Shown: in pieces, positions 1 to 58,677 of the stretch
How the letters are laid out: every line of letters starts with the position of its first letter
How positions within the stretch are numbered: the stretch's first letter is position 1
Assembly (NCBI GenBank): GCA_964450715.1
Contig: CAYVFC010000016.1
Coordinates: 1-58,677 of the forward strand
Length of the DNA: 58,677 nt
Direction: 5' to 3'
Source: an uncultured Sandaracinaceae bacterium
GTDB lineage: Bacteria; Myxococcota_A; Polyangia; Polyangiales; JAFGIB01
Made by a program: the position numbers and the translations under genes
The notes under the pieces: model-generated
Told to the model about the DNA's origin: nothing
Databases searched by the model: none
What the model saw: only the letters and a program-made list of their open reading frames with translations

Positions 1-303
1 CCGTCTTCCCCCTTATTGCTCTTTTCAGCCGTTGAGAAATCCGGAATTAGCCCAAAATTTGCCACGGGAACCAGCAAAACGACTGCAACGTGCCCAATCG
101 AGGGAATGGGATCAAAGAAGGTCTGCGCGCACATCCCGGTAATAGCCTCGAAGATGAGCGTTCCCAGGGGAAGCAGGATCCCGAACAGAAACAAGCAGGC
201 GCTGCCTAACTTCTGCCAACGAGATCGTGTTCCGTCCGGCAAGCGTTCTGCAGACCCGACAAACGGCGATTCGCCGACGTTGTTTCTTTGCTCTTCCGGA
301 GCG

Positions 304-984
304 CTATTTTTCGGTTGTTGTTCGTCCATTTTCGTAACGCCCTCTGGTTAGCCTTTTCAGATATCCCCGAGACGAGTCCGGGCCGGTCAGGTTGTACAGG
401 GCCTGATAAATGTTGGTGGAGCCGTTGTAGTCGGCCGTGCTACCGCGCATGAAAGGGGCGTCGAGCGTGGCCACTCCGCAAAACGGTCGGAGGTACCAGG
501 CCCACTGACCTCCGACAAACAGCGAAAGAAACATCCAGGAAAGAATGATGAGCGAACTTCTTCTTGCTGATAGCGCGTAACCTTTGAGTAACCTGAGTGT
601 CTGGCGTACGAGAGAGAAAGATCCGCATACGGGTATAAACAGTACATTCAGTGATAGAAACAAAGGGTACTCGCAGAGTCCTTGTAGGTTCGGTTTTTCG
701 TAGGTGTAGGCCAGGAAGAAAAAGACCGGGGAGAGCGATGCCAGCAGGGCGGAGGTATCGCGGAAGTTCTCGAGGACCAGGTGCTGTACTTCGAAAAAAC
801 CGAGCTTGACCGTGAGTGACCTGGCGGCGATGTAGTAAGCGACCCAACAGACTGCGGCGGTGACCAGCAGAAGTAGCGGGAACTTGACGGTATTGCGCGC
901 TGCGTACTTGAAGCTGTCCCCGATTCCTATGGAGAAACCATAGATCGACGAACAGAAAATCAGCGTCGCGATCGTTTTTCGCAT
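304..984 (-). CDS. hypothetical polytopic integral membrane protein
   Basis: 226-aa ORF with several hydrophobic segments. It overlaps the stop of the upstream membrane-protein ORF at 984 and lies in the same operon as uppS. No motif recognised. Confidence 0.4.
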   Translation of the reverse strand: MRKTIATLIFCSSIYGFSIGIGDSFKYAARNTVKFPLLLLVTAAVCWVAYYIAARSLTVKLGFFEVQHLVLENFRDTSALLASLSPVFFFLAYTYEKPNLQGLCEYPLFLSLNVLFIPVCGSFSLVRQTLRLLKGYALSARRSSLIILSWMFLSLFVGGQWAWYLRPFCGVATLDAPFMRGSTADYNGSTNIYQALYNLTGPDSSRGYLKRLTRGRYENGRTTTEK

Positions 985-1706
985 CAGAAAAGCCCGAGGA
1001 ACAGGCCCATTCGGTACGCGATAAAAGCGAGCAGCGCCTGCCAGAAAAAGATCAGAATGGTAAATGACCCGTACGTACTAAGCGGCGTCTCGGGCATTAG
1101 ACAACGGAATAGCTGCAGGATTCCTGCTAGCAGGGAAATGCTGAGCAAGAAGACCGAGATGGCCCGCACGGTGCCTACGGAGTTCTCGTCCGTCATAGTT
1201 GCGGACAAAAACCATAGGATGGGGAAAAAGCCGAAGCTGAAGATGGCCGCGACCGACGAAACCAGAATGGCCATAGCCAGACTCTGGGCCAGGCTGATCC
1301 TCACACCCAGATACGCGCTGAACACATGCAGGGAGGAGAAGCATATGGCGACAGATCCGAGGTATAGGGCTGAAATCTGCCAGTAGCGATCCCAGCCGAT
1401 CACTGCGCCGTATGGAACCGCATAGAATAGGCTGGTGGAGAACATCAACGACACCAGAAGGACCAGCTCGCGCTTTTCAGCGACGCTAGTAATCCAACGC
1501 GCCCTCTGGGCCAGAATCACGTCTATAGCTCGATGGGGGCGCAGAAAAGCCGATAGCAACTCTTGGGAGGAATACGGATGAAGTTGACCGGAAGTAGATA
1601 GCAGTTGCGTACGGCTTTCCGGTATCGTTGCAGGCCGGACGTCTGCTTGGCTATCTAGTTGGCTGTTTGAATGGTCTTTAGTCTGATCGCCTTGCTGTTC
1701 ATCCAT
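984..1706 (-). CDS. hypothetical polytopic integral membrane protein
   Basis: 240-aa ORF with a hydrophilic N-terminus followed by about 6 hydrophobic helices. It lies directly downstream of uppS on the same strand. Confidence 0.4.
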   Translation of the reverse strand: MDEQQGDQTKDHSNSQLDSQADVRPATIPESRTQLLSTSGQLHPYSSQELLSAFLRPHRAIDVILAQRARWITSVAEKRELVLLVSLMFSTSLFYAVPYGAVIGWDRYWQISALYLGSVAICFSSLHVFSAYLGVRISLAQSLAMAILVSSVAAIFSFGFFPILWFLSATMTDENSVGTVRAISVFLLSISLLAGILQLFRCLMPETPLSTYGSFTILIFFWQALLAFIAYRMGLFLGLF

Positions 1707-1724
1707 GTCCTATCCTCTTCCGCC

Positions 1725-2489
1725 CTATGCACTACGAACCTTGGTCAATCTCTTCGCGGCCAGTACGGTCGACGACACCGCACCGAAGCGGCGATCCCTT
1801 TTTCGGAATTCCCCGACGGCTTCGACCAGATCCGATTTACCGAAATCCGGCCAGAGTCTTTTGGAGAACAGAATCTCCGCGTACGCGCACTCCCAGAGCA
1901 TGAAGTCGCTCAACCTCTGCTCCGCTCCGGTCCTGATGAGCAGGTCCACGCCGGCCACGGGCTCCGAGTCATGGATGGCCTGCCCCAGGGCACCGGCGAA
2001 GCTCTCGCGGGATGGTTCCAACCCCGAACGCCAGAGCCGAGAGGAGGCAGCGACCAGGGCGTCCCTGGCCGAGTAATCCAGGGCAATCCGCAAGCGTATC
2101 CGGCTACAGTGTGAGGTCGCCCGCTCTACGTCCTCGATTGCGCGTACCAGGGACTCGGCGAGCCTATCTCGCCTTCCGATGACGCTCACCCGTACGCCGT
2201 TTCGGATGCATTCCTCGCGCTCCTGCCTGAGGTAGCGTCTACACAGCCCCATCAGAGTCGACACCTCCGCGGCCGGCCGGTTCCAGTTATCCGACGAGAA
2301 AGCGAATAGCGTCAGCGTACCGATGCCCAGTTCGGGCGCGACCTCCACCACCTCCCGTACCGCTCTTGCCCCTGCTCGATGTCCAGAAGACCGCACCCTC
2401 CCGCGCGCCTGGGCCCAGCGCCCGTTTCCGTCCATTATAATGGCGACGTGGAGATCACCTCGGCGAATGCGAGAAAGCGACATGCTCAT
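1725..2489 (-). CDS. uppS: undecaprenyl-diphosphate synthase (di-trans,poly-cis-decaprenylcistransferase)
   Basis: Hallmark N-terminal [13 protein letters not shown] motif, plus [26 protein letters not shown] and C-terminal RFG motifs of cis-prenyltransferases. The start was chosen at the internal Met 17 residues into the longer ORF. Confidence 0.85.
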
Positions 2490-2658
2490 GCTCCGGGTGG
2501 CTAACAAGACCAGGTTGCCCCGGGTGGATGAAATCACGATGAAAGGAGTATTAAGATTCGATGAAAAAGGCTGAGGCCACTTGCATCACCCCTCTCGAGT
2601 ACATAGAGCGATCCTTACAGGGGCCGCACACCGCCACGTAAGCGTTGCCTCACTCAAT

Positions 2659-3627
2659 ATGAAGAAGAAAAGGCGTTTCCTCGTTGTCTCAACCGCTCTG
2701 CTGGTCGGTATCTTCGCCCTGCTAAACGCGATGGCCTACCGCCACGCGTATTCGATGCTGCACTTTCGCGGCGAAGGGGAGAAAACGGGCCGGCCGGAAT
2801 CGCTGTCCGTGGCGCAGAAGACCTACACCCTGTTCGCCGGGGTAGAAATCCCGAAACCCAGGGCCGACTGGACGCCAAACGATCTCGGCATGCCTTTCAC
2901 AGACCTATCGATTCCCGTCTTTTCTAGAATCACGCTTGCGGCCTGGTATTGCGAAAACGACGGCGCGACAAGCCTCGTCATCCTCTTTCAAGGCTACTCC
3001 GACGAGAAATCGTCGGTTCTCCGTGAAGCGTCACTGCTTCACTCAAAGGGATACGCGACGCTTTTGGTCGATTTTCGGGGATCGGGCGACTCCTCGGAAT
3101 CGTATACCAGCATCGGCTATTTCGAGGCCGAGGACGTCAAGGCCGCCATGGCATACGCGAGAAGCCACTTCCCGCGCCACAGGATCGTACTATACGGCCG
3201 CTCGATGGGAGCCGTGGCCGTCCTCCGCGCGTTGCGTGAATACCGCCTCAAACCCGACGCGGTTGTCCTGGAAGCCGTTTTCGCCAGCATGCTGCGGACG
3301 GTCGAGAATCGCTTCGAGATCATGGGCGTCCCCTCCTTTCCTAGCGCCATGCTGCTGGTCTACTGGGGTGGCTAGCAACTCGGTTTCAACGGGTTCGAAC
3401 ACAACCCCATAGAGTACGCGCGCGGCATCGACACCCCGGTTCTCTTCCTCCACGGCGATAAAGACACCCGCGCTAGGCTCGAGGACGCTCGACGCGCATA
3501 TGGTGTTGTCGCAGGCCCGAAGAAGCTGACGGTGTTCAAGGGATCCGGTCACGTGCCGCAAGCAAAACGCTGGCCGACGAAGTGGATCGAGGCCGTGGAC
3601 AGCTTCCTCCGAATTCAGCTACGGTGA
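2659..3627 (+). pseudogene. secreted/membrane-anchored alpha/beta hydrolase interrupted by an in-frame TAG at 3373-3375
   Basis: The ORF starting at ATG 2659 has an N-terminal hydrophobic anchor and a GRSMG nucleophile elbow. It stops at TAG 3373. The same frame continues without a frameshift through HGDKD (catalytic Asp) and GSGH (catalytic His) to TGA 3625-3627, so the catalytic triad is split across the amber codon. Confidence 0.6.
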
Positions 3628-3670
3628 TTGGATGTAAACGTATCGCAGTTGGCGCGGCAGGTAGTGCGAA

Positions 3671-4264
3671 ATGAAATACCTACTACCGGGGATGGGCGCG
3701 GACTCTTCGATGTACGGCGGCCCGTGGAAGGAACTCGAGGACACGACCTTCGTCGATTGGCCGCAATACCGGGGCGAGACAACTCTGAACGAGGTCGCGA
3801 ACAGCGTTCTGGAGACCTTGGACATCGATGAAGGCGACGTGATCGGCGGCTCATCGATGGGCGGCATGGTCGCGCTCGAGATGGCGGTGATTACCGGCGT
3901 CTCAAGAGTTGTTTTACTCGGAAGCGCAATATCGCGATCCGAAATAAATCCGTTCATAAAGATGATGGCGCCTCTGGCAAAGGTCACGCCTCTGGGACTC
4001 GCTCAAGTCCTTGCCGGGAAGCACTTAGGGTTGGCGGGCGAGATGTTTCAGAAAGCCGAACCCGGGTTCATAAGGGCGATGTGCAAGGCGGTCTCGAGGT
4101 GGCCGGGCGTGAACTCGCAGGGCAAAGACCTCCTTCGGATCCACGGAACGAATGACAGAGTGATACCATGCCCGAAAGATGCCCATCGCATCGCGGGTGC
4201 CGGGCATCTGGTAGCGATGACACATCCGGCCGAATGTATGGAAATCATCGATAAGACACTGTAA
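3671..4264 (+). CDS. small alpha/beta-fold hydrolase (esterase-like)
   Basis: 197 aa with a GGSSMGG nucleophile elbow, a later Asp and a GAGH motif. No signal peptide. Confidence 0.6.
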   Translation: MKYLLPGMGADSSMYGGPWKELEDTTFVDWPQYRGETTLNEVANSVLETLDIDEGDVIGGSSMGGMVALEMAVITGVSRVVLLGSAISRSEINPFIKMMAPLAKVTPLGLAQVLAGKHLGLAGEMFQKAEPGFIRAMCKAVSRWPGVNSQGKDLLRIHGTNDRVIPCPKDAHRIAGAGHLVAMTHPAECMEIIDKTL

Positions 4265-4282
4265 AGGCGAAGAAGTCCGGCC

Positions 4283-5611
4283 CTAGCGCTGTAAAACGGT
4301 TCTCTTCATTTCTGCTCGGCGCTGCGCTGCAGAAATAGTGTTGGCCAGAAACATGTGACCGCGCTGCCTGGCAAGGCTTGCCGCGGTATCGCCGTTGTAG
4401 TCTTTTAACCCGGTGTCAGCCCCGCGGGCGATGAACGCTTCGACGATTTCGGAATGGCCCTCGCGCGCGGCGAGCATAAGCGCACTCCAGCCGCCTTTCG
4501 CGGTTTGACGGTTCAGTTCTTTGGTAATCGGAAGTAAGAGATCCACAATCGAAGTGAAGCCGAGCTCAGCGGCTTTCATCAGCGGACTTCTTCCCTGGCT
4601 ATCCGTAGCGTCGACGTCGGCGTCGTATTTGAGCAGGATCTCGACCGTGCCCAGACCGCGAGTAGTGACCGCGTGCATCAATGCCGTTTCTCCACACCGC
4701 GAACGCGAATTGACCGGGACCCCCGCTTCTAGAAGCATCTCAACGATATGATCCGAGTTGCGGACGGAAGCCGCAAGCAGAGCCGGTTCACCGTATTGTT
4801 CCACGATCTCTTCAACGTTCCGGCTCCGTAAGATCTTTTTTACGAGCGCGTAATGCTCCAAATCGGCGGCCGCGAAAAGCGCCTGCCCGAGTTGCTCGGC
4901 GGCCTCGGGATGCTTGATCACGACGGCGTACAGCGCGTCAATGATCGGAGTGTTTCCCCGTTCAACCGCGATGGCCAGAAGTCCGGAGCAATTGGGTTTG
5001 CCCAACGTCGGATCGGCTCCCAGGCTCAGCAATAGGTTTACCGCTTCGAGTTTGCTCTGAAGTACGGCCGCTATCAGGGCTGTCCCTCCTCTTTCGCTCC
5101 GGTGATCCAGCTCGGCACCTTTACTCGCGAGCAGTTCGATCGCGGAGGTGCTGCCGGCGAAGGCGGCGCAGATCAGGGGCGAGTATCCGCCTTTGCTAGC
5201 GAGCTCTACGGATGCGCCTTCACGAACCAAGAGCTCTGCAATTCGCGAGTCATTGTGTTCCGCCGCCCTGCATAGAACCGTGTATCCGTCGGGAGCCAAC
5301 GTATTGGCGTCCGCACCCTTCGCAAGCAGGGCTTCTACCTCTTCGACCATCTCGTAACTGACGGCAGTGACCAACGCCAACGATTCCACGGAAATATTCG
5401 GCGCCGGATCCGGACCGGAAGCCGCGGGCGCCGATTCGTCCCGGTTCGGCCTCCGTGCCGCGACCTGGGCAGCCACTACAAAAGGGATACACGCCAGTAC
5501 GAAACAAAACGCCGCCGCAACAGCGACCGCCGACTGAATCGAAACGGCAAGCCGTATCGGCCTTCTGGATATTTGACCGTCTTCCCGACGCACACCCCTG
5601 AAGACATGCAA
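4283..5611 (-). CDS. ankyrin-repeat protein with N-terminal transmembrane anchor
   Basis: At least 9 tandem 33-residue ankyrin repeats (for example G-TALxxAxxxGHxxxVxxLLxxGA). Hydrophobic helix near the N-terminus. Confidence 0.8.
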   Translation of the reverse strand: MHVFRGVRREDGQISRRPIRLAVSIQSAVAVAAAFCFVLACIPFVVAAQVAARRPNRDESAPAASGPDPAPNISVESLALVTAVSYEMVEEVEALLAKGADANTLAPDGYTVLCRAAEHNDSRIAELLVREGASVELASKGGYSPLICAAFAGSTSAIELLASKGAELDHRSERGGTALIAAVLQSKLEAVNLLLSLGADPTLGKPNCSGLLAIAVERGNTPIIDALYAVVIKHPEAAEQLGQALFAAADLEHYALVKKILRSRNVEEIVEQYGEPALLAASVRNSDHIVEMLLEAGVPVNSRSRCGETALMHAVTTRGLGTVEILLKYDADVDATDSQGRSPLMKAAELGFTSIVDLLLPITKELNRQTAKGGWSALMLAAREGHSEIVEAFIARGADTGLKDYNGDTAASLARQRGHMFLANTISAAQRRAEMKRTVLQR

Positions 5612-5898
5612 CTACCGGACCAGCCGCCCTAGATATATATTCCCTAGTAATTGCGGTCCTAAATGGATATACGCCGAACACAACGCTTTCTAGGTGTGGA
5701 GATCCGGCAACAGTTCCGTGGTAACTCTAGCAACACCATCGATACGGAATTTTCTGGAAAAAGCGTTCCTCCGGACGGATATAGCTACAGCGCGGTCCGT
5801 CGCCCATCAGGTTGGCATTGATTCGGCCCAACGGAGGACAACGCCCGTGGCTCACTTCGCTCGCAATCGCAAACTCTATTTCTAGTTACGGACGAGAA

Positions 5899-6495
5899 AT
5901 GGCAAAGAAAGTATATCAGCTCAAGATATCGCTGAACGAAATTGTTCCGGCTGTCTGGAGAAGAATCGTCGTACCGGAAGCCTATAGCTTCTGGGATCTA
6001 CACGTTGCGATCCAGGACTCGATGGGATGGCTCGATTACCATCTACACGCCTTTAAAATCCGACGTAAACATTCGAGAAAGGTGATCGAAATCGGGATAC
6101 CGGACGAAGACGGGTTTGATGAACGCGAGGTTCTTCCGAGTTGGGAAGTAACGATGAAGGATTACTTCCGTGAAGTCGGTACCGTCGTGGAATACGAATA
6201 CGATTTCGGAGACGGCTGGGAGCACGAGATACTATTCGAAGGACTACTGCTGGCTGAAAAGGAAAAGAGGTATCCCAAGTGTATGGACGGCGAGCGGGCG
6301 TGCCCGCCCGAGGATTGCGGCGGAGTTCCCGGTTACTATGAACTTCTAGAGGTGCTTTTCGATCCGGAACACGAGGAGTACGAAAACCGCGTCATGTGGC
6401 TCGGAAAGAAATACGATCCCGACCGTTTCGAGCCCAAGAAGGTAAAATTCGATAACCCCAGGAAACGTTGGATAGAAGCGTTTCGAGAAGACTGA
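5899..6495 (+). CDS. plasmid pRiA4b ORF-3-like family protein
   Basis: KVYQLKISL start, WRRIVVP and the YEYDFGDGWEHEI signature characteristic of this family. The gene has lower GC than its surroundings. Start set at ATG 5899. Confidence 0.7.
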   Translation: MAKKVYQLKISLNEIVPAVWRRIVVPEAYSFWDLHVAIQDSMGWLDYHLHAFKIRRKHSRKVIEIGIPDEDGFDEREVLPSWEVTMKDYFREVGTVVEYEYDFGDGWEHEILFEGLLLAEKEKRYPKCMDGERACPPEDCGGVPGYYELLEVLFDPEHEEYENRVMWLGKKYDPDRFEPKKVKFDNPRKRWIEAFRED

Positions 6496-6531
6496 TATCC
6501 ACGGTCCGAGGGAGTCCCGGTCGAGGCTGCT

Positions 6532-7662
6532 TCAATCCGACGGAATCGTCATGACAAACGTCGAGCCGTCGGTGCCGGTGGATCGCAACTCGGCGCGACC
6601 GCCGTGCGATTCGGCGACAGCTTGGACGATGGCCAGGCCTAGGCCGGTACCGCCGTCCGCGTGACGGGTGGTAACGAAGCGCTCGAAAAGGCGGTCCTTG
6701 ACGGCCGGATCGATACCCGAGCCTCTGTCGGTCACTGTGAGTTCGACGGCTCCGGAGCGGGCTTGAGCTGATACCGTTACCTCGGAATTCTCGGGGGAAT
6801 GGTTGATGGCGTTGGCGATGAGGTTCTCGGTCGCTCGCTGCAGCCACTCCTTGTCGCCTCGGACCCAGAGGCCTTTTTCGGCTGAGACGTTCACGGAAAT
6901 GGAGCGCCTGGTGGCCTGTGCGGCGAGTGCGACAACGGCGGCGTGGACGACTTCGGCGAGGTCGACCCGGGCTGGAGGCCCGGAAAGTCCCTGGGCCTCG
7001 AGACGTGCGAGAGAGAGGAGATCCGCGGTGAGCTTTTCGAGCTTGTCAGCCGCCTCGGAGATACGGCGGCCGAACTTACGGGCGGCGTCGGGGTCTTCGC
7101 GGATAGCGTCCTCCAGGACCTCGGCCGCGGCCCTGATGGATGCTACCGGATTCTTGATCTCGTGAGAAAGATCCATGACGAAGCGTTCCATGGCGTGGCG
7201 CTGCTCAAGCTCCCGCCGCATGGACTCGAAAGCGGTAGTGAGCGCCCTTACCTCGCGACCGCGCGGGACGGGCAGTACGGCCTGCCGTTCACCGGCCGCG
7301 ATCCGTTCCGCCGCGCGGGTCAACCGCTCGATGGGCTTGGCCACCGCGCGCCCGATGAAGACTGCGGCAATAGCAGCCGCGCCTGCCAGGATGAAAGCCA
7401 GTAATCCGACCTCGGGTGCTATGTCCGCCAGAAGCTCGGTCACGTTCATAGCCCCCGACAGCGCGCGCGGCGCGTTTTCCAGCACGATCAGCGCGAAGAC
7501 CGCGGAGAGGAGCAGCGTCGTGACCGCCATGGCCAAAAACACCTGCATACGAATAGACACACCGCGCCGCCGCGCGCGTATCAGGCGCGCGGCGGTGGCC
7601 GCCGCGCCGACGAGATAGAGTGCGACGAGCAGTAGCAGAGCCCCCTGCCCCGCGATATTCAT
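6532..7662 (-). CDS. sensor histidine kinase (two TM helices, HAMP, HisKA, HATPase_c)
   Basis: Two hydrophobic helices, an H-box HEIKNP, and N, G1 and G2 boxes (NLIANAINHS, DRGSGI, GGTGLGLAI). Its ATG overlaps the upstream response-regulator stop in an ATGA arrangement. Confidence 0.85.
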   Translation of the reverse strand: MNIAGQGALLLLVALYLVGAAATAARLIRARRRGVSIRMQVFLAMAVTTLLLSAVFALIVLENAPRALSGAMNVTELLADIAPEVGLLAFILAGAAAIAAVFIGRAVAKPIERLTRAAERIAAGERQAVLPVPRGREVRALTTAFESMRRELEQRHAMERFVMDLSHEIKNPVASIRAAAEVLEDAIREDPDAARKFGRRISEAADKLEKLTADLLSLARLEAQGLSGPPARVDLAEVVHAAVVALAAQATRRSISVNVSAEKGLWVRGDKEWLQRATENLIANAINHSPENSEVTVSAQARSGAVELTVTDRGSGIDPAVKDRLFERFVTTRHADGGTGLGLAIVQAVAESHGGRAELRSTGTDGSTFVMTIPSD

Positions 7663-8408
7663 GCTTCCTCGTCGCGCAGCCTGTACCCCACCCCGCGCAC
7701 CGTCTCCAGCACCTCCGGATCTCCGCCGGCCTGCTCGATCTTGGTACGCAGGGCCTTCAGGTGCACATCCACGGTTCGTTCGCCGACCGAACAGTCGGGG
7801 CCCCAGACCTTCTGCAGAAGATGGCCCCTCTCGAACACCCGACCCGGCGACCGTAAGAACACCATCAGAAGCTCGAACTCTGTCCTGGAGAGCTGTAGCT
7901 CGCTCTCGCTGCGCCATGCCCGCCGCGCAGACGGGTCGAGTCGCAACTCGCCGGGCCCTACAAGCGCGTCGCCCTGATCCTCGCCGAACTGCGCTGAATT
8001 ACGAGCAGAGTCTGCAGGCCTGCCGTTAGCGCTGACGCTGGTTGCGCCGTTGGTACCTAACCGCCGCAGAACCGCGCGCACCCTGGCTACGATTTCCCGT
8101 GGCGAGAACGGCTTGACCACATAGTCGTCTGCGCCCACCTCGAGTCCCACCACCCGATCAGTCACCTCCTCACGGCTCGTCAACACGATGACCGGCACCT
8201 GGGACTTGGCCCGGATCGCGGAAAGAAAATCGATTCCGTTGCCATCGGGGAGCATCAGGTCGAGAACGATGAGATCGGCCGTCTCCCAGCTCTCCCACGC
8301 CTCCCCCAGCGTACCCGCCTCCACGCACTTGAAGCCGTCTCTACCAAGTGCGTACCCCAGGCTCTCTCGGATCGCCGGCTCATCATCCACGAGCAGAATG
8401 GTTGGCAT
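7659..8408 (-). CDS. OmpR-family response regulator
   Basis: REC domain (LLVDDEP, with the phospho-acceptor Asp in VLDLMLPDG) plus a C-terminal winged-helix domain (VGYRL). Translationally coupled to the downstream kinase. Confidence 0.9.
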   Translation of the reverse strand: MPTILLVDDEPAIRESLGYALGRDGFKCVEAGTLGEAWESWETADLIVLDLMLPDGNGIDFLSAIRAKSQVPVIVLTSREEVTDRVVGLEVGADDYVVKPFSPREIVARVRAVLRRLGTNGATSVSANGRPADSARNSAQFGEDQGDALVGPGELRLDPSARRAWRSESELQLSRTEFELLMVFLRSPGRVFERGHLLQKVWGPDCSVGERTVDVHLKALRTKIEQAGGDPEVLETVRGVGYRLRDEEA

Positions 8409-8670
8409 GGTTCTGGCCCCGGCTCCTCAATCCCAATGTTAATCGTTTACCCTCAAATACGCTATTCCCTTACTTTTTACGGATGGTTACGAAACAGGTG
8501 CATCACCGATAATGCTTCGGGGACAGGAATGACCTCGTTCTCGTCGTTCCGACTCGCTAGCGGTCGTTCGACAACCGAGAAGGCTTCCGCACGGGCGCCG
8601 CGAACGTTGTGGACGTCGTGGAGGACGCCGGGCGCCGCACGGTTTAGGGGTGATGGATTAGAGTTCATGG

Positions 8671-9783
8671 TCATGCCTTTGCCTTGCCGTCGCCCAGAAG
8701 CTGCGCGGACAGGAGCTTGTCGAGGCCGTCGGAACCGACAACCATGCGTACCTCCTGGATACGCGATGCGATGTCCTTGATGGACTCGAGCTCCTTGAGC
8801 CGCAGCAGGACCGGGTTTTCGGCCATGACGCGGGCGGTGTTGGCCAGGGAACGAGTCGCAGCGGTCTCCTCGCGACGGAGGATGACGTTAGCTGCAGCCT
8901 CCTTCTCGGCCTCGATGACGCGGTTGAGCAGGGTCTTCATTTCGCCCGGCAGGACCACGTCCTTGACGCCGATGCGCTCGATACGCACGCCGAAGCGCGC
9001 AGCGCGGGCGATGGTCTGCTCCTCGAGGAAACGCGTCATGGCGTCGCGACCCTCGAGCAGCTCGTCGAGCGTGACGCCGGCCACGTACTGGCGGGCTGCC
9101 AGCTGCACGAGCAGGTAGACGGCGTCGCGCGGATCCTGCACCGCGTGGGCCATCAGGGCCGGGGCCTCGACCGCGTACTCCGCGGTCAGCGTCAGTCGCA
9201 TGGTGACCTTGTCACGGGTCATCAGCTCCTGACCGGTCAGCGCTACCTGCTGCCGGCGCATGTCGACAGCCTGGACCGTGACCTCGGCCTCGGGATGGGT
9301 CCACAGGGCGTAACGACCCGGCTCGAGCACGCCCGCGATACGTCCCTGCACGTAGTGCAAGCCGCGCTCGTACTCGCGCACCACGGTGTAGACGTACTCG
9401 TTGGGCGGAATGACACCCACGAGCTCGTCCGTCAGCTTGGGCATGGGCCGGTCGATCGCCATCAGCTTCAGCTGTACGGACGGGTCTACCTTCCAGTAGC
9501 GATGCACGCCCGGCCGCAGGAACACGCGCGGCTTTCCATCGCGGAACAGGATTCCGCGCTGGTTGTCCGCGATGGTGACCTCGGCGAACCACTGCTCCGG
9601 CAGCACGGCCCGGACCTCGGGCAGCGCTCCGAACACCAGTGCATCGGTCTGCCAGCGCTGTTCGGTGAGTCGCATGCCCCACACGGTGTGCCGGCCCGGG
9701 CCCAGGGCCCGGAACGGGAGGCCGTCGCGGAACACGACAACGCGCTCGTTCAGCTTCACACGGATTCTCTTGTAGATGAACAT
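8671..9783 (-). CDS. SPFH/band-7 (slipin/HflC-like) domain protein
   Basis: Start chosen at MFIYKRIRV (ATG 9783), preceded by GGGAGG 6 nt upstream. The long N-terminal extension in the ORF track is Arg-rich GC-frame noise. A conserved SPFH core follows. Confidence 0.75.
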   Translation of the reverse strand: MFIYKRIRVKLNERVVVFRDGLPFRALGPGRHTVWGMRLTEQRWQTDALVFGALPEVRAVLPEQWFAEVTIADNQRGILFRDGKPRVFLRPGVHRYWKVDPSVQLKLMAIDRPMPKLTDELVGVIPPNEYVYTVVREYERGLHYVQGRIAGVLEPGRYALWTHPEAEVTVQAVDMRRQQVALTGQELMTRDKVTMRLTLTAEYAVEAPALMAHAVQDPRDAVYLLVQLAARQYVAGVTLDELLEGRDAMTRFLEEQTIARAARFGVRIERIGVKDVVLPGEMKTLLNRVIEAEKEAAANVILRREETAATRSLANTARVMAENPVLLRLKELESIKDIASRIQEVRMVVGSDGLDKLLSAQLLGDGKAKA

Positions 9784-10429
9784 GGGAAGCCTCCCATACG
9801 CCGGTACCGCCGGCTTGCGGGCAGCGCCGCCACTGGCAGCGCTGCGGGTTATCCAGAGGGCCCGTTGAGAACGGGCCCGGAAAAGGCGGCCTCGAGAGGC
9901 CGGGCTTCGGCCCTGCCGGGCTTCGATTGCTACGGCTCTGCCCGCGGGGCAAAGCGTTCGCAACGGAGCGCAACAGAACCAGGACCCAGAAACGCGCAGA
10001 CGATTGCGGGTCCGCGTGCAGGGCGCGGCAGCGGTCGCCGCTGCGATGGCCACCGACCGTGGACACGGACGCGAACCGCCCGGGCGTTTACGGGTTTCGC
10101 GGAGCGACAGGCGAACACAAGCGCTCACCCGCGCGCCGGCGAAGTTGAAGCCACGACCCCCTTTGGCCTGGTACAAGGACGGTTAACAGCCGTCTGCAGG
10201 CTTGATAGGCCCGTTACCTGTGCTCTACCCACTGAGCCACATGGATCCCAAGTCCATGGGGAGAGTCGAACTCCCGACACCAGGTGGTTGCTCAACGCTG
10301 CAAAGGTACACGTGCGCAAAACAGGCAGCACGCGCACACGGCAACGTAGAACCGGCAACCGGACGCACGCGCGGTGACTCCAGCGAGACCGCACGGCGCG
10401 GCACCGCGCCGACGCCAGCCATTGAACAG

Positions 10430-10501
10430 TGCTTCCGGGGAGAATCGAACTCCCGTTTCCGGATTGAAAGTCCGGCGTCCTCACCATTGGACGACGGAAG
10501 C
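10430..10501 (-). tRNA. tRNA-Glu (anticodon TTC)
   Basis: Cloverleaf on the minus strand: acceptor GCTTCCG/CGGAAGC, anticodon stem CCGGA/TCCGG with loop CTTTCAA, T-arm GGGAGTTCGATTCTCCC. Confidence 0.7.
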
Positions 10502-10607
10502 GAATCGAACGCTTTGTGAACCGGCCGTTTTTATGGGCTTTTTTGTAATAGTACGAGACCAACAGCTCGCCCTTGACGACCGATCTCTAGGAGATCACCA
10601 TCGAGCT

Positions 10608-11366
10608 ATGTCGGCCGCCTCGAAGATCGAGTGGACGGAAACCACCTGGAATCCAGTACGCGGGTGCTCACGCGTTTCACCTGGATGCCAGACCTGTTAC
10701 GCCGAACGCATGGCACACCGTTTTAGCAGTCCTGGTATGCCTTACGAGCGGCTAACACGATCGTCCGCAAACGGGCCTAGATGGACCGGCCGACTTCGCA
10801 TCGTAGCTGACGCCATTGAAGAACCTCTTCGGTGGAGGAGGCCCCGGCTGGTCTTCGTTAACTCGATGTCCGACCTTTTCCACGAAGGTCTTCGGGATGA
10901 CGTCATAAAAGAAGTTTTCGAGACCATGGAACGCGCGCACTGGCATACGTTTCAAGTACTCACGAAGCGTGCAGACCGCCTAGCTGAGATGGCGCAGGAT
11001 TTGCGTTGGCCGACCAATATTTGGATGGGAGTTAGCGTAGAAACAGCGGACTACCTTTGGCGTGTTGACAAACTCCGAAGTGTACCGGCCGCTATTCGTT
11101 TCGTATCGATGGAACCTCTGCTTGGGCCGCTCCCGTCGCTCTCGCTTAGAAGAATTCATTGGGTAATCGTAGGAGGCGAGTCTGGACCCGGATCACGACC
11201 TATGGAAGAGGTTTGGGTACGAGGTATTCTAGAGCGTTGCCGAAGGGCCTCAGTACCTTTCTTCTTCAAACAGTGGGGAGGCGTTAGAAAAAACCGACTA
11301 GGACGGTGCCTCGACGGCCGTACCTACGACGAAATGCCGGAACCGCTAGAGCCAGTCTGGCAGTAA
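10608..11366 (+). CDS. phage Gp37/Gp68 family protein (DUF5131)
   Basis: N-terminal IEWTETTWNPVRGCSRVSPGCQTCYAE signature. AGGAGA RBS upstream of ATG 10608. The longer ORF start at 10374 overlaps tRNA-Glu and is rejected. Confidence 0.7.
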   Translation: MSAASKIEWTETTWNPVRGCSRVSPGCQTCYAERMAHRFSSPGMPYERLTRSSANGPRWTGRLRIVADAIEEPLRWRRPRLVFVNSMSDLFHEGLRDDVIKEVFETMERAHWHTFQVLTKRADRLAEMAQDLRWPTNIWMGVSVETADYLWRVDKLRSVPAAIRFVSMEPLLGPLPSLSLRRIHWVIVGGESGPGSRPMEEVWVRGILERCRRASVPFFFKQWGGVRKNRLGRCLDGRTYDEMPEPLEPVWQ

Positions 11367-11370
11367 CGCA

Positions 11371-12249
11371 ATGAATCCTGCATCCAAGAACGACTGCCCT
11401 CACTGTGGAACCAGGCAAGAAAACGGCAACTGCCCTGAGCCGCTCGACGATGGGCACGCCGTCCAATGCGTCGGTGGTTGGGCTCAATGGAAGCATCATT
11501 ATCTGAGCCAGTATATCGACGCGACGTGGAGAACCCGCGTAAAATACTTGCCCCCGAACGGTACGGGAGGAGCTGCCTATATCGATCTTTTCGCGGGACC
11601 GGGCCGGGCTCGGATACGTGATACCGGCGAGGTCATTGACGGTAGCCCTCTTATCGCGATGAGCCACGAGAAGGCCCCTTTCTCGAAAATCCTTCTCTGC
11701 GACCTAGAAAGCGACAACGTTACGGCACTGAAGGAACGATCTCGCCGATACGGAGACCGTGCAGAGGTTTTCAGCTTAGACTCTAACGCTGAGACTTCGG
11801 CCATTATCAATGCTATTCCGAACCTAGGACTAAATCTAGCTCTCGTAGATCCATTTCGACCGCGTGATCTGAAGTGGACCACGATCGAGAAGCTGGCAAA
11901 TCTCCAACGAATGGACTTGATTATAAACTTCGCCACAGGATTCATAAGACGCAATCTATTCGATTCTCCTGGATACGATCGCGTAGTTGACGAGATGCTT
12001 CCCTCCGATAGCGCGTGGAGGACTGCCGTTAGATCGACGAAAGAAGTGTCTAGGTTAATCGAATACTTCCGTAACGGATTGATCGATCTCGGATACGACG
12101 AATCTTGTGTTCGTTGCATTCCGGTTACGAATCGAAGAAACGTCGTGCTGTATCATCTGGTATTCGCGTCGAAACGCGATTTAGGTACCAGAATCTGGAA
12201 CAGCATCGCGCGCTCCGACCCGACCGGACAACGAGATTTTGGTTTCTAG
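11371..12249 (+). CDS. three-Cys-motif partner protein TcmP (methyltransferase-like)
   Basis: Starts 4 nt after the Gp37/Gp68 stop. N-terminal CPHCG...NGNCPEP Cys cluster, HWKHHYL, and an IDLFAGPG Rossmann motif I typical of SAM-dependent methyltransferases. Confidence 0.6.
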   Translation: MNPASKNDCPHCGTRQENGNCPEPLDDGHAVQCVGGWAQWKHHYLSQYIDATWRTRVKYLPPNGTGGAAYIDLFAGPGRARIRDTGEVIDGSPLIAMSHEKAPFSKILLCDLESDNVTALKERSRRYGDRAEVFSLDSNAETSAIINAIPNLGLNLALVDPFRPRDLKWTTIEKLANLQRMDLIINFATGFIRRNLFDSPGYDRVVDEMLPSDSAWRTAVRSTKEVSRLIEYFRNGLIDLGYDESCVRCIPVTNRRNVVLYHLVFASKRDLGTRIWNSIARSDPTGQRDFGF

Positions 12250-12283
12250 ATACTCGGGGACCCGCGTCCTTGAACAGAAGTAG

Positions 12284-12356
12284 TGTCCCCGGCGGGAATC
12301 GAACCCGCATCTGCTGGTCGAGAGCCAACCATCCTGAGCCGTTAGACGACGGGGAC
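12284..12356 (-). tRNA. tRNA-Glu (anticodon CTC)
   Basis: GTCCCCGTCGTCTAACGGCTCAGGA... resembles bacterial tRNA-Glu. Anticodon loop CTCTCGA, T-arm GCGGGTTCGATTCCCGC. Confidence 0.7.
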
Positions 12357-12369
12357 GTTGTCGGAGGGG

Positions 12370-12440
12370 TGCGACTGACCGGAATCGAACCGGTTCTTCC
12401 GCCGTGGCGGGGCGGCGTGCGGCCGGAACACCTCAGTCGC
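12370..12440 (-). tRNA. tRNA-Gly (anticodon GCC, C33 non-canonical)
   Basis: Acceptor GCGACTG/CAGTCGC, anticodon stem CCGCC/GGCGG with loop CCGCCAC, T-arm ACCGGTTCGATTCCGGT. Confidence 0.6.
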
Positions 12441-12582
12441 AACGGCGGAGAGCAGAGGAGTCGAACCTCGACGCCGAAGCGCCTGCCGGGTAGCGGCCGG
12501 CCGTGACGCCACCGTCACTGTGCTATCCCTGTTCGCCACTCACCTCGGTGGCGGAAGGTGGAGGAGTCGAACATGACTGTAG

Positions 12583-12632
12583 CCGTGCAAAGCGGAGCGG
12601 ACGCCAGTCCGCGGAGCTGCACGGGTATAGTC
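12583..12632 (-). repeat. conserved structured hairpin motif, copy 1 (core AGCGGAGYGGACGYCAGTCCRCGGAGCTG)
   Basis: Plus-strand sequence ccgtgcaAAGCGGAGCGGACGCCAGTCCGCGGAGCtgcacgg. The outer stem and the inner GCGGAC/GTCCGC stem both pair, with covariation relative to copies 2 and 3. Confidence 0.6.
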
Positions 12633-12741
12633 CTGTCGACGGGTCGGAGCGAAGCGGAGACCCTAGTCAACCCCTACGTCGGAACGTCCCCGGATTTCGA
12701 GACCGGTGTGGCACCGCTGCCACGTCACCTTCCATTCACGG

Positions 12742-12828
12742 GGCGGAAGCCGGAGGTCTCGATCCCCATGCCTACTGGCACGCGCCCGCTTCCAACGGGG
12801 CCCGAGTCCCACTCGGTTCAGCTTCCGC
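12742..12828 (-). tRNA. tRNA-like, Ser-type (anticodon GGA?) with long variable arm and aberrant T-arm
   Basis: Acceptor GCGGAAG/CTTCCGC, candidate anticodon loop TTGGAAG, long variable stem TGCC-AGTA-GGCA. The T-arm is degenerate, so this may be a pseudo-tRNA. Confidence 0.35.
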
Positions 12829-12842
12829 TTTGCGATGTAAGG

Positions 12843-12916
12843 TCGGGATGGTGGGCTTCGAACCCACGGCCTCCTGCTCCCGAAGCAGGCGCGCTCCCAG
12901 ACTGCGCCACATCCCG
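12843..12916 (-). tRNA. tRNA-Pro (anticodon CGG)
   Basis: Acceptor CGGGATG/CATCCCG, D-arm GCGCAGTCTGGGAGCGC, anticodon stem CCTGC/GCAGG with loop TTCGGGA, T-arm GTGGGTTCGAAGCCCAC. Confidence 0.75.
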
Positions 12917-13052
12917 TAAATACTTCTAGCGGCTAGTGCTATAAGATCCCCGGGGGAAGACAGCGGCGTCAGCGCGTCCCTGAATTCTTGACCTGAATTC
13001 GCGACCGCGTCAGACGCACCACGCGTCTGTCTTCACCCCGGGGGAGTCGAAC

Positions 13053-13595
13053 TCAGTTGCGCGGCTCATCCGAGTCCTCCTCCAGCGCCCCGTGCCAGTA
13101 CAACCAGTTGGTCCAGGCCTCGGGGATGGTGCACGCGGGGTCGATCCTGAAGGCGACCACCGGAAGCCATCTGGGCTTTTCCGGCTGCTTCAGAAGCCGC
13201 ATGCCGGCCTGCTCGGGGGTCCGGTGACCCTTGCGCCCGTTGCAGCGGTAGCAGGCCATGACGACATTCTCCCACCTGGTCTTTCCGCCCTGGGAGCGGG
13301 GAACCACGTGGTCGTACGTCAGCTTGCTGAGCGGGGACTTTCTCCCGCAGTATTGGCAGCGAAAACCGTCGCGCGTGGCGACGTTCATCCGCGAGAACTT
13401 CACCCCTCGTCTGCCCCGGATCGCGCGCAACAGGCGAACGACCGCGGGCATCTTGATGGTGAAGGTCACGGAACGGACGTCCTCGTCGTACTCCTCGATA
13501 ACCTCGACCTTGCCGTCGAAGAGCATGAGAACGGCGCGCTGCCAGCTAACGACACGGTGGGGCTGATACCCCTGATCCAGTACGAGCGTTCGCAT
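13053..13595 (-). CDS. HNH endonuclease
   Basis: CQYCG...YDHVVPRSQGG...WENVVMACYRCNGRKG is an HNH motif with a zinc-binding Cys pair. AAGGAGG RBS upstream of ATG 13595. Embedded in the tRNA array. Confidence 0.85.
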   Translation of the reverse strand: MRTLVLDQGYQPHRVVSWQRAVLMLFDGKVEVIEEYDEDVRSVTFTIKMPAVVRLLRAIRGRRGVKFSRMNVATRDGFRCQYCGRKSPLSKLTYDHVVPRSQGGKTRWENVVMACYRCNGRKGHRTPEQAGMRLLKQPEKPRWLPVVAFRIDPACTIPEAWTNWLYWHGALEEDSDEPRN

Positions 13596-13618
13596 GTTGC
13601 ACCTCCTTTTTCTATCTG

Positions 13619-13692
13619 CACTGGAGGGTGCGGACGGCGAGATTCGAACTCGCACTTGCCTGGGCTTGAATCAGGTGCCTCTGCCGATTGGG
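13619..13692 (-). tRNA. tRNA (anticodon ambiguous, CAA or TCA; short variable arm)
   Basis: Acceptor GCGGACG/CGTCCGC, D-arm GCCCAATCGGCAGAGGC, T-arm GCGAGTTCGAATCTCGC. The anticodon stem has an A-C mismatch. Confidence 0.55.
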
Positions 13693-13720
13693 CCACGTCC
13701 GCTCCATGCCGTTCCTGGCG

Positions 13721-13807
13721 CCTAGTCTGGTGCTGGGGACAGGAGTCGAACCTGCACGGCCACTATGGACCACCGGAGTCTGAGTCCGGCGCGTATTCCT
13801 GTTCCGC
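13721..13807 (-). tRNA. tRNA-Leu (anticodon CAG), long variable arm
   Basis: Acceptor GCTGGGG/CCCCAGC, anticodon stem CCGGA/TCCGG with loop CTCAGAC, an 18-nt variable arm, T-arm GCAGGTTCGACTCCTGT. Confidence 0.7.
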
Positions 13808-13819
13808 CACCCCAGCGTC

Positions 13820-13894
13820 CATGCTCGAGTGCCCACGGGAAGATTCGAACCTCCACTGTACGGATTCTTAGTCCGCTGCCTCTGCCGGGTTGGG
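13820..13894 (-). tRNA. tRNA with anticodon AAG (Leu-type anticodon but short variable arm; non-canonical)
   Basis: Acceptor GCCCACG/CGTGGGC, D-arm GCCCAACCCGGCAGAGGC, anticodon stem GCGGA/TCCGT with loop CTAAGAA, T-arm GGAGGTTCGAATCTTCC. Confidence 0.55.
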
Positions 13895-13899
13895 CTACG

Positions 13900-14070
13900 T
13901 GGGCCTGGTGCGAGCGGCCGGAGTCGCACGTGGTCGAAAATGTGCAAAGCGGAGTGGACGTCAGTCCACGGAGCTGCACATTTTCGGACGCGATACGGGT
14001 CGAAGACCCTAGTGCACCGGCACTGTCCCGGGTTTAAATCGAGCGCCTCTGCCGATTGGGCTACGCTCGC
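13900..14070 (-). ncRNA. aberrant 171-nt tRNA-like element with large insertion containing hairpin-motif copy 2; CCA encoded
   Basis: Perfect acceptor pair GCGAGCG...CGCTCGC-A-CCA. The tRNA-like D-arm GCCCAATCGGCAGAGGC is followed by about 100 nt with no canonical anticodon arm, then a T-loop-like TGCGACTCCGGCC. Confidence 0.45.
13937..13990 (-). repeat. conserved structured hairpin motif, copy 2
   Basis: gaaaatgtgcaAAGCGGAGTGGACGTCAGTCCACGGAGCtgcacattttc. It has an 11-bp outer stem and an inner GTGGAC/GTCCAC stem. Confidence 0.6.
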
Positions 14071-14076
14071 ATTGGG

Positions 14077-14149
14077 TACGGGGGGCCGGAGTCGAACCGG
14101 CGACCTCCTGTTTGTAAGACAGGCGCTCTTCCAGTTGAGCTACCCCCGC
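14077..14149 (-). tRNA. tRNA-Val (anticodon TAC)
   Basis: Acceptor GCGGGGG/CCCCCGT, D-arm GCTCAACTGGAAGAGC, anticodon stem CCTGT/ACAGG with loop CTTACAA, T-arm GCCGGTTCGACTCCGGC. Confidence 0.75.
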
Positions 14150-14156
14150 ATCTTGG

Positions 14157-14225
14157 TCCCGCCGAGCGGAATCGAACCGCCACCGTCGCCCTTATGAGAG
14201 GCGCGTCCGACCTTCGGACGGCGGG
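14157..14225 (-). tRNA. tRNA-Met (anticodon CAT), short D-arm, CCA encoded
   Basis: Acceptor CCCGCCG/CGGCGGG followed by ACCA, anticodon loop CTCATAA, T-arm GGCGGTTCGATTCCGCT. 69 nt. Confidence 0.6.
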
Positions 14226-14226
14226 T

Positions 14227-14298
14227 TGCGGGGGCAAGAATCGAACTTGCGGCGCTCCGGCGTATGAAACCGGGCTGGGATACCAGCACCCTCCCCGC
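14227..14298 (-). tRNA. tRNA-Met/Ile2-type (anticodon CAT), second copy
   Basis: Acceptor GCGGGG(A)/(C)CCCCGC, anticodon stem CCGGT/GCCGG with loop TTCATAC, T-arm GCAAGTTCGATTCTTGC. Confidence 0.6.
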
Positions 14299-14310
14299 GG
14301 CAACCCGCGG

Positions 14311-14384
14311 CGTCCCCGGAAGGAGTCGAACCTTCACGAAACCCGGCTTCGGAGACCGGCGCTCTTCCATTGAGCTACGAGGAC
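14311..14384 (-). tRNA. tRNA-Arg (anticodon CCG)
   Basis: Acceptor GTCCTCG/CGGGGAC, D-arm AGCTCAATGGAAGAGC, anticodon loop CTCCGAA, T-arm GAAGGTTCGACTCCTTC. Confidence 0.75.
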
Positions 14385-14409
14385 GAAAAGATACCTGACG
14401 CCTGCGCGG

Positions 14410-14482
14410 CACCCGCGGGGAGACTCGAACTCCCACCCTCCTGGTTCGTAGCCAGGCGCTCGTCCGCTTGAGCTTCGCGGGC
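14410..14482 (-). tRNA. tRNA-Arg (anticodon ACG)
   Basis: Acceptor GCCCGCG/CGCGGGT, D-arm GCTCAAGCGGACGAGC, anticodon stem CCTGG/CCAGG with loop CTACGAA, T-arm GGGAGTTCGAGTCTCCC. Confidence 0.75.
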
Positions 14483-14486
14483 ATGG

Positions 14487-14559
14487 CTCCCCCGACAGGA
14501 TTCGAACCTGCAAAGGCCGGCTTAGAAGACCGGTGCCCGTCCGATCGGGCTTCGGGGGC
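14487..14559 (-). tRNA. tRNA-Arg (anticodon TCT), CCA encoded
   Basis: Anticodon stem CCGGT/GCCGG with loop CTTCTAA, T-arm GCAGGTTCGAATCCTGT, acceptor ...CGGGGGA-G-CCA with a G1-A72 mismatch. Confidence 0.65.
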
Positions 14560-14587
14560 GACTTCCGTTAGGCGTACGTATCGACGG

Positions 14588-14658
14588 AGTGGCGGGAGGG
14601 AATCGAACCCTCGCATACCGGACTTGCAAACCGGTCCCTGCCCATTCGGATCCGCCAC
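14588..14658 (-). tRNA. tRNA-Cys (anticodon GCA)
   Basis: Acceptor GTGGCGG/CCGCCAC, anticodon loop TTGCAAG, T-arm GAGGGTTCGATTCCCTC. Confidence 0.6.
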
Positions 14659-14727
14659 GTAGCGGGCCCTGCCAGGCGGGAGCGTTTCAGGTCACACGGT
14701 CGTTATCCGTTGTACTCCCGCAAGGCA

Positions 14728-14799
14728 TAAGGCCCGGTGCGCCCGGCGGGATTCGAACCCGCTCCACCTGATTGGAAGCCAGGCGTGCTGCCTTGAACA
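14728..14799 (-). tRNA. tRNA-Gly (anticodon TCC)
   Basis: Acceptor GCGTCCG/CGGGCGC, anticodon stem CCTGG/TCAGG with loop CTTCCAA, T-arm GCGGGTTCGAATCCCGC. Confidence 0.7.
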
Positions 14800-14805
14800 C
14801 CTCGG

Positions 14806-14877
14806 ACGCAATTCGTGGAGCCGCGGGGAATCGAACCCCGGTCTTCCGCTTGCAAGGCGGATGCTCTCCCGGTTAAG
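14806..14877 (-). tRNA. tRNA-Ala (anticodon TGC)
   Basis: Acceptor GGGGCCG/CGGCTCC with the G3-U70 Ala identity pair, anticodon stem TCCGC/GCGGA with loop CTTGCAA, T-arm CGGGGTTCGATTCCCCG. Confidence 0.75.
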
Positions 14878-14886
14878 CGACGGCCC

Positions 14887-14958
14887 CTCTGGTCGGTAGG
14901 CCGGGCGCGAGTCGAACGCGCATCGGCCGCTTATAAGGCGACTGCTCTCTCCCTTGAG
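14887..14958 (-). tRNA. tRNA-Ile (anticodon TAT), unusual isoacceptor
   Basis: Acceptor GGGCCGG/CCGGCCT, D-arm GCTCAAGGGAGAGAGC, anticodon stem GTCGC/GCGGC with loop CTTATAA, T-arm GCGCGTTCGACTCGCGC. Confidence 0.6.
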
Positions 14959-14963
14959 CTACC

Positions 14964-15035
14964 GGCCCTTCGGTCCTCCCGGAAGGACTTGAACCTTCAT
15001 TTCCCGGTCATCAGCCGAGCGTCCTGGCCATTGGA
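14964..15035 (-). tRNA. tRNA-Ile (anticodon GAT)
   Basis: Acceptor CCTCCTG/CGGGAGG, anticodon stem CTCGG/CCGGG with loop CTGATGA, T-arm GAAGGTTCAAGTCCTTC. Confidence 0.7.
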
Positions 15036-15039
15036 CGAC

Positions 15040-15114
15040 AGGAGGGCGGGCTGGTCGGACGGACTCGAACCGACTTGCACCAGACTCACATTCTGGGCCC
15101 TCGACCACTTCGGG
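15040..15114 (-). tRNA. tRNA-His (anticodon GTG) with G-1
   Basis: 8-bp acceptor G-CTGGTCG/CGACCAG-C, anticodon stem CCAGA/TCTGG with loop ATGTGAG, T-arm GTCGGTTCGAGTCCGTC. Confidence 0.7.
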
Positions 15115-15159
15115 ATCGACCAGCATAGTCGTTCAGGCAGCGATACATCCCTCGACGGA

Positions 15160-15291
15160 TTCGCCTTGGTGTCACGGACCGGAATCGAACCGTTCGGCCG
15201 TCCCACGTCCGCTGCGCGGCCGTGAGTTTTTTGGACAGCCTCACCTCCTGGGTTTCAACCAGGCGCTCTTACCGTAGTGAGCTACCGTGAC
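15160..15291 (-). tRNA. tRNA-Phe (anticodon GAA) carrying a ~55-nt structured insertion between anticodon stem and T-stem
   Basis: Acceptor GTCACGG/CCGTGAC-A-CC, D-arm GCTCACTACGGTAAGAGC, anticodon stem CCTGG/CCAGG with loop TTGAAAC. A GC-rich insert GGTGAGGCTGTCC-A6-CTCACGGCCGCGCAGCGGACGTGGGACGGCC follows, then T-arm ACGGTTCGATTCCGGT. Confidence 0.6.
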
Positions 15292-15299
15292 GATGACGG

Positions 15300-15370
15300 C
15301 GCCACGTACGGGAATCGAACCCATCTCGACCGGTCGACAACCGGCTCGCATCCCAGATGCGCAACGTGGC
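15300..15370 (-). tRNA. tRNA-Asp (anticodon GTC)
   Basis: Acceptor GCCACGT/ACGTGGC-G, D-arm CGCATCTGGGATGCG, anticodon stem GCCGG/CCGGT with loop TTGTCGA, T-arm ATGGGTTCGATTCCCGT. Confidence 0.75.
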
Positions 15371-15420
15371 TTCATCACCCGCTCCTCCAAGACCCGGCAC
15401 GCCGTGGAGGAATCGACCGC

Positions 15421-15480
15421 CGTTGAAAACGTCCGGAGCGGAGTGGACGTCAGTCCACGGAGCTGGACGTTTTCAACGGT
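15421..15480 (-). repeat. conserved structured hairpin motif, copy 3 (inside a degenerate tRNA-like region, 15371-15555)
   Basis: gttgaaaacgtccGGAGCGGAGTGGACGTCAGTCCACGGAGCTggacgttttcaac, with a 13-bp outer stem. Flanked by a Trp-like anticodon hairpin (CTCCAAA) and a T-arm-like GGCGGTCGATTCCTCC. Confidence 0.6.
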
Positions 15481-15560
15481 GGCGACGGAGCGCGAAGCGC
15501 GGAGTCAACCCCCCGCGGTCGGGTTTGGAGCCCAACCTGCGCCCAGCGCCCGACGTCTAG

Positions 15561-15633
15561 CTCCGGAGGCAGGATTCGAACCTGCGGTTTGCCGGTTAAC
15601 AGCCGGCCGCCTTTCCGCTTGGCTACCCCGGAA
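15561..15633 (-). tRNA. tRNA-Asn (anticodon GTT)
   Basis: Acceptor TCCGGGG/CTCCGGA, D-arm GCCAAGCGGAAAGGC, anticodon stem GCCGG/CCGGC with loop CTGTTAA, T-arm CGCAGGTTCGAATCCTGC. Confidence 0.7.
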
Positions 15634-15714
15634 TAGTGTGCGGCGCCCGGTCGCCACTCCGGGCGCCCGCACGAAAGCCTTCTCGATTGTCAAAGAACAC
15701 GCTAGCTATGCCGG

Positions 15715-15785
15715 CTCGGGAGGAGGGATTCGAACCCCCGTCGACTTATCCAGAGTCAGTTGTCCTTCCGTTGGACGACTCCCGA
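15715..15785 (-). tRNA. non-canonical tRNA (anticodon uncertain, possibly GGA)
   Basis: Acceptor TCGGGAG/CTCCCGA, D-arm GTCCAACGGAAGGAC, T-arm GGGGGTTCGAATCCCTC. The anticodon arm is irregular (TGACT-CTGGATA-AGTCG). Confidence 0.45.
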
Positions 15786-15880
15786 ATGCTTCAAAGATCG
15801 CTCGAACAAATTTTCAAGAATCTAAACTCCGTTTTCAGGGTGCACTTCGCCGTCCGCCTTCAACGCGGTTGAAGGCGCAG

Positions 15881-15953
15881 TGGATCCGGTGGGCGTCGAA
15901 CCCACACGCGTCCGGTTAAGAGCCGGGTGCTCTGCCTGTTGAGCTACGGATCC
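15881..15953 (-). tRNA. tRNA-Lys (anticodon CTT)
   Basis: Acceptor GGATCCG/CGGATCC, D-arm GCTCAACAGGCAGAGC, anticodon loop CTCTTAA, T-arm GTGGGTTCGACGCCCAC. Confidence 0.7.
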
Positions 15954-15957
15954 GTTG

Positions 15958-16030
15958 TGGGGCCGGTGGGAATCGAACCCACAATCGTCCGGTTAAAAGC
16001 CGGCTGCTCTTCCTGTTGAGCTACGACCCC
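15958..16030 (-). tRNA. tRNA-Lys (anticodon TTT)
   Basis: Acceptor GGGGTCG/CGGCCCC, D-arm GCTCAACAGGAAGAGC, anticodon loop CTTTTAA, T-arm GTGGGTTCGATTCCCAC. Confidence 0.7.
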
Positions 16031-16096
16031 GTTGGGCGCAGCTCTCGTTTTTGTATGTGTAACTTCAATAACATAGCCTCCCTCCGTGTGACCTGG

Positions 16097-16179
16097 TGGG
16101 GCCGGCAGGATTCGAACCTGCATAGCGACCAGCGCGCCCGGTTTACAGCCGAGTTGGGATTCCTGCTCCCCTCGACCCC
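16097..16179 (-). tRNA. tRNA-Tyr (anticodon GTA), long variable arm, CCA encoded
   Basis: Acceptor GGGGTCG/CGGCCCC-A-CCA, D-stem GGGA/TCCC, anticodon stem CTCGG/CCGGG with loop CTGTAAA, 15-nt variable arm, T-arm GCAGGTTCGAATCCTGC. Confidence 0.7.
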
Positions 16180-16238
16180 AGAACACACTACCTTTCGAAT
16201 ACCCTTGTTTTTCAGCTATTTTCTCCCGTTCTTTTCAC

Positions 16239-16271
16239 AAAAAAACCGCCCGAGGCATCTACCTGGGGCGG
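16239..16271 (-). terminator. rho-independent terminator (minus strand)
   Basis: On the minus strand a GC-rich hairpin CCGCCCCAGG...CCTCGGGCGG is followed by TTTTTTTG. It sits immediately upstream (on the transcription side) of the first tRNA of the array. Confidence 0.5.
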
Positions 16272-16960
16272 TCCGAACGCACCGAAATTGCGTTAGTGAC
16301 CGCCCTACACCGGACCCTCCTGAGTATCAAAAAGGATGAAGGCCGAGCTTGAGCCGGTATACGCACACGCCGGGCGTAGATTCATCCCCTTGCCGCCGGA
16401 GGCTGTCCTGGGCAAGCGACTGCTATGGGCTTCCCATGGCAGCCTTTGTTCTTTTTTCGCTATGTTTCTTAAGTTCAACATCCTCGTTCTTTTCGCTTCG
16501 TCTAACTTCAACGGGGCTGAACCCGCCCCGATCTCTTATTGATGTACCCCTTTGACGAACGAGTCAAGTATTTTTTCCAAACAAATCTTCTTCTGGCGGT
16601 TCTTTTTCTCCGCGGGCAATTTCGGCGACCTTTATCCCCGCTACCCCGTCTTACACCCACATACCCGGACACCGTGGCGCCCCACGGCCGCCAGCCTCGT
16701 TAGAAAACACTATTAGGAGATCCATAACGGACCCGGCGGCCGACCGACCGGGCCTCGTATACGGACGGGGTTCTCGAGCCCATTCGTTATAGATCCTTAT
16801 CAGAGAACTCCGAGGCAGTTTTCCACTTGCTCGCCAGACAGTGTCCGTTCACACTACAGCTTCCGTGAAGGGGCGGTAGCGGTACTTCTTCTAGAGAATG
16901 AGAATCGGGGTCACGCGGCGTCGTACGCGGCGCGCATAGAAACCGTAAAAGGATGTAGCA

Positions 16961-17806
16961 ATGCAACGATTGGTTAGACGTTTTTCCGACGCGGGACTGG
17001 TATTGATACCGGCGGGCCAGCCTATCGGTGGGCCTCAAAACGAATCCGTTTTCGGAATGACGATTCTCCGAAAACTTCGGAAGAACACCCGTTCTGAGTA
17101 CTTCTCAATCTGGCCGGGAGACTCTTCTAATCGTCTGGAGGTCGTCAGCGTCGATAAACGGAAGCGCCATGTCGTTTTACTGGTCCACGAGCCCCGCCGT
17201 GAGGTACATCATCGTTTCACCAAGGCGCAGGCAAAACGAACCTCCATTCCAACGGCGGCCACCGGAGTCAAGCGTAACAAGGACGGAAGCGTCGAGTTCG
17301 TTACCCTGAGCCCTTCCCGTAAGCGCCACTTTCTGTGTGGAGTGGATGAGCGCCAGCTGTTCATCGCTCAGCTGCCTCGGGGGGTGACCACCGTACGCGA
17401 CGCCCACGGGTCGCTCGAATCGGTGGAGTTGACGCTTTTTGAAGGGCGAGCGCCCGGGAAGACGGTCCGGCAGGGCGAGTGGTTCTTTCTCAATCCAACG
17501 CCCGAAGAAAGCGAGCAACTCGAGAGGACCATTTCCGATCATTCGGTGGTCGTTCAGAAGAAGGCGTCGATCGGTCGGGTCGCCGGTCGAAACTTCGGCA
17601 ATCCACATACAGCGGACGAGGTCGTTGTGCTCGCGGCACCAAGGCTGGAACACGGCCATCCGGTCCGCGAACGCCCCGACGTGTTTGTCCGCGGTAGAGT
17701 ACGACATCCGGATCACAAGACGGTCTCGTTCAAGACCTGGCGTAAGGTCATTCGAAACGCCGAAACCGACGAAGGACGGATGGAAGGCATCGACTGGATC
17801 GACTGA
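16961..17806 (+). CDS. hypothetical protein (first gene of a three-gene cassette)
   Basis: 281-aa ORF with no recognisable motif. Followed 48 nt later by two nucleotidyltransferase genes on the same strand. Confidence 0.5.
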   Translation: MQRLVRRFSDAGLVLIPAGQPIGGPQNESVFGMTILRKLRKNTRSEYFSIWPGDSSNRLEVVSVDKRKRHVVLLVHEPRREVHHRFTKAQAKRTSIPTAATGVKRNKDGSVEFVTLSPSRKRHFLCGVDERQLFIAQLPRGVTTVRDAHGSLESVELTLFEGRAPGKTVRQGEWFFLNPTPEESEQLERTISDHSVVVQKKASIGRVAGRNFGNPHTADEVVVLAAPRLEHGHPVRERPDVFVRGRVRHPDHKTVSFKTWRKVIRNAETDEGRMEGIDWID

Positions 17807-17854
17807 GCGCAACAGTACCTGTTCTCGACAACTCGTAATAGTATTGCGTTTACC

Positions 17855-18661
17855 GTGTCGACCGCATACCGGAGTCTCATGAAAGCGAGCCAAATAGACG
17901 AGGTCTGGTCGATGCTCGACCGCTCGGCGCTGGCGGATGTAGCCAGAACCGGCCCAGAGGCCATATTCGCGACCATCAGTGGTGCGCATCTCTACGGGTT
18001 CGCCTCGAATAACAGTGACGTGGATCTGCGCGGCGCCTTCATGCTTTCGGCTCGGGAAATGCTCGGGCTTCGTGCGGTAGAAGAGACGGTATCGGTCAGC
18101 GACCAGCGTGCCGGTATGGATCTAGACTGGGTTGCGCATGACATCCGGAAGTTTGCGCGCATGATGACGAAGCACAACGGCTACGTGCTGGAGCAGCTGT
18201 TCTCTCCGTTGGTAGTCATCACCACGCCTGAACACGACGAGCTACGCGAGCTCGGAAGGGGCTGCGTAACGCGCCCGACCGTCCGGCATTACCTGGGTTT
18301 TGCCCAGGGCCGTCGTAAACGATTGAAAGAGCCCGATCCGACCGTCAAGCATCTGCTCTATGCGTACCGGGTCTACCTGACCGGGATACACGCGATGGGT
18401 ACCGGTGAGATCGAAGCGAACATTCGGAGCCTCAACGAGCGCTTTCGCCTAGAGCAGATCGACGAGTTGGTCGCCCGGAAAACGGAGGGAACGGAGAAGA
18501 TGCTCCTCGCCGCCGGCGAAGTCGAACAGCACGAGCGGTTCTTCGACGAGCTCGAGAGCAGGCTCAACGAAGCGCACGAGAGGAGCCGGTTGCCCGAGGA
18601 AGCCACGACCGCGCGCGACCTGGACGATTTCGTCGTCCGGATCCGGCTGAAAAGGGCGTAG
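17855..18661 (+). CDS. nucleotidyltransferase-fold protein (PF10127/RlaP-like)
   Basis: ISGAHLYGFASNNSDVDLRGAF matches the GS-x9-13-D-x-D(E) pol-beta-type NTase signature of PF10127-type predicted nucleotidyltransferases. Confidence 0.6.
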   Translation: MSTAYRSLMKASQIDEVWSMLDRSALADVARTGPEAIFATISGAHLYGFASNNSDVDLRGAFMLSAREMLGLRAVEETVSVSDQRAGMDLDWVAHDIRKFARMMTKHNGYVLEQLFSPLVVITTPEHDELRELGRGCVTRPTVRHYLGFAQGRRKRLKEPDPTVKHLLYAYRVYLTGIHAMGTGEIEANIRSLNERFRLEQIDELVARKTEGTEKMLLAAGEVEQHERFFDELESRLNEAHERSRLPEEATTARDLDDFVVRIRLKRA

Positions 18662-18663
18662 CG

Positions 18664-19809
18664 ATGACCGGATTTCCGCTACGCCGTCATACGATCTTCG
18701 TGGCGCTGGCGGGTAGCCATGCGCACGGAACGGCTCGCAGTGGATCCGACGTGGACCTACGCGGCGTGTGCGTCGCGCCGCTTCGCATCCGGGCATCCTT
18801 CCGCGAGAGCTTCGAGCAGTACGAGGGAGAGATGGATCAGGAGCTACGGGAGGCGGTGTTCGCCGGGCTGCGAGGTCATCCCACCGCGTCACAGGGACTG
18901 TCGGACAAGATCGACTGCACGATCTTCGACGTGGCCAAGTTCGTGGGGCTGTGCGCGAACGCCAATCCGAATGCGCTGGAGATTCTCTACGCGGATAGGC
19001 GCGACTGGGTATTTAAGACATCAGCCTGGGAGCGCCTGTATGCCGAGCGCCGTCGATTTCTATCGCTGAAGGTCCAACAGACATACGCGGGCTATGCCAT
19101 GGCTCAGCTCAAGAGAATCAAGAGCCACCGGTCCTGGCTTCTGAATCCTCCGGCGAAGAAGCCAACGAGGACGGACTTCGGCCTACCCGAGCAGGGCACG
19201 CTCAACCAGGACGATCGCAATCGCATCGAGCAGGGGATCGCCGAGAAGATCAGTGGATGGGGAATCGAGACACTCGAAATGCCCAAGGCGACCCGCATCG
19301 CTCTCAACGAGCGCCTCGAAGCTTTCCGGAGCGACGTGTTGGCCGCAGAGGCCGAGGAGGTCGCAGACAGGCTCCGCGAAACCGCTGCCCGCAATCTAGG
19401 GATATCGAAACAGCTCATGGAAGCGCTGGAAGGCGAGCGAAAATACAGGGGCGCGCTCAAGCGCTGGGACTCCTACCAGACCTGGAAGCAGCAGCGGAAT
19501 CCGGATAGAGCTAAACTCGAAGCCCAGTTTGGCTACGACACCAAACATGGGATGCACCTGTTACGGCTCATGCGCACGGGACTCGAAATTCTTCGGACCG
19601 GCGAACTTCAGGTTCGCCGCCCGGATGCAGCGGAACTCAGTGCCATCCGCGATGGAGCCATGACTTACGGTGAGCTACTGGCTGAGGCCGAACATTTGCG
19701 GGAAGGAATGGATACTGCGGCCGGAAATGCGGACCTGCCTGCAGACGTCGACTACGAAGCTCTGGACGAGTTGCTGTACACGCTGATTCGTGACGAGGGT
19801 TGCTGCTAA
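18664..19809 (+). CDS. nucleotidyltransferase-fold protein (PF10127/RlaP-like) with C-terminal helical extension
   Basis: ALAGSHAHGTARSGSDVDLRGV carries the same NTase signature. It starts 3 nt after the previous stop, and the two proteins are paralogues. Confidence 0.6.
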   Translation: MTGFPLRRHTIFVALAGSHAHGTARSGSDVDLRGVCVAPLRIRASFRESFEQYEGEMDQELREAVFAGLRGHPTASQGLSDKIDCTIFDVAKFVGLCANANPNALEILYADRRDWVFKTSAWERLYAERRRFLSLKVQQTYAGYAMAQLKRIKSHRSWLLNPPAKKPTRTDFGLPEQGTLNQDDRNRIEQGIAEKISGWGIETLEMPKATRIALNERLEAFRSDVLAAEAEEVADRLRETAARNLGISKQLMEALEGERKYRGALKRWDSYQTWKQQRNPDRAKLEAQFGYDTKHGMHLLRLMRTGLEILRTGELQVRRPDAAELSAIRDGAMTYGELLAEAEHLREGMDTAAGNADLPADVDYEALDELLYTLIRDEGCC

Positions 19810-20248
19810 AGAATTCGGCCACCCCGGGCAATCTTCCGGGTAGTCTTCCAGCGCGTTTTTCCTCCCCGGCACGCAACATCCGGCCTCTTCCGGCCGATAA
19901 CCTAGGCGTGGGTAAAAAGACCCATTCCGAACCCGCTCGTCGGAGGCGTCGTTGTCGATCCCTGCGCATCGAGAACGACGATACCCCCGGGATCGTTTCA
20001 GGGTACGGGGTGAAAGGCGCGTTATGAAGAAGAAAGCCTCCAAACGAACTGCTGGCAAGAATTCGGCGAAAAAAGCGGCGAAAACTGTCGCACCGCCGGT
20101 GCGACAATCTGACGGACCGGTATCTGCAGGCGAGTTTGACGAGGTCCTCGCCTTGATCGAGGCGGCGCGCCAACGGGCTTACCGGGTCGAACCCTTCATG
20201 GCCCACCGATGCCGATCTTCGCTTCGAAAAGATCGGCTTTTTACTTAA

Positions 20249-21745
20249 TCACCTGAAAAGGTCTTCGACGGTCACGACGTTGTCGACGAGATCCTGGGAC
20301 CAGGTGTTCCTCTTGAGACCGTGCATCGTGACCAGAGCCAGGAGGATCTTTTTTTTCGTCCCCGTCCTCTTCTCGAAGACGTCGATCTTGCTCTTCAACT
20401 CTCGTGCGTAAACCTTGTCGATCGCGAACTCGTCGGCGCAATACTTCGCCTCGCAAAGCGTGATGACTCCGTCGGCGCGATCGAACAGCAGGTCGATCTG
20501 CGCTCCCCTTTCGGCCGTCCTTCCCTTTTCGGACACGTATCGCCAGCTGCCGGTCTCAGCGGCCACCGACTGGATACCGAGCGCCTCGCGTATCTGCCGG
20601 GCGTGCTTGAGACAGACGCCTTCGAACGCGTGGCCGGCCCAGGCGCGGTAGGCCGGGGTTCGCGATTTCGCAATCCAGTAGTCGGCGGAGTCCGCTCGAA
20701 ATACTCGCGCTGGAGCCGGCTCGATCCATTTCAGGTAAAACGAGATGTATTCGTCGATGAGCCGATAGGACACTTTCTTCGCCCGGTATCCGTATGGCGT
20801 GGCCGCGGCGATGAAACCGGCCTCCTCTAGCTCGCGTAATCGTTTCTTCAGCCGACCGCCGGAGGGTATACCCGTCAACCGCACCAGCTCTTCGCGGTCG
20901 ATGCCGCTTCCTTTGCTGGCGATGGCCCGGATGACCTTCTCGTAGACATCGGCAGAGCGGAATAGCGAGGCGAACAGCCGCTCGAACTCGTCGAACAGAG
21001 AACCGTTGCGGTCGAAACAGATCGCGCCGATGTTCTGTGCCGCGGATCGTCCCCGCCCAACCTGCATCAGGTAGTAGGGAATGCCTCCGAGCGCCAGATA
21101 TATTTCGACGACCTGAACCGGGTTGAGCGACACGCTGCGAGCGGCCAGGAACTCGCGCACTTCCGATAGCGTGAAAGGCATCAGCCGTATCCGTCTGGTG
21201 ATGCGGTTGTGAAGCCCGCCCTTGGCATGGATCAGATTATCGAGAATCCAGGAAGCCGCGCTTCCGCAGACGATCAACCGTATCTGGCGCAGCCGGCTCA
21301 TTCGCGTATTCCAGTAGTGGTCGAGCGCCTGCAAGAGTCGCGATCTGGGCGTCGCCAGCCAGGGAAGCTCGTCGAGGAAAACGACGATCGTCCGTTTGCT
21401 GTGCTGCTCGATGTACCGATCGATCGCGTCGCAAAGAAGCCCGAGCGCGCTTTCCCAGGATTCGAGATCGGGCAGCGGTCTTCCGTCGTAGAAGACGCGT
21501 TCAAGCTCCCGTTTGAAATGAAATAGCTGGATTGCCGTCGAGGCGTCCTTCTGCCCGGTCGCCGCGAAAAACAGGTCGCAGCGCGGTTCGCAGTACTCGC
21601 GGATCAGATGGGTCTTTCCGACTCGCCGCCGGCCGTAGATGGCGAGAAACTCAGCGGAACCAGATCGGAGAAGATCGTCGAGAATCCTCTTTTCGGGCCG
21701 CCTTCCGATAACGGCGCGATTCGAGCTTTCAATAGATTTGGCCAC
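20249..21745 (-). CDS. ATP-binding protein, archaeal-ATPase (PF01637) + DUF234 family
   Basis: Walker A GRRRVGKT, Walker B FLDELPW, and a C-terminal DUF234-like region. Confidence 0.8.
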   Translation of the reverse strand: MAKSIESSNRAVIGRRPEKRILDDLLRSGSAEFLAIYGRRRVGKTHLIREYCEPRCDLFFAATGQKDASTAIQLFHFKRELERVFYDGRPLPDLESWESALGLLCDAIDRYIEQHSKRTIVVFLDELPWLATPRSRLLQALDHYWNTRMSRLRQIRLIVCGSAASWILDNLIHAKGGLHNRITRRIRLMPFTLSEVREFLAARSVSLNPVQVVEIYLALGGIPYYLMQVGRGRSAAQNIGAICFDRNGSLFDEFERLFASLFRSADVYEKVIRAIASKGSGIDREELVRLTGIPSGGRLKKRLRELEEAGFIAAATPYGYRAKKVSYRLIDEYISFYLKWIEPAPARVFRADSADYWIAKSRTPAYRAWAGHAFEGVCLKHARQIREALGIQSVAAETGSWRYVSEKGRTAERGAQIDLLFDRADGVITLCEAKYCADEFAIDKVYARELKSKIDVFEKRTGTKKKILLALVTMHGLKRNTWSQDLVDNVVTVEDLFR

Positions 21746-21875
21746 TTTCCAAAAAAATAACCGGCCAAATCCTAACTGTCAATAACGATTTGGCCGCATT
21801 TTAGGAATAATAACGGCCAAATCGATCCGAGGAGCCCTCGGGCGCGATTCCAAAACTATCGTCCAACAAACTGTC

Positions 21876-22236
21876 CAACAGGGCTCGAAAAGGCGGGGTT
21901 CGACACGATGAGCGTGCAGGAACGGCGATTTTCGCGTCTTTAGCGTCCGTGACAAAATAACTCGATCAGGTTTCGGAGCGCGACGGCCCCGGATGCAAGG
22001 CGCGACGACGAGAAATATTGGGGATATTTCGAGGAGGAGCAACGCAGCAGACGGGGCCGTCCCGCCCGAAAGATGGATGAGTTATTTTGTCACGGACGCT
22101 TAGGGCCCTGTTTGGCCTTATTCTTAATCCATTGGTCGAAGGTTTACTGCGCGCCTGCGGCGCTCCGTAGCCGTCGCTGGAAAGCTCCAGCACGCTGGAC
22201 CTTTCCAACTCCGGTCGAATCCTTCATGGCCCACCG
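21876..22236. repeat. intergenic repeat family, copy A (carries the MITE insertion)
   Basis: Shares about 85-90% identity over about 200 nt with 29741-29945: ccaacagggctcgaaa...cacgatga.cgtgcag.aacggcg.ttttcgc.tcttt...ttaatccat.ggtcgaaggtttact.cgcgcct...cagcacgctggacctttcca.ctccggtcgaatc.ttcatggcccaccg. Confidence 0.65.
21942..22100. mobile_element. MITE-like insertion (159 bp) with 22-bp perfect terminal inverted repeats
   Basis: AGCGTCCGTGACAAAATAACTC ... GAGTTATTTTGTCACGGACGCT. It is present in repeat copy A (21876-22236) and absent from the otherwise collinear copy B (29741-29945). Confidence 0.6.
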
Positions 22237-22816
22237 CACTTACGCTCTTCTCCGTTTGCTCTTGGCCCACTTTGTGGCCCACTTCGAGGCCCACCTCCTG
22301 TTCCGTCGAAGTCTCCCAAGCTAGTTCGGGGATGGCTTGGTTCAAGGGGACAAGCTCACCCAGTCCAAGCTCCTCGAAGTTGCGGGCGGTACGCTTGTAG
22401 CGGTTGATCATCGCGCTCGACTTGTGCCCCGTCCGGTCCGCGATCCACGACTCACTTCGGCCATCACAAGCGTAATGGTCACGAACGTCACCCGAAGGTC
22501 ATGCTGCAGCCGTCGACCACGAAGCTCTGGACGAGCTGTTGTTTTCGGTGATTAGTGACGATGAAGCCGATCGGGCATTTCCGGGGCGTTTCGACCCCAC
22601 CTGATTCCCGGCGCGGTTTTCGATATCAGGCAATGAAACGATGAACCGAGCGCTATCGAAAGTCGGCGCCTCGTCTAAGTCGGCCCAGCGTGACTTTCTA
22701 ATGAGGAGAGAAGCCGTTGGCTAAGTGTAACACCTCGATATCATGGGGAATATCGCGTGTGCGGCTAAATGTAAATACGATTGACAATTAGCAGAAACCG
22801 TGCTCGAGTGAGCAGA

Positions 22817-24001
22817 ATGATTGAACGAACGCTCCGAAGCGCTCTTCTCGGGCTCGCCGAACGGCACCCGGTCGTCACGGTCACCGGGCCGCGTCAGTCC
22901 GGAAAGACCACGTTATGCCGGGCCGCATTCCCGGACAAACCCTACGTCTCCCTGGAAGACCCGGAAACGCGTGCGTTCGCCTTGAACGACCCGCGCGGCC
23001 TACTCTCGCAATACAGCGGGGGAGCCGTCTTCGACGAGGTGCAGCGCGCCCCGGAGATGACATCTTACCTTCAAGGGATTGTCGATGCCGAACCCGCTCC
23101 GGGGCGTTTCATTCTGACCGGTTCACAACATCTCGGCTTGCACGGCCAGGTATCCCAGTCGCTCGCCGGGCGCACCGCGCTCATCGATCTACTACCCCTG
23201 TCGTGGACGGAGGTCCAACGGTTCCCCGAACATCCAGACACACTATTCGAGGCCCTGGTCGCGGGCGGATATCCCGCCGTATTCGATCGGGGAGTGCCTC
23301 CCGGAGAGTGGATCGCTTCTTATGTCCGTACCTACGTCGAACGGGACGTGCGTCAGATAGTAAACGTAACCGACCTCCTCGCCTTTCAAACCTTCCTCGG
23401 GCTGTGCGCCGGCCACGCCGGCAATCTAGTCAATCTCTCCGAGCTGGGCTCTTCGGCCGGGATATCCCATAATACGGCCCGGGAGTGGCTGTCGGTGCTG
23501 GAGGCGGGGTTTATCGTGTTTCGGTTGCCGCCGTTTTTCGCCAACCTCAACAAGCGGTTGGTGAAGACTCCGAAACTGTACTTCCACGACACCGGTCTAC
23601 TCTGCTACCTGCTCGGCGTTCGCGAACCCAAGGAACTGGTACGCCATCCACTTCGAGGAGCTGTTTTCGAGAACTGGGTGACCACCGAGATCATCAAAGC
23701 CCATACCCATCGTGCGACGACGCCGCGTCTGAGTTTTTACCGCGACCGGGCCAAGATGGAAGTCGACATGGTACTTGAACGCGTCGATCGAATCGTCGCC
23801 ATAGAGATCAAATCGGGGCAGACCGTCGCCGAGGATTTCTTCAAGTCGCTGACAGCCTTCGCTCAACTAATGCACAACGCCGATGAGTCGCGACCGGTGC
23901 AATCCTATCTCGTAACCGGAGGCGATCAGTACCAGGAACGTTCGACAACCACCGTGCTTCCCTGGCACGCGGTCGCGGATCGAGACTGGAGCGGTGGATA
24001 G
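22817..24001 (+). CDS. AAA-family ATPase (AAA_14 + DUF4143)
   Basis: Walker A GPRQSGKTT, Walker B VFDEVQ, and a C-terminal DUF4143-like region. ATG 22817 is preferred over the TTG at 22781. Confidence 0.75.
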   Translation: MIERTLRSALLGLAERHPVVTVTGPRQSGKTTLCRAAFPDKPYVSLEDPETRAFALNDPRGLLSQYSGGAVFDEVQRAPEMTSYLQGIVDAEPAPGRFILTGSQHLGLHGQVSQSLAGRTALIDLLPLSWTEVQRFPEHPDTLFEALVAGGYPAVFDRGVPPGEWIASYVRTYVERDVRQIVNVTDLLAFQTFLGLCAGHAGNLVNLSELGSSAGISHNTAREWLSVLEAGFIVFRLPPFFANLNKRLVKTPKLYFHDTGLLCYLLGVREPKELVRHPLRGAVFENWVTTEIIKAHTHRATTPRLSFYRDRAKMEVDMVLERVDRIVAIEIKSGQTVAEDFFKSLTAFAQLMHNADESRPVQSYLVTGGDQYQERSTTTVLPWHAVADRDWSGG

Positions 24002-24040
24002 CCCTGCCGGTTTCCACCGCCGTCAAGGCAGAAAGCGGTT

Positions 24041-25411
24041 CTACTTGAGATGGCTGTTGTGGCCGTACTCGAACTCGTCGGTCCGGGTACACAGACCGCA
24101 GCTGTCACCCAGCAGCATATCGCGCGCCGCCGGATCGTCGTTCAGCGTGTACTGGAACCAAGCCAGAGCGGGCTCCCAGACCCGTTCGGGTTGCTCCATG
24201 ACGGTCAGGTGCCCGGTCATGCCACCGCCGGTGAGCAGAACCTGGTGGTAGTACAGCCAGGCCGCGGGCTGAGACGCGAGGTTGACCTCGGACGAAAGGG
24301 TCATGACGCTCGGGTTGCCGATGTCCCGCTCCCCCGATATCGCCATCACCGGCTTGTTGACCGCCGCGGCATCGCCGCCGTTCCACAAGATGACGGACTT
24401 GATCCGCGGGTCGCTCGAAGCGGCCTGGGTCCCGGAGGCCCCCTGCGAGTGGCCCATCACTCCGATCCGGTCCAAGTCGAGCTTCTGGTAGTAGACGCTA
24501 TCGGGGTCGTCGTTCAGCTCAGCGGCCAGATCCAGCGCGTGAAGTATCTCGATTCCGCTGCCCGTCCAGCGGCTATTGGCGGCAAAGACGTAGAAGCCAT
24601 GCGACGCTACCTTGACCAGAAAGGAACCGTACCCGCCGGCCTGGCCGCAGGTGCCGTTACCCCAGGTGATGACCGGGTACTTCTCACCTTCCCGGGTGCA
24701 GGCGGGCCGGAATACGGTGTACAGGGTGAGGTCTTGACCCCTCAGGTCTAGCACGTCGGCGGTCACCGACGCGGGTTCCATGAACGCGCCGGCGGCGATG
24801 TCGCAGGTCAACTCGCCCGGATTCATTACATTGGCGAAATCTGCTCCCTCGTTCCACTCCACATACCCGCCGTACGGACCGGCCAAGAGCTCGGTATTGC
24901 CCCAGGTGCTGCCGTCGGTCAGCGGGATGGTCGGAGTGATCATGCTTGAGCAGGCGGTTTCCATCTCGTCATACATGCACCGTTGCTTCAGCGATGCCAT
25001 GCACGCGTCGAACTCGGCGTCGCCACTGCCGGCAATACCGGCGTCTACGCTGCCGGCGGTATCAGCGTCGTCGCTGCTTCCGGCCACGGCGGCCCTACCT
25101 GCCGCGCCGGCTTGTCCGCCGGACCCAGCGGCGGACTCGATGCCGCCCGCACCGGCAGCCGGTTGCGTACTGCCGGCCTCCGCGAACGGTTCGGTCTGGC
25201 CCCCTGCACCGGCTGCGACCCCTCCCCCGCCGCCGCCTATACCCACCCACGGGCCCACGCCGGAACCGGCAATGCCCTGGAAACCGGCGACGTTGCCGGC
25301 GGCGTTCTGGTCGGTACCTGTGCCGTCGCTGCTACACCCGGTCAGGGCGAGTATCGCGAAGAGACCCACTGCCAGACACCTCGTACGGGAAGATCCTCGA
25401 CTGCAAATCAT
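24041..25411 (-). CDS. secreted lipoprotein with Gly/Ala-rich linker and C-terminal alpha/beta hydrolase domain (GHSQG)
   Basis: Lipobox LALTGC, a long GGGxAAG low-complexity linker, then a hydrolase domain with YPVITWGNGTCG and the nucleophile elbow GHSQGA. AAGGAG RBS. Paralogue of the gene at 28462-29616. Confidence 0.7.
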   Translation of the reverse strand: MICSRGSSRTRCLAVGLFAILALTGCSSDGTGTDQNAAGNVAGFQGIAGSGVGPWVGIGGGGGGVAAGAGGQTEPFAEAGSTQPAAGAGGIESAAGSGGQAGAAGRAAVAGSSDDADTAGSVDAGIAGSGDAEFDACMASLKQRCMYDEMETACSSMITPTIPLTDGSTWGNTELLAGPYGGYVEWNEGADFANVMNPGELTCDIAAGAFMEPASVTADVLDLRGQDLTLYTVFRPACTREGEKYPVITWGNGTCGQAGGYGSFLVKVASHGFYVFAANSRWTGSGIEILHALDLAAELNDDPDSVYYQKLDLDRIGVMGHSQGASGTQAASSDPRIKSVILWNGGDAAAVNKPVMAISGERDIGNPSVMTLSSEVNLASQPAAWLYYHQVLLTGGGMTGHLTVMEQPERVWEPALAWFQYTLNDDPAARDMLLGDSCGLCTRTDEFEYGHNSHLK

Positions 25412-25652
25412 TTGAAAAACTCCTTGTTGAATCGACCGCGGCAGTCACCCGACACCTCCGAAACACCGCCTAGCTTCACGAAAGTCGCCGAGAAGCGAGA
25501 TGGACGGTTCTCGGAACTGTAGAGGTACCCTCGTTGACTACGTGGAACGAAACCGGATTACCGGACAACTCCGCAGGGAGCCAAACCGTTCTCAGATCAG
25601 GCCACCGCAGGAAACCGGAGACAGGCCCGACGGCGAGCAATGCCCGGAGGGA

Positions 25653-26690
25653 TCACGAAATGGTTCGCTCGCCCGGTGTCCTGATCGCCCGTCGATATGC
25701 GGCCGGTGTCTCGCCGGTCCAGCGGCGAAACGCTCGCACCAGGTTGGGCACGGTGGAGTAACCCAGCCTTTCGGTGATTTCCTCCAGCGTGTTTTGCGGC
25801 GAGCGCAGCAACAGCAACGCCGCCTCGCGGCGCTCCTGGTCGAGGACGGCGGTAAAGCTGATCTTCCGGGCGGCCAGCCTTCGCTTCAGCGTTCGCGGCG
25901 ACATGTGAAGAGCGGCTGCCACTTCCGACAAGGAACGAAACCCATCGGGCCGGGGCAAGACGCGGCGCACCCGTTCCACTATAGCCTCATCAAAACCGAG
26001 TGCCTGAAGCTCCCGCTCGCATTGCGATCGCGCCAGTCGCATCGCGGCCCGATCAGGCATGATCAGCGGAAGCTCCAGCAACCCGGCGTCGAACAGTAGC
26101 CGCGTCGCGGGCTGGTCAAAGCGAATTTCCGGCAGAAGGTGCGCGAACCGGGTGAAATAAGGCGGTTCCGGCAAGGTCATTTCCGCCGAGCCGTCCACTT
26201 TTTCCCCGGTGAGAGCGTTGGACATCTGCCACAGCCCCACCAGCAGGCTCTGGTACACGACCTCCCGGGCGCTCCCCAGGTCGGTGTTTTCCTCGAGAAT
26301 CAGCGCGGCGACGGACCCCTCCACCTTCAATCTCAAGCTGAGCGCATTGGTGATGACGGGCGTGAATTTTACCACCAGCTCGATCGCCTCCCCGAGCGTG
26401 CCGGCGCTCATGGCGGCAAAACCGAGATACCCGTACATCGACGCCCTTTTTTGCAGACCCAGGTAAAACCCCAGACCGGGCTCACCGGTCAGGGTGCGCG
26501 CCCGTTCCATCAGCGCGTTGATGGTCGTGACCCGCAACCGTGCTCCCGGGGCTTCCAGCTCCGACGCGTCGAGCCCCATCTCCCCCAGCAATTCCTCCGC
26601 GGTGATGTGCCAGCGCTTGACCAGCTCGACAAGCTGCAGGGCTTGTGACCCCGGAACCGTGTATTCCGAATCCGTGGACGAAAGGGCCAT
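25653..26690 (-). CDS. AraC-family transcriptional regulator
   Basis: C-terminal double helix-turn-helix (LAARKISFTAVLDQ...ITERLGYSTVPNLVRAFRRWTGETPAAYRR) and an N-terminal ligand-binding domain. Confidence 0.8.
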   Translation of the reverse strand: MALSSTDSEYTVPGSQALQLVELVKRWHITAEELLGEMGLDASELEAPGARLRVTTINALMERARTLTGEPGLGFYLGLQKRASMYGYLGFAAMSAGTLGEAIELVVKFTPVITNALSLRLKVEGSVAALILEENTDLGSAREVVYQSLLVGLWQMSNALTGEKVDGSAEMTLPEPPYFTRFAHLLPEIRFDQPATRLLFDAGLLELPLIMPDRAAMRLARSQCERELQALGFDEAIVERVRRVLPRPDGFRSLSEVAAALHMSPRTLKRRLAARKISFTAVLDQERREAALLLLRSPQNTLEEITERLGYSTVPNLVRAFRRWTGETPAAYRRAIRTPGERTIS

Positions 26691-26874
26691 ATCGCCTCAG
26701 AAGACCACAATTTCGCGCTTCCGTCATCAAAAGGCGAGCGCCGGAGACCGGCGAGAGGCGGGACAGAGACGGATGAAATCATCTGACCTCCTGGCCCGTT
26801 CTGGACGGAGATTGGCACACGCTGCTCCATCCTGAAGCCGCAGATCCGTCCACTTCGCGCTCAGGAGGTAGTAG

Positions 26875-28215
26875 ATGAATCAAGCCTATCCGGACTATAA
26901 TCCCGACTCCGGACGAGTCGGTACCCTGCGGCTGGTCATCGCGCTTCTCTGTACCGTGAACGCCTGCTCGGCCGAGGGAAACGGCAAGAGCAGTAGCGGG
27001 ATGGGCGGACTGCCGGCCGCTGCTGCCGGCGGTTGGGGCGGGGCCGCCGGTGTGGCCGGCCATGTCTCCGGCGGAAGCGGTTACGGGGGGGTATGGAACC
27101 CGGCGGGCAGCGGAGAAAACTCGATCCTGCCCGGTGAGATAGAGATCAGCGACACCTGCGGATCGATCAGTGTGGCAGCCGTACAGGTGGAAGTAGAAAA
27201 GGAGGTCGAGGTCGAAGTCGAGATCGTCGAAGCCAGTCCGGTCGCGTTGTACTTCATGCTCGACTTCTCCGGAAGCATGGACCAGCCCACCCCGTCCATC
27301 CAGACCAAGCGAATGCTGGCGCTTGACGCCATCAACTGGTTCGTGAACGACCCGGGCTCGATCGGTATCGATCTCGCGCTACAGTACTTCCCCCAGATGA
27401 TGGGGGACTGCGTGACGGGTGCGGTATACGACACGCCTGCCGTCCCCATGGGACGACTTCCCGATCACGCCGCCGCGATATCCGCCTCGCTAGCCGCCGG
27501 GGGCACCAGCAACGGGTTCGGGACCCCGATCGAAGGAGCGCTTCGCGGGGCGACGGCGTACTGCGCGCGCTTCCAGAACGACCCGACGGCTAACCCCGAC
27601 GGTGAGCAATGCGTGGCGGTTCTGATCACCGACGGCCAGCCGACTTTCTGTGACGGCGTACACGCCAACCTGGCGCGAATCGCCGCCGACGCCTACGCCA
27701 ACGACGGGGTGCAGACCTTTGCAGTCGGCATGCTGGGAGCGGATTTCACCCTGCTTGAGCTGATCGGCCAGGCGGGAAACGGCGACTGCACGCCCGACCC
27801 CGGTGACCCTTCCTGGGCCTGCGACGTCAGTACAGGAGGCACCACCTTCATCGACGCGCTGAACCAGATCCGCAACCTGGTGACGACGCTCGAGACCATC
27901 ACCGATACCGTGCTCGAGATGCAATCGGTAGCCCTGGAATGCGAGTGGAAACTGCCGCAAGACACAGAAGACAGCGCCTTCGACCTGGAGCAGGTCAACG
28001 TGGAGTTCTCACCGACCGGTCTGCCTGCCGATCGCCAGATATTCGGCTATGTAGAGGATTCGGAGAACTGCGGCAGCAACCTGGGATGGAGCTTCGACGA
28101 TCCCGAGACCCCCACCCGCATCGTCGCCTGCCCGGCGGCCTGCGAGGCCATTCAGGCCGCGCCCGACGCCGCGATCGATATCCAGCTGGGCTGTCCCCGC
28201 ATGCCCATCGACTGA
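26875..28215 (+). CDS. secreted lipoprotein with von Willebrand factor A domain
   Basis: Signal and lipobox VNACS, a Gly-rich linker, and the MIDAS motif DFSGSMD. AGGAGG RBS. Confidence 0.7.
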   Translation: MNQAYPDYNPDSGRVGTLRLVIALLCTVNACSAEGNGKSSSGMGGLPAAAAGGWGGAAGVAGHVSGGSGYGGVWNPAGSGENSILPGEIEISDTCGSISVAAVQVEVEKEVEVEVEIVEASPVALYFMLDFSGSMDQPTPSIQTKRMLALDAINWFVNDPGSIGIDLALQYFPQMMGDCVTGAVYDTPAVPMGRLPDHAAAISASLAAGGTSNGFGTPIEGALRGATAYCARFQNDPTANPDGEQCVAVLITDGQPTFCDGVHANLARIAADAYANDGVQTFAVGMLGADFTLLELIGQAGNGDCTPDPGDPSWACDVSTGGTTFIDALNQIRNLVTTLETITDTVLEMQSVALECEWKLPQDTEDSAFDLEQVNVEFSPTGLPADRQIFGYVEDSENCGSNLGWSFDDPETPTRIVACPAACEAIQAAPDAAIDIQLGCPRMPID

Positions 28216-28461
28216 AAACGCTCGTTGTGGTGGCTTACCTGGCGGGCAAATAGACAAAATGGGGGGGGCGCCGCGCTCCGGAATACTCGGTCCGGGGTTT
28301 TGAAACCGCTTCTAGCGGCCCGAAGTGGACAGAGTTTGGCCCCTGACGGCACGACCATGCTCGCGCGTGACGTCCACTTCAGAAGAAAAACCCTTTGGAG
28401 GTTCTTCTCCCTATCCACACTGGAAATGCAAGGGCGGGACCTCGATGCGAGGAGTGTGCTC

Positions 28462-29616
28462 ATGCATCGCGTGAATCGATCGGTTAAAATCCTTCGAGCG
28501 GCTCTCGGGCTGCTGGCGGCTCTGGAATTGCTGGCCTGCGGCTCGGAGGACGAGATCGCGTCAACAGACGATGCGGTAACGGCCGCCGACGGTGAATCCG
28601 ACGAGCAGTCCGGTTTCGAGCAATGTCTCGAGTCGGTAAACGAGACGTGCATGATTGCCGAGATGCACAGTCTCGAAGAAATCGAGGCACCCTGTTTCGA
28701 CATGAAGTTCATATCGATTCCGCTCAGCGATGGCGGCACTCACGGCCCGGTGACCGTACCGGGTGGACCTTACGGCGCGATAGTCGACTGGAACGTGGGT
28801 ACGGATACCGATTTCGTGAATCCGGTCAATTCCCTGGAGCCGGCCTGTCTTCCGTTCGGCATTGATACCTTCGCCGAGCCCGCGGAGGTGACCGACGTGC
28901 TGAAGGATACACGTGACCTGGATTATTCCCTCTACACCATTTTTCGGCCGGCCTGCATGAAGGATGGAGAAAAGTACCCGGTCATTACCTGGGCCAATGG
29001 CACCTGTGGGCTGACACACGGATACGCGGCACTGCTCGGCTCCGTCGCCTCGCACGGATTTATCGTCATCGCCTCCAATTCATCCTGGACCGCCACCCCC
29101 CCGACGAACAACGTCCAGTTACGCGCGCTGGACTACGCCGAGGCTCTGAACCAGGATCCCGACAGCGTCTACTACCAGAAGCTCGACCTGGACCGGACAG
29201 GCGCCATGGGCCATTCACAGGGATCGGCGGCGACCGCGGTAGCGGCGGCCGATCCGCGCATCAAGGCGGTAATTCTGTGGAATGGCGGCGCCTCGAACGA
29301 CAAGCCCTTTCTGTTTGTCTCGGGTGATCGGGATATGAACGACATTGGGCCGGAAGGTCTCGGGTCGGCCACGAACGACGCGACCCAACCAGGGGCGTGG
29401 CTGTACTATCATCAGGTTCTGGAAACCGGCGGAAACGCTACTGGACACCTCGTGCTGATGGAACAGCCCGAACGCGTCTGGGAGGTTGCGGTGGCCTGGT
29501 GGGAGTACATGTTGAACGGGGACGAAGAGGCCAAAAAGATGTTCACGGGAGACGACTGCGGTCTATGCGGGAAACCCGACGAATTCGAGTACGGCCACAA
29601 CGACTTGCTCGAGTAA
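28462..29616 (+). CDS. secreted lipoprotein alpha/beta hydrolase (GHSQG), paralogue of the gene at 24041-25411
   Basis: Lipobox LLACG, YPVITWANGTCG, GHSQGS, and a C-terminal DDCGLCGKPDEFEYGHN that is also conserved in the paralogue. GAGGAG RBS before ATG 28462. Confidence 0.7.
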   Translation: MHRVNRSVKILRAALGLLAALELLACGSEDEIASTDDAVTAADGESDEQSGFEQCLESVNETCMIAEMHSLEEIEAPCFDMKFISIPLSDGGTHGPVTVPGGPYGAIVDWNVGTDTDFVNPVNSLEPACLPFGIDTFAEPAEVTDVLKDTRDLDYSLYTIFRPACMKDGEKYPVITWANGTCGLTHGYAALLGSVASHGFIVIASNSSWTATPPTNNVQLRALDYAEALNQDPDSVYYQKLDLDRTGAMGHSQGSAATAVAAADPRIKAVILWNGGASNDKPFLFVSGDRDMNDIGPEGLGSATNDATQPGAWLYYHQVLETGGNATGHLVLMEQPERVWEVAVAWWEYMLNGDEEAKKMFTGDDCGLCGKPDEFEYGHNDLLE

Positions 29617-29740
29617 ACGAATCCGCACCCGGAGACGAAGTCTTGCCGGTGCGCTCGACAGCGCTCGAACCGTGACGATCGGAGAGACACGTCGTTCGCT
29701 CGGCCTGGTTCCGTCCGTTATCGACTGACCAACAACCTGA

Positions 29741-29945
29741 CCAACAGGGCTCGAAATGGCGGGTTTCTGCACGATGAACGTGCAGAAACGGCGGTTTTCG
29801 CATCTTTGGGGCCCTTTGGGGCCTCATACTTAATCCATCGGTCGAAGGTTTACTCCGCGCCTCCCGCGCTCCGTGGCCGTCGCCGGAACGCCCCAGCACG
29901 CTGGACCTTTCCACCTCCGGTCGAATCTTTCATGGCCCACCGGAG
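29741..29945. repeat. intergenic repeat family, copy B
   Basis: Collinear with copy A apart from the MITE insertion. A third partial copy (gggtcgaacccttcatggcccaccgatgcc) lies at about 20185-20215. Confidence 0.65.
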
Positions 29946-30021
29946 ATCGTTGGAGTTTTCGGCCGCCTCGCCAAGCTCACCGGCCGCTGCGTACGTCGTC
30001 CAGGCTCATGCGCGCGATACG

Positions 30022-30336
30022 CTAGATAAATCTCTCGACGGCGCGCGAAGCCTCCTGCTCTCGTTGGGCGCGGGCTCGGGCCTCAGCGATCCGTTTGCCC
30101 CAGGTACGCTCGAAGCGCTCGAGCTCGCCGGCAGCGTCGGGCGGAGTCTGCAGGAAACGCAATGTCCGCGTCTTCTCGTCGGTCAGCGCCTCGTAGGCCG
30201 CTCTCAGGCGACGAAAGCCCTCGGGGTCGATGTGCGGAGGCGTGCGGGACAGAGCGGAGAAGTAGGCCCTCTTGATCCTGGCCACGTCCAGGGTCGACTC
30301 CAGGCCGAGTACGAAATAAGGGTTATCCGGCATCAC
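30022..30336 (-). CDS. J-domain (DnaJ-like) protein
   Basis: NPYFVLGL....DVARIKRAYFSAL...HID is a J-domain helix II/III with the HxD variant. ATGA overlap with the upstream ORF. Confidence 0.65.
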   Translation of the reverse strand: MMPDNPYFVLGLESTLDVARIKRAYFSALSRTPPHIDPEGFRRLRAAYEALTDEKTRTLRFLQTPPDAAGELERFERTWGKRIAEARARAQREQEASRAVERFI

Positions 30337-30842
30337 CGCCTCCTGTCCCCGGCGTCGCCGAACAGGTCGAGCTGCTCTAAAGCGCGCTCGGCCGCGCGTT
30401 TCGGCGCCGGTTTATTGTCGGACTTCTTGTTGGGGGTTTTGGCGCCGTCCGGCTTCTTGCGCGGCCCCGACTTCTTGGCACCGCTCGCCTTTTTGCGCGG
30501 TGCCGCCTTCTTACGCGGCGCGGGCTTCTTGCGCGGTGCCGCCTTCTTACGCGGCGCGGGCTTCTTGCGCGGCTTCAACATTCGGTTTGCCAGGCGCGCG
30601 GCTAAGGCCACGTCGCGCTCGCTAGTCGCGTCAGGCTCGCGCTCCACCGCCTCCAGCACCGATCTCGCCACCATCCTGCGTATCTCGGGCGGTACTCCCG
30701 CCCGCCCGGCGAGCTGCAGGGCGCGGGCGGCATCGAGCGCTCGAGGTGTGATGTCGCTGGTGAAGCTATCCTCGAGCTGCTCGAGCGCGTCGTACAGCCC
30801 TCTCTCCGCGGCGTCGACCAGGACCTCGACCCTGCGAAACAA
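30333..30842 (-). CDS. Lys/Pro-rich protein with tandem KPAPRKKAAPRKK repeats (histone H1-like tail)
   Basis: The N-terminal half is protein-like and the C-terminal half is a basic tandem repeat encoded by a 36-nt DNA tandem repeat (about 30460-30580). The upstream region (30846-31789, minus strand) looks like more of the same gene in another frame. Confidence 0.45.
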   Translation of the reverse strand: MFRRVEVLVDAAERGLYDALEQLEDSFTSDITPRALDAARALQLAGRAGVPPEIRRMVARSVLEAVEREPDATSERDVALAARLANRMLKPRKKPAPRKKAAPRKKPAPRKKAAPRKKASGAKKSGPRKKPDGAKTPNKKSDNKPAPKRAAERALEQLDLFGDAGDRRR

Positions 30843-31983
30843 CGACGGCTTGCGCGCCCAGAACCGCGCGCAACCTCGAGCGCCGAGCGGTTATGGCTGG
30901 CAGTGCGTTGTACCAGCTCCCGGTGCGAGAGCAACGCCGACACGCGGCGGATCTCGCTGGCCACCGTTGGTGGCGACCGATCCAGCCAGACTATCACCAC
31001 CTCGCGAAAGCGGTGCCAGGGCTCGATCGAGAAGCACTGCACGCAGGCCTGCGGTACCCGCTCGAGCGAATCCGGCGGGGCGTAGGACTGCTTCGATCGC
31101 GCCGCGCCGTATCCGAGCCGCTCGCTCTGTTCGTCGGCTTCACCCAGGAACGGCTCCGGGTCGGGGGTTCCCTCGCTCGAAGCCAGCGCGTCCAGTCGCG
31201 ACAGAAGCGCGGAATCCGAGAGCTCGGGGCGAAGCGCGTCGAGCATCCGGCGCACCCGCGGCCACTGCCGCGCGCGCAGCGCCCCCTGCAAAAACCACCA
31301 GCGCGCTCGCGCGCCCGCCACTCGCATCGCGCGCGGGTCCGGCGGCTGCCCGCGCACGGCCAGCCGCCTGTACCCGGACCGCTCGCAGAAGCGCAGCAAC
31401 CGCGCGCTCACCTCGGCGAGCCCCTGCTCCAGGTTCCGCTCCTCCACCAGAGAGCGGGCCTGATCCAGCGCATCGAGGGCGTCGAATACCTCGTCGAGGC
31501 TCTGGTTTTCCGCCGAGTCCCGGGCCGGTCCGCTCTGCAGCTCCTGCTGGACAACGGCGATCCGCGCGTCGAGCTATCCGATCACCGCCTCCAGGCGTGC
31601 CGCCTGTTTGGCCGCCGCCCGGCTCTGCTTCTGCAAGGCACAGAGCAACTCATCCAGCCAGGGCGGGCGAACTCCCGCGCAATACCCATCCGTATTCCCC
31701 TCGTCCGACTGCCCTGCCTCGGGGCGACGGCGGCCTGCAGGGCCGTTCGGCGGAAAAGTAGCGAAAAGCGAGCGCAGCCAGTCGAACATGCCGTGGCGCT
31801 ACCACGCTCCGGGCCGTTCGCTAAGTGTTTCGTAACCGTTCAGGGGGGGCCGAAAACTGGATGTCGTGTGGACCGACTCCGCGCTGCGCGACCTGAAACG
31901 GATCGAATCGAACAGCCCACAGTTCTTGAAGATCGCTTACACTGTACTGGATGCTCAAATGCTGCGTACGAGAGGAGAGGAAA

Positions 31984-34905
31984 ATGCAGGGGCTAATGGT
32001 TCGCCTGGGAGTCGTTGTAGGCGTCGTCATCGGGCTGGGCACCGAGGCGCAGGCGTCGGAGCTGGTGGGTGTGGAGGTGCTGGACCAGGACTTCCTGGTG
32101 GTGCAATTCCGAGACGGGGAGGTCATTCACGACGAGGTGGCTGTCGGCGATCTCAACGAGGTCGTCAACCGTTTTTTGCCGGAGCTCGATACCACGGCGG
32201 CGGCTAGCGCCTCGAGCTGGACCATCACCTCGAGCGATGACGGCAACTACGCCGGCGGGCAACAGCCCACCGGCCGCTTCCGGAAGAAGAAGCTCAACGG
32301 TCATGCCCAGCTCGGCTGGGTCAGCAACGACTTCGCGTACGAGTACACCTACGATCACTTTGTCTACTTGCAGCTGCCGAGCTCGATGCAGCCGGGCGCT
32401 ACCTACACGCTGACCATCGACGGGGCGACCCAGAGCGACGCTGCCTCGGCACAGGTGACCTTCGACCTCTTCAACAGCCGCTCGGAGGCGGTGCACGTCA
32501 ATCTGGTGGGCTACCTGACCGACGCCCCCCAGAAAGCCGCCGACCTCTATTACTGGATGGGGGACGGCGGTGCGCGGGACTACTCGAGCTTCGAAGGAAA
32601 CGAGGTCTTCGTCTACGACGTAGCGAACGGCACCTCCACTTCGGTGGGGACGGTAACCTATGGTGCCGCCAGCGCCAGCGAGGAGCACAACCACAACTAC
32701 ACCCGCTCTGCGGTCTGGCACGTCGATTTCTCGAGCGTCACCACGCCCGGCACTTATCGGCTGGCGGTGGAGGGAGTCGGCTGCAGTCAGGACTTCATCG
32801 TCGGCGACGATGCCTACCACGATCCCTTTCGGGTTTCCCTGCGGGGCTTCTTCTATATGCGCCTCGGCGATATGAACCCGAACAACGTCTCGCCCCCGCC
32901 GCGATCGCCGTCGTATATCCCGGGATCGGATCCGCCGGGCACCCGTGTGGTGCTCACCACCATGCACCCGTTTCATGCCGAGTGGGACAGCATGTCGTGC
33001 GGCGATTGCTGGGACGCTCCCGACCAGTGGGTGTCCTACGCGAAATCGGGCGAACCCACCAACCCCGACGCCTGGGGCGGCTACGCCGACGCCGCGGATC
33101 TGGACCGTCACCTCGGCCACGTGCCGATCATCTGGGATCTACTGCTCCCCTACATCGTGACCGCGGGCGCGATCGATGACGACGACCTGGGCATCGGAGA
33201 GAGCGGCAACGGTATCCCCGATCTCATCGACTCGGCAGCCTGGGAGACCGACTTCTGGCTGAGGCTGCGCGACCCCGATGACGGCAGCTACTCGCACGGT
33301 CTTACCAACCCGAACGACAGCGACACCATCTATCAGGCGGACGGCACCGCCATCTCGGCCTGGGCCAACGCGGTCAATGCCTCCATGCTGGCCGAGGCGT
33401 TTCGGATTGCGGGGCGGACGAGCGAGATGCAGACCTATCGCGACGCCGCCATCGAGGCCTACGACATCGCCGACGGCAGCGCGGAGCCGATGCTCGATGT
33501 CGATTCGGATCTCGGCAGTGCGCGCGGTCGCGACCTGAAGATGACCGCCGCGGCTTATCTCTTCAACGTGACTGGCGATACCGCCTACGAAGAGGTGGTC
33601 AACGCCGAGAGCCACTGCGCCGGCGATCCCGGTGGAGCTATCGCAGACGTGGGGAGCTTCAACCAGCTCTGGGCCACCGCCGCCTACCTGATGACGCCGC
33701 AAGCGGTGAGCTACCCCGCGCTCCAGGACAACATGCGAAGCGCCGTCATCGCCGAGGCAAAGAGCGTCGAGGCGGACAAGATGGGGACCCGGCCCAGCCG
33801 TCGCACCTCGGACGGCGAATCCCTGTGGTTCCAGACGGTCGTCGATGTGAATCGCAGCATCGTGGCCCACGCAGTGGCAGAGAGTCAGGCAGACCAGGAC
33901 TACCTGCTGCAAGCGCTCGCGCTAGAGGCGGACTGGACCCTCGGGCGCAACCCGCTGAACATCATCCAGATGTCGACGGCGTCGTCCGTACTGTCCTCGA
34001 AGCGCAACATGGACCAGATCTACTACCACGAGGGGTTGGAGGACGGCATTCCCGGCACCTACCCGGGGCTGACCCCCTACGTCAACCTGGCGCTCTGGGG
34101 TGGTTGCGGGATGGTCATGAGCTGTCCGCCGCGGCTGTACGAGAACGGCTACCCCGCGGACGCCGAGAACGTATGGCCCTTTGCCGAGGCCTATTTCCCT
34201 TCACCCTGGGTCTACGTACACACGGAGTTCACGCCGCAGCAGACCATGCGCGGCAAGACGGCGCTGTACGGCTACCTGCACGCTCTGGCCGGCGAAGGCG
34301 CGCAGAACCCGGATCCGGCTCTGAGCGTTACCAAGCAGGGGTCGGGTTCGGGAACCGTGAGCTCGTCACCGGCCGGGATAGATTGTGGAAGTGCCTGCAG
34401 CGCGGTCTTCCCGGCGGGCACGACGGTTACCTTATCCGCCACACCGGACAGCGACCACCTGTTCGATGGCTGGGGTGGGGCGTGCACGGGCACCGGTCCG
34501 ACCTGCACGGTAGACATGGCTACCGCGCCTCTGCTGGTGACAGCGACGTTCACGGATCCGAATACGGCGGATACCGGCGGTACGGGCGGTTCGGGAGGTT
34601 CGGGAGGCAGCGACCAGGGCGGTTCGGGAGGCAGCTACCCCGGCGGCTCCGGAGGCAGCTACCCCGGCGGCTCGGGGGGCTCGGGGGGCTCGGGGGGCAC
34701 AGATGGCCCTAGCGGCTCGGGCGGTGCAGGCGGTACGGGCGACACAAACGGTACGCACGACCCAGGCTCCGAGAATGGCTCTGGATGCGGTTGCTCGACC
34801 GCCCGACGGCGGAGCGCCAACCCGGCCGCGCTCCTCGGAGCATTGGCGTTGATGCTTCTTGGCCTGCGTCGCCGTGGGCATCGCTGGCGCGCCTCGACTG
34901 GTTAG
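31984..34905 (+). CDS. large secreted multi-domain protein with C-terminal beta-repeat, Gly/Ser-rich spacer and MYXO-CTERM sorting signal
   Basis: Signal peptide and a GAGAGGAGAGG RBS. About 700 aa of probable glycoside-hydrolase-like/helical catalytic region (family not assigned). A GSGSGTVSS...CGSAC...GTTVTLSATP B-repeat-like domain, GGSGGS repeats, then GCGCSTARRRSANPAALLGALALMLLGLRRRG. Confidence 0.8.
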   Translation: MQGLMVRLGVVVGVVIGLGTEAQASELVGVEVLDQDFLVVQFRDGEVIHDEVAVGDLNEVVNRFLPELDTTAAASASSWTITSSDDGNYAGGQQPTGRFRKKKLNGHAQLGWVSNDFAYEYTYDHFVYLQLPSSMQPGATYTLTIDGATQSDAASAQVTFDLFNSRSEAVHVNLVGYLTDAPQKAADLYYWMGDGGARDYSSFEGNEVFVYDVANGTSTSVGTVTYGAASASEEHNHNYTRSAVWHVDFSSVTTPGTYRLAVEGVGCSQDFIVGDDAYHDPFRVSLRGFFYMRLGDMNPNNVSPPPRSPSYIPGSDPPGTRVVLTTMHPFHAEWDSMSCGDCWDAPDQWVSYAKSGEPTNPDAWGGYADAADLDRHLGHVPIIWDLLLPYIVTAGAIDDDDLGIGESGNGIPDLIDSAAWETDFWLRLRDPDDGSYSHGLTNPNDSDTIYQADGTAISAWANAVNASMLAEAFRIAGRTSEMQTYRDAAIEAYDIADGSAEPMLDVDSDLGSARGRDLKMTAAAYLFNVTGDTAYEEVVNAESHCAGDPGGAIADVGSFNQLWATAAYLMTPQAVSYPALQDNMRSAVIAEAKSVEADKMGTRPSRRTSDGESLWFQTVVDVNRSIVAHAVAESQADQDYLLQALALEADWTLGRNPLNIIQMSTASSVLSSKRNMDQIYYHEGLEDGIPGTYPGLTPYVNLALWGGCGMVMSCPPRLYENGYPADAENVWPFAEAYFPSPWVYVHTEFTPQQTMRGKTALYGYLHALAGEGAQNPDPALSVTKQGSGSGTVSSSPAGIDCGSACSAVFPAGTTVTLSATPDSDHLFDGWGGACTGTGPTCTVDMATAPLLVTATFTDPNTADTGGTGGSGGSGGSDQGGSGGSYPGGSGGSYPGGSGGSGGSGGTDGPSGSGGAGGTGDTNGTHDPGSENGSGCGCSTARRRSANPAALLGALALMLLGLRRRGHRWRASTG

Positions 34906-34920
34906 ATTCGGAGGTGAATC

Positions 34921-35922
34921 TTGCAGAAACCGTTTCATCAGAAATTGATCACCTGGATTGGTTGGCTGCTCACAGGGGTGGTGACGGTCGGTACTTTTCT
35001 CGACGCGGTCGGTAACGTTTTAGGCCTCATCACTAGACCGGTTACCTATCTTGCGACTGCAACTATATGGCTGAGTTGGATATTCGCCCAGGTGTTGTTA
35101 AGAAACCGACCCATCGATTGGATTACCTCTGATGGCTTGCGAATTCACATTAAACGGTTGGGAGTCGGCTCAACGTTGCCGCTCGCTGGCGCAACGATGT
35201 TGCTGTGGGTTCCGGTACTCAGTGCTCCTAAACTTTCACTAACTTGTCCTAAAACTATCGATATGAACGTGGCTACAATCGCTGGAACAGCACCACCAAG
35301 TTCGCGCATAGCGCTTTATATTCGCCCTATCGACGGTTCTTCTGAGTATTGGCTCGAGGGAAATGGTAAGATCACCGTTAGTAAAGACGGTAAATGGAGG
35401 CACCTCACGAGGTTCGGTAATCCCTATGGTATCGGGCATAAAGTCCCATGGCCAGCATTCGATGTTTACGCAGTCGCACTGGAAGGCTCGGCGTCGCCGC
35501 CCAGTGAGAAGGAATTTTCACCAAATGCGAGGGCAGTGCACTGTAGCGTAAAGCGTGAACCCGAGCCTGCCATTGCCTGTAAAGCTCAGATGCTAAACAT
35601 TCTATCGCCCCAACCGCTCTCTTGCCCGTTCGCGGCACAAATTCTAGTAGATCCGAGCTGCGATCCTCAGGAAATTGCTACGGTACGTTCACCAGTCGTC
35701 TTTGCCTGGAAGCCTGAAATCGAAGTGTTCGCAGAGCTATACCGTGATGGTCGCCCCGTAACTTCGCTGCCGAAGCAATTCGATGGCAAATTCGGTAGCG
35801 GTAATCCCTTGGAAAGTGGCCTCGCTGTTCCGCTCCGACCCGGTGAGTATCAGTTCAAAATTGCGAAGCACAAGGGCGCACCTTGCAAGACCTCTAGTTG
35901 GTTTCGTGTTGTAAGTCGTTAA
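34921..35922 (+). CDS. hypothetical membrane-anchored protein (low-GC gene)
   Basis: 333-aa ORF with an N-terminal hydrophobic region. Codon usage and GC (about 50%) differ sharply from the neighbours. Start codon uncertain. Confidence 0.45.
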   Translation: MQKPFHQKLITWIGWLLTGVVTVGTFLDAVGNVLGLITRPVTYLATATIWLSWIFAQVLLRNRPIDWITSDGLRIHIKRLGVGSTLPLAGATMLLWVPVLSAPKLSLTCPKTIDMNVATIAGTAPPSSRIALYIRPIDGSSEYWLEGNGKITVSKDGKWRHLTRFGNPYGIGHKVPWPAFDVYAVALEGSASPPSEKEFSPNARAVHCSVKREPEPAIACKAQMLNILSPQPLSCPFAAQILVDPSCDPQEIATVRSPVVFAWKPEIEVFAELYRDGRPVTSLPKQFDGKFGSGNPLESGLAVPLRPGEYQFKIAKHKGAPCKTSSWFRVVSR

Positions 35923-36009
35923 ATTGTATAGGGGCCCATTTGTTCTCCCTATCGGTAGGCTGAACTCGTGCCGGTGCGTCGGCCACCATCGGTACCGTAG
36001 CGCCCGGGG

Positions 36010-36100
36010 AATACAGGTAGCCCCCGGGTCAAGACCCCCCGCGGCGTCCTCACGGCCAGGGTGCAAAACGGTGGAGGGGTTGCCGGCGGGCGGGGTTAAT
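36010..36100. repeat. conserved ~90-nt intergenic element, copy 1
   Basis: (gtagcc)cccgggtcaagacc.cccgcggcgtcct.ac.gccagggtgcaaaacgg.ggaggggtt...ggcgggcggggttaat is about 90% identical to 42230-42320. Confidence 0.6.
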
Positions 36101-36405
36101 GTGGGTGTGTCCCACTTGGTCAATCGGGTTGGCGGCGCCTTGCGACAACGGCTCAGAAAGGGGTGCCGTAAGACGCCGGCGAACGAGCTGGCACCGCGGG
36201 CCGGTCGGAACGGCGCCTGGCCTCGCTCTGGGCGAGGCGCGGCGCGCCGTTCTCTCCCGACCCTGGCTCCGACACACGTTCTACCTCCCCTCATCTAGAC
36301 AACACGTGCCCGGTCATCTAACCTCGGATGGTGAAATCTAGCTTTGTTTAACCTAAAAGCGTGGCGCCCGATCCGCAGGCCACATACACACAAGGAGTGA
36401 ACTCC

Positions 36406-37122
36406 ATGAGCGTAACAAATACTTTGGCACTAGCATTTATGGCCTCAATGCTGTTTGCGAGTACTGCTTTTGCGCAGGGATCGGGAGTTAATGAAGGGGG
36501 AGTGAATCCCGAGCTTGGCGATGACTCCGTCGCCCAGGAGCCCGAAACCGGTTACGGCCAACAGCCGCCTTCTTCTTCACAAGAGGCGATGCCCGGGCCC
36601 GGGGCAGGGCTAGGACCGATTAGTGTTGGATTACTGCTGGGTTACGGAACCGATTTCGAAGACGCAGACCTCAATATCATGGGTTTTGGTTTTGGACTGC
36701 GCGGCGGTTACACGCTGGATATCGGAGTCTACGTAGGGGCGAAGTTCGTCTACTTTCTTGGTGGGTCTGTGGAGGAAGACATTCCTATGGTTGGCACGAT
36801 GGAAATGTCTTACAACGTCATGATGCTGAGTCTGGAAGGCGGTTACGACATCGATGTAGAGCCGATAATCATCCGTCCCTCGCTCGATCTCGGTCTCGCC
36901 ATAACCGGATACGAAGCAACTAGCCCGGCGATGGCCGGCCTACCGGCGCAAACGGAGGACGACACTTCCACAGATTTCCTACTCGGCTTAGGCGCTTCAG
37001 TGCTCTATCCCATCGAAGCCTGGTTTGTGGGCGGCGATCTTCGGTTGTATATGGTCCTGGGCGAAGACGACTTCGGTTACGAGGGTTTCTCACTATTGGC
37101 GAACGGCGGCTACACCTTCTAG
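36406..37122 (+). CDS. outer-membrane beta-barrel protein (OmpA/OmpW-like porin family)
   Basis: Signal peptide ending AFAQG, alternating amphipathic beta-strands, and a C-terminal aromatic residue (GYTF). AAGGAG RBS before ATG 36406. Confidence 0.7.
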   Translation: MSVTNTLALAFMASMLFASTAFAQGSGVNEGGVNPELGDDSVAQEPETGYGQQPPSSSQEAMPGPGAGLGPISVGLLLGYGTDFEDADLNIMGFGFGLRGGYTLDIGVYVGAKFVYFLGGSVEEDIPMVGTMEMSYNVMMLSLEGGYDIDVEPIIIRPSLDLGLAITGYEATSPAMAGLPAQTEDDTSTDFLLGLGASVLYPIEAWFVGGDLRLYMVLGEDDFGYEGFSLLANGGYTF

Positions 37123-37452
37123 AGCACCGAAGGTAAAAGAGCTTTTTTGTCCGTCCCGGCTGACGCCTTTCAGAAAGGCCTCGCGGGCGCGGTAGCTAGA
37201 GCGCACCAGCGGGGCGGAGGCCACGTACTCGAAACCCATCTTCAGGCCCGCCTCGCGATACCCGTCGAACACGGCGGGCTCGACATAGCGCTCGACCTCG
37301 GCGTGCTTCGCCGACGGCCTCAGATACTGGCCGACGGTCAAGATATCTACCCCGGCTTCCCGGAGCGCCTCCATCGCCGCATACACCTCCTCATCGCTCT
37401 CGCCGCACCCTACCATCAACAGGGATTGTCGAGGTGCGAGCATGAAGTCCAT
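37093..37452 (-). pseudogene. lipA: lipoyl synthase C-terminal fragment (truncated lipA)
   Basis: LMVGCGESDEEVYAAMEALREAGVDILTVGQYLRPS...RYVEPAVFDGYREAGLKMGFEYVASAPLVRSSYRA matches the last 110 or so residues of LipA. The radical-SAM N-terminal two-thirds is absent, and upstream DNA is replaced by an unrelated plus-strand gene. Confidence 0.7.
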
Positions 37453-37553
37453 TATTGACCGAGTAGCGCGGGCGTCGGTTCTCAGGGGGCGTGCAGCCGG
37501 GGTTATGCTCTAGAGCAAGAAAAGCGACAGACCGTAGAGCAAGGAGACCGAGC

Positions 37554-38585
37554 ATGGATCAGAAAGGCTTGCGCTTCATACCGGCGCCGCTTTTGCGGGT
37601 GCGTCGTTTTCTCGATCAACAGGGACGGATGCGGGTCAAACCGTGGGCTACTGTCGAGGAGACCCTGGACGCATTTCACGACGCCTTGCTCGACAACCGC
37701 GACAACGATGCGTTCTGGCAAGGACTGCAATCGCTGCTCGCGGTCCTCACGGCAGACACGCGAAAACGCATGTCGGCGGACGCCGGTAAGATCATCGACA
37801 ACCAGAGCCTCGACCCCGAGCGCAACCGCCTGCTTTTACTCGAGATCAGGCGGGCGCTGGCCGGCCGGCAGAAGCGCGGCGGCGGCTTCCGCCTGCTGAC
37901 GGCGGTGCTTTCGGTGCCGGCGCTCGGCCTGCTGCTGATGCTGGGCGGCGTGGCGAGCCTCGGTTGCTACACGACCCAGGAAGCCGGAAACCTCGACGGC
38001 GCGGGAACCGGTGGGTATGGCGGGCAAGCGGGGTCCGCCGGTTCAGCCTGGAACCAGGCGGGCGCGGGCGGTCCCGCCGCTGCCGGAAGCGCCGGCTCCA
38101 CCGCGGGAGCACCCGATGCGTCGATACCGGGCGCGGGCGGTCAAGGCGTTGCCGGAAAAGCCGGCTCCACCGCGGGAACACCCGATGCGTCGATGGCGGG
38201 CGCGGGCGGCGGCACCGGCCTCGGCGACGGTGGCGCCGAGGCCGGAACCGCACCGCCTCCTGTCGATGCCGGATGCAGCAAGCAGCAATGGGCCATGGAG
38301 GAGATCGTCGAGCTCTGCCTGGCCGATCCCGAAGACCGCGCGCGGGTCCTCTCCTGCCTGGACGCGCTGCACCAGTCGTGGCGGACAGGGCTCGAGGAGC
38401 TTTTTCGTTGCACCGACTGCGGTGTCATCCGCGATCAGCTCGAGTGCCTGGTTCCCGGCGTGGGTTCCTCCGCCTACCCCGCCGAGGATTTCTGCTCGAA
38501 CCCGGAAGCGGCCGGCGAATACGATCCGGATACTCTATTTAAAAACTGTCTTATTCCCATTTACCTCGGCGTCCGTTTCGAATGA
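37554..38585 (+). CDS. membrane-anchored protein: cytoplasmic N-domain, one TM helix, Gly/Ala-rich linker, Cys-rich C-terminal domain
   Basis: AAGGAGA RBS and ATG 37554. TM LLTAVLSVPALGLLLMLGGVASLGC. A (GAGG/AGSAGSTAG) low-complexity region. A C-terminal domain of about 100 aa with 7 Cys. Architecture resembles anti-sigma factors. Confidence 0.55.
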   Translation: MDQKGLRFIPAPLLRVRRFLDQQGRMRVKPWATVEETLDAFHDALLDNRDNDAFWQGLQSLLAVLTADTRKRMSADAGKIIDNQSLDPERNRLLLLEIRRALAGRQKRGGGFRLLTAVLSVPALGLLLMLGGVASLGCYTTQEAGNLDGAGTGGYGGQAGSAGSAWNQAGAGGPAAAGSAGSTAGAPDASIPGAGGQGVAGKAGSTAGTPDASMAGAGGGTGLGDGGAEAGTAPPPVDAGCSKQQWAMEEIVELCLADPEDRARVLSCLDALHQSWRTGLEELFRCTDCGVIRDQLECLVPGVGSSAYPAEDFCSNPEAAGEYDPDTLFKNCLIPIYLGVRFE

Positions 38586-38619
38586 GCGGGCCTTCCCGTG
38601 CGAATGAAGGCCCCTTCCC

Positions 38620-39747
38620 GTGACGAAGAACGGATCGCCAAAACGCTCTCACCCTCTTGACCGGATAGAACGCAGGCCCACGACCTGCATCTGGGAAATC
38701 ACCCGCGCCTGCAATCTTCGCTGCGTACATTGCGAGAACCGGAGCGGCGTCAGGAGCGAGCAGGAGCTCTCGCCAGCGGAACTGATGGCCGTGGCAGAAA
38801 GCCTGGCCCGTCTCGGGTGCCAGACCGTGGACCTGACCGGGGGCGAACCCCTGCTGCGCCCCGACTGGGACGCTCTGTGCCGAGGATTGCGCGCTCTCGG
38901 ATTACAGGTGGCCCTGATCACGAACGGCACTCTTTTGAGCGACGAAAACCTGGATCGCGCCGTCGCCGCCGGGGTCGGTGTGCTCGGCGTATCCCTGGAC
39001 GGGATGCTAGATACACACGACGCCACGCGCCTTCGCCCGTGCCCCGGGCCCTCGCCCTGGGAACAGACGGTATCGGGGATCGAGCGCGCCCTGGGCCGGG
39101 TGACGACCAGGGTCATCACCCAGGTCAACCGCAACAACCTGCGCGATCTCCCTCGGCTCCGCCTCTTCTTGCGAGATCTCGGGGTGCGCCGCTGGCAGTT
39201 ACAACTTGCCGTCCCAACCGGCTGGCTGCTCGATCTCGACGTTCCGTACATTATAGGTCCCGAAGATCTGGAGGAGCTTACCGGGTTCATCGCCGGCGCG
39301 ATCGCCGAGGGTGGGGAACCCGCCATCGATACCGGCGATACCATCGGGTATTACACGGACCGGGAGCTGGTCTTGCGCAAGCGGACTTCCGGTCAGGGTC
39401 TGTGGCTCGGATGCCAGGCGGGAATCCGGGTGGTGGCGATCACCTACGACGGCAAGGTGCGGGGGTGCTCCGCGCTGCCGCGCGGGTTCGACGCCGGCGA
39501 CTTGCGACAGGAATCGCTCGAGGAGATCTGGAGCGACCCGGAGCGGTTCGCCTATTGCACGCGGTTCGATCCTCGCAGGCTTCTGGGTGCGTGCGCCCGT
39601 TGCAGGTTCGGGGCGCTGTGCAGGGCGGGGTGTACCTCGATGGCCTACTGGGTCACGGGCACCATATATCGTAATCCCTATTGCCTCCTACAGCAGAGAG
39701 AACGCTTGCAGACGAGCCCGGGCGTCGTCGAAGGTTGCCGTCCATGA
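38620..39747 (+). CDS. radical SAM/SPASM-domain protein
   Basis: CNLRCVHC is a CxxxCxxC radical-SAM cluster motif. A C-terminal Cys-rich SPASM-like region (CARCRFGALCRAGC...C). GTG start. Confidence 0.8.
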   Translation: MTKNGSPKRSHPLDRIERRPTTCIWEITRACNLRCVHCENRSGVRSEQELSPAELMAVAESLARLGCQTVDLTGGEPLLRPDWDALCRGLRALGLQVALITNGTLLSDENLDRAVAAGVGVLGVSLDGMLDTHDATRLRPCPGPSPWEQTVSGIERALGRVTTRVITQVNRNNLRDLPRLRLFLRDLGVRRWQLQLAVPTGWLLDLDVPYIIGPEDLEELTGFIAGAIAEGGEPAIDTGDTIGYYTDRELVLRKRTSGQGLWLGCQAGIRVVAITYDGKVRGCSALPRGFDAGDLRQESLEEIWSDPERFAYCTRFDPRRLLGACARCRFGALCRAGCTSMAYWVTGTIYRNPYCLLQQRERLQTSPGVVEGCRP

Positions 39748-40781
39748 GCCCGCCGATCCGACTGCAGGCCGCCGGTCTCGAGATAACGCTCGCCTGTCCG
39801 TACCGTTGCCAGACCTGCGGCTCGAACGCGGGAGCACCCAGGTCGAGCGAGCTGCGCACGGACGAATGGCTGGCGGTAATACATGATCTAGCCGGCCTCG
39901 GGTGCGCGCGCGTCGCCCTGCTCGGCGGCGAGCCGCTGCTGCGCTCGGACTGGATCGTACTGGCCCGGGAGGCCATCGAGAACGGCTTGGAAGTCGAGCT
40001 CATCACCTCCGGCATGGGGGTTGATGTCGAAATGGCCCGACGGATAGCCGAGCTCGGCCTGGCATCGGTCACGGTCAGCGTGGACGGAACCCGGCAAGTG
40101 CACGACAGGCAGCGGGACAAGGATGGAAGCTACGACCGGGCGCTTTCTGCCATCGAGCTTCTCGAGCGGAGCGGAATGCGCGTGGGCGTTACCACCCAGG
40201 TTAACCGGGAGACGCTGCACACGCTGGAGGTACTGGCTCCCGAGCTGGAAGCGGCGGGCGCTATGGGATGGCAACTACAGCTCACCATGCCCGCAGGGCG
40301 AGCGCGGCTGCGCACGGATCTGGTCTTGGCCCCCGACGCCATGCCCGAATTGCACGGGATAGCTCGAAGACTCATTGCGCGCCGCGGCCTGCGCCCGGTT
40401 CTCACCGACAACATCGGCTACTTCACTTCGGACGAGCCCCTCCTGCGGACCCCGGGCAGGCAAGCCGAAAGGTGCTGGCTCGGTTGCTTCGCAGGGCTTC
40501 GCAACCTCGGCATCCTCAGCGACGGCTCGGTCAAGGGTTGCCTGGCGCTTCCCGATTCGATGATCGAGGGCAACGTGCGCGAGCGATCTCTCGCCTCCAT
40601 CTGGAACGACCCCGGCTGCTTCGCCTACAGTCGTTCCTTTCGCCCCGAAACCCTGGGCGGAGCCTGCGCCGAGTGCGCCTTCGCAAGACTGTGTCGCGGC
40701 GGTTGCACCGCATTCGCCCTGGCTGTTCACTCGCAACCCGGGGTAAGCACCCATTGCTTCCGATTGCACGGCGTCTGCTGA
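39744..40781 (+). CDS. radical SAM/SPASM-domain protein (tandem paralogue)
   Basis: ATG 39744 overlaps the upstream stop (ATGA). CPYRCQTC cluster motif, and a C-terminal CAECAFARLCRGGC...C SPASM-like region. Confidence 0.8.
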   Translation: MSPPIRLQAAGLEITLACPYRCQTCGSNAGAPRSSELRTDEWLAVIHDLAGLGCARVALLGGEPLLRSDWIVLAREAIENGLEVELITSGMGVDVEMARRIAELGLASVTVSVDGTRQVHDRQRDKDGSYDRALSAIELLERSGMRVGVTTQVNRETLHTLEVLAPELEAAGAMGWQLQLTMPAGRARLRTDLVLAPDAMPELHGIARRLIARRGLRPVLTDNIGYFTSDEPLLRTPGRQAERCWLGCFAGLRNLGILSDGSVKGCLALPDSMIEGNVRERSLASIWNDPGCFAYSRSFRPETLGGACAECAFARLCRGGCTAFALAVHSQPGVSTHCFRLHGVC

Positions 40782-40993
40782 GACAACTGCAATAATCAGC
40801 CACGGGCCCGTAGCTGGCGGAAGCGTCGCATTACCGACGACCGAGCGGGAGGCGGACCGGTGCCGACGGGTTCGGGCAGGTCGTTGTGAGAGCAAGCCAG
40901 CCGGAAAACAGGCTCAGCGTAGTGCGGTGTAGCGCGGCGTGGCGCGGCGTGGCGTGGCGCGAGCGACGAGGCGAGATCTCGCCGAACGCGGCG

Positions 40994-41965
40994 TTAGCTT
41001 TCGCCCAGCGCGGAACAGATTCTCTGCGCTTCTGCGGTCATCTCGGTCAGAATCTCGCGGACCGGTTTGACCTCGTGGATGAGGCCGATTGCCTGCGAGC
41101 AGGAGATGCTCCCCTTGTTGATGTCGCCGGTCTCGTACATCTCCCGAGCGGCCTCGCCCGAGACGTAGGGATAGATCTCACCGATGTCGCCGCCCTTGCC
41201 GGCCGCCTCGAGCTCTTGCACCTTCTTGGAGGGCGGGTTGAGCCAGACCCGGTGGGGAAAGTTGACCGGGCGCATGATGATATCGGTGTCCAGCTCGGTG
41301 GCTTCGAGCAGGGCCTTCTTGAGGTTGTCGTGGATGGGGCACTCCTCGGAGAGCATGATTCGGGTTCCCACGATGACCCCCGAGGCCCCGAGGGCAAATG
41401 CGGCAGCCATCGACCGGCCGTCGACGATGCCGCCGCCACCGATCACGGGAATATCGAGCGCGTCGACCGCAGACGGAATCAGCACGATCGTGCCGATGTT
41501 GAGGTTGCCGGTCGCGCCGCCGTTTTCGTAGCCGACAACGGTGACCGCGTCGGCCCCCATCTTCTCGGCTTTCCTCGCGTAGCGGACGCCGACGCACTTG
41601 TGGAGCCAGACCATGCCGAGCTCTTTGATGCGGGCGATCAGGTCCGCGGGGGGAGAGAAACCGGAGGTTTCGACGATCCTGACGCCCTCTTCGGCCATGA
41701 TCTCCAGGTAGCGCAGGTTGTCCAGCTTACGCATCATGGGAAAGAGGTTGATGTTGACTCCAAAGGGTTTCCGGGTGCCGCCCTTGACCGCTTTCAGATC
41801 GTTGCGGAACTCGCCTTCGTCCTGGTAGATCGCCGAAGCGATGAGCCCGAGGGCCCCTGCCTCCGAGATGGCCGTCACAAAAGGGGCTTTCGAGATGTCC
41901 ATCATGGTCCCCCCGATGATGGGGAGCTCGATCCCGAGAAGGCTGGTTAGCTTGGAGCTGAGCAC
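40994..41965 (-). CDS. nitronate monooxygenase / FabK-like FMN-dependent enoyl reductase family protein
   Basis: NMO/2-nitropropane dioxygenase fold motifs (GGTMMDISKAPFVTAISEAGALGLI, VIGGGGIVDGR, GASGVIVGTR). Confidence 0.75.
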   Translation of the reverse strand: MLSSKLTSLLGIELPIIGGTMMDISKAPFVTAISEAGALGLIASAIYQDEGEFRNDLKAVKGGTRKPFGVNINLFPMMRKLDNLRYLEIMAEEGVRIVETSGFSPPADLIARIKELGMVWLHKCVGVRYARKAEKMGADAVTVVGYENGGATGNLNIGTIVLIPSAVDALDIPVIGGGGIVDGRSMAAAFALGASGVIVGTRIMLSEECPIHDNLKKALLEATELDTDIIMRPVNFPHRVWLNPPSKKVQELEAAGKGGDIGEIYPYVSGEAAREMYETGDINKGSISCSQAIGLIHEVKPVREILTEMTAEAQRICSALGES

Positions 41966-42229
41966 GCGTACCTCCGGCTAGCTGGCGTATGGGGGCTGCA
42001 CCGCGCGGGGCGGCCTCCGATCTGGGTTATCGCGCAAAACCAAGGGCCAGTCAAAGCGCTCCGGCGCGCAAAAGGGGCCATCCCGGACCGCGTTTCCCGA
42101 GCACCTACCGCCCCTTCGTTCCCGCGATTCGCCGTCATCGCCGGAGACGAGATGGCCGGCTTTTCGGGCGTCTGCCGGTGAAATGGTCGCGGTCAGCCGG
42201 GCCTACCTGTCGACGCCCACGCTGGTGGG

Positions 42230-42320
42230 CTATACAGTAGCCTCCGGGTCAAGACCTCCCGCGGCGTCCTTACAGCCAGGGTGCAAAACGGCGGAGGGGT
42301 TATTGGCGGGCGGGGTTAAT
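42230..42320. repeat. conserved ~90-nt intergenic element, copy 2
   Basis: See copy 1. Located between the nitronate monooxygenase start and the MFS transporter stop. Confidence 0.6.
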
Positions 42321-42443
42321 AGCGGTACCTAGAGCGCCGAACGGGTTGAAAACGCCATGATTTAGCGGTCTATCCTCGCGAACTTAAAGACGTTTTATAA
42401 TTGTTGGCACTCCCTTGTGGAGAGAGCCGGCCAACGCGAACGG

Positions 42444-43730
42444 CTACCGATTCCTGTCGATCATCGTCCACAACACCAGGGTGAGCGCGGTGCCTACCAC
42501 CGCCACCGCGACCAGCAGGACGAAGATCGGCGTCAGTGCCTGGTCGTACCGCTCGTACATCCAGCCGATAATCTGCTCCTGAAAAATGGGACCGATGGAT
42601 CCTGTGCCGTTGATGATCCCCGCCGCGGCCAGCGCGCCTCGCTTTGATCCGACGTCGATGGCGGCCACTCCGGACAAGAGCGAATCCGGGCCGTAGAGCA
42701 TGAAGCCGGTCAGGCCCATGCAGAGCGTGAAAGCGAACAGGCTGGAGGCGCCGAACGCGACCATACCGCCGAAAGCCAGCGTCATGACGACCAGCATGGC
42801 AAAGCAGAGAAACGCTCTTCTGCCCCTGAACAGCCTATCGCTGGCAAAACCGGCAAAGATCACACCGGTAAAACCCGAGATGTCGAACACGGTCGATAGA
42901 TAACCGGCCTGATCGCCCTGCAGCTCGAAGTTACCGGCCAGGAAATAGGGCGTCCAGCTCCAGAGCGCGTAACGCAGAAACTTGATGGTGAAGTAGATGA
43001 CGCCTATCAGCACGATGGCGGCCACCACCTCGCGGCTCCAGTTCAGGCCTTTATCGTTTTCACCGTCGGCCGTGCCGTCAGGATCGGCGCCGTCGTCGTC
43101 GTCCTGGTCCTGCAGCTCGGGAAGACCGACGTCCGCGGGGCGACCCGGGTGCAACAACAGCACCGCGAACCAGACGCAGAGCAGCACCAGCGAAGCGCCG
43201 AAAAACGACCAGCGCCACCCGGCCAGGCCTAGCAGATAGGCGGCAAAGGAGGTGGCCAGCACCGAGCCCAGCTGGTAGCAGGTGGACCAGACGCCCAGGA
43301 TCGAACCGCGCTGCCTGCGCTTGAACCAGAAGGCCAACGAGCCGATACAACCCGGCCAACCCGTACCCTGGGCCAAGCCGTTGAGCGCCAGAAAAAGCGC
43401 CACGGTCCATACACCGTTGGAGATGCCGAACACGACATTGCACCCGAGCGAGATGCCCATGCCCACCAGCAGCAGCATTTTGGAGCCGAGCCGGTTGCCG
43501 AAGTAGCTGCTCGAGTACTGTCCGACCATGTAAGCCGCCAGATAGGCGGTACCCAGGTGGGCCAGATCGACGGCATTCAGATCAAATGCCAGCGACAGAT
43601 CGCGTTTGACGACGTAAAACGCCTTTCGGCAGAAGTAGTAGCCGGCGTAGGCCAGCCAGGTAGCGGTGAAGATCTTGATCTGCCATGGGCGGTATTCGCT
43701 GTCTGCACTCCCGGTATTTGTGTTTGCCAT
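42444..43730 (-). CDS. MFS transporter, organophosphate:phosphate antiporter (GlpT/UhpC-like) family
   Basis: 12 predicted TM helices, and an N-terminal WQIKIFTATWLAYAGYYFCRKAF typical of the OPA family. Confidence 0.75.
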   Translation of the reverse strand: MANTNTGSADSEYRPWQIKIFTATWLAYAGYYFCRKAFYVVKRDLSLAFDLNAVDLAHLGTAYLAAYMVGQYSSSYFGNRLGSKMLLLVGMGISLGCNVVFGISNGVWTVALFLALNGLAQGTGWPGCIGSLAFWFKRRQRGSILGVWSTCYQLGSVLATSFAAYLLGLAGWRWSFFGASLVLLCVWFAVLLLHPGRPADVGLPELQDQDDDDGADPDGTADGENDKGLNWSREVVAAIVLIGVIYFTIKFLRYALWSWTPYFLAGNFELQGDQAGYLSTVFDISGFTGVIFAGFASDRLFRGRRAFLCFAMLVVMTLAFGGMVAFGASSLFAFTLCMGLTGFMLYGPDSLLSGVAAIDVGSKRGALAAAGIINGTGSIGPIFQEQIIGWMYERYDQALTPIFVLLVAVAVVGTALTLVLWTMIDRNR

Positions 43731-44278
43731 CCGGCGCGGTATTCAACAGCACTCTTTCTTTTAAGTAAACGTCGAGAGCGCCTTTCCTTCAGCGATCACC
43801 GTGGCACAGACGAATACGATTCCATCTCCGTTCGAATCCTCCCTGACCCACCAACGCCGGTATTCTCATCCGGAAGCGCGATCGAGCCGCCCCAGGAAAC
43901 GATCGCTGGCTGTGCGAGGCCGTAGTGCTCGAGCACCCGTTCCGAAGCGCCGCCGCCCAGGATATGCACCGGCAGCTCCTATTCGGCGATCTCTCCGAGG
44001 TCGGTGATGCCCGACTCGACCTCAACCGCCGCCAGCAGGTATTTCGGATCGGGCCCCTGAGCGCTCATTGGTAATCCTTCCGCCGGTCTCCGAAAGCCCA
44101 GGGATTAGGCCCCGGGCGCCAGTAGGTTGTCCCGAGCGAACACTGCGCGGCCACAACGTACGCCCTAGGGTTAGAAGTAGTTGTTTTCCCTACACACCGT
44201 CCGCGTGGCGCCCCTCTGCCGGTGCGCCCTGGCGAAAGCGAGCGACACGGGGAGGTCTGTAACAAAGGGAGGTCGAGC

Positions 44279-45523
44279 GTGTTGCAGAAGCAAGATCGGT
44301 ACTTTCCGGGTTCGTTCCGATTTCGGCCCACGAAGACGCTGTTGGCGGTCGCCGTTCTCTCCATGACCGCGTGCGACGACAGAGCGCGGTTTGAGGGAAG
44401 CTCCACGCAAAACGACGGCTCTTATTTCGTCGGCGGGGCCGGCGGGACGGGCGGAGCTGCCGGCTGGGTTCAGCCCGAGGCCGGTTCCGGTGCGCCGGCG
44501 GCCGGCACCGGGGGTTCGCCTGCCGTCTCGACGGATTCAACAATCGGCTCGACCGCGCCTCCGTCTGACTCGGGCGGAACGGGCGGTCTTGTCGAAGGCG
44601 GGATCGGAGGAGCCGGCGGGGAGATTGTCGCCGGGGGAACCGGGGGAGCCGCCGGAGCCGGCGACCTGGCCGGAACCGGAGGAAGCAGCGGCAATAGCGG
44701 AGCCGGCGGGATTGGAGGAGCCGGCGGGACCGGAGGAACCGGCAGCACTCACGGAACCTGCTGCGCGGATGGTGACTGCCTGTGCCGCGGCTCCGATCCG
44801 ACGGAGCTTACGGCCGCCAACGGACCGTACCAGACCGCGTCGTACACCATCCTGGCCGGAACGGTCTTCTATCCGACCGACGCCGAGCCGCCTTTCGCCG
44901 GGGTTGCGGTCTGCGGCGGCTACATGAACTTCGGTCCCGAAATGGCGGGCTGGGGTACCTTCTACGCCTCTCACGGCATCGTGACGGTGATCACCAGCAC
45001 CTTACCTACCGACACCCCGCCGATACGCGCCGACAAGTTGCTGGCAGCGATAGCGGAGTTAAAGGGGGAGAACACCAAGGCTGGCAGCCCGCTCGAGGGC
45101 AAGCTGAGCGATCGCTTCGGAACCTCCGGATACTCGATGGGCGGCGGGGGCACCACCATCGCCTCGGGCGACGATCCGTCGCTCAGCACTTCGATAGGTC
45201 TGGCAGCCTGGCAACCGGAAGGGCGCGGCGTGCAGGTCCCCACCCTGCTGCTCTGCGGTTCCGCCGATACCACCGCGCCCTGCAGCTACTCCACCGGAGC
45301 GTACAGCGAAATTCCCTCCTCCACACCCAAGCTCCTGCTCGCTATTCAGGGTGGAAGCCACCTCACCGGCTGGTTCAATCCCACCACCGGCGCGGGCCTG
45401 GGGACGTCCGGCAAGTACGCGCTGGCCTTCCAGAAAGTATTTTTGGAGGGAGACGAGCGGTGGAAACCGCTGCTGCTGGTCGAGCCCGCAGACGCCACCG
45501 ACTGGCGTACCAATATCCAATAG
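44279..45523 (+). CDS. lipoprotein alpha/beta hydrolase of the cutinase/PET-hydrolase (polyesterase) type
   Basis: GGGAGG RBS and GTG 44279. Lipobox LSMTAC. A Gly-rich linker. A catalytic domain with the GYSMGGGG nucleophile elbow characteristic of actinobacterial cutinase/PETase-like esterases, and FYPTD...VCGGYMNF upstream of it. Confidence 0.65.
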   Translation: MLQKQDRYFPGSFRFRPTKTLLAVAVLSMTACDDRARFEGSSTQNDGSYFVGGAGGTGGAAGWVQPEAGSGAPAAGTGGSPAVSTDSTIGSTAPPSDSGGTGGLVEGGIGGAGGEIVAGGTGGAAGAGDLAGTGGSSGNSGAGGIGGAGGTGGTGSTHGTCCADGDCLCRGSDPTELTAANGPYQTASYTILAGTVFYPTDAEPPFAGVAVCGGYMNFGPEMAGWGTFYASHGIVTVITSTLPTDTPPIRADKLLAAIAELKGENTKAGSPLEGKLSDRFGTSGYSMGGGGTTIASGDDPSLSTSIGLAAWQPEGRGVQVPTLLLCGSADTTAPCSYSTGAYSEIPSSTPKLLLAIQGGSHLTGWFNPTTGAGLGTSGKYALAFQKVFLEGDERWKPLLLVEPADATDWRTNIQ

Positions 45524-45823
45524 CTACCCGCGAACATTGCTCCCGCCGCTATGGGTGGCGATCACGGCCCGGCGTCTATCGCCACCCATAGCGGCGGGTT
45601 GACCGGCGAGGAACTCGGCTTTGCATAGGGAATCGAATTAGGCCGCAAGATCCGGAACCCGGATCACGCCATCTGAGCGCTACAAAAGCCGCACCGGATC
45701 CCGGTACATTTCGCAGAATACATCTATAAGGCACCCTTCTCCGAGACGTTCTTTATGTATCCCATGACGATCTCTTCTTCGCATTCGCACCGGCCAGACC
45801 AGGCGACGTCAAAACCTTCGAAT

Positions 45824-46378
45824 CTACGGCGGTTCTCCGCTGCCATGGTCGTGGCCCAATGCTGGTCGACTCGATACCGATGGATCGGTACTAAATGTCC
45901 CTCCCTCTGACGACAGCGGTACGCTTCTCGCCTCGTCTACCCATTTCACCGCACGCACGATCGTACCCTTGCCCACTAACGAGAAGATTTCCATCTCGCT
46001 CATCATCCGACTGACCCCGCCCAAACCTCCGCCCAGGCTGCCAGTGGTCGAGTAGCCATCCCGCATGGCTAGCTCGATATTCGCTATTCCCGGACCCCGG
46101 TCGACGGCCTCTACTTCTACGCCCTTGTTTCCGTCGTCCCGGGTGACGATTCTCATGGTGATTTCGCCTCTTCCGGCGTGATCCAGGATGTTCTGTGCTA
46201 GCTCCGAGATGCTCGTTATTATGCTGAGCTTCTTGTTTTTGCCGAGCCCCACCCTGTCAGCCATCTTACCAACCTTAACCCGAGCCGACGAAATATCGGC
46301 CTCGTGGGCGATCGGGATGGTAATGCGGGCCGGGGCCAATATATCTCTCCTTTGGCTCGCCTTTTCGATTCGAGCCAA
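45824..46378 (-). CDS. anti-sigma regulatory factor-like Ser/Thr kinase (HATPase_c, RsbW family)
   Basis: ITIPIAHEADISSARVKV..., an N-box ELAQNILDHAG, and a G-box DRGPGI. Confidence 0.6.
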   Translation of the reverse strand: MARIEKASQRRDILAPARITIPIAHEADISSARVKVGKMADRVGLGKNKKLSIITSISELAQNILDHAGRGEITMRIVTRDDGNKGVEVEAVDRGPGIANIELAMRDGYSTTGSLGGGLGGVSRMMSEMEIFSLVGKGTIVRAVKWVDEARSVPLSSEGGTFSTDPSVSSRPALGHDHGSGEPP

Positions 46379-46550
46379 CAGTCCCGAAAAACCTCCGTAC
46401 TCGACGGTCCTTCCTGCGCTGGCAATGCTTCCGTCAGCATTATACTCGAAAATCTCGCCGACTGCTCGGCCCGCGCCAGACCGTCCTAACTGCGCGAAAA
46501 CACGCCGCTTCTACCACCGAGCCATATTGGCCCCCTGCATGCGTGGGGGT

Positions 46551-47030
46551 CTACTCTGGAAACAGTTCCCATAGTTTTCGCGTCTTCTCATCTATACCCA
46601 CCGGATGCCCTGCCGCGTTCAAGGCGCAATGCTTCGTAAAACCTTTGCAGACAAGCACTCCCGATTCTTTGTGGGTGATTAGATAGTCAAACTGTAACTT
46701 CACCCTTTCCATCTTCGCCGGTCGCGTATGTATCCAAAAAGGCTCATCATAACGAAGCGGCGCATAGTAAGACACCCCGATCTCAATAATCGGATAGACA
46801 TACCCGCTCTGTTCGATTTCCCGATACGGATATCCCGTATCCCTCATCAGCGAGGCTCGTCCTACTTCAAAGTAAACCAAGTAATTCGAATGGTAGACGA
46901 CTCCCGACCGATCGGTGTCTTTATATAGCGTCCGATTGCCGCAGCGATGCCACACCGCTCCGCCGTTTTTGTCGCGTACGAAACACCCTTGTTCTCTAAA
47001 CGGCTCCGGAATAAACGCCTCGGGCTTCAT
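46551..47030 (-). CDS. hotdog-fold acyl-(ACP/CoA) thioesterase
   Basis: 159 aa. YHSNYLVYFEVGR fits the 4HBT/YbgC-type catalytic region. Low-GC gene at the end of the lipid-type cluster. Confidence 0.6.
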   Translation of the reverse strand: MKPEAFIPEPFREQGCFVRDKNGGAVWHRCGNRTLYKDTDRSGVVYHSNYLVYFEVGRASLMRDTGYPYREIEQSGYVYPIIEIGVSYYAPLRYDEPFWIHTRPAKMERVKLQFDYLITHKESGVLVCKGFTKHCALNAAGHPVGIDEKTRKLWELFPE

Positions 47031-47034
47031 CTCA

Positions 47035-48300
47035 TTAGACTCCCCTAAATACTATGCAGCAATTCGTTCCACCAAAGCCGAAGGCATTGGAAAGCATAAT
47101 TTCGTAGTCGTACGAACGCGCTTCATTCGGCACTACATCCATGTCTCTCATTTCCGGATCGGGAATGTAATTGATCGTCGGCAATAAGATCCCGTTTAGC
47201 ATGGCCTCTATTGAAAGCGCCGCTTCGATTGCGGCTGCCGCGCCGAGCGTATGCCCTATCTGCGATTTTGTTGACGAAATAGGAATGGCTCGCATTCTTT
47301 CGCCGAACACCTTCCGAAGACAATCTATTTCGATTCGGTCCCCCGTCGGAGTCGACGTGCCGTGAGCATTTATATATTGTATATCCTGCGGCTGCAGTTC
47401 CGCGTCTTCGATAGCTTCGGAAATAGCCCTGGTCACCGTTTCCGGGTGGGGTCGGGTGAAATGGTGCGCATCAGACGTCCAACCCACGCCGCATACTTCA
47501 GCGATGGCTCGCAACCCATGCGCCTTTACTATTTCCTGGGCCCCCAAAACCAACACGGCGCAGCCTTCCGAAAGCACCATCCCTTTTCTATCGACACTAA
47601 ACGGCCTTGACGCCGTCTTGGGATCTCCAAACGCTCGATCCTCGGGGACCACTTTGATGGTGGCGTTCATGTTGGCAAAACCGTGGATGATTTCTGGAAT
47701 GAGACAGGTGTCCACGCCCCCTACCAATGCAAAATCGCAATCACCGTCGCGTATCATACGCGCGCCGATTCCAATGGCGTGATTACCCGAGGCGCAGGCG
47801 CCTTGTGGAGAGAATATCGGTCCTGTGAATCCAAACCTCATCGACGCTTTGCCTGACGGTATATTGGCGCACAAATTGGGCAACAAAAACGGGCTTATCC
47901 GTAGCGGACCCTTTTCCAATAAGGTCTTCATTGCCACCCGATACGCATCGCTTCCATTCAACGCCGACCCTATCAAGCAAGCGATTCGCCCGCTGGTCGC
48001 CTCTTCTATCCTCAAACCTGACCGGTTCAACGCCTCCTCACAAACAGCCATCGTCAATAGGACAAAACCGGCGTTCCAGTTATAGACCTCCTTCCGGTCT
48101 ATATAGGAAAGCGATAGCGGATCCCAGTCAGGAATTTCGCCCACGACATCGCTCAAACAATCTACCTTGCAGCGCGATAGTTTTCGAAACCCCGAATCTC
48201 CCTGAACGGCCCGCGAATAGCTTTTGTCGAAACTGAAACCTAGCGGCGTAGCCGCACCATAACCGAGGACCATTACGCGTCTGTTCTGAGGCGGTTTCAT
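47035..48300 (-). CDS. beta-ketoacyl-ACP synthase (KAS I/II type)
   Basis: Active-site GACASGNHAIG, the catalytic His pair context (NAHGTSTPTGD), and a C-terminal GFGGTN. Confidence 0.85.
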   Translation of the reverse strand: MKPPQNRRVMVLGYGAATPLGFSFDKSYSRAVQGDSGFRKLSRCKVDCLSDVVGEIPDWDPLSLSYIDRKEVYNWNAGFVLLTMAVCEEALNRSGLRIEEATSGRIACLIGSALNGSDAYRVAMKTLLEKGPLRISPFLLPNLCANIPSGKASMRFGFTGPIFSPQGACASGNHAIGIGARMIRDGDCDFALVGGVDTCLIPEIIHGFANMNATIKVVPEDRAFGDPKTASRPFSVDRKGMVLSEGCAVLVLGAQEIVKAHGLRAIAEVCGVGWTSDAHHFTRPHPETVTRAISEAIEDAELQPQDIQYINAHGTSTPTGDRIEIDCLRKVFGERMRAIPISSTKSQIGHTLGAAAAIEAALSIEAMLNGILLPTINYIPDPEMRDMDVVPNEARSYDYEIMLSNAFGFGGTNCCIVFRGV

Positions 48301-48320
48301 ATTCGATTAGTATTTTCGGC

Positions 48321-49586
48321 CTAACCCGCGCGCCGGAAGATTATGCAGGAGTTGCATCCCCCGAATCCAAACGAATTCTTTAAAACCGTCCTTTGTTCTA
48401 TCCTTCGCCTTCGATCCGGCACGCAATCGAGATCGAGGTCCGGGTCCGGTTTGTAGTTGATAGTTGGCGGTAAAACGTCTTCGAGCATGCCTTTTACCGC
48501 AAATATCGATTCGATCGCGCTCGATGCACCCATCGCGTGCCCGATAAGAGATTTGTTAGCCGATACCGGAGGTATCCGCGACCCGAATACGTTCTTTAGG
48601 GCTTCGTATTCGACTTGGTCCCCTACTTTGGTCGAAGCCGCGTGAGCGTTGATAGCATCGACGCCGTCAGGCTCGAGGTCGGCGTCTTCAATCGCCTCGG
48701 CGATACACCGGGTCACGGTAGGCAGATGCGGGACAACCACGTGATGAGCGTCCGCGGTCATGCTGAATCCAGCTATTTCAATTTCGTACGGAATACCATG
48801 AGCTCGTGCGAATTGTCGCGTAGCAATAATTATCGCGCCCGCGCCTTCCGATAAAACGAATCCCCTTCGGTCGATCGAAAAGGGACTGCTCGCCTCTTGG
48901 GGTGGCCGCGGTTTTCCGTCTTTTTGATGATGCAGGCAGTTCATGGTGTAAAAGCCCGCTACCAACGCCTCGATCAAGGGAAAATCCACCGCTCCGCATA
49001 TCGCCACTTCCGCCCGCCCCAAAGCCAGCAACATCGCTCCCGTAATCATCGAGGTCGCTCCGGTGGCGCAAGCGGTAATGGTCGACGTTATCGGGCCGGT
49101 CGCTTTGGCGAAAATCGCGACCTGTCCCCCTACCATGTTTATGCACGCGTTCGGATTTACATACGGCAGAGGCAGCCTCTTTTCCCGCACCAAACGCCTA
49201 TCCGCCTTAATAAGCGCGTCCATTCCTCCGATGGCTGAGCTCATGGTAACCGCGGTTCGGGGCGACAAGGCCCGGTCGATTTCGATACCGCTGTTCTTCA
49301 ACGCTCGGTGCACGACTAGCAATGCATGTTTGAATATCGGAGAGGACCAATGCGCCATTTCTCTCGGTTTGAGAAAGTCGTAACCCCCTGTATCGATCTC
49401 CTCGACCTCTCCCGCCGCGAAGACGGGTAACTCTACAGTCGGTTGAAATCGCGTCAAAACGCGAATGCCGCTCTTTCCCTCTTTGGCGCGATCCCACTGC
49501 GATTGAAACTCCGTACCTAGAGGCGATACCGCATCATACCCTATAATAACCGCTGTTCGGTCGTTCGAGGCCACCCAGATCACCAC
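48321..49586 (-). CDS. beta-ketoacyl-ACP synthase (second, divergent KAS)
   Basis: Active-site TACATGATS, NAHAASTKVGD, and a C-terminal GFGGCN. Overlaps the upstream radical SAM gene stop. Confidence 0.8.
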   Translation of the reverse strand: MVIWVASNDRTAVIIGYDAVSPLGTEFQSQWDRAKEGKSGIRVLTRFQPTVELPVFAAGEVEEIDTGGYDFLKPREMAHWSSPIFKHALLVVHRALKNSGIEIDRALSPRTAVTMSSAIGGMDALIKADRRLVREKRLPLPYVNPNACINMVGGQVAIFAKATGPITSTITACATGATSMITGAMLLALGRAEVAICGAVDFPLIEALVAGFYTMNCLHHQKDGKPRPPQEASSPFSIDRRGFVLSEGAGAIIIATRQFARAHGIPYEIEIAGFSMTADAHHVVVPHLPTVTRCIAEAIEDADLEPDGVDAINAHAASTKVGDQVEYEALKNVFGSRIPPVSANKSLIGHAMGASSAIESIFAVKGMLEDVLPPTINYKPDPDLDLDCVPDRRRRIEQRTVLKNSFGFGGCNSCIIFRRAG

Positions 49587-50578
49587 GGAATGAAGCGATA
49601 CAGCTTGGCGAACATCTCGTAGACTTCGACCCAGTTCTGCAAATCCTCGGACGATTTCAGGTGAGCGCGCTTGTTAACCATGATCCAACTCATGTGCGCA
49701 GCGCCGTCTTTACAAGTAACGCAATCTCGGGTTTCGGATGTGCAACAACGGTGCATGGTCTTTAAGTCTGAGGCCCAACGTCGAAAACGTATCAATCGCC
49801 TCACCGGCGGCTCGCGTTTATCCATCGTTTCCGTGACCGAAGGGCATTCCGTCCAGCCAAATTGACGACCGCACATCCGTCCCGTGGCGAGAACGCGGTG
49901 ATAATACTTGGAAGAAATGACCGTATCCGGATAGGCGTCCAGCATGGCGTCCATTTCCACCCTTATCGCCTCTAGTTTCTCCTCGGTCCAAAAAAACTCA
50001 TCCATGGCTTCGTCGTTCGACAGAAGCTGCATGTGGACTTTGACGCCCGTGTCTCTTATCCGTCTAATAATCCGCTCGGTCTTCCCGATCTGTCTCGGCG
50101 TAATCGTATATAGATAATACGTATAAGGGTCGCCTTGATAGTTGGCGCTCGAAATAGAGAACGTGTCCCTGCCTCGCAATTTCTTTTCGTCCTCTTCATC
50201 ACCCCAGAGCGATATTCCCACCATCATATCCGGAAAGCGATCGCGAGGTACTTTTATCAAGCCATTAGTCGCGCAAAAAGTCGGCAACCGCCTGTAAAAC
50301 GCTTCAACGCGATCTAAGCAAAGCGTCGGTTCGCCCCCGATTAGAATCGCCAGGTTCACGCCCCTGGCTTCTTCTTCTTCTATGAACCCCTCCCAACGGC
50401 CAACATCGTTCTCTTCACCCGCGACATTGTGCTCGTTAGACGAAAAGAAAAAGCAGCCTTTGCAGCGCAGATTGCAGCGATTAGTGACGTCGTAGATAGA
50501 GCTTCTGATATTGAGTTGTGAAATCGCCTTGTATCTTCTAACCCAATCGGTGTCGAGCAACGAACTTACGGTTTTCAT
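49580..50578 (-). CDS. radical SAM protein, HpnH/MqnE-like (non-SPASM) with C-terminal Cys cluster
   Basis: DVTNRCNLRCKGC cluster motif, and a C-terminal CGRQ...HRCCTSETRDCVTC region. Confidence 0.75.
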   Translation of the reverse strand: MKTVSSLLDTDWVRRYKAISQLNIRSSIYDVTNRCNLRCKGCFFFSSNEHNVAGEENDVGRWEGFIEEEEARGVNLAILIGGEPTLCLDRVEAFYRRLPTFCATNGLIKVPRDRFPDMMVGISLWGDEEDEKKLRGRDTFSISSANYQGDPYTYYLYTITPRQIGKTERIIRRIRDTGVKVHMQLLSNDEAMDEFFWTEEKLEAIRVEMDAMLDAYPDTVISSKYYHRVLATGRMCGRQFGWTECPSVTETMDKREPPVRRLIRFRRWASDLKTMHRCCTSETRDCVTCKDGAAHMSWIMVNKRAHLKSSEDLQNWVEVYEMFAKLYRFIPW

Positions 50579-51702
50579 ATACTTTTCTCTGAGAACGGTA
50601 TTGCTTCTGAACGTTTCGGCCTCGGCGGGGCAACCGTCCTATCACTCAGGTTTTCTCCCTTCTCGTACCCCATGACCCAAACCGCTAGATAAGTATCTAC
50701 GTAGTCTAGCCACGCCTTAAAGGTATCGGGGTCGATCGCGTGACGAAATAACCGCGCGGTAACCACGGCGCTTCCCGCCGCGTAGTGTCGGCATTGCGCG
50801 CAATCCGTATCCGGCACACAACACGCAGCGCTTCGGTCCCAGCTCAAGTCTGCTCGATACTGGCGGAACGAACGCCCTAGGCCGATTTCCCGAGACGGAT
50901 TTCTTCTCGGATAGGAACATTCAAATAGATCGTGCAGTCCGCGCTCGCCCGTATGAGCCACTGCGTTATATGAGGAAAACAGGATCGAATCGGGATACCG
51001 CGCGAGTAATTTCAGCATGATTCGGCGCACACGCGTCAACGATTCTTCCGTGTGCGCGAGCACACCGTCGTATCCGACCGGCGGCGAAAAGACGTTGAAG
51101 GTAGCTTTTAGATTCGCTTGAGCCAAGGCGTCAACTACGGTATGCGCTTCCTCGATGTTAGACCTGGTAAAAGTATATACGAACACGGCGCGAGGGTCGC
51201 CTTTATAATTGGCAATTTGCTTTTGTAGAAGACTTTTGGCCTTTCGATATCTTTCACTGGTACGATCGTCTCCCCATACCGAGATGTGGATTCTATATCC
51301 TATCGAATCGGGAATCTTTCTAACGCCGTTGGTCGCAATGGCGCCTAGCGGGATCTCGTCAAAGCAGGCCTGACAGATATCCGGGACCAAAGAAGGTTCG
51401 GCACCGGCGAGTACCGCATAGGTAATGCCGCGCTGCTTTTCCGCCGCTAATAACTGACGCCATCTCTCCGCATTCGGCTCGTTCTGCGCAAACTGTTTCT
51501 CTCCTTCGTAATAGTAGCAGCCGTCGCAACGGAGGTTGCAGCGATTAGTCAGGTCGTAGGTGGACTCACGCAAGAAAAAATAGCGGCGCACGCTATTCCA
51601 TCGCGATCGGATATTCGGTTCCTTTAGCAGATCGGAAAATCGCCAGGCTTCCCGGCTGGGCTCTTCCTTTCCGCTTAGCGAGGCTGTTCGGCTAAGTCTC
51701 AT
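50575..51702 (-). CDS. radical SAM protein, HpnH/MqnE-like (paralogue)
   Basis: DLTNRCNLRCDGC, and a C-terminal AACCVPDTDCAQC region. Overlaps the downstream gene start by 4 nt. Confidence 0.75.
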   Translation of the reverse strand: MRLSRTASLSGKEEPSREAWRFSDLLKEPNIRSRWNSVRRYFFLRESTYDLTNRCNLRCDGCYYYEGEKQFAQNEPNAERWRQLLAAEKQRGITYAVLAGAEPSLVPDICQACFDEIPLGAIATNGVRKIPDSIGYRIHISVWGDDRTSERYRKAKSLLQKQIANYKGDPRAVFVYTFTRSNIEEAHTVVDALAQANLKATFNVFSPPVGYDGVLAHTEESLTRVRRIMLKLLARYPDSILFSSYNAVAHTGERGLHDLFECSYPRRNPSREIGLGRSFRQYRADLSWDRSAACCVPDTDCAQCRHYAAGSAVVTARLFRHAIDPDTFKAWLDYVDTYLAVWVMGYEKGENLSDRTVAPPRPKRSEAIPFSEKSI

Positions 51703-51771
51703 CCCTGATGCGCACTATTGTTCGATACACAGCATTTACGCCGGCGGTAGTGCCGTTATCGGCCCCAATAT

Positions 51772-52035
51772 CTATCCGCTCTTCTTTTCGATATAATCTG
51801 CGATTAGACTAATCGTCGTGAGCTTCGGATAGTCGTCTTCGTCGATACGAACGTTATACTCATCCTGCAGAATAAGCGCGATCGTAGCCAGGTCCATGCT
51901 GTCAATTCCCAGCTCATCGACCAGATGGAGATCCGGATCGAATGTCTCGGCGGTCACGTCCTCTAGTTTGAGCTCGTCAATGATGATCTCTGCAATATGG
52001 AGAATCACTTCGTCTTGGCTGATTCTATCGAGCAT
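51772..52035 (-). CDS. acyl carrier protein
   Basis: 88 aa from ATG 52035 (GGGAGAC RBS). DELGIDSMDLATI phosphopantetheine-attachment motif. The longer ORF-track N-terminus is rejected. Confidence 0.75.
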   Translation of the reverse strand: MLDRISQDEVILHIAEIIIDELKLEDVTAETFDPDLHLVDELGIDSMDLATIALILQDEYNVRIDEDDYPKLTTISLIADYIEKKSG

Positions 52036-52410
52036 AACGGTCGTCTCCCAGTATGATAAAAGCCGCGCGAAAGCCCCGACCGGGCTCGGATTGGAACGGA
52101 TCCTAGCTCGACTATTTTTCGGCGCAAAGAAATTAAAAGGCAAGAGGATTCGGGAGTCTGAAGGCGGCAACCAGAGGATTAATTGCTGATATTTCGCCCA
52201 TTTTCCGCCGGTCGAGGGCCGCTTCTTCGCCTCGGTCGAAAAGCGGTGCGATTTTGAAAAGCAGCGACGCAACGGATGGGGTCGCCCCGTCCGAAGGACG
52301 ACGGGAGGGGTTTTAGGGCTCAAACCCCGTAGAACTCACTCCGCCGCACGCGCCGCGCCGCTGCCGTATCTACGGGCGCAACCGCATTACACGGCATGTC
52401 CGAGAACAGC

Positions 52411-55392
52411 TCAGGGGAAGCGGCACTGGTCGTAGCAGTCCGGGTCCTCGCAGTCCGGACGGCCGTCGCCGTCGTTGTCCCAGCCGTCCTGGCAGTCGGT
52501 CTCCTGACGAGACGGGGGATTCGGTGACGAGTTACTCTCGCTGATATTGAGGTTGTAGCCGCCGGCACTGTACCAACCGTCCACCACGATTATCACGCCG
52601 TCGCCTTCGTACAACCAGACCGTTACCGACGATTGAAGCACGTCGTTCGCGTCGTCATTGCATGCACCCGGGATCTCCAGCGGGGCGCACTCCGGCGTGG
52701 CCCACCATAGATAGAGCAATGTGTCGTATACGGAACCGAACGTGTCGAAGGTAAAGTATCCGTCGAACGGCGCGGTCCACCAGAAGATCGCTTCGGGCGC
52801 TTCTTCTCCGCCGCAACTGCCGCTGTAGCGGCCCCAGTTCCCGTATGAAGTGGAACCGCGTGCGACGCCGCGGCCCAGAGATTCGCCCAAGTACTCGGCT
52901 CCACAATAGGGCTGGACAGGCGGTTCAGGCGGGAGCCGGTCATAGCACCAATCGGATCTGAAGCACTCGTCATCGGCGCAATCGATCCAGCCGTCGCGAT
53001 CGTTGTCAATTCCGTCCCAGCAGATCTCGGCAAGCGGACTGGACTGCGACGAGATATTCAACACGAAATAGCCCGAGCTCGAACCGAATCCATCGACGAA
53101 GATGTTGATGCTCTGCCCCCGCGACAGATAGACCGATACCCTGGAATCGAGACCTTGCCAGTCATCGTTGCACGCGTCGTATAGCTCCCCGCCGTCGCAC
53201 AGCGGCGCGTCCTCTTTGACGTACAGCAGCGTATCGGTCGCCGATCCCAAGGTTTGAAAGATAAAAACGCCGCTATACGGAGCGGTCCAACGATACACGG
53301 TTTCCGGTGCCCCGTGTCCGCCGCAGCTGCCCGCGAACCGGCTCGGACCCTGGTTGTAACCCTCGGCCACCGGGTTGCCGAGACTAGATCCCAACTCGAT
53401 TGGATTGCACTCATCCGGCGGCGGAACGGGCGGAACGGGCGGCATCGGAGGAAACGGCGGCGGGGGGTAATAACATGAAAGATGAGAATAGCATTCGTCG
53501 TCCGCGCAATCGATACGGCCGTCGCGGTCGTTATCGATACCGTCGGTACAGATTTCGCCTTGGGAGGTTGTCGGTTGCGAGATATTCAGTACAAAATATC
53601 CCCTGTCGTAATCGCTGAATCCGTCGACCACGACGTTTATAGTCTGTCCCGCCTGCAGGCTGATCGAGACGCGGGAATCCAGCTCGTACCAGTCGTCGTT
53701 GCACGCACCCCACAGCTCCTGACCGCCGCACTGCGGCGCGTCTTGAAGGAGATAGAGCAAGGTATCGATTTCCGAGCCCCGCGTATCGAATGTAAACACG
53801 CCCTCCCTGGGTGCGGTCCAGCGAAACACGGTTTCCGGCGCCCCGTATCCACCGCAACTGCCCGAAAGCAGGCTAATGCCGTCATTGTATCCGTCGGCGG
53901 CCCATTGCCCGATGCGGGATCCCAGGTCGATGGGTTGGCAAGCGACTGGAGGATTGGGCACGGGGGGATACGGCGTGGGCGGGTACGGCGTGGGCGGGTA
54001 CGGCATGGGCGGGTACGGTGTGGGGGGGTACGGCATGGGCGGGTACGGCATGGGCGGGTACGGTGTGGGGGGGAGCCCGAAACATTCGGGACTGCCCCAG
54101 CAATCGCCATCGTCGCAGTCGACAAGTCCGTCCATATCATTATCGAAGCCGTCCCAGCAGACCTCGGGAGCCTGATCGCTGGCCGTTATGGACAAGAAGA
54201 AATCACCAGTCTCCCATCCGTCGTATCCGTCAACGTAAGCGACGACAGCCTGGCCAGCCTGCAAATAGACCGTGACCGACGAGCTCAGGCCTATCCAATC
54301 ATCGTTGCAGCCGCCGGCAAGCTCGGCACCATTACAAAAGGGCGTGTCCCAGCGTAGATAGAGAATCGTATCGAACGAGGCGCCAAAGGTATCGAAGGTG
54401 AAGAAACCTCCGAAAGGAGCGGTCCAGCGATAACCGAGCTCAGGAGAATCCCAGCCGCCACAGCTGCCGGATACCGCGTTGTCGGACCAATAGGTGTTGC
54501 CCGATGCGACCGATCGGCCGAGCACGCTGCCGAGATCTTGGTCCGGGCAACGCCCGCTGTCGGGCGGCGGATACGGCGTCGGCGGATACGGCGTCGGTGG
54601 GAACGGCGTTGGAGGCGTCGGCGGATACGGCGTCGGTGGGAACGGCGTTGGAGGCGTCGGTGGAAACGGCTGCGGATACGACCCGTCGCAATAGCCGGCG
54701 CGCCGACAATCGTCGTCATCGCAATCGAAAAGCCCGTCGTAGTCGTTATCGATGCCGTCCCAACAATCGTACTCCTGCTGGTAATCGGTCGCATTGATAT
54801 TCAACGTATACCAACCCGCTGCGCCTTCAAAGCCGTCGACGATGACGAAGACCACCTGTCCGGCATAGAGCTCCAGCGTCACCGCCGACTGCAAGTCCTC
54901 GCCCGCGTCGTCGTTGCACGCTCCGGCCAGCTCAGCCGGGGCGCACGCCTCGTTGGCATCCCAGATATAGAGAAGTGTGTCGAAAGTCGATCCAAAGGTA
55001 TCGAAGCGGAAAACCCCTTCGTAGGGCGCCGTCCAGGCGTAGGCCACGTCGTTGCTCCCATTGCCGCCGCAGCTGCCGGTAAACCTGTGCGGATGTGCAT
55101 GGGTGGTGCCTGAGGCCAGCTCGTATCCCAGCTCGCTGCCCAGGTCGGCCGATACGCATTCCGGAACCGGAAACGGCAGCGGATTCGGCGACGGCGGCGG
55201 GTTTGGCGACGGATTCGGGTCCCACGGATTCGGGTCCGAAGGATTCGGATATGGCGACGGATTCGGGTCCGAAGGATTCGGCTGCGGATTCTGCCTGCCG
55301 CCGCCCAAATAGTCGCTGAGCAGGTGGGTGCGGCCACAGGCGCCCGCCAGGAACGCGCAGAGAACGGTGATAAGTACGTGTGAACGATTCAC
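52411..55392 (-). CDS. secreted lipoprotein with six tandem ~110-aa beta-sandwich modules separated by Cys-rich CxDGxDNDxDGxxDCxDxDC motifs and Pro-rich (PTPYPP) linkers
   Basis: GTG start and lipobox LAGAC. Each module has GSCGG...APE...WTAP..G.FTFDTFGS..DT.LY...........ELAGACNDD......S.VT..L.AGQ......DG.......Y.LNI. Confidence 0.75.
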   Translation of the reverse strand: MNRSHVLITVLCAFLAGACGRTHLLSDYLGGGRQNPQPNPSDPNPSPYPNPSDPNPWDPNPSPNPPPSPNPLPFPVPECVSADLGSELGYELASGTTHAHPHRFTGSCGGNGSNDVAYAWTAPYEGVFRFDTFGSTFDTLLYIWDANEACAPAELAGACNDDAGEDLQSAVTLELYAGQVVFVIVDGFEGAAGWYTLNINATDYQQEYDCWDGIDNDYDGLFDCDDDDCRRAGYCDGSYPQPFPPTPPTPFPPTPYPPTPPTPFPPTPYPPTPYPPPDSGRCPDQDLGSVLGRSVASGNTYWSDNAVSGSCGGWDSPELGYRWTAPFGGFFTFDTFGASFDTILYLRWDTPFCNGAELAGGCNDDWIGLSSSVTVYLQAGQAVVAYVDGYDGWETGDFFLSITASDQAPEVCWDGFDNDMDGLVDCDDGDCWGSPECFGLPPTPYPPMPYPPMPYPPTPYPPMPYPPTPYPPTPYPPVPNPPVACQPIDLGSRIGQWAADGYNDGISLLSGSCGGYGAPETVFRWTAPREGVFTFDTRGSEIDTLLYLLQDAPQCGGQELWGACNDDWYELDSRVSISLQAGQTINVVVDGFSDYDRGYFVLNISQPTTSQGEICTDGIDNDRDGRIDCADDECYSHLSCYYPPPPFPPMPPVPPVPPPDECNPIELGSSLGNPVAEGYNQGPSRFAGSCGGHGAPETVYRWTAPYSGVFIFQTLGSATDTLLYVKEDAPLCDGGELYDACNDDWQGLDSRVSVYLSRGQSINIFVDGFGSSSGYFVLNISSQSSPLAEICWDGIDNDRDGWIDCADDECFRSDWCYDRLPPEPPVQPYCGAEYLGESLGRGVARGSTSYGNWGRYSGSCGGEEAPEAIFWWTAPFDGYFTFDTFGSVYDTLLYLWWATPECAPLEIPGACNDDANDVLQSSVTVWLYEGDGVIIVVDGWYSAGGYNLNISESNSSPNPPSRQETDCQDGWDNDGDGRPDCEDPDCYDQCRFP

Positions 55393-55915
55393 GTGGTACC
55401 TCGAAATGGTGAGTATGCCTGCCCTCGTGGTTTTCGTTGCAGATTGCGTACCAATCGCCCGACAGACGTGCAGCGATGTTTACGGCCGAAAAAACCTCCT
55501 CGAAACCGCCCCATCACGCTTTCGCATATGACATACCTGTCCCCTTGCGCCCAAAGTGTGCCAAATCGGTCAACTCAGTTGGCGTGTCTCTCATGATCGT
55601 CGGCGGCCGTAATCCCTTTTTCCGCAACGGACGACGCTTATTTACTTTCTGCGGCAACCTCCGCCGATCCGTTAGCCTGCAGCGCTTCCGGTCGCTTTCT
55701 TAACGAAAAACGTGCGAAAACCTCAATAATTCCGCGGACTCGACCCGGTCGGGAATGTCCTGGTTACGGGCCGGTCTGGGCGCGATACCCGCTTTCCCGT
55801 ATCAGCTGCCCGTTCTTACCACCAGGCCACCGTGCCGGCGGATCGTCGCGCAGGTCCCACAGGACCTGACCGTTATCGTCCTCGGCAAAGAGATAGCTAC
55901 GGGCCGCATCGTTGC

Positions 55916-58677
55916 TCACCACCAGGGGCGGCGAAAGCGACGGCGGCGAAGGGCAAGCAGCGAAAGCAGTACGAGCGGCAGAAGCGCCGGCGACGAGCTG
56001 GTGCTCTTTACCGAGCAACCACAGCCGCCGCTATCGAATGCATCGGACCCGGTCTGGCGGCAATCGCTGTCCGACTGTTCGCTGCAGCCGCTCGCGCAGC
56101 AGCCGTCATCGTCGATGCATTGGGTCACCGGCTCCGAGAAGCATTCGACGTCGCAGGAATCGGCGCTGCCGGTCTTGGCGTTATCGGTGCAGGGATCGCC
56201 GTCGTAGCATTCGGTCGGGCAACTGGACGGCGGGTCGCAGGTTTCTCCGGGCTCCACCACCGAGTTGCCGCAGGTCGCCGAGCAGTCGTCGTCGGTCGCC
56301 CCGGTGCAGCCCGGAGCGCAGCAGCCGTCGCCGTCCTGGCAAGAGGTCACCGCGGTATTGCTGCAGGCCGCGCTACAGCCAGCGGCGCTGCCGGTAAGCC
56401 GGTCCACGGTGCAGGTATTGCCGTCGTCGCAATCGGTCGGACAGCTGTCCGGCGGGTCGCAGGTCTCCCCGGTATCGATCACGTCGTCGCCGCAGGTCGC
56501 CGAGCAGTCGTCGTCGGTTGCCGCGGTGCAGCCCGGCGCGCAGCAGCCGTCGCCGTCGGCGCAATCGGTGATGCTCTGGTGGCCGCAAGCGGCGCTGCAC
56601 ACCTCGGCCGAGCCGGTGAGCGCATCGATGGTACAGGCGTTGTCGTCGTCGCAATCGGTCGGACAGCTGTCCGGCGGGTCGCAGGTCTCGCCAGGCTCCA
56701 CCGCCTCGTTGCCGCAGGTCTGCGAGCAGTCTTCGTCCACGGCGGCATCGCACCCGGCCGGGCAGCAGCCGTCGCCGTTCCTACAGGTCGCGATCGGGTC
56801 GTTCGAACAGGCCGCGTTACAGTTGGCGGCCGAGCCGGTGAGCGTATCCGAGGTGCAAGCGTTGCCGTCGTTGCAGTCGGTAATGCAGCTGTCCGGCGGG
56901 TCGCAGCTTTCGCCCGGCTCCAGCGCCTGATTCCCGCAGGTCGGCGAGCAATCGTCGTCCACGGCGGCATTGCATCCGGCCGGACAGCAGCCATCGCCGT
57001 CGGCGCAGGAGACGATGCTCTCGTACGCACAGTCGGCGTTGCAGTTGGCAGCGCTGCCGGTGAGCTGGTCGATGGTGCAGCCATTGCCGTCGCTACACAC
57101 CACGACGCAGCTGTCCGGCGGATCGCAGCTCTCCCCCGGCTCCAGCGTCTCGTTGCCGCAGGTCTGCGAGCAGTCGTCGTCCACCGTCGCGTTGCAACCG
57201 GCCGGGCAACAGCCGTCGCCGTGCGCGCAGGAGACGATTGCGTCGTGGGCACAGGCTGCGTTGCAATTGGCAGCGCTGCCGGTGAGGGTGTCGATGGTGC
57301 AGACGTTGCCGTCGCTGCAACCGGTTACACAGCTGGCAGAGGGATCGCAGGTCTCGCCCGGCTCCACCAACGAGTTGCCGCAAGACGGCGAGCAGTCGTC
57401 ATCCACCGTTGCATTGCATCCTGCCGGGCAGCAGCCGTCGCCGTGAACGCAGGAGACGATGGGCTCGTGAGTACAGGCCGAATTGCAGTTGGCAGCGCTG
57501 CCGGTCAACGCGTCGATGGTGCAGGCGTTGCCGTCGCTGCAGCTGGTCAGGCAGATCGCCGGCGGATCGCAGGTCTCGCCCGGTTCCACGGTTTCATTCC
57601 CGCAGGTCGGCGAGCAGTCGTCGTCGACGATCGCGTCGCAGCCGGCCGGACAGCAGCTGTCACCGTGCGCGCAGGAGACGATTGCGTCATGGGTACAGGC
57701 CGCGTTGCAGTTGGCGCCGCTGCCCGTCAGCGTGTCAATGGTACAGGCGTTACCGTCGCTGCAGGCGGTCAGGCAGGTGGATCTCGGATCGCAGGTCTCA
57801 CCCGGCTCCACCACCTCGTTGCCGCAGGTCGGCGAGCAGTCGTCGTCCGTCGCCGCGTCGCAGCCTACCGGGCAGCAGCCGTCGCCGTCGCTGCAGGCGC
57901 TGATGGGATAGTGCGTGCAAGCCGCGCTGCAATTGGCCGCGCTGCCGGTGAGCTGGTCGATGGTGCAGGCGTTGCCGTCGTTGCAGTCCGCCGGGCAACC
58001 GGAGGGCGGGTCGCAGCTCTCGCCCGACTCCACCACGCCGTTGCCGCAGGACGGCGAGCAGTCGTCGTCGGTGACGGCTTCGCAGCCGCCCGGGCAGCAG
58101 CCGTCGCCATCAGCGCAGGAGACGATGACCTCGTGCGTGCAGGCCGCGTTGCAGTTGGCCGCGCTGCCGGTGAGCTGGTCGATGGTGCAGGCGTTGCCGT
58201 CGCCACAGCTGGTGAGGCAACTCGTGCTCGGATCGCACGTCTCGCCCGGCTCCACCACCGAGTTGCCGCAGGTCGCCGAGCAGTCGTCGTCCACCGCGGC
58301 GTTGCAGCCTACCGGGCAGCAGCCGTCGCCGTCGCCGCAGGAGACGATCGGTTCATGGGCGCATACAGCGTTGCAGTTGGCCGCGCTGCCGGTGAGCTGG
58401 TCGATGGTGCAGGCGTTGCCGTCGCTACAGCTGGTCGGGCAACTGCTGGACGGGTCGCAGGTCTCGCCAGGCTCCACCACCGCGTTGCCGCAGGTCGGTG
58501 AACAATCATCGTCCACCACGGCGTTGCACCCGGCCGGGCAACAACCGTCGCCGTGCGCACAGGAGACGATCGGTTCGTGGGCGCATACCGCGTTGCAATT
58601 GGCCGCGCTGCCGTTCGGCGTATCGATGGTGCACGCGTTGCCGTCGTTGCAGTTAGTCACGCAGCTCTCGGGCGGGT
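55916..58677 (-). CDS. Cys-rich tandem-repeat surface protein with MYXO-CTERM anchor (partial, N-terminus beyond window end)
   Basis: At least 11 repeats of about 80 aa (CSxTCGNxVVEPGETCDPPxSCxTxCxDGNACTxDxLTGSAANCNAxCxHxPIxSCxxGDGCCPxGC..DDDC). The C-terminus is GGCGCSVK...LLPLVLLSLLALRRRRFRR. Confidence 0.8.
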   Translation of the reverse strand, partial: PPESCVTNCNDGNACTIDTPNGSAANCNAVCAHEPIVSCAHGDGCCPAGCNAVVDDDCSPTCGNAVVEPGETCDPSSSCPTSCSDGNACTIDQLTGSAANCNAVCAHEPIVSCGDGDGCCPVGCNAAVDDDCSATCGNSVVEPGETCDPSTSCLTSCGDGNACTIDQLTGSAANCNAACTHEVIVSCADGDGCCPGGCEAVTDDDCSPSCGNGVVESGESCDPPSGCPADCNDGNACTIDQLTGSAANCSAACTHYPISACSDGDGCCPVGCDAATDDDCSPTCGNEVVEPGETCDPRSTCLTACSDGNACTIDTLTGSGANCNAACTHDAIVSCAHGDSCCPAGCDAIVDDDCSPTCGNETVEPGETCDPPAICLTSCSDGNACTIDALTGSAANCNSACTHEPIVSCVHGDGCCPAGCNATVDDDCSPSCGNSLVEPGETCDPSASCVTGCSDGNVCTIDTLTGSAANCNAACAHDAIVSCAHGDGCCPAGCNATVDDDCSQTCGNETLEPGESCDPPDSCVVVCSDGNGCTIDQLTGSAANCNADCAYESIVSCADGDGCCPAGCNAAVDDDCSPTCGNQALEPGESCDPPDSCITDCNDGNACTSDTLTGSAANCNAACSNDPIATCRNGDGCCPAGCDAAVDEDCSQTCGNEAVEPGETCDPPDSCPTDCDDDNACTIDALTGSAEVCSAACGHQSITDCADGDGCCAPGCTAATDDDCSATCGDDVIDTGETCDPPDSCPTDCDDGNTCTVDRLTGSAAGCSAACSNTAVTSCQDGDGCCAPGCTGATDDDCSATCGNSVVEPGETCDPPSSCPTECYDGDPCTDNAKTGSADSCDVECFSEPVTQCIDDDGCCASGCSEQSDSDCRQTGSDAFDSGGCGCSVKSTSSSPALLPLVLLSLLALRRRRFRRPWW

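What the first reader, a model, noticed from the sequence alone, without database searches (positions are those of the whole stretch)
10190..16280. Dense minus-strand tRNA gene array (at least 27 tRNAs in about 6 kb) with phage-type passengers
I can fold at least 27 tRNA genes between 10.4 and 16.2 kb, all on the minus strand and often only 2-10 nt apart. They cover Glu x2, Gly x2, Pro, Leu, Val, Met x2, Arg x3, Cys, Ala, Ile x2, His, Phe, Asp, Asn, Lys x2, Tyr, plus several unassignable ones.

Many are non-canonical. Examples are A34 or C33 in the anticodon loop, a UAU Ile anticodon, shortened D-arms, a G1-A72 mismatch, and CCA encoded in some genes but not others.

The array is interleaved with an HNH endonuclease and a Gp37/Gp68-TcmP gene pair. 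It is bounded on the right by an AT-rich junction with a terminator, and on the left by tRNA fragments.

This is the architecture of mobile tRNA arrays known from phages and actinobacterial islands. Such arrays are thought to buffer codon usage or to replace tRNAs destroyed by anticodon nucleases.

I do not recall such a feature in Myxococcota genomes, and I ran no search. Its size and its content of aberrant tRNAs make it the most unusual feature of the window.
Basis: partly seen in the sequence, partly recalled or inferred. Interest (0 to 1): 0.85.

Follow-up and report, generated by a model that had tools for sequence, protein, structure and literature searches.

The report
Phage-type tRNA gene array with attenuator
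A myxobacterial chromosome carries about 30 spare tRNA genes in one operon that closely resembles arrays in giant phage-like contigs, and a conserved upstream switch appears to turn the operon on when protein synthesis falters.

Summary
ARAGORN and the Rfam tRNA model together tRNA genes at 10429-16179, all on the minus strand. Three more (Ser-CGA, Leu-UAA, Trp-CCA) become callable once an 88-99-nt element is removed from their T loops.

It is a long tRNA array ("L-array"), a known kind. The same gene order, with a homologous HNH gene fixed between tRNA-Leu(CAA) and tRNA-Pro, recurs in IMG/VR viral contigs of 57-435 kb (many over 200 kb) and other Myxococcota metagenome contigs. Myxococcus phage Mx1 has the closest cultured relative of the HNH.

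The "boundary terminator" is part of a leader conserved in nine loci: promoter-like box (strict match in five), small ORF, and mutually exclusive antiterminator and terminator hairpins just before the first tRNA.

I infer a stress-inducible backup tRNA operon, derepressed when leader translation fails. It sits among tRNA-repair (two RlaP) and candidate defence genes. The DUF5131/TcmP pair and the T-loop elements are secondary insertions. Function and regulation are inferred, not shown.

The parts
16537..16567 (-). Promoter-like box TTGACT-N17/18-CATCAATA
   Evidence: Conserved in position and sequence in window, L020, L022, L064 and L066. It was not picked up by the generic sigma-70 scan.
16305..16481 (-). 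Leader ORF (58 codons, MLNLRN...DTQEGPV*)
   Evidence: In 9 loci an ATG in the conserved context GGAACGAnCnATG opens an ORF of 23-58 codons. Its stop codon abuts the antiterminator arm in 7 loci and lies 7-21 nt further on in two (L066, L023). The leader frame has no stops in any locus; the other two frames have stops in 8/9 and 7/9. GC3 is the highest codon position in 7 of 9. The C-terminal motif is E(D/G)P(V/T)*.
16236..16307 (-). Attenuator: antiterminator hairpin (GGGCGGUC...GACCGCCC) overlapping an intrinsic terminator (CCGCCCC..GGGCGG + U7)
   Evidence: The two structures are mutually exclusive and of similar stability in 9 loci (-16 to -27 against -19 to -21 kcal/mol). The inner antiterminator helix differs in sequence in every locus. 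The element lies 10-110 nt before the first tRNA.
16094..16179 (-). tRNA-Tyr(GUA), CCA encoded
15957..16030 (-). tRNA-Lys(UUU)
15880..15953 (-). tRNA-Lys(CUU)
   Evidence: It is 84% identical to its neighbour Lys-UUU (D10).
15713..15785 (-). tRNA-Gln(CUG)
15560..15632 (-). tRNA-Asn(GUU)
15396..15556 (-). tRNA-Trp(CCA) split in the T loop by a 91-nt element (15416-15506)
   Evidence: Removing the element gives a 70-nt tRNA that ARAGORN calls at default settings.
15298..15370 (-). tRNA-Asp(GUC)
15167..15291 (-). tRNA-Phe(GAA) with a 47-nt hairpin insertion (15196-15242) in the variable region; CCA encoded
   Evidence: Rfam 43.8 bits. ARAGORN calls it only in intron mode. Removing the insertion gives a 78-nt tRNA; the insertion has no other copy in the loci held.
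15048..15123 (-). tRNA-His(GUG) with G-1
   Evidence: sequence
14972..15045 (-). tRNA-Ile(GAU)
14895..14968 (-). tRNA-Ile(UAU)
   Evidence: The same isoacceptor is present in array L035.
14815..14887 (-). tRNA-Ala(UGC)
14736..14809 (-). tRNA-Gly(UCC)
   Evidence: 36.6 bits
14588..14658 (-). tRNA-Cys(GCA)
   Evidence: Rfam 39.5 bits. ARAGORN calls it only at a relaxed threshold.
14484..14559 (-). tRNA-Arg(UCU), CCA encoded
14408..14482 (-). tRNA-Arg(ACG)
14309..14384 (-). tRNA-Arg(CCG)
14224..14299 (-). tRNA-Met(CAU), initiator-like C1xA72
   Evidence: sequence
14154..14225 (-). tRNA-Met(CAU), CCA encoded
14073..14150 (-). tRNA-Val(UAC)
   Evidence: 71.9 bits
13906..14070 (-). tRNA-Leu(UAA), short variable arm, split in the T loop by an 88-nt element (13927-14014); CCA encoded
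   Evidence: Removing the element gives a 77-nt tRNA that ARAGORN calls at default settings.
13829..13904 (-). tRNA-Leu(AAG), 76 nt, short variable arm, A34
   Evidence: Leu-AAG recurs in 7 other arrays, and short tRNA-Leu genes recur in 5.
13728..13816 (-). tRNA-Leu(CAG), long variable arm, CCA encoded
13627..13702 (-). tRNA-Leu(CAA), 76 nt
13053..13595 (-). HNH endonuclease gene (180 aa), same strand as the tRNAs, AAGGAGG Shine-Dalgarno-like motif upstream
   Evidence: Pfam HNH and HNH_5. More than 3,400 homologues, the top 120 at 70-88% identity. The position Leu-CAA > HNH > Pro is fixed in the closer related arrays. Homologues occur on Nostoc, Acaryochloris and Mycolicibacterium plasmids and in phage Mx1.
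12841..12916 (-). tRNA-Pro(CGG)
12742..12826 (-). Degenerate tRNA-Ser(GGA)-like gene (T loop AUCGAGA)
   Evidence: ARAGORN calls it only at a relaxed threshold. It occupies the position of Ser-GGA in L023 and L027.
12549..12733 (-). tRNA-Ser(CGA) split in the T loop by a 99-nt element (12570-12668); CCA encoded
   Evidence: Removing the element gives an 86-nt tRNA that ARAGORN calls at default settings.
12444..12528 (-). tRNA-Ser(GCU), C33
12367..12441 (-). tRNA-Gly(GCC), C33
12283..12356 (-). tRNA-Glu(CUC)
11371..12249 (+). TcmP (three-Cys-motif partner protein); secondary insertion
   Evidence: TIGR04474, 142 bits. PADLOC PDC-M41A. G+C 0.53. Among the loci held at that point (L001-L061) it is found only in L001, the copy of this window.
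10608..11366 (+). DUF5131 (Gp37/Gp68) protein; secondary insertion
   Evidence: PF07505, 318 bits. PADLOC PDC-M41B, 344 bits. Start codon assigned.
10429..10501 (-). tRNA-Glu(UUC)
   Evidence: 73.4 bits. It is 88% identical to the L020 copy.
10213..10287 (-). Y-RNA-like (YrlA-like) permuted tRNA mimic: closing stem, T arm, closed acceptor hairpin, D arm
   Evidence: RF02553 at 35 bits, below its gathering score of 69. Homologous copies are in L020, L022 and L023. All 19 pairs of the mimic are kept in three sequences and 5 show compensatory changes.
10178..10212 (-). Two anticodon-stem-loop-like hairpins with 7-nt loops (CUAUCAA, CUGUUAA)
   Evidence: Present in L020; in L022 the first hairpin has one broken pair and the second has a 5-nt loop.
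8671..9783 (-). SPFH/Band-7 gene downstream of the array
   Evidence: PF01145. It is adjacent to the array in L020, L021 and L022 at 61-87% identity. Start codon assigned.
16961..17806 (+). Unknown 281-aa protein, first gene of the divergent RlaP operon
   Evidence: No family or PDB match. It has 674 homologues in varied genomic contexts.
17855..18661 (+). RlaP nucleotidyltransferase 1
   Evidence: PF10127, 150 bits
18664..19809 (+). RlaP nucleotidyltransferase 2 (N-terminal RlaP domain)
   Evidence: PF10127, 71 bits

Best explanation
The locus is a chromosomal copy of a tRNA-array module (an 'L-array') that Myxococcota share with large phages. Its contents run in this order: a leader, about 30 co-oriented tRNA genes for 18-19 amino acids, an embedded HNH gene, and a Y-RNA-like tRNA mimic.

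I propose it is one conditionally transcribed operon. Transcription would start at a conserved promoter-like box about 330 nt upstream of the first tRNA. It then passes through a 58-codon leader ORF whose stop codon touches the 5' arm of an antiterminator hairpin.

When ribosomes translate the leader to its end, they mask that arm. The overlapping intrinsic terminator then forms, and the array stays silent.

When translation fails, the antiterminator forms and RNA polymerase reads into the array. Causes could be tRNAs cleaved or depleted by anticodon nucleases or toxins, or ribosome inhibitors. RNase P and 3' processing enzymes would then release a replacement set of tRNAs.

Some of these tRNAs have unusual anticodon loops (C33, A34) that may escape tRNA-targeting nucleases. 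The neighbouring RlaP enzymes would mend damaged tRNA ends.

What is shown: the gene content, the homology and synteny with phage arrays, and the conserved leader anatomy.

What is inferred: co-transcription, the ribosome-sensing logic, the inducing signals, and any benefit to the cell.
For: - There are 27 intact and 3 split tRNA genes on one strand. All 26 ARAGORN calls have a canonical UUCRANNC T loop.
- The isoacceptor order and the HNH position match those in at least five large IMG/VR contigs and other metagenome contigs. The closest cultured relative of the HNH is in Myxococcus phage Mx1.
- The HNH is homologous to genes on Nostoc, Acaryochloris and mycobacterial plasmids. An HNH gene is linked to and co-regulated with the Anabaena L-array (PMC8421152).
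- The leader is present in 9 loci: an ATG in a conserved context, an ORF open only in that frame, a stop at or near the antiterminator arm, and mutually exclusive hairpins of similar stability. In L022 the U-run ends about 10 nt before the first tRNA, so transcription must pass through it.
- The neighbourhood is about RNA repair and defence. Two RlaP genes lie next to the array, and RlaP adds nucleotides to damaged tRNA ends (PMC12776372). RtcR and RtcB lie next to the L020 array. The Y-RNA-like RNA is conserved. Ro60 genes lie inside related arrays. Candidate defence genes PDC-M41, PDC-S27 and PDC-S01 are nearby.
- C33 and short tRNA-Leu genes recur across the array family.
- The Anabaena L-array is silent until translation is inhibited (PMC8421152).
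Against: - There are no expression data.
- The leader has no run of diagnostic codons, so what it senses is unknown.
- The leader ORF could encode a small protein with its own function.
- The generic sigma-70 scan did not call the promoter-like box.
- Signs of decay argue that at least part of the array is dispensable: three genes interrupted, a 47-nt insertion in Phe, a degenerate Ser-GGA, no intact Trp gene, and no Thr gene.
- Whether the tRNAs are supernumerary could not be tested, because the rest of the genome is not in hand.
- No Ro60 gene is present in the window.
Confidence: 0.55

Rival explanations
1. The array is a decaying relic. It was captured from a phage or other mobile element, has no present function, and is slowly being destroyed by insertions and point mutations.
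For: - Three genes are split by a host repeat element.
- tRNA-Phe carries a 47-nt insertion.
- The Ser-GGA-like gene is degenerate.
- A defence gene pair is inserted in the array.
- There is no Thr gene, although Thr genes are present in the phage arrays.
- Several genes score only 36-45 bits with the Rfam tRNA model.
Against: - 27 genes keep full cloverleaves and canonical T loops.
- The leader ORF and the hairpin switch are conserved across 9 diverged loci, although the tRNA sequences themselves have drifted to 50-94% identity.
- The arrangement array, Y-RNA-like RNA, SPFH gene is kept in four related contigs.
Confidence: 0.2
2. The RNAs act as decoys rather than translation substrates. Array transcripts, the Y-RNA-like mimic and the anticodon-loop-like hairpins would soak up tRNA-targeting nucleases or toxins and so spare the housekeeping tRNAs.
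For: - A tRNA mimic and two anticodon-stem-loop-like hairpins are conserved at the 3' end of the array.
- The array contains many non-canonical tRNAs.
- A sponge role was suggested for the Anabaena L-array (PMC8421152).
Against: - Acceptor stems, discriminator bases, G-1 of tRNA-His and the initiator-like C1xA72 are kept, as expected for tRNAs that are charged.
- The near-complete coverage of amino acids is more than a decoy would need.
Confidence: 0.12
3. The array is a constitutive supplement that adjusts the tRNA pool to codon usage, for example for lower-G+C islands, and has no link to stress or conflict.
For: - The array includes A/U-ending decoders that are rare in high-G+C genomes: Lys-UUU, Leu-UAA, Ile-UAU and Glu-UUC.
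- The window contains blocks of lower G+C.
Against: - An intrinsic terminator lies directly in front of the first tRNA in every locus.
- Most isoacceptors decode common G/C-ending codons.
- The Leu-UAA gene is one of the interrupted genes.
Confidence: 0.08
4. The region is part of an integrated prophage or another active mobile element.
For: - Homologous arrays lie in viral contigs.
- An HNH gene is embedded in the array.
Against: - The flanks are ordinary chromosomal genes: a two-component system, UppS, hydrolases, SPFH and RlaP.
- No integrase, terminase or structural gene was seen among the ORFs scanned.
- No flanking direct repeats were found.
- No DNA similarity to known phages was found beyond the tRNA genes and one short (221-nt, 68%) match inside the DUF5131 gene.
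Confidence: 0.03

Closest known systems
L-arrays (long tRNA gene arrays), e.g. the trn operon of Anabaena sp. PCC 7120 (Santamaria-Gomez et al. 2021, PMC8421152)
   Same: - Dozens of co-oriented, tightly spaced tRNA genes with no periodic pattern.
- A mixture of canonical and odd tRNAs.
- A linked HNH gene whose family also has homologues on Nostoc and Acaryochloris plasmids (37-43% identity).
- Neighbours involved in RNA repair.
- Patchy distribution across genomes and presence on mobile elements.
- Apparently silent by default.
   Different: - In Anabaena, control is by direct repeats overlapping the promoter. Here a leader ORF with a terminator/antiterminator switch is predicted.
- The HNH gene lies inside the array at a fixed position rather than upstream of it.
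- The array carries a Y-RNA-like RNA.
- None of the array surveys I searched by keyword mentions Myxococcota.
tRNA clusters of large phages: IMG/VR contigs L027-L058, Myxococcus phage Mx1, T4-type clusters with the SegB homing endonuclease
   Same: - Same isoacceptor order and same HNH position as at least five IMG/VR contigs of 61-252 kb.
- Phage Mx1 has the HNH flanked by tRNA-Leu genes, with a Ro60/TROVE gene nearby.
- Y-RNA-like RNAs and Ro60 genes lie inside the viral arrays.
   Different: - The window copy is chromosomal and has no phage genes around it.
- It lacks Ro60, the Thr genes and a tmRNA gene.
- The conserved leader was found in front of the non-IMG/VR arrays (and the phage-like contig L023); its terminator motif has no exact match in the IMG/VR collection (L027-L061), so a diverged version there cannot be excluded.
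- It has been invaded by a host repeat element.
tRNA array units of Mycobacterium and Acidithiobacillus (Tran et al. 2016, PMC4758250; Morgado and Vicente 2018, PMC5966550)
   Same: - It meets the published definition of at least 20 tRNA genes at 2 or more per kb.
- It is associated with mobile elements.
- It adds redundancy rather than new decoding capacity.
- A homologous HNH occurs on Mycolicibacterium plasmids.
   Different: The gene order is unrelated and the phylum is different. No leader, Y-RNA-like RNA or T-loop insertion was mentioned in the passages of those papers that I read.
Ribosome-mediated transcription attenuators (trp, his and pheA leaders)
   Same: A small leader ORF, an intrinsic terminator with a U-run, and an overlapping alternative hairpin. 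The stop codon is placed so that a terminating ribosome would cover the antiterminator arm.
   Different: - It controls tRNA genes, not amino-acid biosynthesis genes.
- It has no run of regulatory codons.
- The leader is long (48-58 codons) with a semi-conserved C terminus, which is more like an arrest peptide.
- No anti-antiterminator hairpin was identified.
YrlA-type bacterial Y RNAs (Chen et al. 2014, PMC4201824; Rfam RF02553)
   Same: A permuted tRNA-like domain (T arm, closed acceptor hairpin, D arm) supported by compensatory changes. Relatives lie beside Ro60 genes in the viral arrays.
   Different: The score is below the Rfam gathering score. Only the tRNA-like part of the model matches. 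By eye I saw no GNCGAA motif upstream. No Ro60 gene is within reach in the window.

Membership tests
tRNA array unit (Tran et al. 2016) | At least 20 tRNA genes at a density of at least 2 per kb | tested here: met
   27 intact genes in 5,751 bp (10429-16179), which is 4.7 per kb. The definition is quoted in the abstract of PMC4758250.
L-array (Santamaria-Gomez et al. 2021) | Long array of same-direction genes close enough to be co-transcribed, with no periodic pattern | tested here: met
   All genes are on the minus strand and most spacers are under 100 nt. The only repeats are tRNA arms and one Lys/Lys duplication.
L-array (Santamaria-Gomez et al. 2021) | Spread by horizontal transfer: patchy distribution, copies on mobile elements | tested here: met
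   Homologous arrays occur in IMG/VR contigs and in a phage-like contig. Chromosomal copies have different upstream neighbours.
L-array (Santamaria-Gomez et al. 2021) | Genes are supernumerary to a dispersed housekeeping tRNA set | not testable with these tools
   Only 58.7 kb of the genome is available, and there are no tRNA genes outside the array in it.
L-array (Santamaria-Gomez et al. 2021) | Linked HNH-family endonuclease gene | tested here: met
   Pfam HNH. Homologues occur on Nostoc (11 records) and Acaryochloris plasmids.
L-array (Santamaria-Gomez et al. 2021) | Silent, then induced by translational stress | not testable with these tools
   Only the conserved terminator/antiterminator leader speaks to this, and only indirectly.
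YrlA Y RNA (Rfam RF02553) | Score at or above the gathering score (69 bits) over the full model | tested here: not met
   35.3 bits, model positions 23-85 of 114. Viral-array relatives reach 48-59 bits over the full length.
YrlA Y RNA (Rfam RF02553) | tRNA-like domain made of a T arm, acceptor-like hairpin and D arm | tested here: met
   19 pairs kept in three sequences, 5 with changes on both sides, none broken.
YrlA Y RNA (Rfam RF02553) | Encoded within about 4 kb of a Ro60/Rsr gene on the same strand | tested here: not met
   tblastn with three Ro60 proteins finds nothing in the window. Ro60 is present inside or beside arrays L028-L030, L032, L058 and L062, and near the HNH in phage Mx1.
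Ribosome-mediated transcription attenuator | Leader ORF plus intrinsic terminator plus mutually exclusive antiterminator | tested here: met
   in 9 loci.
Ribosome-mediated transcription attenuator | Regulatory codons in the leader, and measured read-through that depends on translation | not testable with these tools
   No codon run is evident in the peptides. Read-through needs an experiment.
PADLOC candidate defence system PDC-M41 | Adjacent DUF5131 (B) and TcmP-like (A) genes matching the PADLOC models | tested here: met
   B scores 344 bits and A scores 48 bits. Also PF07505 and TIGR04474.
Bacterial tRNA introns (group I, in the anticodon loop) | A self-splicing intron of 200 nt or more in the anticodon loop that matches intron models | tested here: not met
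   The inserts are 88-99 nt and lie between T-loop positions 55 and 56. No Rfam intron or ribozyme match was found at E up to 1.
MITE or IS200/IS605-type palindromic element (for the T-loop inserts) | Multiple dispersed copies, terminal or subterminal hairpins, a defined target site | tested here: inconclusive
   - Copies are found in 17 Myxococcota loci plus one Planctomycete locus.
- Insertion is at GTT^C, both in T loops and in non-tRNA DNA.
- The 3-nt flank repeat is inconsistent between copies.
- No transposase has been linked to the element.

The most novel reading that the evidence does not exclude
The array and its leader form a self-contained sensor and responder for tRNA loss. Ribosomes translating the conserved leader ORF report on the state of the tRNA pool. 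When tRNAs are cleaved or depleted, for example by anticodon nucleases during phage attack or by toxins, the ribosomes fail to reach the stop codon that masks the antiterminator. The cell then transcribes a spare set of tRNAs of the type carried by large phages, some of them possibly nuclease-resistant. As far as my literature search shows, this would be the first tRNA operon controlled by leader-peptide attenuation.

A second, less likely novelty is that the 88-99-nt T-loop inserts are removed from the RNA, which would make them a new kind of bacterial tRNA intron.
Probability: 0.35. Interest if true: 0.8.

Novelty: new variant of a known kind. Interest (0 to 1): 0.6.

Why it matters
Long tRNA arrays are known, but their purpose in bacteria is still debated. 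Only one, in Anabaena, has been tied to translational stress.

This locus links three things that are usually studied apart: phage tRNA clusters, bacterial L-arrays, and RNA-repair or Y-RNA systems. It does so within a single conserved module shared by Myxococcota chromosomes and large phage-like contigs.

The conserved leader gives a concrete, mutable handle for testing when and why such arrays are switched on. If the attenuator senses tRNA depletion, it would be a simple natural circuit that couples tRNA damage to tRNA replacement. That is relevant to phage defence and counter-defence that target tRNAs.

The element that hits T loops also offers a natural test of which array genes are dispensable.

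Tried and rejected
- DNA similarity of 10-17 kb to 50,697 phage records gave only short tRNA-level matches and one 221-nt, 68% match inside the DUF5131 gene.
- Prophage reading: rejected. The flanks are chromosomal, no integrase or structural genes were seen among the ORFs scanned, and there are no flanking direct repeats.
- T-loop inserts as known introns or ribozymes: rejected. Rfam has no match at E up to 1. By eye the core does not fit a hammerhead.
- T-loop inserts as part of the array family: rejected. nhmmer finds them in no other array among the loci then held, L020-L061.
- An integron attC-like reading of the inserts was considered from the G|TT junctions. It fits type A copies only loosely and cannot explain copies that follow intact tRNAs with a duplicated 3' end. 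Left open.
- Left-hand 'tRNA fragments' as the junction of two tandem tRNA remnants: rejected. The acceptor-like hairpin is closed and co-varies.
- T-box-type sensing in the leader: rejected by eye, because the antiterminator loops are not conserved.
- Ro60 in the window: absent.
- The 281-aa protein at 16961-17806 has no family, no PDB match and no consistent genomic context.
- L063 from the metagenome scan is a chance match inside coding DNA.
- The HNH has no informative full-length match to a solved structure.
- The Acaryochloris locus that was fetched has no tRNA genes within 5 kb of its HNH.

Full report

ARAGORN finds 25 tRNA genes in the window. All are on the minus strand, all lie between 10429 and 16179, and there are none elsewhere. 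The Rfam tRNA covariance model scores 23 loci at or above its gathering score (36-73 bits against a cut-off of 29; E down to 4e-15). It adds Cys-GCA at 14588-14658 and a 122-nt Phe-GAA at 15170-15291. ARAGORN recovers Phe in intron mode and Cys at a relaxed threshold.

All 26 genes that ARAGORN calls have a canonical UUCRANNC T loop.
- C33 occurs in Ser-GCU and Gly-GCC.
- A34 occurs in Leu-AAG and Arg-ACG.
- An Ile-UAU gene is present.
- CCA is encoded in only some genes: Tyr, Phe, Met at 14154, Leu-CAG and Arg-UCU, apparently Val, and two of the split genes.
- I did not see a G1-A72 pair. The Met gene at 14224-14299 has the initiator-like C1xA72 mismatch.

**2. Three more genes, split in the T loop**

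Three homologous hairpin elements share the core CAGCTCCGYGGACTGRCGTCCRCTCCGCT. Zero copies are expected by chance. Each sits between the 5' three-quarters of a tRNA and a T-loop-plus-acceptor 3' end.

I removed 99, 88 and 91 nt (12570-12668, 13927-14014, 15416-15506), cutting between T-loop positions 55 and 56. This yields Ser-CGA (86 nt), Leu-UAA (77 nt) and Trp-CCA (70 nt), all called by ARAGORN at default settings.

The other irregular genes are these:
- A degenerate Ser-GGA-like gene at 12742-12826 has the T loop AUCGAGA.
- tRNA-Phe carries a unique 47-nt hairpin in its variable region, at 15196-15242.

The array therefore holds 30 recognisable genes and one wreck. They cover 19 amino acids, or 18 counting intact genes only. 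Thr is absent, and Trp is present only as a split gene.

**3. Context**

The window is ordinary chromosome, not a phage. It encodes a histidine kinase and response regulator, UppS, hydrolases, an ankyrin protein, radical-SAM enzymes and a ketosynthase cluster. Three proteins lie inside the array:
- An HNH protein at 13053-13595, on the same strand as the tRNAs and preceded by an AAGGAGG motif.
- A DUF5131 (Gp37/Gp68) protein at 10608-11366, on the opposite strand.
- TcmP at 11371-12249, also on the opposite strand.

PADLOC files the DUF5131/TcmP pair as the candidate defence system PDC-M41. Its G+C is 0.53 against 0.60-0.65 around it. Among the loci held at the time (L001-L061), it is found only in L001, the copy of this window. 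I read it as a later insertion.

Upstream of the array, and divergently oriented, are an unknown 281-aa gene and two RlaP nucleotidyltransferases (PF10127). RlaP adds one or two nucleotides to damaged RNA 3' ends, helps restore function to damaged tRNAs, and is common in jumbo phages (PMC12776372 and PMC7824862). Two more candidate defence genes follow, PDC-S27 and PDC-S01. Downstream of the array is an SPFH/Band-7 gene.

**4. Relatives**

The HNH protein has more than 3,400 homologues. The top 120 are 70-88% identical, and every one of them that carries a source name is from Myxococcota MAGs.

Contexts of four homologues show three patterns:
- Arrays followed by the same SPFH gene in L020 and L022. 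RtcR and RtcB lie nearby in L020.
- A 39-tRNA array in a phage-like 143-kb contig, L023.
- A stand-alone HNH in housekeeping DNA, L025.

A scan of IMG/VR found 35 loci. Most contigs with the closer HNH relatives (45-74% identical, 57-252 kb) carry the HNH inside arrays of 29-45 tRNA genes. In at least L027, L029, L030, L031 and L058 the order is the window's: Tyr, Lys-UUU, Lys-CUU, Gln-CUG, Asn, Trp, Asp, Phe ... His, Ile ... Ala, Gly, Cys, Arg-UCU, Arg-ACG, Arg-CCG, Met ... Val, Leu-AAG, Leu-CAG, Leu-CAA, HNH, Pro, Ser genes, Gly-GCC ... Glu-UUC.

Other points about the family:
- Several of these arrays also hold a tmRNA gene.
- Flanking genes in L027 and L029 match a DNA polymerase III delta-subunit (clamp-loader) domain.
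- The tRNA sequences themselves are only 50-94% identical between arrays. Homology therefore rests on gene order and the HNH.
- C33, Leu-AAG and short tRNA-Leu genes recur across the family. They are family traits, not local decay.
- Among cultured phages the best HNH match is Myxococcus phage Mx1 (47% identity). There the HNH is flanked by tRNA-Leu genes and lies near a Ro60/TROVE gene and a peptidyl-tRNA hydrolase.
- The family also includes genes on Nostoc, Acaryochloris, Mycolicibacterium and Mycobacterium plasmids. In cyanobacteria an HNH gene is conserved beside L-arrays and co-regulated with them (PMC8421152).

**5. The 'tRNA fragments' on the left**

The region 10213-10287 folds as a permuted cloverleaf: a closing stem, a T arm, a closed acceptor-like hairpin and a D arm. 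Two anticodon-stem-loop-like hairpins follow.

Rfam's YrlA model matches it below threshold: 35 bits against a gathering score of 69, and only over the tRNA-like part of the model. Homologous copies exist in L020, L022 and L023. In three sequences all 19 pairs of the tRNA-like domain are kept, and five show changes on both sides.

Full-length YrlA-like matches of 48-59 bits lie inside the viral arrays L029, L030 and L058, between called tRNA genes. Ro60 genes lie inside or beside arrays L028-L030, L032, L058 and L062, and near the HNH and tRNA genes in phage Mx1. The window itself has no Ro60 gene.

The caveat of Chen et al. that tandem tRNAs can mimic YrlA does not apply here. The hairpin is closed, and no tRNA gene is called on either side.

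**6. The 'terminator' on the right**

Because the array is on the minus strand, this element lies upstream of it. A 38-nt block is conserved before the first tRNA in L020, L022 and L023. A metagenome scan with that motif returned five more arrays and one chance hit.

All nine loci share the following features:
- A 5' arm (U)AGGGCGGUC pairs with GACCGCCC. The inner helix between them differs in sequence in every locus.
- The 3' arm is also the 5' half of a terminator, CCGCCCC..GGGCGG followed by 5-7 U.
- The two folds exclude each other and have similar stability, -16 to -27 against -19 to -21 kcal/mol.
- The first tRNA starts 10-110 nt after the U-run. In L022 the gap is about 10 nt, so array transcription must pass through the terminator.

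About 250-290 nt further upstream, five loci have a TTGACT-N17/18-CATCAATA box under a strict pattern. All nine have an ATG in the context GGAACGAnCnATG. It opens an ORF of 23-58 codons; eight of the nine have 48-58.

The evidence that this ORF is translated is as follows:
- The stop codon abuts the 5' arm in seven loci and lies 7-21 nt further on in two (L066, L023).
- The leader frame has no stops in any locus. The other two frames have stops in 8/9 and 7/9.
- GC3 is the highest of the three codon positions in 7 of 9.
- The C terminus reads (L/A/Q)E(D/G)P(V/T)*, with synonymous third-position changes and UAG/UAA alternation.

This is the anatomy of a ribosome-mediated attenuator. Rfam has no family at this position. 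A full-text search found no paper that links tRNA arrays to leader-peptide attenuation.

**7. How it most likely works**

What is shown:
- It is a phage-type L-array module, resident in the chromosome.
- It has a conserved leader of attenuator design.
- It lies among genes for tRNA repair and candidate defence.

What is inferred:
- The array is one operon that is held off while ribosomes complete the leader ORF and cover the antiterminator arm.
- It is released when translation falters.
- It then supplies replacement tRNAs.

The only experimentally studied L-array behaves as silent until translation is inhibited, and it is co-regulated with rtcB (PMC8421152).

Rivals are a decaying relic, decoy RNAs, a constitutive codon-usage supplement, and a prophage. 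The conserved leader and intact cloverleaves argue against a relic. The interrupted genes argue that not every member is needed.

**8. The T-loop element**

I followed this up only partly. The core motif has 18 exact matches in GTDB genomes, 17 in Myxococcota MAGs and one in an Isosphaeraceae MAG. It has none in IMG/VR. nhmmer finds it in no other array. It therefore entered this array from the host.

Copies fall into two kinds:
- Copies like those in the window lie at GTT^C(G) in non-tRNA DNA as well (L011, L012, L016).
- Other copies lie just after intact tRNA-Val, Asn or Leu genes, after tmRNA genes, or by tRNA-fMet fragments. They are followed by a repeat of the tRNA 3' end that begins in the T loop.

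Housekeeping genes are thus never left interrupted, while all three array targets are. This suggests that the insertion inactivates the gene and is tolerated only where genes are redundant. The mechanism is open (transposon-like, Y1/HUH-type or integrase-like). A keyword search found no described equivalent.

**9. Novelty and verdict**

The array is real and unusual to see, but it belongs to a known kind. The three array surveys I searched by keyword do not mention Myxococcota. One of them, however, reports L-arrays in all classes of Proteobacteria, a grouping that traditionally included the delta class, where myxobacteria were then placed.

What is new is the following:
- Documented collinearity with arrays in large phage-like contigs.
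- The embedded Y-RNA-like RNA.
- The predicted leader-peptide attenuator.
- The host element that targets T loops.

I rate it a new variant of a known kind, with moderate-to-high interest. Most of the interest rests on the testable attenuator.

Noticed in passing
window 12570-12668, 13927-14014, 15416-15506 (minus strand); loci L002-L019: A family of 90-130-nt hairpin elements (core GCUCCGYGGAC-N4-GUCCRCUCCGC) is spread through Myxococcota MAGs. In the window it splits three tRNA genes between T-loop positions 55 and 56. Elsewhere it lies just after intact tRNA or tmRNA genes, followed by a repeat of the tRNA 3' end, or at GTT^C sites in non-tRNA DNA. I found no description of it.
   Followed up: partly
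window 10178-10287 (minus strand); L020 10848-10910; L022 10878-10943; L029 1503-1639: A Y-RNA-like permuted tRNA mimic is conserved at the end of the chromosomal arrays and inside the viral arrays. In the window it has no Ro60 partner and is followed by two anticodon-loop-like hairpins.
   Followed up: partly
window 15196-15242 (minus strand): tRNA-Phe(GAA) carries a unique 47-nt hairpin insertion in its variable region. It is unrelated to the T-loop element and has no other copy in any locus fetched.
   Followed up: partly
window 20249-21745 (minus strand) and 22781-24001 (plus strand): Two ATPase genes match the PADLOC candidate defence families PDC-S27 (560 bits) and PDC-S01 (357 bits). 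The array therefore lies at the edge of a defence-island-like stretch.
   Followed up: no
window 12917-13052 (minus strand): Directly after the HNH stop codon there is a T-loop-like GTTCGACTCC followed by a long inverted repeat (CCCCGGGGTGAAGACAG ... CTGTCTTCCCCCGGGG). Its meaning is unknown. It could be a tRNA remnant, a processing site or an internal terminator.
   Followed up: no
window 16961-17806 (plus strand): A 281-aa protein heads the RlaP operon. It has no known domain, but 674 homologues exist. One homologue is fused to a peptidyl-tRNA hydrolase domain (PF01981), and some lie in phage-like contigs.
   Followed up: partly
window 46551-52323 (minus strand): A cluster with lower G+C (0.52-0.55) encodes a thioesterase, two ketosynthases, two radical-SAM proteins and a carrier protein. 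It looks like a small biosynthetic gene cluster unrelated to the array.
   Followed up: no
window 24041-25411, 28225-29616, 44222-45523: Three paralogous PETase-like or chlorophyllase-like hydrolase genes lie within 21 kb of each other.
   Followed up: no
L032, L034, L036, L039, L041, L044, L046 (IMG/VR contigs): Related viral arrays carry their own tmRNA genes. L032 has a tRNA with a UUA anticodon (a possible ochre suppressor), and L058 has a tRNA with a 4-base anticodon call.
   Followed up: no
L025 10001-10528: A 73%-identical HNH homologue sits alone among housekeeping genes, next to dapD, with no tRNA genes nearby. The array-linked HNH family therefore also exists as an ordinary chromosomal gene in Myxococcota. 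That is unexpected for a selfish homing endonuclease.
   Followed up: no

Follow-up and report, generated by a model that had tools for sequence, protein, structure and literature searches.

Pairs of genes encoding a DUF5131 (Gp37/Gp68) protein and a TcmP protein are already known as a widespread PADLOC candidate, and the PDC candidates of this kind were predicted because their genes lie inside BREX, DISARM or type I restriction systems (Payne et al., bioRxiv 10.1101/2024.01.29.577857). Our search of the literature found passing mentions only, and no experimental characterization, of DUF5131, TcmP, PDC-M41 or PDC-M30, in agreement with an initial sequence-only reading of this DNA, which had described both proteins as lacking a characterized function. 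A further link to published work runs through the COG1533/Rv2578c genes, which are LexA-regulated in several phyla (PMC3381160, PMC4951493); this regulation ties the families that partner TcmP to DNA.

Our study reports on a copy of the pair found in a window of 58,677 nucleotides, the whole stretch of DNA analysed, from an uncultured Sandaracinaceae bacterium. The pair lies within a large tRNA array, and the features of the locus are as follows:

10429..10501, minus strand: tRNA-Glu(UUC), called by ARAGORN (Rfam tRNA, 73.4 bits)
10502..10607, plus strand: region 5' of the DUF5131 gene, 106 nt
10608..11366, plus strand: DUF5131 (Gp37/Gp68) gene, ATG at 10608 to TAA at 11366, 252 aa
11367..11370, plus strand: spacer between the DUF5131 stop and the TcmP ATG, 4 nt, read from the sequence
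11371..12249, plus strand: TcmP gene, ATG at 11371 to TAG at 12249, 292 aa
12283..12356, minus strand: tRNA-Glu(CUC), called by ARAGORN (Rfam tRNA, 57.4 bits)
12283..16179, minus strand: rest of the tRNA array, 24 ARAGORN tRNA genes plus two further Rfam tRNA-like matches
13053-13655: HNH endonuclease gene within the tRNA array region

The arrangement first read from the sequence, two genes 4 nt apart between tRNA-Glu(UUC) and tRNA-Glu(CUC), was confirmed at these coordinates, with both genes on the plus strand. The start of DUF5131 is placed at ATG 10608, where the N-termini of its homologues align; a longer open reading frame from GTG 10374 overlaps tRNA-Glu and was rejected, as the homologue N-termini fit the later start instead. 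A GGAGA sequence lies about 13 nt 5' of this ATG within the 106-nt upstream region, in which a consensus scan (10502..10607) found no sigma-70-like promoter, and a promoter and terminator scan around the pair returned nothing above shuffled expectation. The 4-nt spacer holds no clear Shine-Dalgarno sequence for TcmP, so that translational coupling of TcmP to DUF5131 by reinitiation is plausible; in relatives with the same gene order the two genes show an overlap of 4-17 nt or a small gap. All 25-27 tRNA genes of the array lie on the minus strand and the pair is antisense to every one of them. It severs the terminal gene of the array, tRNA-Glu(UUC), from the other tRNAs, while the 3' end of tRNA-Glu(CUC) lies 33 nt from the TcmP stop in convergent orientation. 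The spacer that bears the pair measures 1781 nt, compared with 2-710 nt elsewhere in the array, apart from two tRNA genes that overlap by 2 nt. Two genes for RlaP, an RNA-repair-type nucleotidyltransferase, lie just past the array.

Profile searches place the pair, at the level of sequence, as the PADLOC candidate system PDC-M41, a predicted phage defence system: the PDC-M41B model matches at 3.2e-104 and PDC-M41A at 2.9e-13, with partial coverage for two of the three M41A models. The DUF5131 protein matches Pfam PF07505 over residues 5-244 of 252 (E 1.7e-95, 319.6 bits against a gathering threshold of 28.9), and its sole NCBIfam match is to TIGR04471 at 71 bits, far under the cut-off of 355. 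The cysteine signature noted in the sequence-only reading is present as described, IEWT..TWNP..GC-x6-C-x2-C at the N-terminus, with C20, C27 and C30 and their surrounding residues invariant in 34 homologues; a GGESG motif at residues 189-193 is also conserved. The structure model of the protein shows the partial (beta/alpha)6 TIM barrel of radical SAM enzymes, with the cluster loop after beta-1, and supports the Fe-S binding that the signature had suggested. The spacing of the motif, Cx6Cx2C, departs from the canonical radical SAM Cx3Cx2C; variant cysteine spacings occur in accepted members of the superfamily. On the strength of this model DUF5131 is a predicted radical-SAM-type enzyme in which the Cx6Cx2C site would hold a putative [4Fe-4S] cluster.

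The closest solved relative of the DUF5131 model is spore photoproduct lyase, a DNA enzyme, and the two occupy adjoining megaclusters in RadicalSAM.org (5-2 for DUF5131 and 5-3 for photoproduct lyase). The likeness is one of fold only, as the spore photoproduct lyase equivalog TIGR04070 gave no match to DUF5131 in the NCBIfam search. The fold comparison also bears on a defence mechanism of the viperin kind, in which DUF5131 would use a free nucleotide to make an antiviral analogue, a small molecule that TcmP would methylate or modify in another way. Such a role would suit a PADLOC candidate with defence-type neighbourhoods in some of its relatives, but photoproduct lyase outscores viperin for DUF5131 and no nucleotide-binding features speak for such a conversion, and we give this mechanism very little chance of being correct.

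TcmP matches NCBIfam TIGR04474 over residues 37-280 (142 bits, cut-off 53), and its model adopts the class I Rossmann-like SAM-methyltransferase fold: motif I has the G-x-G form and beta-2 is followed by an acidic residue. The three-cysteine N-terminus and the IDLFAGPG motif picked out in the first reading are both present. Motif I, (I)DLFAGPG, places DLFAGPG at residues 72-78, of which G76, P77 and G78 show no variation across 40 homologues; a GSPLIA segment follows at residues 91-96 and a motif IV-like D160-P161-F162 further on. N-terminal cysteines occur at positions 9, 12, 21 and 33; in the 40 close homologues C21 is invariant, C9 and C33 are kept in at least 90% and C12 is not conserved. 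About half of the wider TcmP family lacks the C9/C21/C33 triad, and for this reason the element was set aside as an essential Fe-S site.

Structure comparison of the model bears out the SAM-binding-type Rossmann fold predicted from motif I. The closest solved folds are the RNA methyltransferases RlmJ, which is the best, Trm1, TrmR and CmoA. An hhalign comparison with RlmJ aligns GSPLIA in both proteins and sets D160-P161 of TcmP on D164-P165 of RlmJ, at a probability of only 37%. Weak matches to the RlmJ family PF04378 were found in 7 of 40 TcmP homologues (best 6.6e-06), and the window protein itself gave none even at E up to 1. While D160 and P161 are invariant, the aromatic position of the DPPY motif is not conserved, and the family carries DPF, DPY, DPT or DPP followed by G, R or A. 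The lack of this conserved aromatic opens the possibility that TcmP may bind SAM but transfer no methyl group. As the best structural neighbour is an RNA methyltransferase, the fold of TcmP does not favour a DNA target. The RlmJ family being the best match of TcmP in both structure and profile, the pair might be a general RNA modification system acting on rRNA or tRNA independently of the array, with TcmP as an RlmJ-type base methyltransferase and DUF5131 extending or altering its mark; this explanation is weighed below against the partners and the distribution of the pair.

We surveyed 80 genomic TcmP loci, covering 1.15 Mb in total, for the genes beside TcmP. The conserved pairing of the two genes was confirmed: about 56 of the 80 loci have DUF5131 adjacent, in either order or orientation (two of these are cut by a contig end). 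A PA0069/Rv2578c-like radical SAM protein is the partner in 11 loci and a photoproduct-lyase-like radical SAM protein, matching the photoproduct-lyase model at 1.5e-24, in seven; one locus (L054) has a Cx3Cx2C protein in this position, and in the remaining five the contig ends too near TcmP for the partner to be judged. The pairing of TcmP with a radical-SAM-type partner is thus obligate wherever the flanks are readable in these 80 loci. No third conserved gene lies beside the pair in the 80 loci, nor among 119 neighbour genes from 30 of them compared with Pfam and PADLOC. In phages the relation is asymmetric, with 180 records that contain DUF5131 and only three that contain TcmP, so that DUF5131 can evidently work without TcmP. 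A scan of GTDB genomes found no near relative of the source organism, the best TcmP match reaching 51% identity, and exact-protein look-ups brought up only short contigs from that organism itself.

The exchange of partners raises the possibility of DNA-lesion repair, in which DUF5131, in the manner of spore photoproduct lyase, would undo a photoproduct-like or other radical-repairable lesion and TcmP would recognize or flip the damaged base. The seven photoproduct-lyase-like partners and the presence of COG1533 relatives in SOS regulons (PMC3381160, PMC4951493) point in this direction. The pair, however, is patchy, mobile and foreign in composition, the window is free of DNA-repair neighbours, several relatives of the pair neighbour restriction, McrBC or toxin-antitoxin genes, and a prophage carries it within its lysogeny module. 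We consider repair a quite improbable function.

These properties are apparent in the composition and the surroundings of the genes. The GC3 values of the pair, 0.545 and 0.553, stand against 0.65-0.87 in the neighbouring genes, which marks the pair as compositionally foreign and apparently acquired by horizontal transfer. In the window the cassette is flanked by no integrase, attachment-site repeat or target-site duplication; a repeat search around it found tRNA-internal similarities only (T-arm motifs, and the 3' trailers of the two Glu tRNAs, which resemble each other), with no exact tRNA repeats of at least 12 nt. The two-gene cassette itself contains no nuclease or other obvious effector. 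Among the relatives, one adjoins a type I restriction system, an ApeA-HEPN gene and Nmad2/3 genes, and others adjoin McrBC or toxin-antitoxin genes. TcmP occurs on 15 plasmids, eight of them conjugative, and a mobilizable plasmid shows the gene order DNA methyltransferase, helicase, GIY-YIG nuclease, Gp37/68, TcmP, TcmP, PIN. In Gordonia phage BaxterFox, TcmP is found in the lysogeny module of the prophage, flanked by the immunity repressor and the integrase; phage records also place DUF5131 next to genes for a DNA polymerase and a DNA methyltransferase. At 30 loci the two closest genes on either side are for the most part ordinary, with scattered defence genes, an uncontrolled count that does not demonstrate defence-island enrichment.

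This distribution speaks to the general RNA modification set out above. Sporadic and horizontally transferred occurrence, extending to plasmids and a prophage lysogeny module, is atypical of enzymes that modify the translation apparatus; furthermore, the families that replace DUF5131 are photoproduct-lyase-related and LexA-regulated, and the phage DUF5131 sits beside genes of DNA replication and methylation. Despite the RlmJ-like fold of TcmP, we therefore regard an array-independent RNA target as unlikely.

The position of the pair had led the sequence-only reading to suggest that the two proteins act on the tRNAs of the array, and in the form considered here the pair would modify these tRNAs, for example to protect them against anticodon nucleases. 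Several observations speak for this idea: the closest solved folds to TcmP are RNA methyltransferases, radical SAM enzymes do modify tRNA, with wybutosine synthesis as a precedent in which a methyltransferase is followed by a radical SAM enzyme, and the RlaP genes lie just beyond the array. Our survey of relatives does not support it. No tRNA array was found in the 80 TcmP loci or in 12 further scanned contigs of relatives, and tRNA genes are absent altogether from the 1.5-9.6 kb contigs of the three nearest relatives, at 57-60% identity. The density of tRNA genes over the 80 loci, 9.6 per Mb, is one commonly seen in bacterial genomes. A single tRNA does lie within 3.4 kb of the pair in 10 of the 80 loci (permutation P ~0.004), so that a survey of genomic context reveals proximity to individual tRNA genes but not to arrays. 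These ten tRNAs represent nine amino-acid identities and nine of them have the 3' end towards the pair, a pattern which fits the insertion of islands beside tRNA genes and not the relation of an enzyme to its substrate; exact repeats of the neighbouring tRNA of at least 13 nt are absent in all ten loci.

The antisense orientation of the pair, its foreign GC3 and the recruitment of alternative TcmP partners from the DNA-linked photoproduct-lyase and COG1533 families also stand against a role in modifying the array, which we judge to be a highly implausible function. Because the survey of relatives shows no such association, the array position provides no evidence of a tRNA substrate: the placement of the pair is incidental and uninformative on its target, and the array would be a landing site. 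A metagenome search with the RlaP protein for a sister array lacking the insertion gave one short contig (L088), which carries a related RlaP gene and a different, shorter tRNA cluster ending at the contig edge; the empty site was not recovered.

Taken together, our data lead us to propose that the locus carries a horizontally acquired, self-contained two-gene DUF5131-TcmP cassette of the PDC-M41 type, which would function in nucleic-acid modification and for which the array is the landing site and not the substrate; we give this reading an even chance of being right. The cassette lies antisense within the array of 25-27 genes, in the spacer that adjoins the 3' end of tRNA-Glu(CUC). DUF5131 and TcmP would act jointly on one nucleic-acid base, which we infer to be located in DNA sooner than in RNA. 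In this model, TcmP would bind SAM and a flipped-out base, and either methylate the base or present it, whereupon DUF5131 would cleave SAM reductively and the resulting 5'-deoxyadenosyl radical would attack the same site. The covalent mark would help to tell self from non-self or to interfere with invading DNA, in keeping with what a defence-island or mobile-element module would do. Our best reading of the pair is a mobile two-enzyme module for nucleic-acid modification, probably of DNA, and the earlier alternative suggestion, an action on nucleic acid of the host or a phage, agrees with this proposal.

A broader proposal, which we put forward tentatively and consider doubtful, is that the DUF5131-TcmP pair and its variants, with a photoproduct-lyase-like or PA0069-like radical SAM protein in place of DUF5131, constitute an unrecognized class of mobile, radical-SAM-based nucleic-acid modification systems. 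A protein with a methyltransferase fold would cooperate with a radical enzyme of the photoproduct-lyase type to build a new hypermodified or cross-linked DNA base, in the service of immunity or counter-immunity. The elements that carry these genes would favour the 3' side of tRNA genes, which would account for the place of the present copy in a tRNA array.

The result for this locus is mainly corrective: the position of a gene inside a tRNA array is here not evidence of a tRNA substrate. The window copy adds one more member to the family and an unusual insertion site, and little else. For the family the question is sharpened to that of a two-component module in which an RlmJ-like, SAM-binding TcmP always accompanies a radical SAM enzyme of the photoproduct-lyase clade; should the pair make a new DNA modification, or represent a new kind of defence, it would be of real interest.

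Comparison with the known systems highlights what is shared and what is particular to this pair. The nearest counterpart is the DUF5131-TcmP pair itself, with the PADLOC phage-defence candidates PDC-M41 and PDC-M30. The PF07505 and TIGR04474 HMMs both score above cut-off here, and the genes are adjacent and co-oriented as in Myxococcota relatives; whereas PDC systems are embedded in or near BREX, DISARM or type I restriction systems, the window copy lies antisense inside a tRNA array. RlmJ, the 23S rRNA m6A2030 methyltransferase (PF04378; PDB 6qe5, 2oo3), and TcmP have two elements in common, the GSPLIA segment and D-P in motif IV. The two differ in motif I, where TcmP has a canonical G-x-G (FAGPG) and RlmJ has FNRSG, and TcmP lacks the aromatic residue of the RlmJ DPPY, possesses an additional Cys-rich N-terminal element and is always paired with a radical-SAM-type gene. 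The order of reactions proposed for the pair has a precedent in the synthesis of wybutosine in tRNA, where Trm5 methylates the base and the radical SAM enzyme TYW1 then acts on the methylated product. This is a mechanistic analogy only, as TYW1 has no sequence relationship with the pair, and wybutosine synthesis is a conserved tRNA pathway while the pair is mobile, sporadic and without a tie to any particular tRNA. Spore photoproduct lyase (SplB; PDB 4fhc) resembles DUF5131 in fold at 11% sequence identity; it is longer, at 340 aa compared with 252 aa, and the photoproduct-lyase and COG1533 families carry Cx3Cx2C in place of Cx6Cx2C. In 18 of the 80 loci TcmP is partnered not by DUF5131 but by a COG1533/PA0069/Rv2578c or photoproduct-lyase-like radical SAM protein.

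The gene pair is a further member of an already known, bioinformatically defined gene pair, and what is unusual about the copy in the window is its insertion site. Two plus-strand ORFs, separated by 4 nt, occupy the 1781-nt spacer between two tRNA-Glu genes.

10608 (ATG) to 11366 (TAA), plus strand: DUF5131 gene, 252 aa
11371 (ATG) to 12249 (TAG), plus strand: TcmP gene, 292 aa
10429-10501, minus strand: tRNA-Glu(UUC), ARAGORN
12283-12356, minus strand: tRNA-Glu(CUC), ARAGORN
10429-16179, minus strand: tRNA array, 25 ARAGORN tRNA genes, all on this strand
14588-14658, minus strand: Rfam-only tRNA-like match, 39.5 bits, no ARAGORN call
15170-15291, minus strand: Rfam-only tRNA-like match, 43.8 bits, no ARAGORN call
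10218-10283, minus strand: tRNA-like part of YrlA (Y RNA-like), sub-threshold in Rfam (35.3 bits vs gathering score 69, E 2.6e-05)
13053-13655, minus strand: HNH endonuclease gene (PF14279, PF01844), in the array, flanked by tRNA-Pro and tRNA-Leu

The first ORF encodes a full-length DUF5131/Gp37-Gp68 protein (PF07505, E 1.7e-95; PHROG 2045 also matched) and the second a TcmP protein (TIGR04474, 142 bits; cut-off 53); by HMM the pair qualifies for PF07505, TIGR04474 and the candidate defence system PDC-M41. The ORFs, the gap and these matches bear out the identity and placement proposed in the sequence-only reading, and the motifs quoted there are present in both proteins and conserved (34 DUF5131 and 40 TcmP homologues).

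That reading also held that the pair, lying inside the array, may modify the array's tRNAs. The pair is antisense to every one of them, and its GC3 (0.545 for DUF5131, 0.553 for TcmP) departs from that of neighbouring genes (0.65-0.87) and from that of the host-like HNH gene inside the array (0.83). For a survey of genomic context, a TcmP alignment was scanned against one genome per GTDB species. The 80 loci recovered span 1.15 Mb and represent Myxococcota, Chloroflexota, Planctomycetota, Omnitrophota, Nitrospirota, Acidobacteriota and Proteobacteria, as well as one archaeon. None of the 80 contains a tRNA array, that is, more than one tRNA gene; ten have a single tRNA gene, and the overall density, 9.6 tRNAs per Mb, is not unusual for a bacterial genome. 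No tRNA was found beside the three closest relatives of the window TcmP (57-60% identity; contigs of 1.5-9.6 kb). Because its relatives lack arrays, the pair is antisense and its GC3 deviates, we conclude that the pair was inserted as foreign DNA and that its setting in an array is particular to this genome; the proposed link to the array is not supported, and modification of its tRNAs is highly improbable.

The array itself includes tRNA-Ile(UAU), three Leu, three Arg, two Lys, two Gly and two Glu genes, and its two tRNA-Met(CAU) genes overlap by 2 nt. Low scores against the Rfam tRNA model (36-45 bits) suggest that several of its tRNAs are divergent, and the match at 15170-15291, 122 nt long, may contain an insertion or intron. 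The YrlA-like match overlaps, at 10258-10276, a 19-nt repeat from the T-arm region of tRNA-Glu and could represent a tRNA that has degenerated, or a tRNA-like element, just past the array end; a similar T-arm-like repeat lies at 12550-12572. The longest ORF of the HNH gene overlaps tRNA-Leu(CAA) by 29 nt.

The ten single tRNAs (L003, L005, L013, L022, L028, L031, L051, L057, L068 and L069) all lie 79-3425 nt from the module, though flanks reach up to 10 kb, and no tRNA was found further out in any flank of the surveyed loci. Permutation gave P 0.004 for the mean distance and P 0.00025 for the maximum distance, the latter with a threshold chosen after the data were seen. The tRNA 3' end faces the module in nine of the ten, and nine different amino-acid identities are represented. 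This pattern points to small islands having inserted next to tRNA genes rather than to an enzyme located near its substrate; it is offered only as a suggestion, since a search for attachment-site repeats at the tRNA-adjacent loci found none. The 33 nt between the TcmP stop and the 3' end of tRNA-Glu(CUC) in the window fit the same pattern.

Several further features of the window lie outside the pair.

16961-19809, plus strand: operon of a 281-aa ORF and two RlaP genes (PF10127, RNA-repair-pathway Pol-beta nucleotidyltransferase)
20249-21745, minus strand: ATPase gene (PF01637, ATPase_2), just past the RlaP operon
22781-24001, plus strand: ATPase gene (AAA_14 and DUF4143), just past the RlaP operon
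38620-39747, plus strand: radical SAM/SPASM-domain gene (PF04055, PF13186), unrelated to the pair

The RlaP operon is transcribed away from the array. On metagenome contig L088, too, a related RlaP (N-terminus 73% identical) occurs with a tRNA cluster, of five genes upstream, which hints at a tRNA-array/RlaP association. The radical SAM/SPASM gene may belong to a peptide-maturation cluster, and stretches of low GC3 at 34921-35922 and about 46000-51700 (0.50 and 0.57-0.61, against 0.7-0.85 for most genes) may be further horizontally acquired segments.

Across the 80 loci a DUF5131 gene adjoins TcmP in about 56 (two are truncated where the contig ends), in upstream, downstream, divergent or convergent position. 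At 11 loci TcmP instead adjoins a radical SAM relative of the PA0069, Rv2578c and 'mobile pair B' families, at seven a photoproduct-lyase-like radical SAM protein (TIGR04070 at 1.5e-24) and at L054 another Cx3Cx2C protein; the remaining five loci end too near TcmP for a partner call. Since the partner, though variable, is of radical-SAM type at every locus with readable flanks, and no third gene recurs around the modules in the survey or the neighbour scan, TcmP obligately pairs with radical SAM enzymes from the photoproduct-lyase clade, in a module of two components. In several phyla COG1533/Rv2578c relatives are under LexA control (PMC3381160, PMC4951493), which ties this clade to DNA. That the pair repairs DNA lesions is quite unlikely.

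Fifteen plasmids carry TcmP, 8 of them conjugative. On the mobilizable Acidovorax sp. T1 plasmid NZ_CP021649.1 (L108) genes for a DNA methyltransferase, DEAD-box helicase, GIY-YIG nuclease, Gp37/68, TcmP, TcmP and PIN stand in this order, with an integrase and a Tn3-family transposase beyond them; the tandem TcmP genes (427 and 281 aa) come after the single Gp37/Gp68 gene, and the run from DNA methyltransferase to PIN apparently forms one operon, an enlarged form of the module. Among phage records DUF5131 occurs in 180, mostly of actinophages, and TcmP in only 3. The temperate Gordonia phage BaxterFox carries both genes in the interval from immunity repressor to integrase, which in actinophages is a frequent site of lysogeny-expressed defence genes. 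The deposited annotation (KU963263.1) probably misses a real DUF5131 gene there, at 32200-32928 (56% identity, E 2e-73), opposite in strand to annotated genes 39-41. Other relatives adjoin a type I restriction system with ApeA-HEPN and Nmad2/3 genes, adjoin McrBC, or sit among toxin-antitoxin pairs. In PADLOC the pair matches PDC-M41 and PDC-M30, and PDC candidates are predictions made by guilt-by-embedding within BREX, DISARM and type I restriction loci (bioRxiv 10.1101/2024.01.29.577857). This context should not be over-read, since the two nearest neighbours per side at 30 loci, counted with no matched control set, are mostly ordinary genes with defence genes scattered among them. That this radical-SAM-containing pair makes a viperin-like nucleotide analogue is very unlikely.

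The Fe-S site and SAM methyltransferase fold first proposed from motifs both stand, on the strength of structure models, conserved motifs and placement at RadicalSAM.org. DUF5131 is modelled as a partial (beta/alpha)6 barrel (pLDDT 87) with a putative Fe-S site, C20-x6-C27-x2-C30, invariant among 34 homologues; the family forms megacluster 5-2, beside photoproduct lyase in 5-3 (PMC9477430). TcmP is confidently modelled with a class I Rossmann methyltransferase fold (pLDDT 94.6, pTM 0.91). DLFAGPG is invariant, and N-terminal C9, C21 and C33 conserved, across 40 homologues; the 80 genomic homologues retain motif I (Y/F-I/V-D-L-F-A-G-P-G) and the D-P of motif IV, and do not retain the aromatic residue of DPPY. 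About half of the family lacks the Cys triad, which is an accessory element and no universal catalytic site.

We propose that both proteins would act on the same nucleic-acid base: TcmP would bind SAM and a flipped base, which it would methylate or present, and DUF5131 would apply 5'-deoxyadenosyl-radical chemistry to that base. DNA is the more probable target, ahead of RNA, and the pair would probably serve to mark self against non-self or to interfere with foreign DNA; we judge the chances of this joint reading to be evenly balanced. The family merits experiments, and the window copy opens no new question.

The module is mobile and consists of two genes, for an RlmJ-like protein that binds SAM and for a radical SAM enzyme resembling photoproduct lyase. 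Both likenesses are of fold only; the window DUF5131 fails HMM membership of photoproduct lyase and the window TcmP, which has no PF04378 match, fails that of RlmJ. RlmJ acts on 23S rRNA, and that the pair modifies RNA in general is unlikely. Compared by profile, TcmP and E. coli RlmJ match weakly overall (probability 37%), and PF04378 matches weakly in 7 of 40 TcmP homologues; the alignment nonetheless shares a GSPLIA segment and places TcmP D160-P161 opposite D164-P165 of the RlmJ DPPY motif.

Follow-up and report, generated by a model that had tools for sequence, protein, structure and literature searches.

What interrupts the tRNA genes of an accessory array in an uncultured Sandaracinaceae bacterium, and on which strand do the interrupting sequences act? 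The array lies on a bacterial chromosome, within the 58,677-nt stretch that we analyzed (the window). It comprises ∼30 tRNA genes (10429 to 16179, minus strand; 25 called by ARAGORN, others found only by Rfam or by hand) and an HNH gene that is a conserved member, and it is flanked by two RlaP "RNA repair" genes; syntenic arrays are present in the Polyangiales MAG loci L010 and L045. The initial annotation had described a core motif in triplicate. Indeed, the 29-nt core AGCGGAG-YGGAC-GYCA-GTCCR-CGGAGCTG occurs exactly three times, always on the plus strand (12591 to 12619, 13948 to 13976, and 15437 to 15465; copies 1 to 3), against 0 expected, and 100 shuffles produced no core even with three mismatches permitted. 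Each copy sits inside a long hairpin with a covarying outer stem; the outer stems, of differing sequence and 7, 11, and 13 or more bp, fold as first claimed, and the C-G/U-A exchange in the inner stem and the invariant internal-loop bases are borne out by the sequence. A covariance-model search of the 58.7-kb window, proposed in that annotation, matched the three copies alone, on the minus strand, at 73 to 76 bits (75.2, 73.2, and 75.7 bits for copies 1, 2, and 3); the same loci read on the plus strand scored 15 to 20 bits, and all other loci scored ≤15.4 bits.

Once inserts of 99, 88, and 91 nt are deleted, ARAGORN calls tRNA-Ser(cga), tRNA-Leu(taa), and tRNA-Trp(cca), and the T-stem of each is intact. 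The insertion point is thus within the T-loop (7 nt), separating nt 55 from nt 56 (with an ambiguity of 2 to 3 nt), and not at the variable-loop/T-stem junction proposed earlier. As had been noted, the T-loop 3' half and acceptor 3' strand come after each copy on the minus strand. The insert is bipartite, with a short GC-rich hairpin (hp1) and the long motif hairpin (hp2); in the window copies, both lie on one strand and have a common GGA/GGA loop. The interrupted tRNA-Ser(CGA) gene spans 12549 to 12733 (minus strand), with its 5' part at 12669 to 12733, its 3' part at 12549 to 12569 (CGACTCC... plus GCCA), and the 99-nt element at 12570 to 12668, where the boundary ambiguity is a shared TT. 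The covariance model and folds place hp2 at 12575 to 12631 on the plus strand, where the structure looks selected, with the GGA/GGA internal loop; hp1 (GGGTC-GGA-GCGAAGC-GGA-GACCC, from sequence and fold) is at 12641 to 12663, also on the plus strand. On the minus strand, hp1 is followed by GTCGAC (12633 to 12638), of which GTCG (12635 to 12638) is complementary to T-loop nt 56 to 59 (CGAC); taken whole, GTCGAC additionally pairs with the adjacent GT. The tRNA-Leu(UAA) gene, whose variable region is short, occupies 13906 to 14070 on the minus strand (165 nt, rather than the 171 nt at 13900 to 14070 given previously), with the 5' part at 14015 to 14070, the 3' part with a CCA end at 13906 to 13926, and the 88-nt element at 13927 to 14014 (hp1, 13997 to 14009; hp2, 13932 to 13988). 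The tRNA-Trp(CCA) gene, with a minimal D-arm, runs from 15396 to 15556 (minus strand; 5' part, 15507 to 15556; 3' part, 15396 to 15415) around the 91-nt element at 15416 to 15506 (hp1, 15484 to 15506; hp2, 15421 to 15477). An insert in tRNA-Phe, earlier taken as equivalent, proved to be different: it is 52 nt of unrelated sequence (15195 to 15246) in the variable region, and the T-arm is intact, so it occupies another position than the three T-loop inserts.

The hairpin is not confined to this array. At least 118 distinct copies were found in Myxococcota MAGs and metagenomes; scans for the exact core returned 53 genome loci, 44 of them in Myxococcota MAGs, and 93 metagenome loci, with five to seven element copies in each of several genomes. 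True copies score 45 to 82 bits, and matches in other phyla score 17 to 33 bits and align the core alone. Judged by these comparisons, the hairpin is a dispersed element restricted to Myxococcota (Polyangia-like lineages). No protein gene recurs within 2.5 kb of the 150-odd copies, which leaves an early suggestion of a recognition element for the HNH nuclease or the Gp37/TcmP pair unsupported, and a Pfam comparison of the 30 larger window ORFs revealed no recombinase or transposase.

Most copies stand in a fixed relation to a T-loop half. The T-loop 3'-half pattern C[GA]AN[TC]C[CT] follows the core by 20 to 26 nt (mode, 21 to 22 nt) in 64 of 107 distinct copies, versus 3 of 107 in a control window; the constant part of the element is a long imperfect hairpin at 20 to 26 nt from the insertion point, and with respect to the tRNA it has one fixed orientation. 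Beyond the hairpin, on its far side, a tetranucleotide complementary to T-loop nt 56 to 59 varies along with the T-loop: GTCG is present in 15/16 copies at CGAC T-loops, and at CGAG T-loops, CTCG is present in 9/10 copies and GTCG in only 2/10. Insertion is polymorphic in one paralogous pair: tRNA-Leu(caa) of L010 carries a 99-nt insert (∼90% identical to copy 1), and its paralogue at L045, in that MAG too, is empty, with a duplication of no more than GTT. Elements of the same type reside in Ser(cga), Leu(caa), Leu(taa), and Trp genes but also in CCCGTT hexamer arrays, and a 95-nt antisense copy breaks the frame of an IS91 transposase gene in all of its six or more copies. Small mobile hairpins targeting the tRNA T-arm had been listed among the initial options, and this one gains support from the Myxococcota-restricted dispersal and fixed T-loop spacing and, further, from the filled and empty Leu(caa) paralogues and the insertions in non-tRNA DNA.

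At chromosomal genes the arrangement is different. Intact tRNA-Val, -Arg, -Leu, -Asn, -Glu, and -Met genes and five tmRNA genes end 70 to 190 nt upstream of the motif, and downstream of the element the 3' part is found again from C56, typically for 17 to 22 nt and at most for about 48 nt, apart from 110 nt (read by eye) in L048; in L036 the downstream copy is degenerate. Wherever a chromosomal tRNA or tmRNA target has an identifiable flanking gene on the contig, an intact restored copy adjoins the element, and a foreign CGAGTCC marks the left junction at the tRNA-Asp gene of L100. The window copies hold only a stump (GACT/CACT) of a replacement 3' half; therefore, the three array tRNAs are truly split and most likely inactivated, which would be tolerable because the array is accessory.

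Genomic islands and prophages at tRNA and tmRNA genes likewise cross over in the T-loop, restore the gene with an element-borne 3' part, displace a 3' fragment downstream, and form tandem arrays. The tmRNA gene serves as an island site (PMC11915505). Our elements resemble the T-loop class of such islands in all four respects, and they could be miniature remnants or satellites mobilized as double strands by a tyrosine integrase with a T-loop crossover, the hairpin being an accessory feature of the attP arm. The order of intact gene, element, and displaced 3' half is the integrase-mediated layout, tandem stacks were seen, and some tRNA-fMet 3' remnants with no intact gene within 6 kb resemble the far end of a large island. 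We nevertheless regard this origin as doubtful: the identity block begins exactly at C56 with neither a duplicated 7-nt overlap nor inverted core-type repeats, the elements are 75 to 250 nt with no integrase nearby, and their stems covary rather than hold a fixed protein-binding sequence. Unlike in islands, the conserved feature is a hairpin with single-strand-specific traits, and the window copies leave the gene unrestored.

Could the inserts instead be a new kind of bacterial tRNA intron, transcribed and then cut out of the T-loop (an endonuclease could, for instance, cut at the two hairpin bases, with RtcB-type ligation to follow), so that the array tRNAs are functional? Their exons are complete and retain full cloverleaf potential, their orientation is fixed, and the array has Trp, Leu-UAA, and Ser-CGA anticodons solely through interrupted genes. 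Moreover, tRNA-Ser(cga) is split in three diverged arrays (∼80% identity), its D and variable arms differing by compensatory changes, and RlaP genes adjoin. Group I introns do interrupt tmRNA T-loops of other bacteria, as well as tRNA anticodon loops. The inserts share with them the interruption of the T stem-loop in a tRNA-like domain, but at 88 to 99 nt they are below group I size and lack a group I core; no Rfam family, introns and ribozymes included, matched them at E ≤ 10, and on inspection a bulge-helix-bulge cannot be drawn at the junctions. Unlike group I introns, they occur outside RNA genes too (in repeats that look nontranscribed and antisense in an ORF), one copy is inverted in a decayed pseudo-tRNA, and chromosomal targets with an identifiable flanking gene have an intact restored copy beside the element, not a split gene. 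Their structural signatures, moreover, point to the antisense strand. An intron is thus unlikely, and the intron or processing element first considered is unsupported.

Covariation is strong in 25 seed copies, in which 13 of 22 pairs show double changes and pairing is 90% versus 30 to 42% when the alignment is slid. The covariation seen in the initial annotation is therefore real, but its reading as a selected RNA needs qualification, as the better fold is on the plus strand, antisense to the tRNAs. Read in the tRNA sense, the hairpins have more A·C mismatches than G·U pairs, 95:31 (67:29 minus one doubtful pair), and terminal loops are U..C in ∼105 of 118 copies, which corresponds to G(N)NA on the antisense strand. 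That strand has a symmetric GGA/GGA tandem G·A internal loop, GNA/GNNA terminal loops, and G·T-type intermediates, and its companion hp1 carries d(GCGAAGC); upstream hairpins contain GCTTCGC in 18 copies (2 in the control) and T.C triloops in 34 (4 in the control). The DNA mini-hairpins formed by d(GCGNAGC) and d(GCGNNAGC) contain a sheared G·A pair and are exceptionally stable (PMC13037366). The antisense strand is the more stable one in 100/110 copies with DNA parameters, 103/110 with RNA parameters, and 3/3 window copies, an asymmetry drawn from counts in related sequences and nearest-neighbor energies that an antisense RNA would equally give. On these counts and energies, the non-Watson-Crick features appear to match a stable hairpin of single-stranded DNA formed by the antisense strand.

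The stability with RNA parameters, the conserved unpaired bases, and the covarying stems would also suit a functional structured RNA or protein-binding module, either a T-loop extension retained in the tRNA or an antisense sRNA, spread by duplication. We hold this to be very improbable: insertion is polymorphic among paralogues, the contexts are unrelated (an IS91 ORF, hexamer repeats), neither a promoter nor a partner protein was identified, and the T-loop/D-loop elbow would not survive an insert at 55/56. Just as improbable is a retroelement-like route, in which the element is cotranscribed with the tRNA and a host reverse transcriptase makes antisense single-stranded DNA as the folded integration intermediate, comparable to retron msDNA. 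The folded strand is antisense to transcription of the host gene, and duplicated 3' blocks often end at RNA-level positions (at or just past the tRNA 3' end or past the terminator), but no reverse transcriptase lies beside any copy, CCA is not added to the blocks, and the L010 insertion is clean, without a poly-tail or variable target duplication.

We favor, with a probability of roughly 0.6, non-autonomous, protein-less mobile DNA of about 75 to 250 nt, restricted to Myxococcota, that inserts into T-loops in one orientation through a folded single-strand hairpin. A trans-acting enzyme, perhaps a single-strand transposase of the HUH type or a tyrosine recombinase that works on folded DNA, as at integron attC, would recognize the hairpin and cut and join at a set distance, with the T-loop chosen by base pairing with nt 56 to 59. 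Excision between two T-loop-like junctions would endow an element with a replacement tRNA 3' half, which may explain both the displaced old 3' halves at essential genes and the tandem stacking.

Members of the IS200/IS605 family have imperfect hairpins that define their ends, without terminal inverted repeats or target duplication, and insert in one orientation beside a specific short sequence, the target being chosen by pairing with an internal tetranucleotide (PMC3201880, PMC5934647, PMC6006769). Our elements share these traits with them and with their protein-less derivatives, PATEs. However, the hairpin lies between the guide and the flank with which the guide pairs (on the folded strand, where the guide is, unlike in IS608, 3' of the hairpin, the target flanks the 5' side), most subfamilies have one conserved hairpin only (both-end hairpins are limited to the window type), and elements at essential genes bear a block of 3' sequence from the host tRNA that varies. 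TnpA is unlinked, with an IS200-type gene at one unrelated locus only. To our knowledge, T-loop targeting is not known in this family. Integron attC sites are imperfect hairpins that end units of variable content and are recognized when the strand antisense to the cargo folds as single-stranded DNA; crossover at the hairpin base makes the last bases of the site target derived, and units stack at one site. The single hairpin at the unit end, antisense folded strand, hairpin-base crossover, and tandem stacking are alike, but the elements have a symmetric 3x3 GGA/GGA loop in place of RYYYAAC/GTTRRRY boxes and extrahelical G/T, attach at a T-loop rather than attI, have no IntI gene nearby, and carry at most a tRNA 3' half. 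REP/RAYT (TnpA-REP) systems are similar in that the hairpins are high-copy and lineage specific, their stems covary, and a tetranucleotide guide lies next to them (PMC6006769), but REPs are extragenic, usually with a 5' GTAG, and not specific for tRNA T-loops; none of the element loci examined had a RAYT homologue.

The complete cloverleaves, sole-source anticodons, thrice-split Ser(cga), and flanking RlaP genes would be compatible with excision of the insert from the RNA, but the elements are probably not tRNA introns. They most likely form a family of small mobile DNAs, not described before, whose homing sites are the T-loops of tRNA and tmRNA genes.

The 29-nt core occurs exactly three times in the window (0 expected), and on folding each copy lies in a long hairpin of its own, in agreement with the initial annotation, which had described three cores enclosed by different outer stems. 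A search with a covariance model of 57 nt, which that annotation had proposed, recovered only these three loci in the window; they score 73 to 76 bits on the tRNA-sense (minus) strand but 15 to 20 bits when read on the plus strand, and no other window locus exceeds 15.4 bits. Each insert is bipartite, with a short GC-rich hairpin (hp1) first on the tRNA strand and the core-bearing hairpin (hp2) second. hp2 is built of an outer stem, a 2- to 3-nt bulge, 2 bp of GC, a symmetric 3 × 3 internal loop, a 6-bp stem, and a 3- to 4-nt terminal loop; the internal loop reads UCC/UCC on the tRNA strand and GGA/GGA on the other. In the window subtype, copies 1 and 3 carry GGA/GGA loops in both hp1 and hp2; other subtypes keep hp2 only.

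When 99, 88, and 91 nt are excised in silico, the remaining sequences are tRNA-Ser(cga), tRNA-Leu(taa), and tRNA-Trp(cca), each with a 7-nt T-loop and an unbroken T-stem. Because the T-arm is complete once the inserts are removed, they must lie within the T-loop, after nucleotide 55 (with a 2- to 3-nt ambiguity), and not at the variable-loop/T-stem junction, where they had been placed initially. The supposed counterpart in tRNA-Phe(gaa) (15167 to 15291, minus strand; Rfam tRNA score, 43.8 bits) is also different: its 52-nt insert (15195 to 15246), made of two hairpins, sits in the variable region, leaves the T-arm intact, and is unrelated in sequence. The split genes are overlooked by tRNA finders, with 0 of 3 reported by ARAGORN and 0 of 3 by the Rfam tRNA model.

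The window is a segment of a bacterial chromosome, not of a phage: its genes (histidine kinase, response regulator, ankyrin, MFS transporter, and ketosynthases) are chromosomal, its G+C content is ∼60%, and a comparison with 50,697 phage records gave 0 matches, as did one with viral contigs. The split genes belong to an accessory tRNA array on the minus strand (10429 to 16179), which comprises 25 ARAGORN tRNAs, further tRNAs found by Rfam only, and an HNH gene; the array initiator tRNA has the C1×A72 mismatch of the bacterial type in its sequence. Accessory tRNA arrays have been discussed as anti-defense or backup tRNA sets (PMC12803027). The HNH_5 endonuclease gene (13053 to 13655, minus strand) is a conserved member of this array type; its nucleotide identity to the window copy is ∼80% in L010 and L045, two syntenic arrays of one Polyangiales MAG, and 68% in L100, another metagenomic array. 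On the plus strand, a DUF5131/Gp37-like gene and an ORF of unknown function (10374 to 12249) flank the array on one side, and two paralogous genes for RlaP, an “RNA repair pathway” nucleotidyltransferase (17855 to 19809), on the other.

Several array tRNAs, all on the minus strand, are noncanonical: Leu(caa) (13627 to 13702) and Leu(taa) (13906 to 14070) have short variable regions (76 to 77 nt), and Trp (15396 to 15556) has a 3-nt D-loop. ARAGORN also missed a Ser(gga)-like gene with a 9-bp acceptor helix (12740 to 12828, minus strand) and a Cys(gca) gene (14588 to 14658, minus strand) detected by Rfam only (39.5 bits). At 12948 to 13052, a T-loop-like GTTCGACTCC right after the HNH stop codon is followed by a ∼105-nt long inverted repeat, which is absent from the syntenic arrays L010 and L045 and may be another insertion.

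A scan for the exact core, with one genome per species, returned 53 loci, 44 of them in Myxococcota MAGs (Sandaracinaceae, Polyangiales, and “Myxococcales”), several of which have 5 to 7 copies each. At the 9 loci in other phyla the match is limited to the core and scores 17 to 33 bits, versus 45 to 82 bits for true copies. With 93 further core loci from metagenomes, the set comprises 118 distinct full-length copies. Covariation of the outer stem is strong. In the seed alignment of 25 copies, 13 of 22 pairs have double changes; pairing is 90%, compared with 30 to 42% when partners are slid, and 0 of 500 shuffles reach the observed score. A T-loop 3′ half lies 20 to 26 nt past the core in 64 of 107 distinct copies (mode, 21 to 22 nt) versus 3 in the control window. 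Variants include an inverted pair of copies at L025 (1271 to 1326, minus strand, and 1427 to 1482, plus strand; ∼100 nt apart), one of which has UUC/UUC in place of UCC/UCC, a concerted change on both sides of the internal loop, and an exact core at L077 (51 to 100), where the hairpin is a different one and a tRNA-like 3′ end lies downstream.

The syntenic arrays L010 and L045, which have a gene order in common, provide a clean filled/empty pair: tRNA-Leu(caa) carries a 99-nt element in L010 and is intact in L045. The filled site reads GAGGGTT[GACTAGG...CCATGTT]CGACTCC, with no duplication beyond GTT, and the element is ∼90% identical to window copy 1, though in a different host tRNA. L010 also contains a decayed Ser(cga)-like pseudogene (1640 to 1760), without the 3′ half of the anticodon arm and without the variable arm, in which the hairpin is inverted. 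In L100, tRNA-Leu and tRNA-Asp are interrupted, and the left junction in tRNA-Asp is a foreign T-loop half, CGAGTCC, which weakens the view that target-site duplication gave rise to the repeated tRNA 3′ part.

Chromosomal hosts include tRNA-Val, -Arg, -Leu, -Asn, -Glu, and -Met and five tmRNA genes, with the intact gene ending 70 to 190 nt upstream of the core. At these hosts the segment from C56 on is repeated after the element, typically over 17 to 22 nt and up to ∼48 nt; the repeat is 110 nt in L048 (read by eye), and the downstream copy in L036 is degenerate. Some loci contain tandem stacks of elements. Single insertions in L026 and L053 follow GTT^C-like sites. Long tandem arrays of a CCCGTT hexamer (L022, L039, L028, and L059) hold several 97- to 98-nt copies each. 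Finally, a 95-nt copy lies antisense within an IS91-family transposase ORF and breaks its frame; removing it restores both the frame and the alignment length. All 6 or more IS91 copies of one MAG carry this element (L047, ∼6779 to 6878; also L001, L016, L049, and L052); these IS copies are either nonautonomous or rid of the insert somehow.

Which strand folds was assessed from mismatches, loops, and energies. The tRNA-sense strand has 95 A·C mismatches against 31 G·U pairs, or 67 against 29 if one doubtful pair is left out; read on the antisense strand, the A·C mismatches are G·T-type pairs. Terminal loops of the form U..C in the sense strand are GNA or GNNA in the antisense strand in ∼105 of 118 copies. 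The sequence GCTTCGC, d(GCGAAGC) in antisense, occurs in hp1 of 18 copies versus 2 in the control, and T.C triloop hairpins number 34 versus 4. For mini-hairpins of the d(GCGNAGC) and d(GCGNNAGC) types, which contain a sheared G·A pair, the stability of the DNA form is extraordinary and exceeds that of the RNA form (PMC13037366). The antisense internal loop, GGA/GGA, is a tandem G·A arrangement. By folding energy the antisense strand is favored in 100 of 110 copies under DNA parameters and 103 of 110 under RNA parameters, and it is also the more stable strand in all three window copies. Taken from related sequences and energy models, the mismatch, loop, mini-hairpin, and stability asymmetries would assign the selected fold to the antisense strand of the tRNA genes, with single-stranded DNA as its simplest form.

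A fold on that strand is the wrong one for an intron. RNA-level removal of the inserts from the array tRNAs nevertheless deserves consideration, since the exons are still foldable, the split tRNAs fill anticodon gaps of the array (Trp, Leu-UAA, and Ser-CGA), three diverged arrays have an interrupted Ser(cga), with compensatory changes, and RNA repair pathway genes, the two for RlaP, flank the array. In the most explicit form of this idea, the inserts are T-loop introns removed by a protein endonuclease and a ligase (e.g., an RtcB-type ligase with the flanking RlaP) in a pathway not yet known from bacteria; the array tRNAs would be functional, the element would be a mobile intron, and protein-spliced tRNA introns would be on record from bacteria for the first time. 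However, a decayed example of a split tRNA exists, and at chromosomal tRNA and tmRNA hosts the flanking gene, where identifiable on the contig, is restored beside the element, which argues that interruption is not tolerated. We therefore regard RNA-level removal as improbable, the protein-spliced intron as quite improbable, and the window split tRNAs as probably not functional.

Known catalytic RNAs and introns fit poorly. At gathering thresholds Rfam finds only tRNA in the window, and only tRNA and tmRNA in 18 related loci; comparison with the Rfam ribozyme and intron families, suggested at the outset, gave nothing credible for the inserts at E ≤ 10. Group I introns in tmRNA are known T-loop interruptions; the inserts have no group I match at that threshold and are 88 to 99 nt long, versus a typical ≥200 nt. 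The archaeal/eukaryal bulge-helix-bulge tRNA intron was rejected because its 3-nt bulge/4-bp helix/3-nt bulge cannot be drawn at the junctions (by hand analysis of the sequence and its folds), and hammerhead, hatchet, and twister-type ribozymes because there is no match and the geometry does not fit.

We favor nonautonomous mobile DNA that would insert at tRNA and tmRNA T-loops via a folded single-strand hairpin. T-loop nucleotides 56 to 59 have their complement in a tetranucleotide upstream of hp2, N-T-C-G, which mostly precedes GCTCC. At CGAC T-loops this tetranucleotide is GTCG in 15 of 16 copies; of the 10 copies at CGAG T-loops, 9 have CTCG and just 2 have GTCG. In a single subtype, the variable position is C in L096, L138, and L011, T (a T·G wobble) in L035, and G in CGAC-site copies; in fMet-type copies the apparent complementarity is confounded by the T-stem itself. 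Since the guide base changes along with the T-loop, the hairpin base includes target-derived bases. On the folded strand, each T-loop copy is preceded on its 5′ side by (N)TCG, which complements nucleotides 56 to 59, and the copies always have one orientation.

The element would be moved in trans by an enzyme that recognizes the folded hairpin and acts at a fixed distance from it, the insertion site being selected by base pairing. Excision between two T-loop-like junctions would produce a circle starting at C56, which would explain the element-borne replacement 3′ halves at essential genes, the foreign or eroded left-end stumps (GACT, CGAGTCC, and CGGCTCC) elsewhere, and tandem stacking. Clustering of 1,229 ORFs around 44 loci revealed no recurrent neighbor protein except the IS91 of one MAG, and no recombinase was found by a Pfam scan of the 30 larger window ORFs or as a recurring gene around other loci. 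A tblastn search of 8-kb loci for IS200 TnpA/RAYT gave a single match, an IS200-type tnpA at L077 (1849 to 2277), 42% identical to Salmonella IS200 TnpA; it is 1.7 kb from the core, with an unrelated gene between, in an unrelated context. The HNH protein was rejected as the mobilizing nuclease because its gene, conserved in arrays, is absent from other element loci. IS91 was rejected as well: the element is an ORF-breaking insertion there, and its junction is GTT^C, not GTTC^, despite the resemblance of the IS91 target GTTC to a T-loop.

TnpA of IS200/IS605 recognizes a folded hairpin, acts at a fixed distance, and has its site chosen by pairing (PMC3201880, PMC5934647, PMC6006769). The elements resemble this family in having no terminal inverted repeats (by inspection, GACTAGG... 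at one end is not repeated in inverted form by ...CCATGTT at the other) and in lacking a target-site duplication, as judged from the 99-nt L010/L045 insert with its 2- to 3-nt ambiguity, and in strand-specific insertion 3′ of a specific tetra- or pentanucleotide. They differ in that the guide lies 3′ of the hairpin on the folded strand and the target flanks the 5′ side, whereas an IS608-type guide lies just 5′ of the hairpin foot, and in that no TnpA is linked to them in the 8-kb loci. Similar hairpins at both ends are found in the window subtype, and most subtypes have one conserved hairpin. Recombination at integron attC sites follows the same logic of folded-hairpin recognition. In contrast to attC, the elements lack RYYYAAC...GTTRRRY boxes and extrahelical bases, have a GTCGAC/GT(T)CGAC base helix and a symmetric GGA/GGA loop (by inspection), and have no IntI linked to their loci. 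Membership in the IS200/IS605 or integron attC family would be putative at most. Of two hallmarks of tRNA-integrating islands, the direct repeat of the tRNA 3′ part is present, and an integrase gene was not found around the loci. A classical MITE derived from a DDE transposon was rejected, as there are no terminal inverted repeats or target-site duplications, and the stems covary rather than being conserved.

Such elements are described neither in the full-text literature searched nor in Rfam 15. As we read them, they are small, structure-defined, nonautonomous mobile DNA of a known kind with an unusual target. In annotation, a displaced tRNA 3′ half or a tandem stack may be mistaken for the end of an island, and for accessory tRNA arrays the elements would show a route by which individual member tRNAs are knocked out. 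If our interpretation is correct, they would constitute a class of very small mobile DNA directed at the most conserved sequence in biology, the tRNA T-loop, which is recognized by a hairpin folded from a single strand and by a reprogrammable 4-nt pairing. This would be a third natural case of recombination directed by DNA secondary structure, beside IS200/IS605 and integron attC, and would point to an unidentified enzyme in Myxococcota.
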